The position numbers and the translations under genes were made by a program. A DNA stretch of 33,085 nucleotides from a virus (taxonomy: Duplodnaviria; Caudoviricetes): positions 1-33,085 of IMG/VR virus record IMGVR_UViG_3300016476_000512; one strand, given 5' to 3'. Of the stretch, positions 1 through 33,085 are shown piece by piece. The notes under the pieces were generated by a model. The model was not told where the DNA came from and did not search any database. It saw only the letters and a program-made list of their open reading frames with translations. Every line of letters starts with the position of its first letter. Positions within the stretch are counted from its first letter, which is position 1.

Positions 1-62
1 TTTCCGATGTAATACGGAGTACCGTCTTTTCGGAGGTATGCATACACGTAAAAATCATTCAT
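1..62 (-). CDS. N-terminus of a putative GIY-YIG homing endonuclease (runs off the left edge; not in the ORF track)
   Basis: The reverse complement from ATG at 62 reads MNDFYVYAYLRKDGTPYYIGK, a YVY-x10-YIG variant of the GIY-YIG motif common in free-standing phage endonucleases. A perfect TATAAATA lies 4 nt upstream on the same strand. Confidence 0.8.
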   Translation of the reverse strand, partial: MNDFYVYAYLRKDGTPYYIG

Positions 63-66
63 GCGG

Positions 67-74
67 TATTTATA
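67..74 (-). promoter_or_regulatory. T4-type late promoter box TATAAATA driving the GIY-YIG gene
   Basis: The + strand tatttata at 67-74 reads TATAAATA on the - strand, an exact match to the T4 gp55 late consensus. Confidence 0.7.
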
Positions 75-139
75 CATTGAGATAGTTATACTTCATCTAA
101 TACAACTTTTCTTATAATAATACCACTTAATAATAGCAA

Positions 140-148
140 ATAAATACT
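140..148 (+). promoter_or_regulatory. Late promoter-like box ATAAATACT for the baseplate operon
   Basis: ATAAATACT lies about 20 nt upstream of ATG 169. The same 9-mer recurs at 7663 and 23229, also just upstream of gene starts. Confidence 0.65.
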
Positions 149-168
149 AAAAAGAGCAAGAGACAATT

Positions 169-1047
169 ATGCCAATTAACTTACCTGGATCTATATCGGA
201 TGCGTTTAACTCAGTGAAATCTGGGGTAACCGATGCTTTGAGTGCAGCCGGAGATCAAAGCACTACACTTGGCAAAAGCCTAAATATTCTCGATCCTAGT
301 AATAATCGTCTCAAACTAGCTGGATTGCTTAAAGGTGGTAAAAAAACTTCCGGCGATTCAAGTAAACCTAATGTAAGTTTTGCAATTGATCAAACTGATT
401 GGCGTGTAAAAGTAAGCCTAGCATCGGCAGCTGATTACTTTTACGCAGGTAGCAATGCTGGTATTATGGCTCCGTTAAAAGATACAAACGGAGTTATTTT
501 CCCTTACACTCCACAAATTTCGGTAACACATGCTGCTCGTTACGGTTCACAAAACCTTACACATAGTAATTATACAAATTACTTCTACGAAGGTTCAGAA
601 GTTCAAGCAATTACTATCGCCGGTGAATTTACTGTGCAAACTGTCGACGAGGGGAAATATCTATTAGCATGTGTTTACTTTTTCAGGGCCGCAACAAAAA
701 TGTTCTTTGGCCAAGGCGCAAATGTCGGGCACCCACCTCCGATGGTTTTCTTAAACGGGTATGGTAGTCATTATTTCCCTAATGTTTCTTGCGTAGTAAC
801 TAGCTTCCAGCACACACTACCGCAGGATGTAGACTATATCAGTGTGCCCACAGATGGCGGAAAACAGTACTACGAAAATGATAGCAAAAGCAGTAGCAAT
901 TCAAATCTGTACACTAGAGTTCCGACTAATAGTACATTATCAGTGACTCTTCAGCCCATCTACACTAGACAAAATCAGTATAACAACTTTAACCTCAATG
1001 ACTTTGCAGCAGGAAAGTTAATTAAAGGCAAAGGAGGATACATTTAA
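169..1047 (+). CDS. Baseplate/tail-tube initiator-like protein (T4 gp48/gp54-like tube fold)
   Basis: 292 aa. The FPYTPQI...ITIAGEFT...YFFRAATK...PPPMVFLNGYG...VSCVVTSF pattern resembles tube-initiator proteins, and the gene sits directly before the LysM/gp53-like and hub genes. Confidence 0.55.
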   Translation: MPINLPGSISDAFNSVKSGVTDALSAAGDQSTTLGKSLNILDPSNNRLKLAGLLKGGKKTSGDSSKPNVSFAIDQTDWRVKVSLASAADYFYAGSNAGIMAPLKDTNGVIFPYTPQISVTHAARYGSQNLTHSNYTNYFYEGSEVQAITIAGEFTVQTVDEGKYLLACVYFFRAATKMFFGQGANVGHPPPMVFLNGYGSHYFPNVSCVVTSFQHTLPQDVDYISVPTDGGKQYYENDSKSSSNSNLYTRVPTNSTLSVTLQPIYTRQNQYNNFNLNDFAAGKLIKGKGGYI

Positions 1048-1343
1048 TGGCATATTCAAAATCTAGTCCGTACTACGGAACCAATACTTTTGGCAAGTTC
1101 CTGGATGTGTTATCCTATCGACCTGTTAGTAAGAAAGAAGACGACGTAGTATACACCATTGACAAAGTATACCAGTATCGACCAGACATGTTAGCTCATG
1201 ACTTGTACGGCGACAGCGGACTCTGGTGGGTTTTTGCAGCTAGAAATCCCAACGTCATAAAAGATCCTCTTTTTAGTTTTAAAGCTGGTGTTACAATTTA
1301 TATTCCGACTAAAGAAACATTAGTTGCCGACCTAGGAATCTAA
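1047..1343 (+). CDS. LysM-like baseplate wedge protein (T4 gp53 / P2 gpX-like)
   Basis: 98 aa with YRPDMLAHDLYGDSGLWWVFAARNP...GVTIYIP, the typical gp53/gpX motif. It has an AGGAGG RBS and a TAATG stop/start overlap. Confidence 0.85.
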   Translation: MAYSKSSPYYGTNTFGKFLDVLSYRPVSKKEDDVVYTIDKVYQYRPDMLAHDLYGDSGLWWVFAARNPNVIKDPLFSFKAGVTIYIPTKETLVADLGI

Positions 1344-1344
1344 C

Positions 1345-3942
1345 ATGGCAACCACCGCAACTGAAGCCTTACTCGGGGAACAAGATCCTTCTCTTGCAGG
1401 GGAAGCACTGTCACCTACAGAAGCTGCGGCCATAGCTTCCTCTGGCAATAGTGACGATACCAGTGACATCAGTTCATCTGCAGATACCCAGCCTGTATCA
1501 TCGGATGATAGTGCAACTTCTACACCTACAGCTACAGTAAATGTAACGCAGAATGCGTCAGCAAAAGAAGAAGTAGTTAAACCAGTTCCTAATCCGCTAC
1601 ATCAGTATGCAACCTATACATACGGCATTACGTTGTATGTACTAAGCAAGGATTCCTACAATAAACTAGGAGATAACGCGTCTGATGATAGCTGGTTACA
1701 AGGTGGTGCATTTAGTTTAATCAGTTCCGGTGGTGGCCATCACGAAAACCGCCATCCAGAGTTTAGAGACGACTTTTACTTTGACGGGTTAACGGTAAAA
1801 ACGGTAATCGGCATGAACTCTGCAACTCGAGCTAGCAACGCAATTGAGTTTAATTTTACTATTGTTGAACCTTACGGCATTACTTTACTTGACAGATTAA
1901 TGGCGGTGAGCGATGATAAGCGTGTAGGCGGCGGCAACTACTTACATCAACCGTATTTGCTAGAAGTCGATTTTTTTGGTAGCAAAGAAATTGGGACCAT
2001 GGAAACCCCAATAACAGATTTAAAGAAACGTTTCCCTATAAAAATTGTCGAAATGAAGATTCGACTAGGGGCAAAAGGTACAGAGTATTCTTGCAGAGCC
2101 ATACCGTGGAATCATATTGCATTCAATGAAAGCAATAACAGCGCACCTGCAAACTTTGAAATTAAAGCAACAACTGTTGGGGAATTTTTCTCTGCACTTG
2201 ATGTTGACGAAATGTCTGCACAAATTGCAGCAAAAGATCAAGCACGTAGCGATGCTATACTTGCAAGGGGTATAGTAGTCGACGACGATGGAAACCCGTT
2301 ACCGGGGGTGGGAAAAGTTGGACTCGGCGGAGACGAGAAGGCACTAGAGTCTGCACTATCTAGAGTAAACTCTCCTTATTCTGTTTCTAGTTATGCTGGT
2401 GCATGGAATGCATGGAATCAAAAAGTTGCAGATGACAAACATGTTAAATTTGCTAACAAGATAAAGTTTGTAATTGACAAAGAAATTGCCGACAGCCCAA
2501 TCATTGATCCGGGGAGAGTAAGCTACAGTAGATCTGACATGTCGCTTACTAACGGGAAAACCGCCGAACAAGATAAGAACGCATCAGTTAGCAGCAAAAA
2601 TCCATCCAGTGGATTTGATCCAAAGAAAATGATCTTCAGCATCTCTAGTGGTACAAGTATCATTGACACCATTAACTTGGTGTTGCGTAACAGCGATTAT
2701 ATTAAGAGTCAAGTAATTGATCCACTAAGCGATAAAGCAAACTTCAAAGAAGAAAAAACTGTTGACTATTTTAAAATTATTCCAAAAATAACACTGTTGG
2801 ACTTTGATCCATTTAGGAACGAGTACGCACGAGAAATTACATACTATATCAAGAAGTACACATACTTTAACACCAAGCATCCAAACTTACCTAAGAGCAA
2901 AGTAAATGGTGCAGTAAAAGAATACAATTATTTGTACACCGGTAAGAACATTGATATCATCGATGTACAAATAGACTTTGATACAGCATTTTACACAGCA
3001 AAGATTGTAAACAGAAACAATGCGGAAGCTACAAGTGCAGCTCCGCTAGCCAGTGATGGATCTGAAACGGTACCCGATACCGCACAAAAGCCAGCGGGTG
3101 CAGGTACAATATCTCCGTCGACCCAAATCCCAGTCAACGGAGACGTATCGGCGCAAAGCACTGGCGCTGATACAGCTAAAACAGCATTAGTTGCTAACGT
3201 AATGAAAAGCATATACAGTTCAAGTCGTGGGGATATGCTGAACGTTAAACTAAAGATCATTGGTGATCCGCATTTTATAAAACAAGATGATGTGTACGTT
3301 TCCCCCGGCGATAACTTAAACAACTCAGCTGGGTTAATGCTCAATAACGGAACATTAAAACTAGACCGTGGCGAAATTTTCTGCGTTTTAAATTTTAAGT
3401 CTCCGGTTGACATGAATGATAGTAACGGGTTAGCAAAATTCGATAAAAAGTACCAGGAAAGTAAATTTAGTGGATACTATAAAGTACTGACAGTCGACAA
3501 CGAATTCAAAGGCGGCCAATTTGTTCAAACACTAGACTTAGTTAGGATTTTTGACAACGTTCCCACAGTTGGGGACTCTCTGTCAACATCTGCAGAAACG
3601 AATCGAGATCAAACTAATGCAGCCGCAGTAAACACTGATGTAAAAGATGTTGCAGCTAGAAACTCTCAGTCTGTTGGGTACAGCGACACAACCGCAGACC
3701 CTTCACAAGCTGACAGCACAGTAGCAGTAGAAACTACTGTTACTAAACCAGATGAAGCTCTGCCGTCTACAGTTGCAGATTTTGATGTTTCAGATCAAGA
3801 CTCGGCAGATGCACAGTTGATTGCAGCTGAAAGTGAAAACGTTGCAATCGCAGACAACCTAGCAGACGCCGGGACTACAGATATATCAACACTAATAGAG
3901 CAAGACTGGACTAGTCCTGAACCACAAAATCCACTAGGCTAA
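1345..3942 (+). CDS. Baseplate hub protein (T4 gp27 / Mu gp44-like) with acidic low-complexity termini
   Basis: 865 aa, between the gp53-like and gp5-like genes. The C-terminal LKIIGDP...FSGYYKVLTVDNEFKGGQFVQTLDL motif is typical of hub proteins. Confidence 0.7.
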   Translation: MATTATEALLGEQDPSLAGEALSPTEAAAIASSGNSDDTSDISSSADTQPVSSDDSATSTPTATVNVTQNASAKEEVVKPVPNPLHQYATYTYGITLYVLSKDSYNKLGDNASDDSWLQGGAFSLISSGGGHHENRHPEFRDDFYFDGLTVKTVIGMNSATRASNAIEFNFTIVEPYGITLLDRLMAVSDDKRVGGGNYLHQPYLLEVDFFGSKEIGTMETPITDLKKRFPIKIVEMKIRLGAKGTEYSCRAIPWNHIAFNESNNSAPANFEIKATTVGEFFSALDVDEMSAQIAAKDQARSDAILARGIVVDDDGNPLPGVGKVGLGGDEKALESALSRVNSPYSVSSYAGAWNAWNQKVADDKHVKFANKIKFVIDKEIADSPIIDPGRVSYSRSDMSLTNGKTAEQDKNASVSSKNPSSGFDPKKMIFSISSGTSIIDTINLVLRNSDYIKSQVIDPLSDKANFKEEKTVDYFKIIPKITLLDFDPFRNEYAREITYYIKKYTYFNTKHPNLPKSKVNGAVKEYNYLYTGKNIDIIDVQIDFDTAFYTAKIVNRNNAEATSAAPLASDGSETVPDTAQKPAGAGTISPSTQIPVNGDVSAQSTGADTAKTALVANVMKSIYSSSRGDMLNVKLKIIGDPHFIKQDDVYVSPGDNLNNSAGLMLNNGTLKLDRGEIFCVLNFKSPVDMNDSNGLAKFDKKYQESKFSGYYKVLTVDNEFKGGQFVQTLDLVRIFDNVPTVGDSLSTSAETNRDQTNAAAVNTDVKDVAARNSQSVGYSDTTADPSQADSTVAVETTVTKPDEALPSTVADFDVSDQDSADAQLIAAESENVAIADNLADAGTTDISTLIEQDWTSPEPQNPLG

Positions 3943-3955
3943 TAACGGAACAAAC

Positions 3956-6900
3956 ATGACTACTGATCGCAGATTAAATCGAAAATTACCAGAACGTGTA
4001 AGGCGTGAAGATACGCCGGGTATACGTATTGACTCTGGGCCGTTTATTGGTATTATTAAAAACAATATTGACCCCACTCGCGCCGGTCGTTTACAGGTAT
4101 GGATACCCGACCTTGGCGGGGACGAAGATAATCCGCAGAACTGGCGTACAGTAAACTACGCAAGTCCTTTCTACGGAACTACTTACCAACCCAACACCAG
4201 CAAGAACAACAAGTACGACGAAGTACAGCACAGTTATGGGATGTGGGCTGTAATTCCAGATATTGGGAACCAAGTTATTTGTACATTTATTGCAGGTGAT
4301 CCCAACAGGGGATACTGGTTTGCTTGTATTAACCCTAACTTAAGTCATCACATGGTTCCTGCACTGGGATCAACTAAGACCTTAGATACAAACAACATTG
4401 ACCCTGCACTTAAGTCGAAGTTTGATACAAATAGCAGTGTTTGGCCAGCAGCAGAATTTAACGAGAACATACCTGACAACATTAAACCTGGGTGGATAAA
4501 CAACCCTAAGCCACCGCACGAATTCCAGGCAAATGTACTGATTAATCAAGGCTTAGATAGAGATGGTGTTCGAGGAGCAATCGGCAGCAGTGCTCAGCGA
4601 GAAAGCCCTAGTAACGTTTTTGGTATTAGTACACCGGGTAGGCCGCTAAACGATCCAATGGACAATCCTCAATTCGAGGCAAAATTAAAAGCCGGTACAT
4701 TAACTGAAGCTGATTATGCTGTGCGCGGTCGCAAAGGCGGACACACTTTTGTAATGGACGACGGTGAGCAAATGGGGGCTAACCAACTTGTACGTTTAAG
4801 AACTGCCGGTGGCCACCAAATACTAATGAATGACTCAGATCGTATAGTTTATATTGCCAACAGCGACGGAAGTGTTTGGTTAGAATTCACAGGTGGCGGC
4901 CACATAAATCTTTACAGTGCAGCTGGTATAAATGTACGAACAGAAGGCGAATTCAATGTACACGCAGACAAAGATATCAACATCAATAGTGGCGGAAGCA
5001 TAAAGCTAAAATCGGAAAATGTAATTGCTAACCAGACTAAAGATTTTTATATTAAGTCCAGTACAAGCACTAGTATTCACACTGGAAAGTTTGGCGCTCT
5101 GGTCGACGGGTCTCTAACTTTACAAAGTGCATCGGGCGGTTGGAACAGCAGCGGCAAGTTAGTGCTCAAGGGTAGTAAGATTCTCCTTAATACAGAAACA
5201 CCCCCCGAAGTTCCAAAAGTCGGTGACTTAAAAACTTACAAACAAGCTGATACTGGCTGGGACAGTACAAAAGGTCTATGGGTAAGCAAAAGCGATGTAT
5301 ATGAAACTATCGCAACTATATCACCGGCACATGAACCGTGGCCTAGAACAGCAGGCAGAGGAGTTGCAGCGGTAAAGAGTCAGTTCTCGGATGCACCAAA
5401 AGTTGAAAAGCAAAGCAGCGTTTGTGAAGCACCTGGCGGAGTGACTGCAATCAAGCCCGGTATTTTACCTACAGGAACCACAGGTGAAGAACTTATTGTT
5501 AGCGCACTACAACAAGCTGGAAAAACAGATCCAATTACAGTAGCGGCTATTTTGGCACAGTGTGCTCACGAAAGTGGAAACTTCACTAAGTTAGTTGAAA
5601 ACTTAAATTACTCAGCTGAGGGGCTTAATCGAACATTTAGAAAATACTTCCCTACTCTTGAATCGGCTGCACCTTATGCTAGAAACCCTGAGAAAATTGC
5701 TAATAAAGTCTACGGGGGAAGAATGGGCAACGGTCCCGAAACCTCAGGCGACGGGTGGAAATTCATTGGCAGAGGGTATATCGGGTTAACAGGAAGGGAA
5801 CTATACACCAAGGCTTCTAGTAAAATTGGTGTGGATTTAGTAAACAATCCCGAACAAGCGTCTGATCCTAAAATAGCTGCAAGATTAGTTGTATACTTCT
5901 TCTTTGAAAACGACGGAAGATTTAATACAGTTAACTGGGATGATGTTGACCGTATATCCTATCTGGTAAATGGTGGAGACAACGGACTTGCTGATCGAAG
6001 AGAAAAGTATAAAGCATACAAAGCAAAATATGCTAGCGGTAATGTGGTTACTACCGGAACTGGTGGCGTGGTTGTTGACGGCAGTGGAAGACCGATTACT
6101 ACCGGCAGCGGAGCACTAGATCCAGGACCTGAATCTGCAAAAGGTAAAGCGGTAGTTAAGCCAGCACCGGGGGAGAAAATGGGTGCAGCCGATGCCCCTC
6201 GTCCGGCACCAATTGCATCAACTGAGTCAAAGATTCCTGGCTTAATTGCAACACAAGTAAAAGCACTAATGATACAAATTGGATATGCAGAAAGCGATCT
6301 AAATTATTCTGCCCAAGATGTCACATTAGGAAGAATTGGTCGTTATAAAATCAACGGAAACTTATTGCGTGATTATGGATATATAAAATCTGACTACCTA
6401 TCGAAGTATGGCACAGCCGCAATTTTTAGGGACGACAGCTGGACAGGTAAAGATGGCATAACCGGTCCTTCAGACTTTACGTCTGGTAAAGGAATACAAG
6501 ACAGCTTAATGGAGACAGTAATCAACGATTATTACAAGGCTCTAGTAAGAAACCGCGGTATTCAAATACAAGATGATGTTTGTACTGTTGCAGGCATGAT
6601 ATCTGTTGCATACTTCCTAAGAGACTCGGAAAGAGGATTCTTATCGGGTAACCCGCCCGACCAGGCAAAGTTTTGGAGAGAGCAGGCCAATACAATTACA
6701 AACAAGCAAAAAGAAACCTGCGACACAGCGTACAACCAAGGTCGTTATGCAATTGATGTTTTAAGTATACAAACAACTGGACCAACAACTACGCTATCGG
6801 ACGCGGTAGTAACACTGGGCCCTTCGGGTAGCGGTATAAACCCAATGGATGTAATTCAATTTACATCGGGATCTGGGGACTACGACCATTACATGCAAAT

Positions 6901-7258
6901 GCCTGCAGACTTACGTGCAAAATTTGAATCTTTGGCTAGTGAGTACAAACAGCTAACTGGTAAAAAGCTTATGTTAAGTAGCTCGTATCGCAGCGTTGAG
7001 GAGCAGACAGCACTATATCAGCGTTGGGTGTCTCTTGGAGGAAATATTCCAGGGAATCCTGTAGTGCAAGACGAAACAGGATCTAAGATCTTTATGCCAA
7101 GTAAACCTAGTGCATCGAGCCCTCACGCAAGACGACTTGCATTTGACTTGAGTAAAACAGACATTGCATTCTTAGAAAGCAAAGGGTTACTAGCAAAGTA
7201 TAACTTCTTATTCCCGTTCCCTATCAATGACCCTGTTCACATACAAACTAGAGGTTAA
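3956..7258 (+). CDS. gp5: Central spike protein (gp5/VgrG-like OB fold + beta-helix) fused to GH19 lysozyme, a second lysozyme-like domain and an M15 Zn peptidase
   Basis: N-terminal DPTRAGRLQVWIP...PDIGNQVICTF (gp5 OB fold) and GHTFVMDD...LRTAGGHQILMND spike repeats. GH19 motifs AQCAHESGNF..ENLNYS...DGWKFIGRG...VNGGDNGLADR. Lysozyme-like IGYAESDLNY...GRY. M15 motifs SSYRSVEEQ...SPH...AFD...DPVH. Confidence 0.85.
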   Translation: MTTDRRLNRKLPERVRREDTPGIRIDSGPFIGIIKNNIDPTRAGRLQVWIPDLGGDEDNPQNWRTVNYASPFYGTTYQPNTSKNNKYDEVQHSYGMWAVIPDIGNQVICTFIAGDPNRGYWFACINPNLSHHMVPALGSTKTLDTNNIDPALKSKFDTNSSVWPAAEFNENIPDNIKPGWINNPKPPHEFQANVLINQGLDRDGVRGAIGSSAQRESPSNVFGISTPGRPLNDPMDNPQFEAKLKAGTLTEADYAVRGRKGGHTFVMDDGEQMGANQLVRLRTAGGHQILMNDSDRIVYIANSDGSVWLEFTGGGHINLYSAAGINVRTEGEFNVHADKDININSGGSIKLKSENVIANQTKDFYIKSSTSTSIHTGKFGALVDGSLTLQSASGGWNSSGKLVLKGSKILLNTETPPEVPKVGDLKTYKQADTGWDSTKGLWVSKSDVYETIATISPAHEPWPRTAGRGVAAVKSQFSDAPKVEKQSSVCEAPGGVTAIKPGILPTGTTGEELIVSALQQAGKTDPITVAAILAQCAHESGNFTKLVENLNYSAEGLNRTFRKYFPTLESAAPYARNPEKIANKVYGGRMGNGPETSGDGWKFIGRGYIGLTGRELYTKASSKIGVDLVNNPEQASDPKIAARLVVYFFFENDGRFNTVNWDDVDRISYLVNGGDNGLADRREKYKAYKAKYASGNVVTTGTGGVVVDGSGRPITTGSGALDPGPESAKGKAVVKPAPGEKMGAADAPRPAPIASTESKIPGLIATQVKALMIQIGYAESDLNYSAQDVTLGRIGRYKINGNLLRDYGYIKSDYLSKYGTAAIFRDDSWTGKDGITGPSDFTSGKGIQDSLMETVINDYYKALVRNRGIQIQDDVCTVAGMISVAYFLRDSERGFLSGNPPDQAKFWREQANTITNKQKETCDTAYNQGRYAIDVLSIQTTGPTTTLSDAVVTLGPSGSGINPMDVIQFTSGSGDYDHYMQMPADLRAKFESLASEYKQLTGKKLMLSSSYRSVEEQTALYQRWVSLGGNIPGNPVVQDETGSKIFMPSKPSASSPHARRLAFDLSKTDIAFLESKGLLAKYNFLFPFPINDPVHIQTRG

Positions 7259-7266
7259 ATAATACT

Positions 7267-7641
7267 ATGACAAAATTTAGAGGATTCAACACAGTAAATC
7301 AAGTAAAGAAGTTCAGGCTCACTGATCTTGATCTTGTAAAACGAGACTTGTTAAACCATTTCCAAATCAGGAAAGGGGAAAAACTAATGAATCCTGCTTT
7401 TGGATCAATAATCTGGAACATGCTGTTCGAGCCGTTAACAGACGAAACTAAAAAAGTGATCCTTGATGATGTGACCGAGATTGTAAAGTACGACCCTCGC
7501 TTGTCAGTTGACGAAGTTATAATACAACAGCTTGACCATGGTCTGCAATTGCAGATTGGACTAACATATAACCCCACCGGTGTTAACACAATAATGAATT
7601 TAGAGTTCAATAAAGAGTCCGGTAAAGTGTCGATGTCTTAA
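7267..7641 (+). CDS. gp25: Baseplate wedge/sheath initiator, gp25-like
   Basis: 124 aa with DLVKRDLLNHFQIRKGEKLMNPAFGS...LFEP...YDPR, the GPW/gp25 signature. It lies between gp5 and gp6. Confidence 0.9.
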   Translation: MTKFRGFNTVNQVKKFRLTDLDLVKRDLLNHFQIRKGEKLMNPAFGSIIWNMLFEPLTDETKKVILDDVTEIVKYDPRLSVDEVIIQQLDHGLQLQIGLTYNPTGVNTIMNLEFNKESGKVSMS

Positions 7642-7662
7642 TAATAGCCGTTTTTGCTAGCC

Positions 7663-7671
7663 ATAAATACT
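7663..7671 (+). promoter_or_regulatory. Late promoter-like box ATAAATACT upstream of gp6
   Basis: Intergenic cATAAATACT about 16 nt before ATG 7688. Confidence 0.65.
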
Positions 7672-7687
7672 GAATATAGGTACAGAT

Positions 7688-10600
7688 ATGGCTATCACAA
7701 CACGTCAAACTAGTTTACTGGTCCAACAAGATTGGACTAAATTGTATCAAACTTTTCGTAATGCTGACTTTCAGAGTTACGATTACGAGACACTACGCAA
7801 GTCGATGATCGACTATTTGCGTACATATTACCCTGAGGATTTCAATGACTTTACAGAGTCAAGCGAATATGTCGCACTAATTGACCTGATTGCATTCCTA
7901 GGGCAAAGCCTTGCATTCCGCACCGACTTAAATGCTCGCGAAAACTTTATTGATACAGCAGAACGCAGAGACAGTGTTTTAAAATTAGCAAGACTAATTA
8001 GTTACAATCCAAAGCGTAACATTCCTGCAACAGGATACTTAAAAATCAATAGCATCAGCACCACTGAAAATATTGTGGACAGCAACGGCTTAAATCTCAG
8101 TAACTTATTAGTGACATGGAATGATGGCGCAAACGAAAACTGGCTCGAGCAATTTACGTCAATCTTAAACTCTGCATTAGTTAGTAGTCAAGTTATTGGC
8201 AAACCTGGTGCGAGCAATACAATCAACGGAATACAAACAGAAGAGTACAGTGTTAGTATTATCCCCGGTGTAAACCCAGTCTACAAGTTTGGATCTAGTG
8301 TCGAGGGCATTAATATGCCGTTTGAAGTAGTTAGTTCAACTTCGTATGGCCAATCGTACATCTACGAGCGCGACCCAAAACCAGCTGGTATTTTTAACCT
8401 ATTGTATAGAAACGACAATCAAGGAAATGGTTCAAACAATACCGGTTTCTTCTTGCAATTTAAACAAGGAGAATTGAGGACTCTGGACTTTACATTAAGC
8501 GACAGTTTGCCAAACAGAGTGGTCAATATCAATTTTGACAATATTAACAATACTGACGTGTGGTTGTATGAACTAACAAGTCAAAACGTGCCAGGTACTA
8601 AATGGACGCAAGTACCTGCGGTAGGTGGATTAAACGTTGTTTACAACCAAGAGGCAGACAGGAACTTATACCAAGTTAACACAAAGTCGAATGATAAAGT
8701 GGATCTAGTATTTGGTGATGGCGCTTTTGCTAATATCCCGCAGGGAAACTTTAGACTCTATTACCGTGTTAGCAACGGGCTATCTTACAAAATTACACCC
8801 GACGAAATGCAAAACATTTCGTTGACTATTAATTATGTTAGCCGTGTTGGTCGAATCGAAACTCTGACCGTTGTTGCAGGACTGCAATATACAGTAACTA
8901 ATGCCAGTGCAAAAGAGTCGATTGAAGATATTCGCACAAAAGCACCACAGCAGTACTACACCCAGAACCGCATGGTAACTGGTGAAGATTACAATACTCT
9001 GCCTTATACCAGCTTCAACAACATTCTAAAAGTAAAAGCAGTTAACAGAAGCAGCTCTGGTATTAGTCGATACCTTGATGTAGTTGATTCAACTGGCAAG
9101 TATTCTAGCACAAACATCTTTATACAAGATGCGTTAATATATAAGAACTATTCAAACTTAACATCTCAATTTACATACTCTACAGTCAGTGAAGTTAACC
9201 GAGTAATCTATAATGTTGCAAAGCCACTTGCATCTGCTAAAGCCGTTATGCATTTGTACTACGAACAGCAAGCGTCGAAGTCTTTTGCAACCGCAGCAGT
9301 ATGGCAGAGATTTACCACAAGCACAACATCTAGTGTAGGTTACTTTAACAACCTTACTACCGTTGGTGTAGCCGCAGGCGCGACTCCTGCCAGTGGATTC
9401 GACTTTGTTGAAGTTGGTGCATTAATTAAGTTTGTTCCAGATAGCGGATTCTACTTTAACAAGGATAACGAGCTAGTCGCCGGGACTCCTACGCTTCCAA
9501 CTGACAAAACATATATCTATGCCACAGTCAAAGGAGTCAACTCTCCTTATGTTACTTTATCCGAAGATATCCCTTCGGGCGCAAAAGCAGAAAGTATCAT
9601 TCCACGATTCAGCTCCGATTGGGATAATACACTGGTAAGTGTAATGTCGTCCTATATCATGGCAAACAAAGACTTCGGGTTACGTTACCAAACAACTACA
9701 GGTGCAAACACCGGATGGACTTATATCCCGCAAGCTAACCTAAGTTCTGACCCCGAAACAAAAGCATTTAGTCTTGCCAATGCTGGTAGCGCAAACGATG
9801 ACAGCTGGTTCTTGCTGTTTAAGTACAGTGCCGGTCAATACACAATTTACCAAAGAAACTTAACCTATTATGCTGAAAGTATTTTGGAAACACGTTTCTA
9901 CTTTGACAACAAAGTTAAAGTATACGACAGCACTACTGGATTAACTGTAAGAGACCACATCAAGGTTCTTAAAACAAACAGCCAGCCCGACAGTTCGTAT
10001 CCATTGGGTGCAGACCAAATTTGGTACGTTTACGATAACGTGGTCCAAGCCGACGGCTATCAGGATACTAGCAAAGTATTGATTACGTTCCCCGATAAAG
10101 ACAATGATGGTGTTCCTGATGATCCGACATTGTTTAAACAGTTAGTTAATCCAACTGTTAACGTTGGTAACAAGTTTGTTTTCTTTAAACAAGCAATTGA
10201 CTACAGCAGCTTCATAAAGTACAACGTAGTTGACTCATCTTTAGTAGTTACTACGTATTCAACAAAGAATGAAGTCTCGTTAAACTCGTCTCTTTACCAA
10301 AATGGTACAATTTTCTATGCTTACAGCGAAAATGCATTCTACGTACTAACTGAAGGTATTCCTGTAGTAACTACTGATTACATTGCCAAGGTAGGTCGCC
10401 AAAGCTTGTATTGCCAGTATAGACACAATAGTCCAAATAATCGCCGAATTGATCCGAGCCCCAACAACATTGTTGATTTGTATATGTTAACAAAAGCATT
10501 CAATGACTCGTACACTGCATGGATTCGAGACACCAGCAATAAGTTGTCAGAACCAGTTGCTCCTACCACCGACGAGTTAAGGACTGAGTTTGGGACTCTT

Positions 10601-11041
10601 GAGAACCTAAAGGCACTTAGCGATACTATCATTTATAATCCGGCAAAATTTAAGCCAGTTTTTGGTATTAAAGCTGATCCTCAATTACGTGCAACATTTA
10701 AGATTGTAAAGAATCCCAATATTGCAGTAAGTGACAATGATATTAAGAGTCAGGTTGTGTCTGCAATTAACAGTTATTTTGATATTGCTAACTGGGACTT
10801 CGGCGAGACTTTCTTCTTCAGCGAATTAAGTGCTTACCTACACAATAAACTAACACCTAATGTTAGCAGTATCATTATTGTACCTAGCTCGACTAATGCA
10901 GTGTTTGGTAGCTTATATCAAATTAATGCAGAGCCAAACGAAATTATCACTAGCGCAGCAACAGTTGATAATGTTGAAATCATCAGCGCCATCACTGCGG
11001 CACAATTGAACCAGACCGCAGTAGGGTTAAATATTATATAA
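7688..11041 (+). CDS. gp6: Baseplate wedge protein, gp6/baseplate-J-like (enlarged, 1117 aa)
   Basis: DFQSYDYETLRKSMIDYL...LIDLIAFLG...ENFIDTAERRDSVLKLARLISYNPKR, VFGDG and ESIEDIRTKAPQQYYTQNRMVTGEDY are characteristic gp6 motifs. Confidence 0.9.
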   Translation: MAITTRQTSLLVQQDWTKLYQTFRNADFQSYDYETLRKSMIDYLRTYYPEDFNDFTESSEYVALIDLIAFLGQSLAFRTDLNARENFIDTAERRDSVLKLARLISYNPKRNIPATGYLKINSISTTENIVDSNGLNLSNLLVTWNDGANENWLEQFTSILNSALVSSQVIGKPGASNTINGIQTEEYSVSIIPGVNPVYKFGSSVEGINMPFEVVSSTSYGQSYIYERDPKPAGIFNLLYRNDNQGNGSNNTGFFLQFKQGELRTLDFTLSDSLPNRVVNINFDNINNTDVWLYELTSQNVPGTKWTQVPAVGGLNVVYNQEADRNLYQVNTKSNDKVDLVFGDGAFANIPQGNFRLYYRVSNGLSYKITPDEMQNISLTINYVSRVGRIETLTVVAGLQYTVTNASAKESIEDIRTKAPQQYYTQNRMVTGEDYNTLPYTSFNNILKVKAVNRSSSGISRYLDVVDSTGKYSSTNIFIQDALIYKNYSNLTSQFTYSTVSEVNRVIYNVAKPLASAKAVMHLYYEQQASKSFATAAVWQRFTTSTTSSVGYFNNLTTVGVAAGATPASGFDFVEVGALIKFVPDSGFYFNKDNELVAGTPTLPTDKTYIYATVKGVNSPYVTLSEDIPSGAKAESIIPRFSSDWDNTLVSVMSSYIMANKDFGLRYQTTTGANTGWTYIPQANLSSDPETKAFSLANAGSANDDSWFLLFKYSAGQYTIYQRNLTYYAESILETRFYFDNKVKVYDSTTGLTVRDHIKVLKTNSQPDSSYPLGADQIWYVYDNVVQADGYQDTSKVLITFPDKDNDGVPDDPTLFKQLVNPTVNVGNKFVFFKQAIDYSSFIKYNVVDSSLVVTTYSTKNEVSLNSSLYQNGTIFYAYSENAFYVLTEGIPVVTTDYIAKVGRQSLYCQYRHNSPNNRRIDPSPNNIVDLYMLTKAFNDSYTAWIRDTSNKLSEPVAPTTDELRTEFGTLENLKALSDTIIYNPAKFKPVFGIKADPQLRATFKIVKNPNIAVSDNDIKSQVVSAINSYFDIANWDFGETFFFSELSAYLHNKLTPNVSSIIIVPSSTNAVFGSLYQINAEPNEIITSAATVDNVEIISAITAAQLNQTAVGLNII

Positions 11042-11058
11042 GACATTGAAGTACTAAT

Positions 11059-14000
11059 ATGGCAGCTATTAAAACAATTAATTTTTTACCAGAGATCTTC
11101 CGCACAGATACAAACAAAAAGTTTCTAAATGCAACGTTAGATCAACTTGTAAGTGAGCCTAACTTAAAAAGAGTTAACGGTTACATTGGTAGAAAATTTG
11201 CGCCGACTTATAAATCGTCTGACAGCTATATCGATGAGATCGATAGCCAACGACAAAATTATCAGCTAGAACCTGGTGCAGTAGTCTATAACCCCGAAAC
11301 TGATAATGTTGATTTCTACGGAAGCTATATTGATCTAGTAAACAAAGTAAAATATCACGGTGGCATAACAGATAACCACAGTCGCTTATTTGGCGGAGAG
11401 TTTTATAGTTTTGATGGTAAATTTGACTTTGACAAGTTAATTAACTTTAGCCAATACTACTGGTTACCTAAAGGGCCAGAGAGCGTAACTGTTACTGCAA
11501 ATTCTGTGCCTATGACTTATACCTGGGACGTCGAAGTTGACGTCACTTCGGGTGCATGGAGATTTAGCGACCGAAACAAAGTAGACCTAAATCCTAACAT
11601 TACATTAGCCTACGGTGGCGTGTACACATTTAATGTTAAAGCAGGACAATTCTGGATTCAAACAGAAGCGACCACTACTGGGTTCAACCCATTGCATCCA
11701 GGTATCGACTTAAGAGAAGTGCTGGGTGTTGAGAATAACGGCGCTACCAGTGGGCAAGTTACATTCAGGGTTCCTCAACCTTCTGGTCAGGACAGATTTA
11801 CAAAAATGATCGACCCAGTTAATGGGGTCGAAGTGGACTTTGCAACTTCGCTAACGTATAAGGATTTGCAAGGCAACACAGTATCCAACTTGAACGATGT
11901 TTTAAAAGGTATTGATGGGGTTAAATCTGACCCCAATGGTAAAAAAATTATCTTTGTTGGGTCAGCTATTGACGATATCTTCTGGACTGTGGAATCTAAC
12001 GTTGATCCTCAAACATTAACTCCTATTGATCCGCTATTAGTAGTACCTAAAGAAGATCGCACAAAAACTTGGATAGTCCAAGTTGATCAGGATGGAGTAA
12101 TTAATCTAGTTGCTTACGACCCAATTGACAAGAATAAAGCCGTTTACGTTAAGTCTGGTGTACTAAACGCTTCTAGATACTTCTACGTTGATTATACTGG
12201 ATTCTATAAACCAGTTCCACTTATCACAGCACCTCTAACTACACTCGCTTATCAAAATAGCCAAAGTGGTTCAGGGTTTGGTACAATTAGCTTAGTGAAC
12301 CCATCGAATGCAGTTATCAATCCTGACTTAGAAATTGTAGGTAAAAAATATTATACAAGCCCCAACGGAGTAACATTCACAAACGGCTTGAAAGTCAAGT
12401 TTGACTCAACAGTATTTCCGAACAGTTACTACGCATACAAGTTCGACGATTATGTTGACTGGAAAGGTTTCGTAATATCTCGTGGTGGGTACATCACCGG
12501 AGACCAAAATTCTGGCTACGCATATATGGACGATGCCCGAATTGGTGAATGGAGTGCAGTAAACGGATTAATTTACAAAGAGTGGTACGTCGAGGGTGTT
12601 GGCACAGGTATTAAGCTAGTTAACAGCAATACGCTAATTGCACCTGAGCTTGAGAATCTAAATACACACGACTATATTACTATTAACCGTTCTAGCCTAG
12701 ATGGTAACGCATGGAGTAGGAGTAACCGTTGGTTCCACATTGACGTTATTAAAGCCACCGACACATATAATGGTTCTACCACTCCGATTGATCAAAACTC
12801 GAGGGCAAAGAGAGCGATTATCGAATTTGATCCAAACTTAAAATTATTCCAGTATGGTAAAGTTGCGTTAGACCCAATTAATCAACTAGATTACGTTATC
12901 ACTGATGCATATTCACAAGTTGTAACACGCATCACAGATAATGCAAATTCGATGACTATCACCAACAATGGTAATTCTGTTACATTGAACAATGGTGATA
13001 GAGTTATTTTTGCAAGCGATGCTAATCCTATTGTTAGACGTAAAATCTACAAGTTTAAAATTGTAGACATCAGTGAAAACCCTTTTGCTAACTTGTACAT
13101 TGGCTTAATCGAAGAAGATGGGCTTGTTGAAGTACAGGAAGGCAACGACCTTTTAGTTTTAGTAACAGGCGGCCAAAACGCAAATAAACAGTTCTACTTT
13201 GATGGAGTAAACTGGTTACTATGCCAACAAAAAACAAAAGTTAACCAGCCACCGTTGTTTGACGCATTCGACGAGAATGGTGTAAGCTACGGAGATACAA
13301 ACACCTACGTCAACAGCAGCTTTAAAGGTACAACAATTTTCAGCTACAAAGTTGGCACAGGCACAGCTGATTCGGTACTCGGATTCCCTTTAAGTTACAG
13401 AACTTTTAACAACATTGGTGATATCCAATTTGAAAACACTTGGGATACTCAGCAGTTTACATATCTTGTAAGTCCTAATACTCTTACTAAAAATATCAAT
13501 AGTGGTTACTTGCATATAACCATAGATCTGCAAAACTATCAAGAGGCAAATCTCTGGGAAAAAGTTGTTGAGCAAAGTAAGCAGTATCAAATTATCAGCC
13601 ACACCGCAGACGGTGTAAACAACCTATTTGAAATTGATATTTTACCTAACCCTAGTACCACAACCGAAGGTTACAAAGCATTACCTAACATTAACGTTTT
13701 TGTTAACAATAAGTTTGTCGACGTTAACAGCTTTGGATTGGCACAGGTCGGAATTAGATATGCGGTCCTAGTAAACCCTGTTATTTTAAAAGCAGGCGAT
13801 ACAGTCGACATCTTAATTTACAGCGATAGTGTAAGTAAGATGGGCTATTACCAAATTCCGCAAAATCTTGAAAACAATAGCTTAAACCAGAATTTTGATA
13901 GCCTAACCTTAGGTCAAATCCGTAACCATCTGATTAAGATTTCTCAGAATAGTCAGGATGTTACTGGCGCAGTACCTGGTAACAGCAACATCAGAGATTT

Positions 14001-17000
14001 AGACATTAAGTGCCAGGGCGGTGTTATTTTAAAACACAGCAGCCCTGTGGTTTACAGTAACCTGTTTTTAGTTGACAATAACTTAAATTTTGTTGAAAGT
14101 TTGAAACTTGCACAGAAAGAGTATACTAGAGTTAAAAATAAAATTGTTGAGTTGTCTACAACAATCGAAGTAAATGTTACTAATATTGCAGAAACTCTTG
14201 ACAACATTCTTTATGTTATTAACGGAGTTAAAAATAAGAACTTCCCTTGGTACCACAGTGATATGTTACCTTGGGGTCAAAATAAAAAAGTTCTTCCTGC
14301 ATACACAGTACTCGATCCTAGAATTCGCGAATACGAACTTTCAAGTATTTTTAATCCAACTGCACTAAGCAACAAAGCAGTATTGATTTACTTGACACGT
14401 TCAACCGGTACACAAACTACCACTGAACTATTAAAGCACGAAATTGATTATGTCTTTAATAGTAATAGTCCTAGCTTCAGGATTCTCGACAGTTTTAATC
14501 TAAACTACGATGATATTTTAACCGTTGTTGAGTACTTCGACACAGACGGAAACTTTATTCCTGAAACTCCAACAAAACTTGGATTGTATCCAAAGTTTGT
14601 TCCAGAAATATACACCGATGAAACATATGCTAGCGGTCCTGTAACTGTTATCCGTGGACACGACGGCAGCATTACTCCTGCCTACGGTGATTTCAGAGAT
14701 CAGATTCTTCTTGAATTTGAAAGAAGAATTTACAACAACATTAAAGTTAAGTTTGCACACGAAGACCTAGTTCAACATATTCCTGGTGCGTTCCGTGTCA
14801 CTGATTACAGTTTAGCTGAGTGGAATCAGATTCTAAGCAGCAGCTTCTTAACATGGATTGGTAATAACAGACTTGATTACAGTACAAACAATTATTTCCA
14901 GTCAAACAACCCATGGACCTGGAACTACAAAAACTTCAAAGATACTCTAGAACCCGGCAAAGTTGTTAGCGATAGAAACAACTTGCAAGGTACATGGCGT
15001 GCAGTTTATCAGTATTTCTTTGACACCGATAAGCCGCATACACATCCTTGGGAAATGCTAGGATTCCGACACAAACCCGACTACTGGGATAGCCGTTACG
15101 GTCCTGCCCCTTATACTGGCGGTAACTTGATTCTCTGGAATGACCTAATGGAAGGTTATATCCACGATGGCGACAGAAAAGGTTACGACTTACGTTATGC
15201 CCGTCGCCGAGTTGTTGATCCTGAAACAAGTACTATCATTAGACTTGGGTTAGTTGACATTATCCCAGTGGATGATGCTGGTAACCTACGTCCACCTAGT
15301 GAGATTCTTGTATCTAATTTTAACAGCAGCAAAGCTAATGCAAGTTACGCAATCGGGGACCAAGGACCAGTTGAAACAGCATGGAGACGCAGTAGCGACT
15401 ACCCTTACGCATTAACTCTTGCAACCGCATTAATGAAGCCCGCTGAGTTTTTTGGGTCTTACATTAACATTGACAGATTGATTTACAACACAAAATTTGG
15501 CCAATGGGTTACAAAGGATACTAATCAGCACATTATACCTACTGCTATTGAAGTTAACGGGTACACTAACGCATCCGGTACAATCTTTAGAACCGCAGGT
15601 TACATTAACTGGATCAGCGATTATCTGAAGAACTTAGGCATCGGTGATCCTCAATCACTGATTAAAACTTACCTTAAAAACCTAAACACACAACTTAGCT
15701 ACAAAGTTGGTGGATTCACTGATAAGAATTATGTCAAAGTGCTAGCAGAGCAAGGAAGTCCTAACAGCACAAACGACAGTATTGTTATCCCTGATACAAA
15801 CTATAGGATTGAGCTATACAAGTCTGTTCCTGTTAACAGAATTACATACAGTGCTGTGATCGTTGAAAAAACACAAAATGGTTACACCGTTAGTGGTTAC
15901 AACCTCGGTAGTCCTTACTTTACTATTGTTCCGAGCCTAGCAAACAATAATAGTTACAGTGTTAAGGTTGGAAGATTAACTGGCGTAATTTATAAAGACT
16001 ATCAACGTGTAAGAGTTCGAGTCCCATATGGTTTTGAATTCGCAACCTCTCAAGAAGTGGTAGACTTCTTAGTAGGATACCAGCGTCAACTACAAAGCCA
16101 GGGATTCGTATTCAACGATTACGACCAAGACTTGAAAGCTAAAAAAGATTGGATACTAAGTGCAAAAGAGTTCCTAACATGGGCACAACAAGGATGGAAT
16201 CCTGGTAACGTTATTATCCTAAGCCCAGTTGACCAAAAGCTATCAGTGTCGAGCGCAGATTCTGTTGTTGACGAAATTGTTAACTTGCCTAGTGGATCAA
16301 AATTACTAGATCCTAACTTTGCAGTCATTAAGTCTAACGCAATGACAATAATGCGTCAAGACAACCGCTTCTCGGTTGAAGCGATCAAAGGACAAACTAT
16401 TGCATTTGCAGACTTGAATCTAGTTAGATTCGAACACGTATTAATTTTTGATAATGTCACATCATTCAACGACGTAATCTACAGTCCAAGTACTGGCAAT
16501 AGACAATACAGATTAAAACTTGTCGGAAGTAAAACAGCAGAGTGGACCGGTGCATTAAACCCTCCGGGATTTATCTACAATAGTTCTAAAGTCGACGAAT
16601 GGAAACCCGGTGTTGATTACAGGAAAGGTACATTAGTTTCGTACAAGGCAAATTATTTTGTGGCGTTAGAAAATGTAACTGCTAACGAGTTGTTTGTTAC
16701 TACAAGTTGGAAACAGATTAACAAGTCTAGCATTAAGACTGGAATCCTTCCTAACTTTGCAACAAACGCAGCTAAGTCAGAAAACTTCTACGATTTAGAC
16801 AATCAGCCAACTGACGAAACTCTAAACTTCTACAGCAACGGTATTACTGGATTTAGAGAGCGTCAGTTCTTGACAGATTTGAACCTTGATGTAGAAACAC
16901 AAAGCAAGTTCTACCAAGGGTACATTAAGCAAAAAGGTACAAAGAATTCGGTGCTTGCACTTGCACAAGCACAAATTGCTAACATCAGCAGCGAAGTTAA

Positions 17001-20000
17001 CCTTTTTGAGGAATGGGCAGTTCGAGTAGGAGAATACGGAGCAACAGAAAGCAACAAGTATGTTGAGATTATTCTCGACGACAGTACTGTAACTTCTAAT
17101 CCTGTTCCACTGGAATTCCTAGAAACAGCAGCAGTTAAAACACTTGGATTTAGCTCGTATCATCCATCGGACATTTATCAAAGCAGTCTAGATTTTAAAC
17201 CTGATGTGTTTGATATATACGAAACATCTGCATCTAAGAAAACTCTGCCAGTTGCAGGATATGCGTCTCTGGATCAAGTAAGTACAACTATCTTTGATCT
17301 AGCAAACTATACTAGCTTGCAGTCTATTATTGACCAAATTGGTATTGGGTACACTATCTGGACAGCCAAAGGTTTCACCGGAAGCTGGGATGTATACCGC
17401 GTTAGCGAAACCAACTGCCAAGTTACAAGCTTGTCTTATAGCATTGACAACGTTGCACAATTTACAACAAACAGACCACACGGTTTATCGGTAGGCGATG
17501 TTGTTGCAGTTAAAGGGTTCGACAGCAGATTCGATGGTTTTTACCAAATCTTTGCAACACCGACTACTAACAGTTTCTCAGTTGGCTTACGTCAGAACTA
17601 CGCACTACTAAGCCAGCTTATCAACGTTGCCGGAAGAGGTTTATTGTTTAAATTAACAAGCTCTCGTATTCAGAAGCCGAGCGATATTGATACCATTAGA
17701 CCTAAGTACGGTTGGGCAGCCGGGGATAAAGTCTGGGTTGACAATCTAGACAGTGAGGGTAACTGGGGAGTATATAACAAGGCCGAACCTTGGGGCTTTG
17801 TTTCTCAGATTAACTTAAACAGCAGTGAATACTCAGGTAACGACCAGTTTGGTAGCAGTGTACAACTTTCAAAAGATGCATCTATCTTGTATGCCGGCGC
17901 ACCTTACAGTGCAGGAACAGGTCGTGCAGCAGTATTCCTAAAAACTTCTACCGGTGATTGGGTAGAGAACAGCAACTTTGTTATCAACAGTTACGGCGTT
18001 GTCGGATTTGGGCAAGCTATTCAGGTAAGCTCTAAAACTTTTGTTGTCGCTGCCCCTCTTAGCTTTAACAGCCGCGGATACGTATTTGTATTCACAATTT
18101 CTAACAACGGTATTCAGATTAATCAGGTCCTGACAGATCCAACTGGAACATCCAATGGCCTATTTGGTGAGACAATCAGTCTCAGCGACGATGGCGAATG
18201 GTTATACGTTGGCGCACCTGGTACAGGTAAGGTGTTTGCATACGGAAGAACCTCTCGTGCAAGCACATCTCAGCAGATTACTGCCGATGGTATTGCAAAC
18301 GACTTCACATTGTCTAATCAAACTATTACAGATCCTGCTAGCTTGCTAGTTACCAGTGACGTGCCATACATTCCTAATGTGCAGTACACTATTGTAAACG
18401 TTGGAGGTACTTATAAGCTACGATTCATTGACGACGCCGGAACTCCTACACCGCCGTCTCCTGGATCTATCCTTGTAACTTTCCACAGCACTTATGATCT
18501 AAAAGACACATGGACTGGAGTAACTGGTTTTGGTAAGAGTGTAAAGACTAATGCAGCAGGAAACCAAGTTGTAGTTGGATCTAACAAGGAAACTGTAAAT
18601 GGTACTATGCTAGCAGGAAAAACCTACGTATACGACAGAAGTATTGAAGGTTTTATTGCCAGCGGCACACAAAATACTTTTATCCCTACTAGACCTCTAC
18701 AGTCAAAGTATCGCGTTACTTTAAACGGTCAGGAAATGACACAAGGCGTTAACTATTATCTAGTTAGCGGCAACATTCAGTTTGTGACAACCCCGGCGGC
18801 CGGATCTATTGTTAATATCGAAACCAACTACTTTGCGCTAATTCAAAGTTTTGGCAGCAAGGTTAGCATGTATGCACAAGAACTTGGTACCTCGGCAGAT
18901 ATTTGCCCGAATACTTGTTCTCTATATGTATCCGCACCTAATTACTCTACCGCAGATTATCAATTTGGTGCAGTGTACCGATTTGTAAATCAAGGTAAGC
19001 TGTACGGAACAATAACAGGCAACACTAAAAATCCAACAGTAACTCCGGGTCACAGCATTAGAATTAATAATGTTGTAATTCAGTTTACGGATTCTACATT
19101 AGTTCACGTGATTAATAAAATCAACGGCTCGGGTATCCCTGGGGTCACTGCAACTAGCGTCGACGGATATCTAAAAATTCAGTCTAGTTCTGTAATTCAG
19201 TTTAACAAATTGGATGTATTACCATCGGTTGGAACTGCAATATCAGATTTGGGACTTGATATTTTTGTACAAGCGCAAAAGATAACACATCCTAACTCTA
19301 CACCAGAGAACGAATTCTTTGGCTCAACTGTTAAAATCAGCGACACCGCAGATCAATTAGTTGTTGGCAGCAGAGGGGGCAACAGTTACTTAAACACTAC
19401 CTTTGACGAGAATACCTCTACTTTCGATATCGGAAGTACAAACATGGTAGATAAAGTACAAGGTTCTGGTGCGGTTTACGTATATGATTTAATGGAGAAT
19501 CCGTACGAAACAGCAGAAAATCCGAGCATGTTTGCGTATGTCCAACAGCTAACACCAGGAGCAGAAAGCAGCCAGCTTGACAGCGGATTTAACCTTGGCG
19601 CCAGCATTGACATAAAGAACGGTTATGTTGTTATTGGCGCAAATTACCATTCACAGTTTAACAACGGTGGTTGTGTTTTTGCATTCGATAATGCAGATGG
19701 CACAGGCGGCTGGGACTTAATTCGATATAAAGAGCCTCGCGTTGACCCTGAGAGCATTGACCGCATCTATGTCTACAACACTAAATCTAAGTCGATACTA
19801 GCAAGGCTTGATTGCTATGACCCAGTTAAAGGTAAAATCCTGGGTGTAGCCGAAGCAGACCTAGACCATGTTTCCGAAGAAGACCCAGCAGTGTACAACG
19901 ATGGCAATCCTGCTGATGGTAACGGAACCGGTACTGACCTAAGCTACGATGCACTATACCACTGGTCAGATCTACAAGAAGGACGCACTTGGTGGGATAC

Positions 20001-23000
20001 TAGCCAAGTCCGATACATTGACTACGAACAAGGCGACTTAATCTACCGCAGTAGATACTGGGGCGATACATTCCCTGGCAGCAAAATTGCGGTATATGAG
20101 TGGGTTAAGAGTTTATACCTACCAAGTCAATACGTTGCAAATGGCGGCAATGGTGTGCCTAAGGATCAAAACGATATTTACTATGTAAGTCAGATTATCG
20201 TTGATCCAAGTACAGGGCTAGTAACTACCTACTATTACTACTGGGTAGAGAAAAAGACTACTGTAGATACTGTTAAAACTAATAGAACAAACAGCGTCTA
20301 TACTATCAGCCAGATCATCGAAAATCCCAAGGATCAAGGTATTCCTTATGCTGCACCAATGGCTAGAAATAGTCTGAACCTATACAACATAACCAACTAC
20401 TTAACAGGTAGAGACGTTGCGTTGCACATTGACTTTAGCCCATTTGGTGATACAAACATTATCCACAGTGAGTACCAATTAGTAAGAGAAGGCGATGATA
20501 CTCTAGCTATACCTGACCGTATCATTAATAAGATACAGGACAGTCTAGCTGGTATCGACTCGGCTGGATTGGCAGTACCCGACCCTTCCTTACCACCTCC
20601 TACTAAACTTGGCATCGGTATTCGTCCTCGTCAGACTGTATTTGATAACAGGGAAACTGCGGTCGAGAACTTTGTTAAGTTTATTAACAGAGTATTTGAA
20701 GAGCACCCAATTGCTTATACTTGCGATTTAACTAGATTAAACGCTGGTGAGGAAATACCAGTAGCAGGTTCCGGGGCCTGGGATATAAGTGTAGACACAA
20801 CCAACGAGCTAGACTACATCGACCGAAGCTTACTGGCCAATGGAGAGAAAGTATTAGTTAAAACAGACACTAATAATGATAACCTGTGGGCTATCTACAA
20901 ATGGAACGTTGCAGAATCTTTTTGGATCCTAGAAAAGATCCAAGGTTTTTATACTGGGATCTATTGGAGCCTTGTTGACTGGTACAAGAGCGACTTCGAT
21001 TTTACAGTTAAACCTACATATACAATTGATGCGTACTATCAAATTCAGACTCTCTCCCTTAGAGCAGGGGACATTATTAAGTTGAATGACAACGGCAAGG
21101 GCGAGTTTGTATTCTATCGTGTAGCAGGTGATCTAACATTAGAAATTGTAGGTATTCAAAACGGTACTATTCGAGTCAACGACAGCGTCTACGACCTTGC
21201 TGCGGGTAACATGGCATTCGACAACGATAACTTTGATACAATCCGATTTGACCAAAACCCAATTGTCGAAATTCGAAATATTTTCTCTGCGGTATACAAC
21301 GACATTTTTATTAAAGATATTAAAATTGAGTTCAACAGATTGTTCTTTAGCTTAATTAACTACATCTTTAGTGAACAAAAATCAACAGACTGGATTTTTA
21401 AAACCAGTTTCATTGACGTCGAACACCGTATTAGAGATCTTGCTCAGTATCCGAGCTATGTTAAGGATAACCAGACTTTCTACGAAGATTATATCAACGA
21501 AGTAAAACCTTATCGTAGTCAAATTAGAGAATATGTGCCTCGTTACGACGGCTTAGACTACTTGAATGCAGGTGCAACTGACTTTGACATTCCGTCTAGC
21601 TATAACACCGTAAACGGAACATTTAGAAGCCCGGACGGCAATCTTCCAAACGATGCAACCGATCTTGCTACTCTACCTCAATATAATGACTGGTACAATA
21701 ACCACGAATACAAAGTTGTTGAGTTAGTTATTGACAATCCGGGAACCGGTTTTACGCTAACACCTAACATCACCATCAGTGGCGGCGGCGGTGCTGGAGC
21801 AACAGGTATTGTTCGAATTAATTCGAACACAGGTGGAATCAGTTCTGCTTCTATTGTTACACCGGGTGCTGGCTTTACGTCCACGCCGACTGTAACTATC
21901 AACGGTAACGGAACTGGAGCAGTAATAAGTGCCAAGCTCAAGAATGTGTTTTACAAAGAAGACCCAACTAAGAGCTACAACACTGTTAGAACATTTAACA
22001 CATCGTTGATTTTCGATCGTGTTTCTTATACTGCTAACGTAGTTGATTGGCAACCTAATGTTGCATTTACTGCATCTATCACTGTTGGTACCGGAACAGG
22101 AAATATCTGGCTAGCGGCAGGCAATCTTGTGCAGTATAGTAACAAGTTATACTACCCGTTTGCAGCTAATGTAACAAACGAAACAACTTTTGACGCAACC
22201 TTGTATCAAGAAGTTTCTCCTGCTAACGTTTTAGTAACTGCAAGCGAGCGTGTAATGGGTTATTACAACCCAACAGATGGTATGCCAGGACGAAACATTT
22301 CGTCAGTTATCGGTAACATCGACTATCCTGGTGTAATTGTTGACGGCATTGACTTTGCTAATACCAAAGTCGGTGATATCGATACAACAATTAGCAGTAC
22401 CTTTATTGACACTAGCCTAGGTACCAAGCCAGAAGACATTAACCTAGATGGCGGTGCTTTCGTTGATACCTTTAGCAGCCATGCGCCAGAGGAACTTCTC
22501 CCCGGTACAGTGTTTGATACCCTAGAAATGCAAGTCTTTACTAAAATTTCTAGCAACACCTCGGTACTTGGACACCGCGTTTTCAAGAACATGAGAGGAA
22601 ACGTATCGTACACAAGGATTGCAGACAGCGCATCTACTAGACTATCAAGCCAGTTGTTACTAACTGACAGCAATATCAATGTTGTAAACGCCAGCGTTTT
22701 ACCTATGCCTAACCGTAGCTTAAACATCCCTGGTGTGGTGTTCATTAACGGAGAAAAAGTTATCTACTGGAATGTAGATTACACCAACAACGTGCTATAC
22801 GAAATTGTGCGTGGTGTTGACGGAACTGGTGCTGCAAATGTACATACTGCAAACAGCAGAGTAGTTGACAGCAGTATTCAGCAATCTGTGCCGGGCTATG
22901 CTACAACTAAGACTCAAGAGTTTGTTGGTAATAACGTACAAAGAACATTTACTTGCTCTAACTTAAACACTATCCATCCTGATAGCGTAAGCGTCCAGGT

Positions 23001-23217
23001 AAACAATGTACCAGTTGACTTTGTATTAGTAACTTACCCTAACATAACTGTTAAGTTGTTGACTGCACCAGTTACTGGAGCAAACGTAACAGTGGCGGCA
23101 GCAGTAGAAAGACCTTGGTTGAATATGACCGGAAACGTAGCAGATGGTACAGGGTTCGAAGGATCTACTACTGCACAAGTTACTTTCTTAAAAGCAAATG
23201 TGAGTTATAGCCCATGA
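11059..23217 (+). CDS. Giant (4052 aa) baseplate wedge/virion structural protein, gp7-like, with an FG-GAP-like beta-propeller and carbohydrate-binding-like modules
   Basis: Uninterrupted 12.2-kb ORF directly after gp6. The N-terminus FLPEIF...KFL resembles gp7/gpI-type wedge starts. It carries seven FG/LG-xS/T...V-G-A-P repeats, WKPGVDYRKGTLVSY (CBM5/12-like) and two PG(T/A)GFT..P...I.G.G.GA repeats. Confidence 0.7.
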   Translation: MAAIKTINFLPEIFRTDTNKKFLNATLDQLVSEPNLKRVNGYIGRKFAPTYKSSDSYIDEIDSQRQNYQLEPGAVVYNPETDNVDFYGSYIDLVNKVKYHGGITDNHSRLFGGEFYSFDGKFDFDKLINFSQYYWLPKGPESVTVTANSVPMTYTWDVEVDVTSGAWRFSDRNKVDLNPNITLAYGGVYTFNVKAGQFWIQTEATTTGFNPLHPGIDLREVLGVENNGATSGQVTFRVPQPSGQDRFTKMIDPVNGVEVDFATSLTYKDLQGNTVSNLNDVLKGIDGVKSDPNGKKIIFVGSAIDDIFWTVESNVDPQTLTPIDPLLVVPKEDRTKTWIVQVDQDGVINLVAYDPIDKNKAVYVKSGVLNASRYFYVDYTGFYKPVPLITAPLTTLAYQNSQSGSGFGTISLVNPSNAVINPDLEIVGKKYYTSPNGVTFTNGLKVKFDSTVFPNSYYAYKFDDYVDWKGFVISRGGYITGDQNSGYAYMDDARIGEWSAVNGLIYKEWYVEGVGTGIKLVNSNTLIAPELENLNTHDYITINRSSLDGNAWSRSNRWFHIDVIKATDTYNGSTTPIDQNSRAKRAIIEFDPNLKLFQYGKVALDPINQLDYVITDAYSQVVTRITDNANSMTITNNGNSVTLNNGDRVIFASDANPIVRRKIYKFKIVDISENPFANLYIGLIEEDGLVEVQEGNDLLVLVTGGQNANKQFYFDGVNWLLCQQKTKVNQPPLFDAFDENGVSYGDTNTYVNSSFKGTTIFSYKVGTGTADSVLGFPLSYRTFNNIGDIQFENTWDTQQFTYLVSPNTLTKNINSGYLHITIDLQNYQEANLWEKVVEQSKQYQIISHTADGVNNLFEIDILPNPSTTTEGYKALPNINVFVNNKFVDVNSFGLAQVGIRYAVLVNPVILKAGDTVDILIYSDSVSKMGYYQIPQNLENNSLNQNFDSLTLGQIRNHLIKISQNSQDVTGAVPGNSNIRDLDIKCQGGVILKHSSPVVYSNLFLVDNNLNFVESLKLAQKEYTRVKNKIVELSTTIEVNVTNIAETLDNILYVINGVKNKNFPWYHSDMLPWGQNKKVLPAYTVLDPRIREYELSSIFNPTALSNKAVLIYLTRSTGTQTTTELLKHEIDYVFNSNSPSFRILDSFNLNYDDILTVVEYFDTDGNFIPETPTKLGLYPKFVPEIYTDETYASGPVTVIRGHDGSITPAYGDFRDQILLEFERRIYNNIKVKFAHEDLVQHIPGAFRVTDYSLAEWNQILSSSFLTWIGNNRLDYSTNNYFQSNNPWTWNYKNFKDTLEPGKVVSDRNNLQGTWRAVYQYFFDTDKPHTHPWEMLGFRHKPDYWDSRYGPAPYTGGNLILWNDLMEGYIHDGDRKGYDLRYARRRVVDPETSTIIRLGLVDIIPVDDAGNLRPPSEILVSNFNSSKANASYAIGDQGPVETAWRRSSDYPYALTLATALMKPAEFFGSYINIDRLIYNTKFGQWVTKDTNQHIIPTAIEVNGYTNASGTIFRTAGYINWISDYLKNLGIGDPQSLIKTYLKNLNTQLSYKVGGFTDKNYVKVLAEQGSPNSTNDSIVIPDTNYRIELYKSVPVNRITYSAVIVEKTQNGYTVSGYNLGSPYFTIVPSLANNNSYSVKVGRLTGVIYKDYQRVRVRVPYGFEFATSQEVVDFLVGYQRQLQSQGFVFNDYDQDLKAKKDWILSAKEFLTWAQQGWNPGNVIILSPVDQKLSVSSADSVVDEIVNLPSGSKLLDPNFAVIKSNAMTIMRQDNRFSVEAIKGQTIAFADLNLVRFEHVLIFDNVTSFNDVIYSPSTGNRQYRLKLVGSKTAEWTGALNPPGFIYNSSKVDEWKPGVDYRKGTLVSYKANYFVALENVTANELFVTTSWKQINKSSIKTGILPNFATNAAKSENFYDLDNQPTDETLNFYSNGITGFRERQFLTDLNLDVETQSKFYQGYIKQKGTKNSVLALAQAQIANISSEVNLFEEWAVRVGEYGATESNKYVEIILDDSTVTSNPVPLEFLETAAVKTLGFSSYHPSDIYQSSLDFKPDVFDIYETSASKKTLPVAGYASLDQVSTTIFDLANYTSLQSIIDQIGIGYTIWTAKGFTGSWDVYRVSETNCQVTSLSYSIDNVAQFTTNRPHGLSVGDVVAVKGFDSRFDGFYQIFATPTTNSFSVGLRQNYALLSQLINVAGRGLLFKLTSSRIQKPSDIDTIRPKYGWAAGDKVWVDNLDSEGNWGVYNKAEPWGFVSQINLNSSEYSGNDQFGSSVQLSKDASILYAGAPYSAGTGRAAVFLKTSTGDWVENSNFVINSYGVVGFGQAIQVSSKTFVVAAPLSFNSRGYVFVFTISNNGIQINQVLTDPTGTSNGLFGETISLSDDGEWLYVGAPGTGKVFAYGRTSRASTSQQITADGIANDFTLSNQTITDPASLLVTSDVPYIPNVQYTIVNVGGTYKLRFIDDAGTPTPPSPGSILVTFHSTYDLKDTWTGVTGFGKSVKTNAAGNQVVVGSNKETVNGTMLAGKTYVYDRSIEGFIASGTQNTFIPTRPLQSKYRVTLNGQEMTQGVNYYLVSGNIQFVTTPAAGSIVNIETNYFALIQSFGSKVSMYAQELGTSADICPNTCSLYVSAPNYSTADYQFGAVYRFVNQGKLYGTITGNTKNPTVTPGHSIRINNVVIQFTDSTLVHVINKINGSGIPGVTATSVDGYLKIQSSSVIQFNKLDVLPSVGTAISDLGLDIFVQAQKITHPNSTPENEFFGSTVKISDTADQLVVGSRGGNSYLNTTFDENTSTFDIGSTNMVDKVQGSGAVYVYDLMENPYETAENPSMFAYVQQLTPGAESSQLDSGFNLGASIDIKNGYVVIGANYHSQFNNGGCVFAFDNADGTGGWDLIRYKEPRVDPESIDRIYVYNTKSKSILARLDCYDPVKGKILGVAEADLDHVSEEDPAVYNDGNPADGNGTGTDLSYDALYHWSDLQEGRTWWDTSQVRYIDYEQGDLIYRSRYWGDTFPGSKIAVYEWVKSLYLPSQYVANGGNGVPKDQNDIYYVSQIIVDPSTGLVTTYYYYWVEKKTTVDTVKTNRTNSVYTISQIIENPKDQGIPYAAPMARNSLNLYNITNYLTGRDVALHIDFSPFGDTNIIHSEYQLVREGDDTLAIPDRIINKIQDSLAGIDSAGLAVPDPSLPPPTKLGIGIRPRQTVFDNRETAVENFVKFINRVFEEHPIAYTCDLTRLNAGEEIPVAGSGAWDISVDTTNELDYIDRSLLANGEKVLVKTDTNNDNLWAIYKWNVAESFWILEKIQGFYTGIYWSLVDWYKSDFDFTVKPTYTIDAYYQIQTLSLRAGDIIKLNDNGKGEFVFYRVAGDLTLEIVGIQNGTIRVNDSVYDLAAGNMAFDNDNFDTIRFDQNPIVEIRNIFSAVYNDIFIKDIKIEFNRLFFSLINYIFSEQKSTDWIFKTSFIDVEHRIRDLAQYPSYVKDNQTFYEDYINEVKPYRSQIREYVPRYDGLDYLNAGATDFDIPSSYNTVNGTFRSPDGNLPNDATDLATLPQYNDWYNNHEYKVVELVIDNPGTGFTLTPNITISGGGGAGATGIVRINSNTGGISSASIVTPGAGFTSTPTVTINGNGTGAVISAKLKNVFYKEDPTKSYNTVRTFNTSLIFDRVSYTANVVDWQPNVAFTASITVGTGTGNIWLAAGNLVQYSNKLYYPFAANVTNETTFDATLYQEVSPANVLVTASERVMGYYNPTDGMPGRNISSVIGNIDYPGVIVDGIDFANTKVGDIDTTISSTFIDTSLGTKPEDINLDGGAFVDTFSSHAPEELLPGTVFDTLEMQVFTKISSNTSVLGHRVFKNMRGNVSYTRIADSASTRLSSQLLLTDSNINVVNASVLPMPNRSLNIPGVVFINGEKVIYWNVDYTNNVLYEIVRGVDGTGAANVHTANSRVVDSSIQQSVPGYATTKTQEFVGNNVQRTFTCSNLNTIHPDSVSVQVNNVPVDFVLVTYPNITVKLLTAPVTGANVTVAAAVERPWLNMTGNVADGTGFEGSTTAQVTFLKANVSYSP

Positions 23218-23228
23218 TAATTAACGCA

Positions 23229-23237
23229 ATAAATACT
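23229..23237 (+). promoter_or_regulatory. Late promoter-like box ATAAATACT
   Basis: Third copy of ATAAATACT. Its TAAATA core ends 5 nt before ATG 23241. Confidence 0.6.
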
Positions 23238-23240
23238 GAT

Positions 23241-23879
23241 ATGGAAGAAAAAATGGAACAAGTTCAACAAATGGAACAAAAGAAGCCTGACGAAGCAAGC
23301 GGAATATATGTTCGCGGACACATCAAAATTCATGATCCGGAATCCGGGGAAGTGTTTATTGATAAGCCCAATGCTATTCACTACGAAAATATCAGCGAGG
23401 CACTGGCATATAGTTTAGCAGACAAGTCTGGTAACTTCATTTATACAATGAATTTCGGAAACGGTGGTACTAGCGTTGACCCTACTGGGGTAATTAACTA
23501 TTTGCCAGCTAACACCACTGGGCAAAATGCAACTCTGTATAACCAAACATTTAGCAAAATTGTTGACGATTTAGATGCAGGTAATTTAGATCCTTCTAAT
23601 AACAAACTAGAAGTGCGCCATATTCCTGGACAGCTATACACAGACATTTTGGTTACTTGTTTAATTGACTATGGCGAGCCAAATAACCAAGCAGCGTTTG
23701 ATAACAGTCAAAATTTAAACAGCGACTATGTTTTTGATGAACTAGGTCTTTTCAGCTCAGCTGGAAAAATGCTAACTCACGTGGTTTTTCACCCAGTACA
23801 GAAGAGCCTAAACCGTAAAATTCAGATCGATTACACAGTGCGAGTTCAAGCTTTAACTAACTTAAGTTCGATTGGATAA
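23241..23879 (+). CDS. Virion structural protein, probable baseplate-fibre attachment/collar-like domain
   Basis: MNFGNGG...LYNQ...FDELGLF...LTHVVFHPVQKS...IDYTVRV resembles fibre-attachment domains. The ORF track starts at 23214 (ATGA overlap); I prefer 23241 because the promoter box lies between the two ATGs, but the start is uncertain. Confidence 0.55.
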   Translation: MEEKMEQVQQMEQKKPDEASGIYVRGHIKIHDPESGEVFIDKPNAIHYENISEALAYSLADKSGNFIYTMNFGNGGTSVDPTGVINYLPANTTGQNATLYNQTFSKIVDDLDAGNLDPSNNKLEVRHIPGQLYTDILVTCLIDYGEPNNQAAFDNSQNLNSDYVFDELGLFSSAGKMLTHVVFHPVQKSLNRKIQIDYTVRVQALTNLSSIG

Positions 23880-23885
23880 TAAGAA

Positions 23886-25355
23886 ATGGCATACCTAGTT
23901 AATAAAACCGACGGTACCTTACTAACAACAATTCTTGATGGCCAGACTGACAGTACCTCGTCGAGTATTGTATTAATTGGTAAGCAAGTTACCAACTACG
24001 GTGAGATTCAAAACGAAGATTTTATTCACATACTGGAAAATTTCAGCAATAGTATTGATCCTGCTAATCCATTAGAAGGACAACTGTGGTGGAATAAATC
24101 TACTAACGTGATGAACGTCTTTGACGGAAGTCAATGGCGCCCAGTAACAGGTATGACCAGCGGCAACACTACTCCGACTAATAGTTATGTTGGAGACCAA
24201 TGGTGGGATACTACAAACGATCAGTATAAGATTTGGAATGGGACACAATGGACTGTTGTTGGGCCTGCATTTAGTAAGCTAGACGGGGTATCTGGGGCAA
24301 TAGTCGAAACAGTATACGACACACTAGCAAACAAACACATAATTGTTTCGCTATATCATAACGGAAATAGGACTTCCATTTTCAGTAGAGATGCCGAGTT
24401 TACTCCAAACGTAGCACTACCTGGGTTTACCTCTATTAAAACTGGTGCATCTTTTAGTTCTGAAGTGGACGCAATTAAATTTCACGGCACTGCAACAAAT
24501 GCAGATACCCTTGGTAATTTAACTCCTGGACAATTTCTAAGAAGCGATGTTGATGATACTACTACAGGTTCATTAACCGTTAAAGGACAATTCAATGTAG
24601 GTGACAATAACGAACTTTCTGCGTTTAGTAACGGGCTAGGACAAGTTGTTCTACAGAACAATTCTGTAAATGACGACATTATTGTCAAAGTTAACATTGC
24701 AAATATTCTAACAACTGCAATCACAGTCAACGGAACTACTGGTTTAGTGACTGTTCGCAGCGCACCCACAGACAGCTTAGGTATTGCAACTAAAGGGTAC
24801 ACAGACAGCTTAGTTAACGTTCTAAGAACTGACACTGGTAATTACCTTGCAGCTAACGTACTAACTCTTAATAACAAAATTGACGGGGTACAGGCTAATG
24901 TTACAGGCGCTAACGTTGCTATTGCAAACTTAAACACTGTTAAAGCTCCATTAAACAGTCCTGCATTAACTGGAGTTCCTACAACTCCTACCGCCCCTGC
25001 AGGAACAGCAAATACACAGGTTGCTAGTACAGCGTTTGTTGCCAGTGCAATTTCTGCCTTTGATACATCTAAGATATATTCTAGCGCAAGCACATTTGTT
25101 AAAACCTACACATCTAATGTACAAACAGTAATAAACAATACGGTTGTGTCGACCGCTAAATCAACAGGGATAGAAACTATTACACAGCCAGCTGGCGACA
25201 ACAGTACAAAAGTTTCGACAACTAATTATGTTGATAGAGCAATTAAAAACTTTGTAATAAACGGGTCTAACTACCAACCAACATGTTACGTCTCTAATCT
25301 TCCTCCGGACAACGGTGTTGGATCCGACGGTGACTTCTGGTTCCAATATAGATAA
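23886..25355 (+). CDS. Tail fibre / baseplate pin protein A (paralog of 28276..29820)
   Basis: N-terminal LIGK..NYGE..NE.F...LENF...P..GQLWW and GDQWWD repeats. It has ATKGYTD, a coiled-coil segment, the fibre motif KAPLNSPALTGVPTTPTAPAGTANTQVASTAFV and a C-terminal GSDGDFWFQY. Confidence 0.75.
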   Translation: MAYLVNKTDGTLLTTILDGQTDSTSSSIVLIGKQVTNYGEIQNEDFIHILENFSNSIDPANPLEGQLWWNKSTNVMNVFDGSQWRPVTGMTSGNTTPTNSYVGDQWWDTTNDQYKIWNGTQWTVVGPAFSKLDGVSGAIVETVYDTLANKHIIVSLYHNGNRTSIFSRDAEFTPNVALPGFTSIKTGASFSSEVDAIKFHGTATNADTLGNLTPGQFLRSDVDDTTTGSLTVKGQFNVGDNNELSAFSNGLGQVVLQNNSVNDDIIVKVNIANILTTAITVNGTTGLVTVRSAPTDSLGIATKGYTDSLVNVLRTDTGNYLAANVLTLNNKIDGVQANVTGANVAIANLNTVKAPLNSPALTGVPTTPTAPAGTANTQVASTAFVASAISAFDTSKIYSSASTFVKTYTSNVQTVINNTVVSTAKSTGIETITQPAGDNSTKVSTTNYVDRAIKNFVINGSNYQPTCYVSNLPPDNGVGSDGDFWFQYR

Positions 25356-25363
25356 AAACAAGT

Positions 25364-27574
25364 ATGTCAACACTATACGACGGAACAGTAGCATATACAA
25401 TTGCTTTGCCATATTTTGGTGGTAGATATTATTTTACCTTCCCGCAAGACGGTTTCTTGTATGCGCTTAACTATAAACTATGGGGAGCAGGCGGCGGCGC
25501 TGGCGGTGCCGACAGTCGTCCGGGTGGTAATGGCGCCGGCGGCGGGTTCGTTGAAGGTACAGCATGGTCAAATGCTTTTGCTGGATCAACTGTAGAAGTA
25601 TTCGTCGGAGGCGGCGGCTCCCCTGGTGTCTCGGGTGGTAATGCAACAGGTGGATCAAACGGTAGAAGCGCAACCGGATTCAGTGGCGGCCCAGGCGGAA
25701 ATTCTGGTCCCGGTGGATGGTCCGGATCTGGCGGTGGCGGCGGTGGCGCAACAGTTCTTAGGATTAGCGGACTCAATATTGCTATTGCTGGCGCAGGCGG
25801 CGGCGGCGGTGGTGGTGGCAACCACTCAGATGGTGTAAGTGCAGGAGCAGCATTTAATCATACATATAAGCAAGATTTGCTAGCAACAGACCAAGGCAAG
25901 GGCTGGCACGGACTAAGTCACTATGGAGATGGTGGCGGAGGTGGCGGCGGGGGCGGTGGCGATGCCGGGGGTGGACCCGGAGCAGCAGGCAGCGGCGACA
26001 ATGGAGGGCAAGGCGGAGCCAGTGGTACAAACGGAAACCAAGGCGATTTCCCCCTTACTAGCGGAATATACGGAATCGGTATAATCCCAGGCGGCATCAA
26101 CGTCGCGGGGTATCCGGGCAATCGTGTGGGCATGGGCGGATCATATGGTGCTGGACAGTACTATCCGGGTGCCGGGACCAACGGCGCATGGTCTAGCTTA
26201 TTAAATAACTACGGTGTATGGTCCGGTAACGGAATTTACACGTGGCAGGTTTATTTCCCCAACTCTGGGACTTATAATTTTGAAGGATCAGTAGACAACT
26301 ACGGATCACTGTTGATCGATGATGTAGAAGTTTTAAGTATTCCTACATATTCGGGTGTTTACACTTCGTCTGGGTATGTAAGCGCAGGATGGCATACAGT
26401 AAAAATGAACGCCACCAACACTGGTGGACCAGCTGGAACCTCTGCTAGAATTCTCTACAACGGCTCGGCTATTTGGACTACACGCTCTATAATTGACCCC
26501 AACCTGGGAGGAGCTAGCCCTGCAGGCGGCAACGGATATGCAATTTTAACTTTATACCGAGTGTCTGATTTCTTTGTAAAAGTTGACGGGTCGTTCCGCA
26601 GAGCTTGGCCGAGATTTAAAAATTCTAGTAGTTATAACGTTGTTCCTTCTTCTTATATTAAAGTTAATGGAGTTTGGCGTTCAGTAATTAACGACCTAAC
26701 AGTTAATGTAAGTCAAGATTATACTAACTGGGGAGACAACGGAGTTCCAGAAGCAGTGTATGCACCTGAACCAACATTCACTGGATATTGGGACGGCGGC
26801 TCGGGCGGAGATTCGTCAACTGCGTCGACTTCGTGTGACTCCTCTACATCATGTTCAGCTGATGGCGGCGGCGGCGGTGGTGGTGGCTGCTTCCTTGCAG
26901 GTACACTAGTGCGTATGGCCGACGGTACCGAAAAGCCGATTGAAACAATACAATCGGGGGATGTTATATTGGAAGCACTAACTGGACAACCAGCTAAGGT
27001 AATCGGGGTAAAAACTCGAGAACACGATGTTAACAAATGGGTATTCGCCCTTGACAAGAAAGTTGATCCTTATATTACCGAAGAACATCCTTTCTATAAC
27101 GAAAACAACGAATTGTGTGCTATAAGCGAGTTAGCCAGCGAGCTAGCTCCGTGGCTAGGTCCAATTAAAATAGTTGAAGTACAAAACAAAACTAAGATAA
27201 AAGAAGCAGTTACAGTTTACAATCTCATGCTTGAAACAGGGGAAAGCCATTGGGCAAATGGTGTTAGGGTCAGTAACATTGTTAAGACTGGTGGAGCTTA
27301 TGCACTGGTTTACAAGGGATTCTTGGATAAATCTGTATACGAAAACCACGTTTATAACACAGAAAATAAATCAGTTAGCCCAGAACAGCAAACATTGATT
27401 TTTAATTACACATTGAAACTAACTAACTATATATTACACAACGACAACGTTAGAAGTCGGGCCCTCGGGCATGTTCTGGCCTGGGCAATAAAGAATAGAG
27501 AAGCAATATACCCTTATCTTGATCGTTGGTTTAAGAGTCGTGTACGTCGTTGGCTTCTTGGAAAAAACATATGA
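25364..27574 (+). CDS. Glycine-rich fibre-tip adhesin-like protein with a PA14-like insert, a C-terminal Hint (intein-like) domain and a helical tail
   Basis: LWGAGGGAGG...VFVGGGG...GGGGGGAT...IAGAGGGGGGGG is a polyglycine-II-type glycine-rich domain. GTYNFEGSVDNYGSLLID...AGWHTVKM is PA14-like. KV(D/N)G repeats follow. The Hint domain spans aa 509-638 (CFLAGTLVRMADG...TEEHPF...VYNL...HWANGVRVSN). Confidence 0.8.
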   Translation: MSTLYDGTVAYTIALPYFGGRYYFTFPQDGFLYALNYKLWGAGGGAGGADSRPGGNGAGGGFVEGTAWSNAFAGSTVEVFVGGGGSPGVSGGNATGGSNGRSATGFSGGPGGNSGPGGWSGSGGGGGGATVLRISGLNIAIAGAGGGGGGGGNHSDGVSAGAAFNHTYKQDLLATDQGKGWHGLSHYGDGGGGGGGGGGDAGGGPGAAGSGDNGGQGGASGTNGNQGDFPLTSGIYGIGIIPGGINVAGYPGNRVGMGGSYGAGQYYPGAGTNGAWSSLLNNYGVWSGNGIYTWQVYFPNSGTYNFEGSVDNYGSLLIDDVEVLSIPTYSGVYTSSGYVSAGWHTVKMNATNTGGPAGTSARILYNGSAIWTTRSIIDPNLGGASPAGGNGYAILTLYRVSDFFVKVDGSFRRAWPRFKNSSSYNVVPSSYIKVNGVWRSVINDLTVNVSQDYTNWGDNGVPEAVYAPEPTFTGYWDGGSGGDSSTASTSCDSSTSCSADGGGGGGGGCFLAGTLVRMADGTEKPIETIQSGDVILEALTGQPAKVIGVKTREHDVNKWVFALDKKVDPYITEEHPFYNENNELCAISELASELAPWLGPIKIVEVQNKTKIKEAVTVYNLMLETGESHWANGVRVSNIVKTGGAYALVYKGFLDKSVYENHVYNTENKSVSPEQQTLIFNYTLKLTNYILHNDNVRSRALGHVLAWAIKNREAIYPYLDRWFKSRVRRWLLGKNI
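26888..27277 (+). other. Hint domain (130 aa, BIL/Hedgehog-like; no endonuclease)
   Basis: Cys1 codon TGC at 26888, block B TEEH, block F VYNLMLETGESHWANG and block G VRVSN ending at 27277. The +1 residue is Ile. Confidence 0.9.
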
Positions 27575-28035
27575 AAATTCGATTTACAGCAAGTTTATTA
27601 CCACTCAGTCCGCTTATAAGACTTTGGACATGGAGCCGAGTAAGCCACTGCGAATTCGAATTCAGTGATGGCATACAAATTGTGGCAGCGATGGAAGCCG
27701 GGCGGGTTATTGCAACCAGGAATAGGAAATATACCTGGGAATATAACTACAAATTAGATATCAGCGACAAGCAAGAAAGGGTGCTTAGAGATTGGTGCGA
27801 AAGTCAGTTAGGCAAGCCTTACGATTACACCGCATTAGCACCACTTAATGTTTTAATTCCCAGGCAAAAAAAGCAGTGGAAAGACGACAGTCGTTGGATG
27901 TGCAGCGAGTTATGTGCATACGGACTTGAGCTAGTTGGATTTGAGTTTTTTGGTGATAACTTTAAAAAAGTTAAACCGTCTGACTTGTTTAATGCAGTGC
28001 AACAGTCCAGTAAAGCAAAACTAATAAGGGAATAA
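27571..28035 (+). CDS. Permuted NlpC/P60 (YiiX/YebB-like) papain-fold enzyme
   Basis: SHCE (His, codon 27646), LGKPYDY and WMCSEL (Cys, codon 27901) show the His-before-Cys permuted order. The start is probably ATG 27571, which makes an ATGA overlap with the upstream stop, rather than the track's 27550. Confidence 0.85.
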   Translation: MKIRFTASLLPLSPLIRLWTWSRVSHCEFEFSDGIQIVAAMEAGRVIATRNRKYTWEYNYKLDISDKQERVLRDWCESQLGKPYDYTALAPLNVLIPRQKKQWKDDSRWMCSELCAYGLELVGFEFFGDNFKKVKPSDLFNAVQQSSKAKLIRE

Positions 28036-28037
28036 CA

Positions 28038-28232
28038 ATGGAATTCAAAGACACTGACATTTTTCTTGAAAATGTATTGAGATTAACAGAAGAAGAAAAA
28101 ATCAAACTTTTAGAGATACTTGTTGACAACGGGGAACTGTTTTCTAAAATTATTCCTGGTAATAGGTTGATAAACTATGTTAGAAGTACAGGAAAGTTGC
28201 CACACGATCTTTTGTATAGCAAAACACAATAA
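28038..28232 (+). CDS. Small hypothetical protein (64 aa)
   Basis: It fills the gap 2 nt after the NlpC/P60 stop, with an AAGGG RBS-like sequence upstream. No motif recognised. Confidence 0.6.
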   Translation: MEFKDTDIFLENVLRLTEEEKIKLLEILVDNGELFSKIIPGNRLINYVRSTGKLPHDLLYSKTQ

Positions 28233-28248
28233 CCGTATAAAAAATTGA

Positions 28249-28255
28249 ATAAATA
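28249..28255 (+). promoter_or_regulatory. Late promoter-like box ATAAATA upstream of fibre B
   Basis: Intergenic ATAAATA 20 nt before ATG 28276. Confidence 0.55.
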
Positions 28256-28275
28256 ACATATAAACGGATTTCAGA

Positions 28276-29820
28276 ATGGCGTATACTTTATCATTGTCGA
28301 ACGGAAGTGCCCTGCTACCAAATGGTTTAGCAGACGGTACCATCGATACCACGGCCACTAGTTTAAGCCTAATAGGTAAGAATTATCCCGGGTACGGTAC
28401 TTTTTTAAACGAGAATTTTGTTAAACTGCTGGAAAATTTTTCCAACAGCACAGAACCAAATTCTGCGCTTCCTGGACAAATTTGGTATGATAACGCAAAC
28501 AAAGTTCTAAAGCTAAACGTAGCTGCCGCGGCAGGAAACGATGCACAGTGGAAGATTTTGTCAACAATTACAAGTTTCCGCAGCAGACCAGAAACCGCAG
28601 TTGGAGCACCAAACCCTGTAATTGGGGATTTCTGGTGGGATACTGCAAATAATCAGTTAAAAGTCTATAGCAGTTTACCTACCCAGGGCGACAACGGGTG
28701 GATTACAATTGGTCCAGCAAGCAATACAACCACCGGACAGTCAGGTGCCCAGCCGGACACAATCAGCGATGGAACAGCTTCTCACGTTGTAGTTAAGTTC
28801 TTCATTAGCGGTGACTTAATTGCAATCCTTAGTAAAGACGCTGAATTTGTTCCTAGTACCACAATCAGCGGCTTTAGTAGCATTAAACCTGGATTCAACT
28901 TAAACTCTGCTTATACAAATCAGCTGAGGTATTACGGATTCTCAAACGTAGCAGTCAACTTATTATACGGTTCTACTATTGTTAGTGCAAACAATTTTGC
29001 CAGAACAGACGTGGTAACTACTAGCACAGTGCCGTTAGTAACCAGCAACGTGGGCGGTATTAGATTAGGCCCAACAAGTGATTTTGTTGTTAACGTTAAC
29101 GCAGTAACCACATCGATTGGTGTGTACAACAACGATAACAACTACAATACTGTTTTTTACGTTAAGAGTGCAGGTGTAACTAGAGACGTATTTACTGCTA
29201 ATGCACTAATTGCTGAATTACAAGTTAGAAATGACCCAACAACCGGCCTTGGCGTAGCAACCAAACAGTACGTTGATGCAGCCAACACAGCCATTTCTAC
29301 TGCTTATTTAAAGAGAGACGGTTCGAACTCGATTACCGGAAGTATTGTACCTTCTGCTAACGTTGTATATAATCTAGGTTCAACTACCGCGTGGTTCAAC
29401 AATATCTTTGGGCGCTCGTATCAAGCCGCGTATGCCGACTTGGCAGAGCGTTTTGAAGCAGATCAGCCGTACGACCAAGGAACCGTTGTTGAATTAGGCG
29501 GGGAAAAAGAAATCACCGCCGTAGTTGACGAACTCAGTGAATCTGTGTTTGGCGTCATAAGTACAGGTGCAGCATATTTAATGAACGCCAGGGCAGGAAG
29601 TGATACCACTCACCCAGCGGTTGCTGTAAACGGTCGTGTTCCGGTAAATGTAATTGGACAGGTACGCAAAGGTGATAGATTAGTTAGCGCAGGCAATGGT
29701 TACGCAAGAGCTGCGACAAAACAAGAACTAACGGCTTTCAATGTAATAGGAAGATCGTTAGAAAACAAAACAACAGATGGCAAAGGCGTAATTCAAGCCA
29801 TTGTTAAAATAAATAGTTAA
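28276..29820 (+). CDS. Tail fibre / baseplate pin protein B with a C-terminal peptidase-G2-like intramolecular chaperone
   Basis: The N-terminus is paralogous to 23886. It has ATKQYVD and YNLGSTTAWFNNIF. The C-terminal YADLAERFEAD...GTVV...GVIST...VAVNGRVPV...KGDRLVSA...IGRSL matches the DxAE auto-cleaving chaperone pattern. Confidence 0.8.
   Translation: MAYTLSLSNGSALLPNGLADGTIDTTATSLSLIGKNYPGYGTFLNENFVKLLENFSNSTEPNSALPGQIWYDNANKVLKLNVAAAAGNDAQWKILSTITSFRSRPETAVGAPNPVIGDFWWDTANNQLKVYSSLPTQGDNGWITIGPASNTTTGQSGAQPDTISDGTASHVVVKFFISGDLIAILSKDAEFVPSTTISGFSSIKPGFNLNSAYTNQLRYYGFSNVAVNLLYGSTIVSANNFARTDVVTTSTVPLVTSNVGGIRLGPTSDFVVNVNAVTTSIGVYNNDNNYNTVFYVKSAGVTRDVFTANALIAELQVRNDPTTGLGVATKQYVDAANTAISTAYLKRDGSNSITGSIVPSANVVYNLGSTTAWFNNIFGRSYQAAYADLAERFEADQPYDQGTVVELGGEKEITAVVDELSESVFGVISTGAAYLMNARAGSDTTHPAVAVNGRVPVNVIGQVRKGDRLVSAGNGYARAATKQELTAFNVIGRSLENKTTDGKGVIQAIVKINS
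29809..29815 (+). promoter_or_regulatory. Late promoter-like box ATAAATA upstream of 29835
   Basis: ATAAATA lies in the last codons of fibre B, followed by an AGGA RBS and ATG 29835. Confidence 0.45.
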
Positions 29821-29834
29821 GTTAGGAATAAAAA

Positions 29835-30833
29835 ATGCCGTATAGTTCTGGTGGTTTAATTGTAAGTTTAGACTACAACACCTTTGCACAAGGTGGTGCA
29901 GCCGTTAACCATAGCGTTGCAAACATTAACACAATTTGGGGTGTCGGTAACGGCGACAAAGGATATGGTCAAAGCACTACTTTATCTACTGTTGCAACAA
30001 CTACAGATACAGTTACTGCTACTCAGTGGTCTACACTAATTGCTCGATTAAACAGTATATTGACTCACCAAAGTGGTGCTGGCTCTGGCATTTCTGCCCC
30101 AACCGCTGGTGCTACAGTTACATATCTAAACACATTAAGCACTAACATCACCACAGCATTTAACAACAGACTAAATGCTGCAACTAATGCTACAGATGTC
30201 ACAGGTGCTGCACCAGCAGCAACTGTGTGGAACACTTCGACTCCGACTACACAGCAGATTATCCGCACTGCTACATGGGCAAACGCAGATCAAGCACGTT
30301 ATTTCTTTAACGCCGGCGGCAAATTAATCCTTACATTCTCTGTTACCAACACCTTAGGCAACAGCAAAGGTGCAGACTGGGCTAGTTTACTGAATACTAA
30401 ACTAGCAACTATTGTTGTTGGTGGATACTCGAACGGTAGAACCGGCACAGGTGGTACCACAACTGCTACTAACACTGGTATAGGTTATTGGAACGCTGGT
30501 ACAACCAATAACAGCATGATTACCTTAACATCTGCTAGTGGTACAGCCGATTACGGAACAAACAGTGTTGCAATTGGTATCAAGACTAACGGTGTGCAAG
30601 GTGCAAACGGAGATGTGGGAACAGTATTAACTTTCCAAATCGACTTAACAGACTCCGCAGCAGATACTAACACTGCCCCTCCTGGTATCCCTGTTTACAG
30701 CCCTGCAGGTACAGCGCCCACACAAGGTAGCTTTAACGACTCATTGAACTTGAGTATTGTTACTAACATTACCATTCGTCCACCAGAGACTACTAACTTA
30801 CCAACTGCGATTTCGAATCCAACAATTGCGTAA
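29835..30833 (+). CDS. Thr/Gly/Ala/Asn-rich virion structural protein (probable fibre-associated)
   Basis: 332 aa with fibre-like composition and motifs WGVGNGDKGYGQ, VTATQW..L and ARYFFNAGG. It is the last gene before the terminator. Confidence 0.6.
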   Translation: MPYSSGGLIVSLDYNTFAQGGAAVNHSVANINTIWGVGNGDKGYGQSTTLSTVATTTDTVTATQWSTLIARLNSILTHQSGAGSGISAPTAGATVTYLNTLSTNITTAFNNRLNAATNATDVTGAAPAATVWNTSTPTTQQIIRTATWANADQARYFFNAGGKLILTFSVTNTLGNSKGADWASLLNTKLATIVVGGYSNGRTGTGGTTTATNTGIGYWNAGTTNNSMITLTSASGTADYGTNSVAIGIKTNGVQGANGDVGTVLTFQIDLTDSAADTNTAPPGIPVYSPAGTAPTQGSFNDSLNLSIVTNITIRPPETTNLPTAISNPTIA

Positions 30834-30849
30834 TATTTGGTAAGTGGTT

Positions 30850-30879
30850 AAAAGCACTCGAAAGAGTGCTTTTCCTTTT
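30850..30879 (+). terminator. Intrinsic terminator, potentially bidirectional
   Basis: Perfect hairpin AAAAGCACTC-GAAA-GAGTGCTTTT (30850-30873) with a GNRA loop, followed by CCTTTT, about 16 nt after stop 30833. Confidence 0.9.
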
Positions 30880-30889
30880 GTACTTTATT

Positions 30890-30898
30890 TGTTACAAT
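30890..30898 (+). promoter_or_regulatory. Sigma70-like extended -10 promoter (TGnTACAAT)
   Basis: TG-T-TACAAT lies just after the terminator and 6 nt before ATG 30905. No good -35 box is visible. Confidence 0.5.
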
Positions 30899-30904
30899 AA
30901 ACAC

Positions 30905-31219
30905 ATGAGTGACCTACCTAATATTGTAGAACAAATACGCTTGGCTACAGATTTCAATATTAACAAGCAAATTCTCAGAGAAAAAATTCAAACCGATTTG
31001 CACTTTGCCCACAATGGCGGGATGTTTAAAATTACACCAGAATTGTTGGCGTTTGTACAGAGCTGGCCCATTGATAGGATTTTCTTGGAGGATGTTTATC
31101 AAAACCCTATTGAGGTTGATAAACAGGTATTTTTAGTAACAGCACAGCAACACTATCATCGTGTTATGAATGACTGGCATGAGCAGTATGAGCAACTACG
31201 CAAAATCCGTAAAGTCTAA
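30905..31219 (+). CDS. Hypothetical protein (104 aa), first gene of the glycosyltransferase-like cluster
   Basis: The track's start at 30866 falls inside the terminator hairpin, so ATG 30905 (MSDLPNIVEQ...) is more plausible. Confidence 0.7.
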   Translation: MSDLPNIVEQIRLATDFNINKQILREKIQTDLHFAHNGGMFKITPELLAFVQSWPIDRIFLEDVYQNPIEVDKQVFLVTAQQHYHRVMNDWHEQYEQLRKIRKV

Positions 31220-31985
31220 AGGTGTTGTGATCTTTGCGTCTAACACAGCAGAAACCGATTATGTTAGTATTGCAAATCAAAATGCCAGACTAGTAAAACA
31301 TTTTATGGGGTTGCCGACTACGGTGATTACACCTAAGGACAGTGGTAGCAATCGTAGATTTAGTACAGACACAGGAAATTTTGTTGAATGGAAAAATTTT
31401 GGAAGACATGAAGCATTTGAAGCTAGCCCATACGACGAAACAATTTTACTTGACGCCGACTATCTGGTATTTGATAGCAGTCTCAGTGAGTTGTTTAGGT
31501 GCGAGTTCGATTACTTGTTATTTAACAAGAACAGGTATGTAAACATTTCGCAGCAGCCCAGTACAATGGGGCCATATAGTTTGCCGTATGTTTGGGCAAC
31601 CGCGGTATTGTTCCGTAAAACTGAACAAACAAGATTATTATTTGAGTTGGTTGCAAAAGTCCGACGAAATTACGATTACTACCGACTGCTATACAACGTA
31701 CAAGAAGGAAACTTTCGTAATGATTATGCCTTTGCTATTGCAAATCTCATATTAAACGGAAACGCCATTAACCCGCATAAGTTTGTGCCTTGGCCTATAC
31801 ACACATTTACTGGGAAAATTGATTCAATTGAGTATTCAAGTAATATTGTAGTAAAGTCGGATCGAGCATATGTACTACCAAAACAAAACTTACATATTAT
31901 GAGTAAAGCGTGGCTTAACAGCCCGGCACTTGAAAAATTAGTTGATCAATGTCTAGACAATTCTATAACCAACAAGGGTTCTTAA
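31188..31985 (+). CDS. GT-A fold glycosyltransferase-like protein 1
   Basis: KGVVIFA.N...DY, ASPYDETILLDADYL (DxD motif), WATAVLF, FRNDYAFAIA and LHIMSK. The start could be 31170, 31179 or 31188. Confidence 0.65.
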   Translation: MSNYAKSVKSKGVVIFASNTAETDYVSIANQNARLVKHFMGLPTTVITPKDSGSNRRFSTDTGNFVEWKNFGRHEAFEASPYDETILLDADYLVFDSSLSELFRCEFDYLLFNKNRYVNISQQPSTMGPYSLPYVWATAVLFRKTEQTRLLFELVAKVRRNYDYYRLLYNVQEGNFRNDYAFAIANLILNGNAINPHKFVPWPIHTFTGKIDSIEYSSNIVVKSDRAYVLPKQNLHIMSKAWLNSPALEKLVDQCLDNSITNKGS

Positions 31986-32788
31986 CCTTTGCAATTAACA
32001 GTAATACTACCGACTATCTTCGGTTGGCATATCTGCAGGCACTAAATATCAAAGACACTCAAAAAATAAAAAACGTGTCAGTAATAGTTGACCAAGCCAC
32101 ACTAGCGCAGGTTACTGATAAACACCGAAAAGTGTTTGATCACATAATCCCAACAAACAAACTTGATAATCCCTTTGCTAACGAATGGCATGCATGGTGG
32201 TTAACACCGTACAAAGAAACAGTTAAAGTTGAAAGCGACTTACTGTTTACTCGCAGCATAGATCATTGGTGGCATGCATTTAGATTGCACGATGTTTGTA
32301 TGAGTCACGGCTGCAGAAACTATAAACAAGAGTTGAGTACTGTAAGAAAGTATCGACAGGTATTCGATTCGAATTTGTTGCCCGACGTTTATAACGGACT
32401 TATGTATTTTAGGTACAGCGAAGTTAGCAAAAAGTTCTTTAATACAGCAAGGGATATTTTTGATAACTGGCAGCAAGTCCAGCAAGAATTAAAACACTGC
32501 GATGTACCTGCTACGACCGATTTGGTTTATGCAGTTGCAGCTAAAGTTCTTGATGAGCCTTGTTATAATCCCAGTTTAGACTTTATTAACTTTGTTCATA
32601 TGAAGCCCGGAATTCAAGAATGGAGCGATGATAACCCCTGGACTGATTATTGTATACACGGAGTTCGGGAAAATGTCATTCATGTAAACAATATAAATCA
32701 ACTGCATCCATTTCACTATAACGAAAAAAGTTATGCAACAGATGAACTAATTGAGTACTATGAGCAAAGAGTTAGCCGAAGCTTTTAA
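31949..32788 (+). CDS. GT-A fold glycosyltransferase-like protein 2 (paralog of 31188..31985)
   Basis: QGFLTFAIN...DY, LTPYKETVKVESDLL (ExD at the DxD position), VYNGLMYF, TTDLVYAVA and FVHMKP align by eye with the upstream gene. Confidence 0.65.
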   Translation: MSRQFYNQQGFLTFAINSNTTDYLRLAYLQALNIKDTQKIKNVSVIVDQATLAQVTDKHRKVFDHIIPTNKLDNPFANEWHAWWLTPYKETVKVESDLLFTRSIDHWWHAFRLHDVCMSHGCRNYKQELSTVRKYRQVFDSNLLPDVYNGLMYFRYSEVSKKFFNTARDIFDNWQQVQQELKHCDVPATTDLVYAVAAKVLDEPCYNPSLDFINFVHMKPGIQEWSDDNPWTDYCIHGVRENVIHVNNINQLHPFHYNEKSYATDELIEYYEQRVSRSF

Positions 32789-33085
32789 CAATATACCCCC
32801 AGCTCAAGTAATTGAAATTGAGTATCGCCTTTACTACGACGCAAAGGGAAAACCTCTAACAATGAGCAGCCACAATCACCCCGACGGAGACTATATTGTT
32901 ATTACTAAACAACAATATGATTACCCAAATTATAATTGTAGGGTAGTTGGCGGAAAGTTACAGTTTGACTTGGGTGACCAATTTAAAGTACAATTGAAAA
33001 AATCTACTACCGGAGTTCCTGTAGTTGCTGGTCACCCAAATTTGGTAGTAGAAGAAGATTACGCAGATATTGAATATTATGACAG
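32760..33085 (+). CDS. Hypothetical protein, truncated at the right edge (not in the ORF track)
   Basis: An open frame runs from ATG 32760 to the window end: MSKELAEAFNNIPPAQVIEIEYRLYYDAKGKPLTMSSHNHPDGDYIVITKQQYDYPNYNCRVVGGKL...DIEYYD. It overlaps the previous gene by 29 nt, as its neighbours do. Confidence 0.75.
   Translation, partial: MSKELAEAFNNIPPAQVIEIEYRLYYDAKGKPLTMSSHNHPDGDYIVITKQQYDYPNYNCRVVGGKLQFDLGDQFKVQLKKSTTGVPVVAGHPNLVVEEDYADIEYYD

Follow-up and report, generated by a model that had tools for sequence, protein, structure and literature searches.

A predicted self-cleaving Hint-tail cap and its partner enzyme gene in a phage tail region suggest an undescribed membrane step in virion assembly

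Gene organisation at the locus

The window, that is, the whole 33,085-nucleotide stretch of viral DNA that was analysed, carries in its phage tail region a Gly-rich ORF of 736 aa (25364–27574, + strand), the parts and neighbours of which are listed in Table 1. Its N-terminal part, termed the passenger here, comprises a Gly-rich region, a PA14-like insert (residues ∼270–380) and a C-terminal acidic Gly/Ser linker followed by eight glycines (Gly501–508), directly before Cys509-Phe510; the Cys codon lies at 26888. The order proposed in an earlier note on this DNA, Gly8 and then a Cys-Phe Hint domain with a 98-aa tail, was thus borne out when mapped on the ORF. The relatives of the passenger show Gly_rich_2 and weak PA14 matches, the ESM cluster nearest to the window protein is 15% Gly_rich_2, and a PDB sequence search with this protein gave no meaningful match. 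The passenger is likely a fibre-associated adhesin, and the earlier labels 'adhesin' and 'PA14' are kept on this evidence as provisional ones.

The Hint gene and the enzyme gene behind it are coupled by an ATGA overlap at 27571–27574. An upstream TTG start is possible for the enzyme, but its homologues begin at the ATG, which gives 154 aa. The genes flanking the unit have N-terminal matches to PHROGs 14394 and 15511 in common and both match tail-fibre families, which confirms that the unit lies between paralogous fibre genes.

Table 1. Coordinates of the features in the window
Feature	Position	Strand	Remarks
Upstream tail-fibre gene (context)	23886..25355	+	Tail-fibre PHROGs, best E 4.6e-19
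Passenger, residues 1–508	25364..26887	+	Likely fibre-associated adhesin
Hint domain, residues 509–638	26888..27277	+	130 aa; catalytic residues and predicted fold
98-aa tail, residues 639–736	27278..27574	+	All-helical, basic; predicted membrane-docking or adduct-recognition region
Permuted NlpC/P60 enzyme, YaeF/YiiX-like, 154 aa	27571..28035	+	His26, Glu42, Tyr84, Cys111; PHROG 1128, E 6.5e-19
Small ORF, 64 aa	28038..28232	+	Family found after all three cap types; optional
Downstream fibre paralogue (context)	28276..29820	+	Weak Peptidase_G2 autocleavage match

The Hint domain and its basic tail

The AlphaFold2 model of the Hint domain (mean pLDDT 91.6) was closest in fold to BIL2 (6tmm; Z 14.4, rmsd 2.2, 127 residues aligned), followed by Vint (8r2c; Z 12.0) and Hedgehog (1at0; Z 10.4), and the Pfam Vint and Hint matches to the window protein were both under the cut-off. 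The fold, the Cys at position 1 and the block-B TxxH motif (Thr572-x-x-His575), present in 76/76, place the domain in the Hint superfamily. Cys509, Thr572, His575 and the terminal Asn638 are invariant among the 76 Hint-tail homologues; Lys550 (76/76), a second cysteine, Cys585 (75/76), and His629 (74/76) are also kept.

The window domain ends in Ser637-Asn638, with no penultimate His, and is followed by Ile639. Where a canonical intein has Cys, Ser or Thr at the +1 position, the homologues have Ile (65 of 76) or Met (11), so splicing is not expected; with the splicing residues missing, canonical splicing was ruled out. Nor do the ends resemble the His-Asn terminus described for type A BILs (PMC7765530), being Asn-Asn in 61 and Ser-Asn in 15 of the 76, and a His-Asn end was seen on the Hint of one locus, L047. 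The residue before the Cys is variable (G 50, S 14, E 9, A 2 and T 1; Gly in 18/28 once dereplicated at 80%), and Gly-Gly is found in 50/76. There is therefore no fixed, ubiquitin-like Gly-Gly end, and this counts against the earlier proposal that the C-terminal Gly-Gly of the adhesin could be ligated to another molecule.

The 76 tails contain no transmembrane segment, the highest 19-residue hydropathy being 0.86, and their last 45 residues carry a mean net charge of +8. Structural matches to the tail within the full model reached Z 4.8 at best. We predict that it is a membrane-docking or adduct-recognition region.

The Hint domain, the tail and the enzyme are all under purifying selection (pN 0.12–0.27 against pS 0.62–0.93 in four pairs), and given this selection their arrangement is not due to chance. 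A polymorphic-toxin reading was rejected, as here it is the C-terminal part that is constant and the N-terminal part that varies.

The partner is a YiiX-type enzyme

In a wide search with the enzyme model, the best matches were YiiX (2if6; Z 11.3) and BcPPNE (3kw0; Z 10.3), spanning the entire length, and the third was the T6SS effector TseH (Z 7.9). Canonical NlpC/P60 proteins scored Z 3.4 or less. The model thus has the permuted papain-like fold of the YaeF/YiiX-like class, confirming the permuted NlpC/P60 gene of the earlier note, and it is nearer to YiiX than to DeSI (2wp7; Z 4.3), which speaks against the PPPDE/DeSI isopeptidase option raised there. By sequence it matched 3kw0 with an E of 0.0037, and a Pfam search gave no meaningful match; the name of PHROG 1128, 'enoyl-CoA hydratase', is ruled out by the fold. 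The catalytic roles (His, polar third residue, Tyr and Cys) were assigned from residue order and analogy, and the residues concerned are conserved: H26 in 54/54 of the sequences covering the site, E42 and Y84 each in 61/61 and C111 in 60/61.

To our knowledge, YiiX-type enzymes still have no defined substrate. Published descriptions of related proteins give YiiX and BcPPNE a hydrophobic S1 pocket, which in YiiX holds a fatty acid (PMC3142127), and present two permuted NlpC/P60 proteins as users of phospholipid acyl chains, namely LnsA, which N-acylates lipoproteins from phosphatidylglycerol (PMC13559823), and the phospholipase Tox-Act1 (PMC12994826). By analogy with these, the phage enzyme is likely to be lipid-acting.

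Linkage, partner exchange and other caps

The enzyme was the next gene in 41/41 evaluable related loci, 32 of them with the ATGA, and a reciprocal search from the enzyme found 10/10 paired with a Hint-tail, so the genomic co-occurrence that the earlier note had set as a check was found in both directions. The pairing is kept down to 37% Hint-tail identity. The pair is not tied to the adhesin, as had been supposed: it caps unrelated virion proteins, including DUF4815 proteins and others, and it has stayed whole both in two distinct DUF4815 settings and on a cellular-looking contig. No locus of this Hint-tail family (family A, or cap A) was found in the GTDB genomes searched, and no Hint-tail match among the INPHARED phages. 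A scan seeded with the whole of P0082 returned gp5 domains only and was discarded.

Loci L043 and L038 have enzymes 97% identical and Hint-tails 54% identical, and the Hint-tail and enzyme trees have 8/22 splits in common; partners have thus been swapped within the Hint-tail family. Distances for the two genes correlate (r 0.74). Neither the trees nor this correlation were taken as co-evolution, since adjacent genes share history. Distant relatives of the enzyme (∼30% identity) adjoin tail or tail-fibre genes without an annotated Hint, in RSA1 and MW202455, and a fibre-linked role of the enzyme may therefore predate the Hint. The phage enzyme itself is a distinct subfamily found only behind the Hint-tail of family A.

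The same passengers also occur under two other caps. One, family B, is a sister Hint-tail with 72 loci; the other, with 79 loci, is the 'IIC' cap, which has no Hint and a hydrophobic segment at its C-terminus. The enzyme gene accompanies neither (0/72 and 0/79) and therefore is not needed for capping generally. Family B (hhalign 99.7% to family A) retains the Cys, the TxxH motif and the tail, with a terminal Ser in place of the Asn, which points to N-terminal cleavage as the shared function. By eye the tail might be taken for a homologue of the IIC domain, but hhalign does not bear this out (0.2–6%, best P 0.006). In the DUF4815 setting, a locus with cap A and the enzyme (L046) can be set against two with cap B and no enzyme (L212 and L219), at 57% passenger identity and 57–59% downstream. 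A cap-less orthologue of the window passenger (L084; 50% identity across 316 aa) ends in an acidic Gly-rich tail.

The 64-aa ORF, which the earlier note had placed in the unit, is real. It belongs, as a remote member, to a conserved family, whose profile, made from the other members, matches it at E 3e-5; this family is common to all three caps, and so not particular to this one, and is absent from the DUF4815 loci.

Comparison with known systems

The Hedgehog-like anatomy described earlier is present: a passenger, a Gly linker, a Cys-Phe Hint with TxxH and no splice nucleophile, and amphipathic basic helices without a transmembrane segment, as in the Hog region (1at0; PMC7242414, PMC2362128), the sterol-recognition region (SRR) of which is characterized in PMC7242414 as amphipathic, basic and without a transmembrane segment. 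The phage protein differs in being a phage-encoded cap, in retaining the terminal Asn and in having a dedicated enzyme gene behind it. No match was seen between the tail and the C-terminal region of Hog PF01079: no hit to this model covers it, those of relatives stop by model position 90/213, and the 1at0 alignment reaches just model residue 132, so that the SRR/ARR likeness is one of character only.

BIL2 of Tetrahymena BUBL1 (6tmm, 6y75; PMC8616854) is the best match in sequence (E 1.7e-7) as well as fold, and is reported there as a precedent for Hint-driven lysine ligation. Unlike BIL2 and the type A and B BILs, the phage cap has no ubiquitin-like flanks or His-Asn end and has a fixed helical tail. 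Vint (PF14623, 8r2c) gives the best Pfam match (E 8e-5, under the cut-off), with a structural alignment running to model residue 161, inside the tail, but identity is 18% and the VWA and Vwaint domains described upstream of the Hint in Vint proteins (PMC2362128) are not present in the window protein; no VWA match was found in it or in the scanned passengers. With YaeF/YiiX-like proteins (2if6, 3kw0, LnsA, Tox-Act1, TseH) the enzyme shares a His before the Cys, a Glu third residue and a conserved Tyr, and differs in its exclusive position behind cap A. Removal of a C-terminal module from a tail protein during maturation, as predicted here, is reported for the S74 self-cleaving intramolecular chaperones of tail fibres (PMC7824862), from which the cap differs in fold, expected chemistry (Cys thioester), basic tail and partner enzyme.

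Proposed mechanism and alternatives

The explanation that we favour, tentatively and at somewhat less than even odds, is that the cap docks on a membrane and later removes itself, and that its partner works on a fatty-acyl bond during this step. The Hint and basic helical tail would dock the new virion protein at the host inner membrane, the charge and helix pattern of the tail suggesting binding to anionic membrane. The docked precursor would then be cut by its Hint at Cys509, through a thioester with residue 508 as expected from Hint chemistry. The enzyme, to judge by its fold and linkage, may take acyl chains off a lipid, or transfer them, this lipid being either the one by which the precursor is held or one that captures the thioester for a short time. 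Release would leave the mature protein with a C-terminus that is flexible, acidic and rich in Gly, as in cap-less orthologues. The small ORF probably assists the cap without being obligatory.

Several points count against this explanation: the invariant Asn638 of family A makes C-terminal cleavage possible, caps B and IIC do without the enzyme, partners are exchanged within family A, and distant relatives of the enzyme adjoin tail or tail-fibre genes that have no annotated Hint.

A Hedgehog-like ligation to lipid, whether transient or lasting, has some chance of being correct but is on balance unlikely. In a lipidation cycle, which we rate no higher, residue 508 would be ligated to a host phospholipid head group as a tether for assembly, and the enzyme would strip or edit the lipid for release.

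Alternatively, the enzyme might be a virion-borne phospholipase, loaded via the helical tail and released on a Hint trigger, much as effectors are carried by PAAR or VgrG proteins. The TseH match, the Tox-Act1 precedent (as described in PMC12994826), the distant relatives at tail-module ends and the restriction of the enzyme to tail type A would fit; the passengers would sit at different places in the virion (one fibre-associated, the other DUF4815), the partner swaps speak against a large specific interface and there is no constant immunity-like gene, which together leave this an improbable reading.

Still less probable is a lasting ligation along the lines of the earlier note, in which a lipid, a small molecule or a lysine of another virion protein resolves the thioester and remains attached as an adduct, with the enzyme providing or editing this adduct. 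This draws on the Hog-like anatomy, on the formation of isopeptide links without ATP that PMC8616854 reports for BIL2, and on Cys585, His629, Lys550 and Asn638, which are conserved in family A but not in the family B consensus and track the enzyme gene. The residue before the Cys is variable, however, and of the 53 syntenic slots that are complete, a plain gene occupies 29 and another 14 contain none. Orthologous passengers carry the sister Hint-tail or a Hint-less cap, or are uncapped, and in each case the enzyme is missing, so a lasting adduct cannot be essential.

We are equally doubtful that the cap does no more than cleave itself and that recombination has simply brought along the enzyme gene as an independent member of the tail module. 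Similar enzymes do adjoin tail genes without a Hint, the enzyme is missing from caps B and IIC, and the distance correlation proves little for linked genes; against this, zero separations were seen in the 41 forward and 10 reciprocal loci, even at the lowest Hint-tail identity, and the pair has stayed intact in the DUF4815 and cellular-looking contexts.

It is very unlikely that the passenger is just released and that the substrate of the enzyme is the Hint-tail fragment cut from it, acylated at Cys585 or at the newly N-terminal Cys509 to give a lipoprotein-like product: LnsA (PMC13559823, as there described) offers a precedent, cleavage would expose an N-terminal Cys and Cys585 is well kept, but LnsA requires the membrane partner LnsB, for which the loci have no constant counterpart, Cys509 sits inside the Hint active site and the product has no evident role.

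Implications

We found no description of such a Hint-tail/NlpC phage system in the open-access literature that was searched, and small-molecule adduction by a Hint is, in the account given in PMC7242414, so far confined to Hedgehog proteins. The Hint and the YiiX-type enzyme form a two-gene unit with natural controls in the sister cap, the Hint-less cap and the cap-less orthologue. If ligation is correct, it would represent a new chemistry for joining protein to lipid and a portable means of tagging C-termini. The lipidation cycle, if true, would amount to a switch for conjugation and release that needs no ATP, and that phages move between unrelated structural proteins as one of three or more interchangeable caps. 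Plain release would still mean that removable caps are widespread on phage tail proteins and have gone unannotated. That this cap is always paired with the gene of a likely lipid-acting enzyme suggests an undescribed membrane step in virion assembly.

Architecture and setting of the unit

Re-reading of the sequence bore out every coordinate in the earlier note: the passenger, the varied N-terminal virion protein that carries a cap, ends in Gly501-508, and Cys509-Phe510 opens a Hint domain (residues 509-638) that is followed by a tail (639-736). The ATGA overlap, the 154-aa gene for the YiiX-type permuted NlpC/P60 enzyme and the 64-aa ORF were likewise confirmed. In the Hint-tail model (mean pLDDT 91.6) the Hint fold extends to residue 130 and the tail is all-helical, with BIL2 (Z 14.4), clostridial BIL (12.1), Vint (12.0) and Hedgehog (10.4) as the best fold matches. 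The enzyme model (pLDDT 84.5) matches YiiX (Z 11.3), BcPPNE (10.3), TseH (7.9), PLAAT4 (4.4) and DeSI (4.3).

The unit is flanked on both sides by fibre paralogues, and the window also encodes gp53-, gp5- and gp25-like and wedge baseplate proteins. The window spans an entire IMG/VR virus record (linear, 33,085 bases) whose estimated completeness is 9%; this estimate and the 354-kb relative L084 suggest that the source virus has a jumbo genome.

Features and side observations (L, loci found in the scans; P, protein matches)
Sequence	Position	Feature	Further examples
Window	3956-7258	gp5-like baseplate hub, 1,100 aa, with OB, GH19 and VanY-like peptidase domains in one protein	
Window	11059-23217	Structural protein of 4,052 aa; sole match a weak FG-GAP repeat	
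Window	27571-27574	ATGA overlap of Hint-tail and enzyme genes	
Window	31170-32788	Two conserved genes 3' of the fibre cluster, without a Pfam match; presumably glycosyltransferase-like, from their DxD-like motifs	
L047	5900-6704	Frameshift within Hint, from assembly error or a broken gene; copy ends His-Asn	
L072	2-4500	Cassette in a cellular-looking contig; also on short passengers and, among these examples, on a protein whose start resembles a signal peptide	P0076, P0318, P0323, P0325
L090	12923-13903	2OG-Fe(II) oxygenase-DUF6817 gene behind Pro-rich or cap-less slot proteins	L109, L157
L100	15407-15904	IIC cap at the C-terminus: Ile-Ile-Cys behind a Gly linker, then a helical domain and a hydrophobic end; same passengers; second Cys often close by	L097, L112, L126, L137, L152, L153; L259-L337
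L137	15146-15550	Second partner type, 109-134 aa with Cys-Ile motif, 3' of both IIC and family B caps	L228, L235, L241, L244
L126	14632-14961	As for L137	
		Tandem Hints: a Hint ending His-Asn-Lys lodged in the linker directly before the Hint-tail	P0062, P0064, P0067, P0068, P0071, P0312; L075
		Another short Hint type (~140 aa) on phage-type Gly-rich proteins, bearing a helical end of its own	P0096, P0099, P0101-P0103, P0106-P0108

The window-type cap is strictly paired with the enzyme

Using residues 480-736 as query gave 108 matches, the best 76 of which carry the full Hint-tail (cap A, family A) on varied N-terminal parts. When 1.84 billion representatives were searched with a profile, 26 matches reached E ≤1e-30, with a steep fall after the first 21. 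Across the 76 sequences Cys509, Thr572, His575, Asn620 and Asn638 are invariant, and the residue before Cys509 is G in 50, S in 14, E in 9, A in 2 and T in 1 (18 G, 5 S, 4 E and 1 A among 28 dereplicated sequences). The linker is acidic and rich in Gly; the tail has amphipathic helices and is basic (mean +8 over the last 45 residues), and none of the 76 tails has a transmembrane segment. With Ile or Met at +1 and Asn or Ser at position 637, canonical splicing would not be expected under the rules of intein splicing. Such rules are summarised in passages of PMC8616854. The +1 Lys of the inserted tandem Hints recalls BIL2-type aminolysis.

The earlier note had proposed searching phage genomes for co-occurrence of Gly-rich fibre-Hint genes and YiiX-like genes, and the linkage proved strict. 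Scans seeded with alignments found 43 loci, 11 in IMG/VR and 32 in metagenomes; some contigs occur in both collections, L048 is identical to the window, and two loci stop too early to evaluate. Among the passengers are Gly-rich proteins of several types, DUF4815 proteins of 1,596-1,875 aa and a 517-aa type. In 41/41 evaluable loci the Hint-tail gene is immediately followed by that of the enzyme, with an ATGA overlap in 32. Both genes are complete in 38 pairs (the window among them), of which 25 are distinct at a 90% identity cut-off and 12 when that is lowered to 70%, and their Hint-tails are as little as 37% identical. In the reciprocal scan seeded with the enzyme, 10 of 11 loci lay on the same contigs and the other was cut by a contig edge. 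The Hint-tail and enzyme trees have 8/22 splits in common, against a shuffled mean of 0.17, and enzyme partners have been exchanged inside family A.

The cassette may not be confined to phage. The neighbours of L072 are cellular-looking (Peptidase C13, HlyD-like, Fic), but scanning GTDB genomes for the family A cassette found nothing.

Two other caps lack the enzyme and exchange with cap A

A sister Hint-tail, family B (140 matches, 120 examined), shares the Cys, TxxH and PWL motifs of family A. Its tail is similar, it ends in Ser, and the residue before its Cys is more varied than in family A. No NlpC gene lay near family B in 72 loci (flanks up to 4 kb, at least 600 bases downstream in 65), as judged by a profile that in leave-one-out tests detects 30%-identity relatives at 64-110 bits and that remoter enzymes may escape; the sole match, at 11.8 bits, falls on an unrelated small gene. 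A third, Hint-less cap (IIC) opens with Gly-linker-[KS]-Ile-Ile-Cys and closes with a hydrophobic segment. NCBIfam has no name for it, and none of the 79 loci kept from 201 matches has NlpC within 2.5 kb. It is possibly a further self-processing or membrane-anchoring module. Of the three cap types, only cap A comes with the enzyme.

The caps exchange on orthologous passengers, as in the set of L046 (A with enzyme), L212/L219 (B) and L335-337 (IIC); further sets comprise L045, L190/L196 and L317-321, and L049 and L265/L266. Our survey of the corresponding slot covered the best 80 relatives out of at least 594; it was complete in 53 and incomplete in 27. By motif rules, the complete slots were 29 plain, 14 empty, 7 IIC, 1 Hint only, 1 cap A with enzyme and 1 other Hint-like. 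Enzymes of ~30% identity sit behind tail genes without an annotated Hint in RSA1 and MW202455. The oxygenase-DUF6817 gene adjoining some slot proteins hints that these tail proteins undergo modification.

Members of the small-ORF family stand 3' of family A caps, of IIC caps (29/76 loci) and, at some loci, of family B caps; hhalign links them across cap types at 93.7% and 96.2%, against 0.1% when the first comparison was run with a reversed control. It is missing behind the enzyme in L045, L046, L047, L072, L073 and L078, and in L119-L123 it adjoins an upstream gene without a cap. It is likely to be an optional helper of the cap rather than of the enzyme.

A putative mechanism

The function common to families A and B must depend on Cys1 and TxxH, not on the last residue. 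These shared motifs and differing ends point to a Hint that would cleave at its N-terminal side through a thioester, and the basic A and B tails and hydrophobic IIC end suggest that the cap may tether the protein to a membrane. Enzymes of the YiiX-type class handle acyl chains: passages of PMC3142127 describe an S1 pocket that is hydrophobic, and a bound fatty acid, those of PMC13559823 N-acylation that depends on phospholipid, and those of PMC12994826 phospholipase activity. On these grounds, and with the enzyme confined to cap A, we tentatively favour a self-removing membrane tether in which it acts on an acyl bond during that step.

The enzyme might instead be a phospholipase cargo borne by the virion, which we consider unlikely. 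The earlier note envisaged Hedgehog-like ligation, with the enzyme supplying, editing or removing the adduct. A lasting adduct on the virion protein is a still poorer prospect. It is unlikely to be essential, because cap-less orthologues show the passenger to be capable of working with its acidic Gly-rich end free; one such orthologue of the window's passenger, in L084, has an end of this kind. Transient lipid capture could be accommodated within the tether model, and lipid ligation in either form, transient or lasting, is doubtful but the less remote proposition. Simple hitch-hiking of the enzyme with the cap ranks level with the lasting adduct. That the enzyme acylates the released Hint-tail fragment is very improbable.

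Full-text searches of the open-access literature found no description of a phage Hint-tail paired with a permuted NlpC/P60 enzyme; subscription papers or supplementary tables, notably those of jumbo-phage and Tox-Act1 surveys, could contain one. The matched passages of PMC7824862 treat tail-associated NlpC/P60 proteins as peptidoglycan hydrolases and mention S74 autopeptidases, with no Hint module among them. The two-gene unit is real, mobile and strictly paired, and is made of known folds with a putative chemistry.
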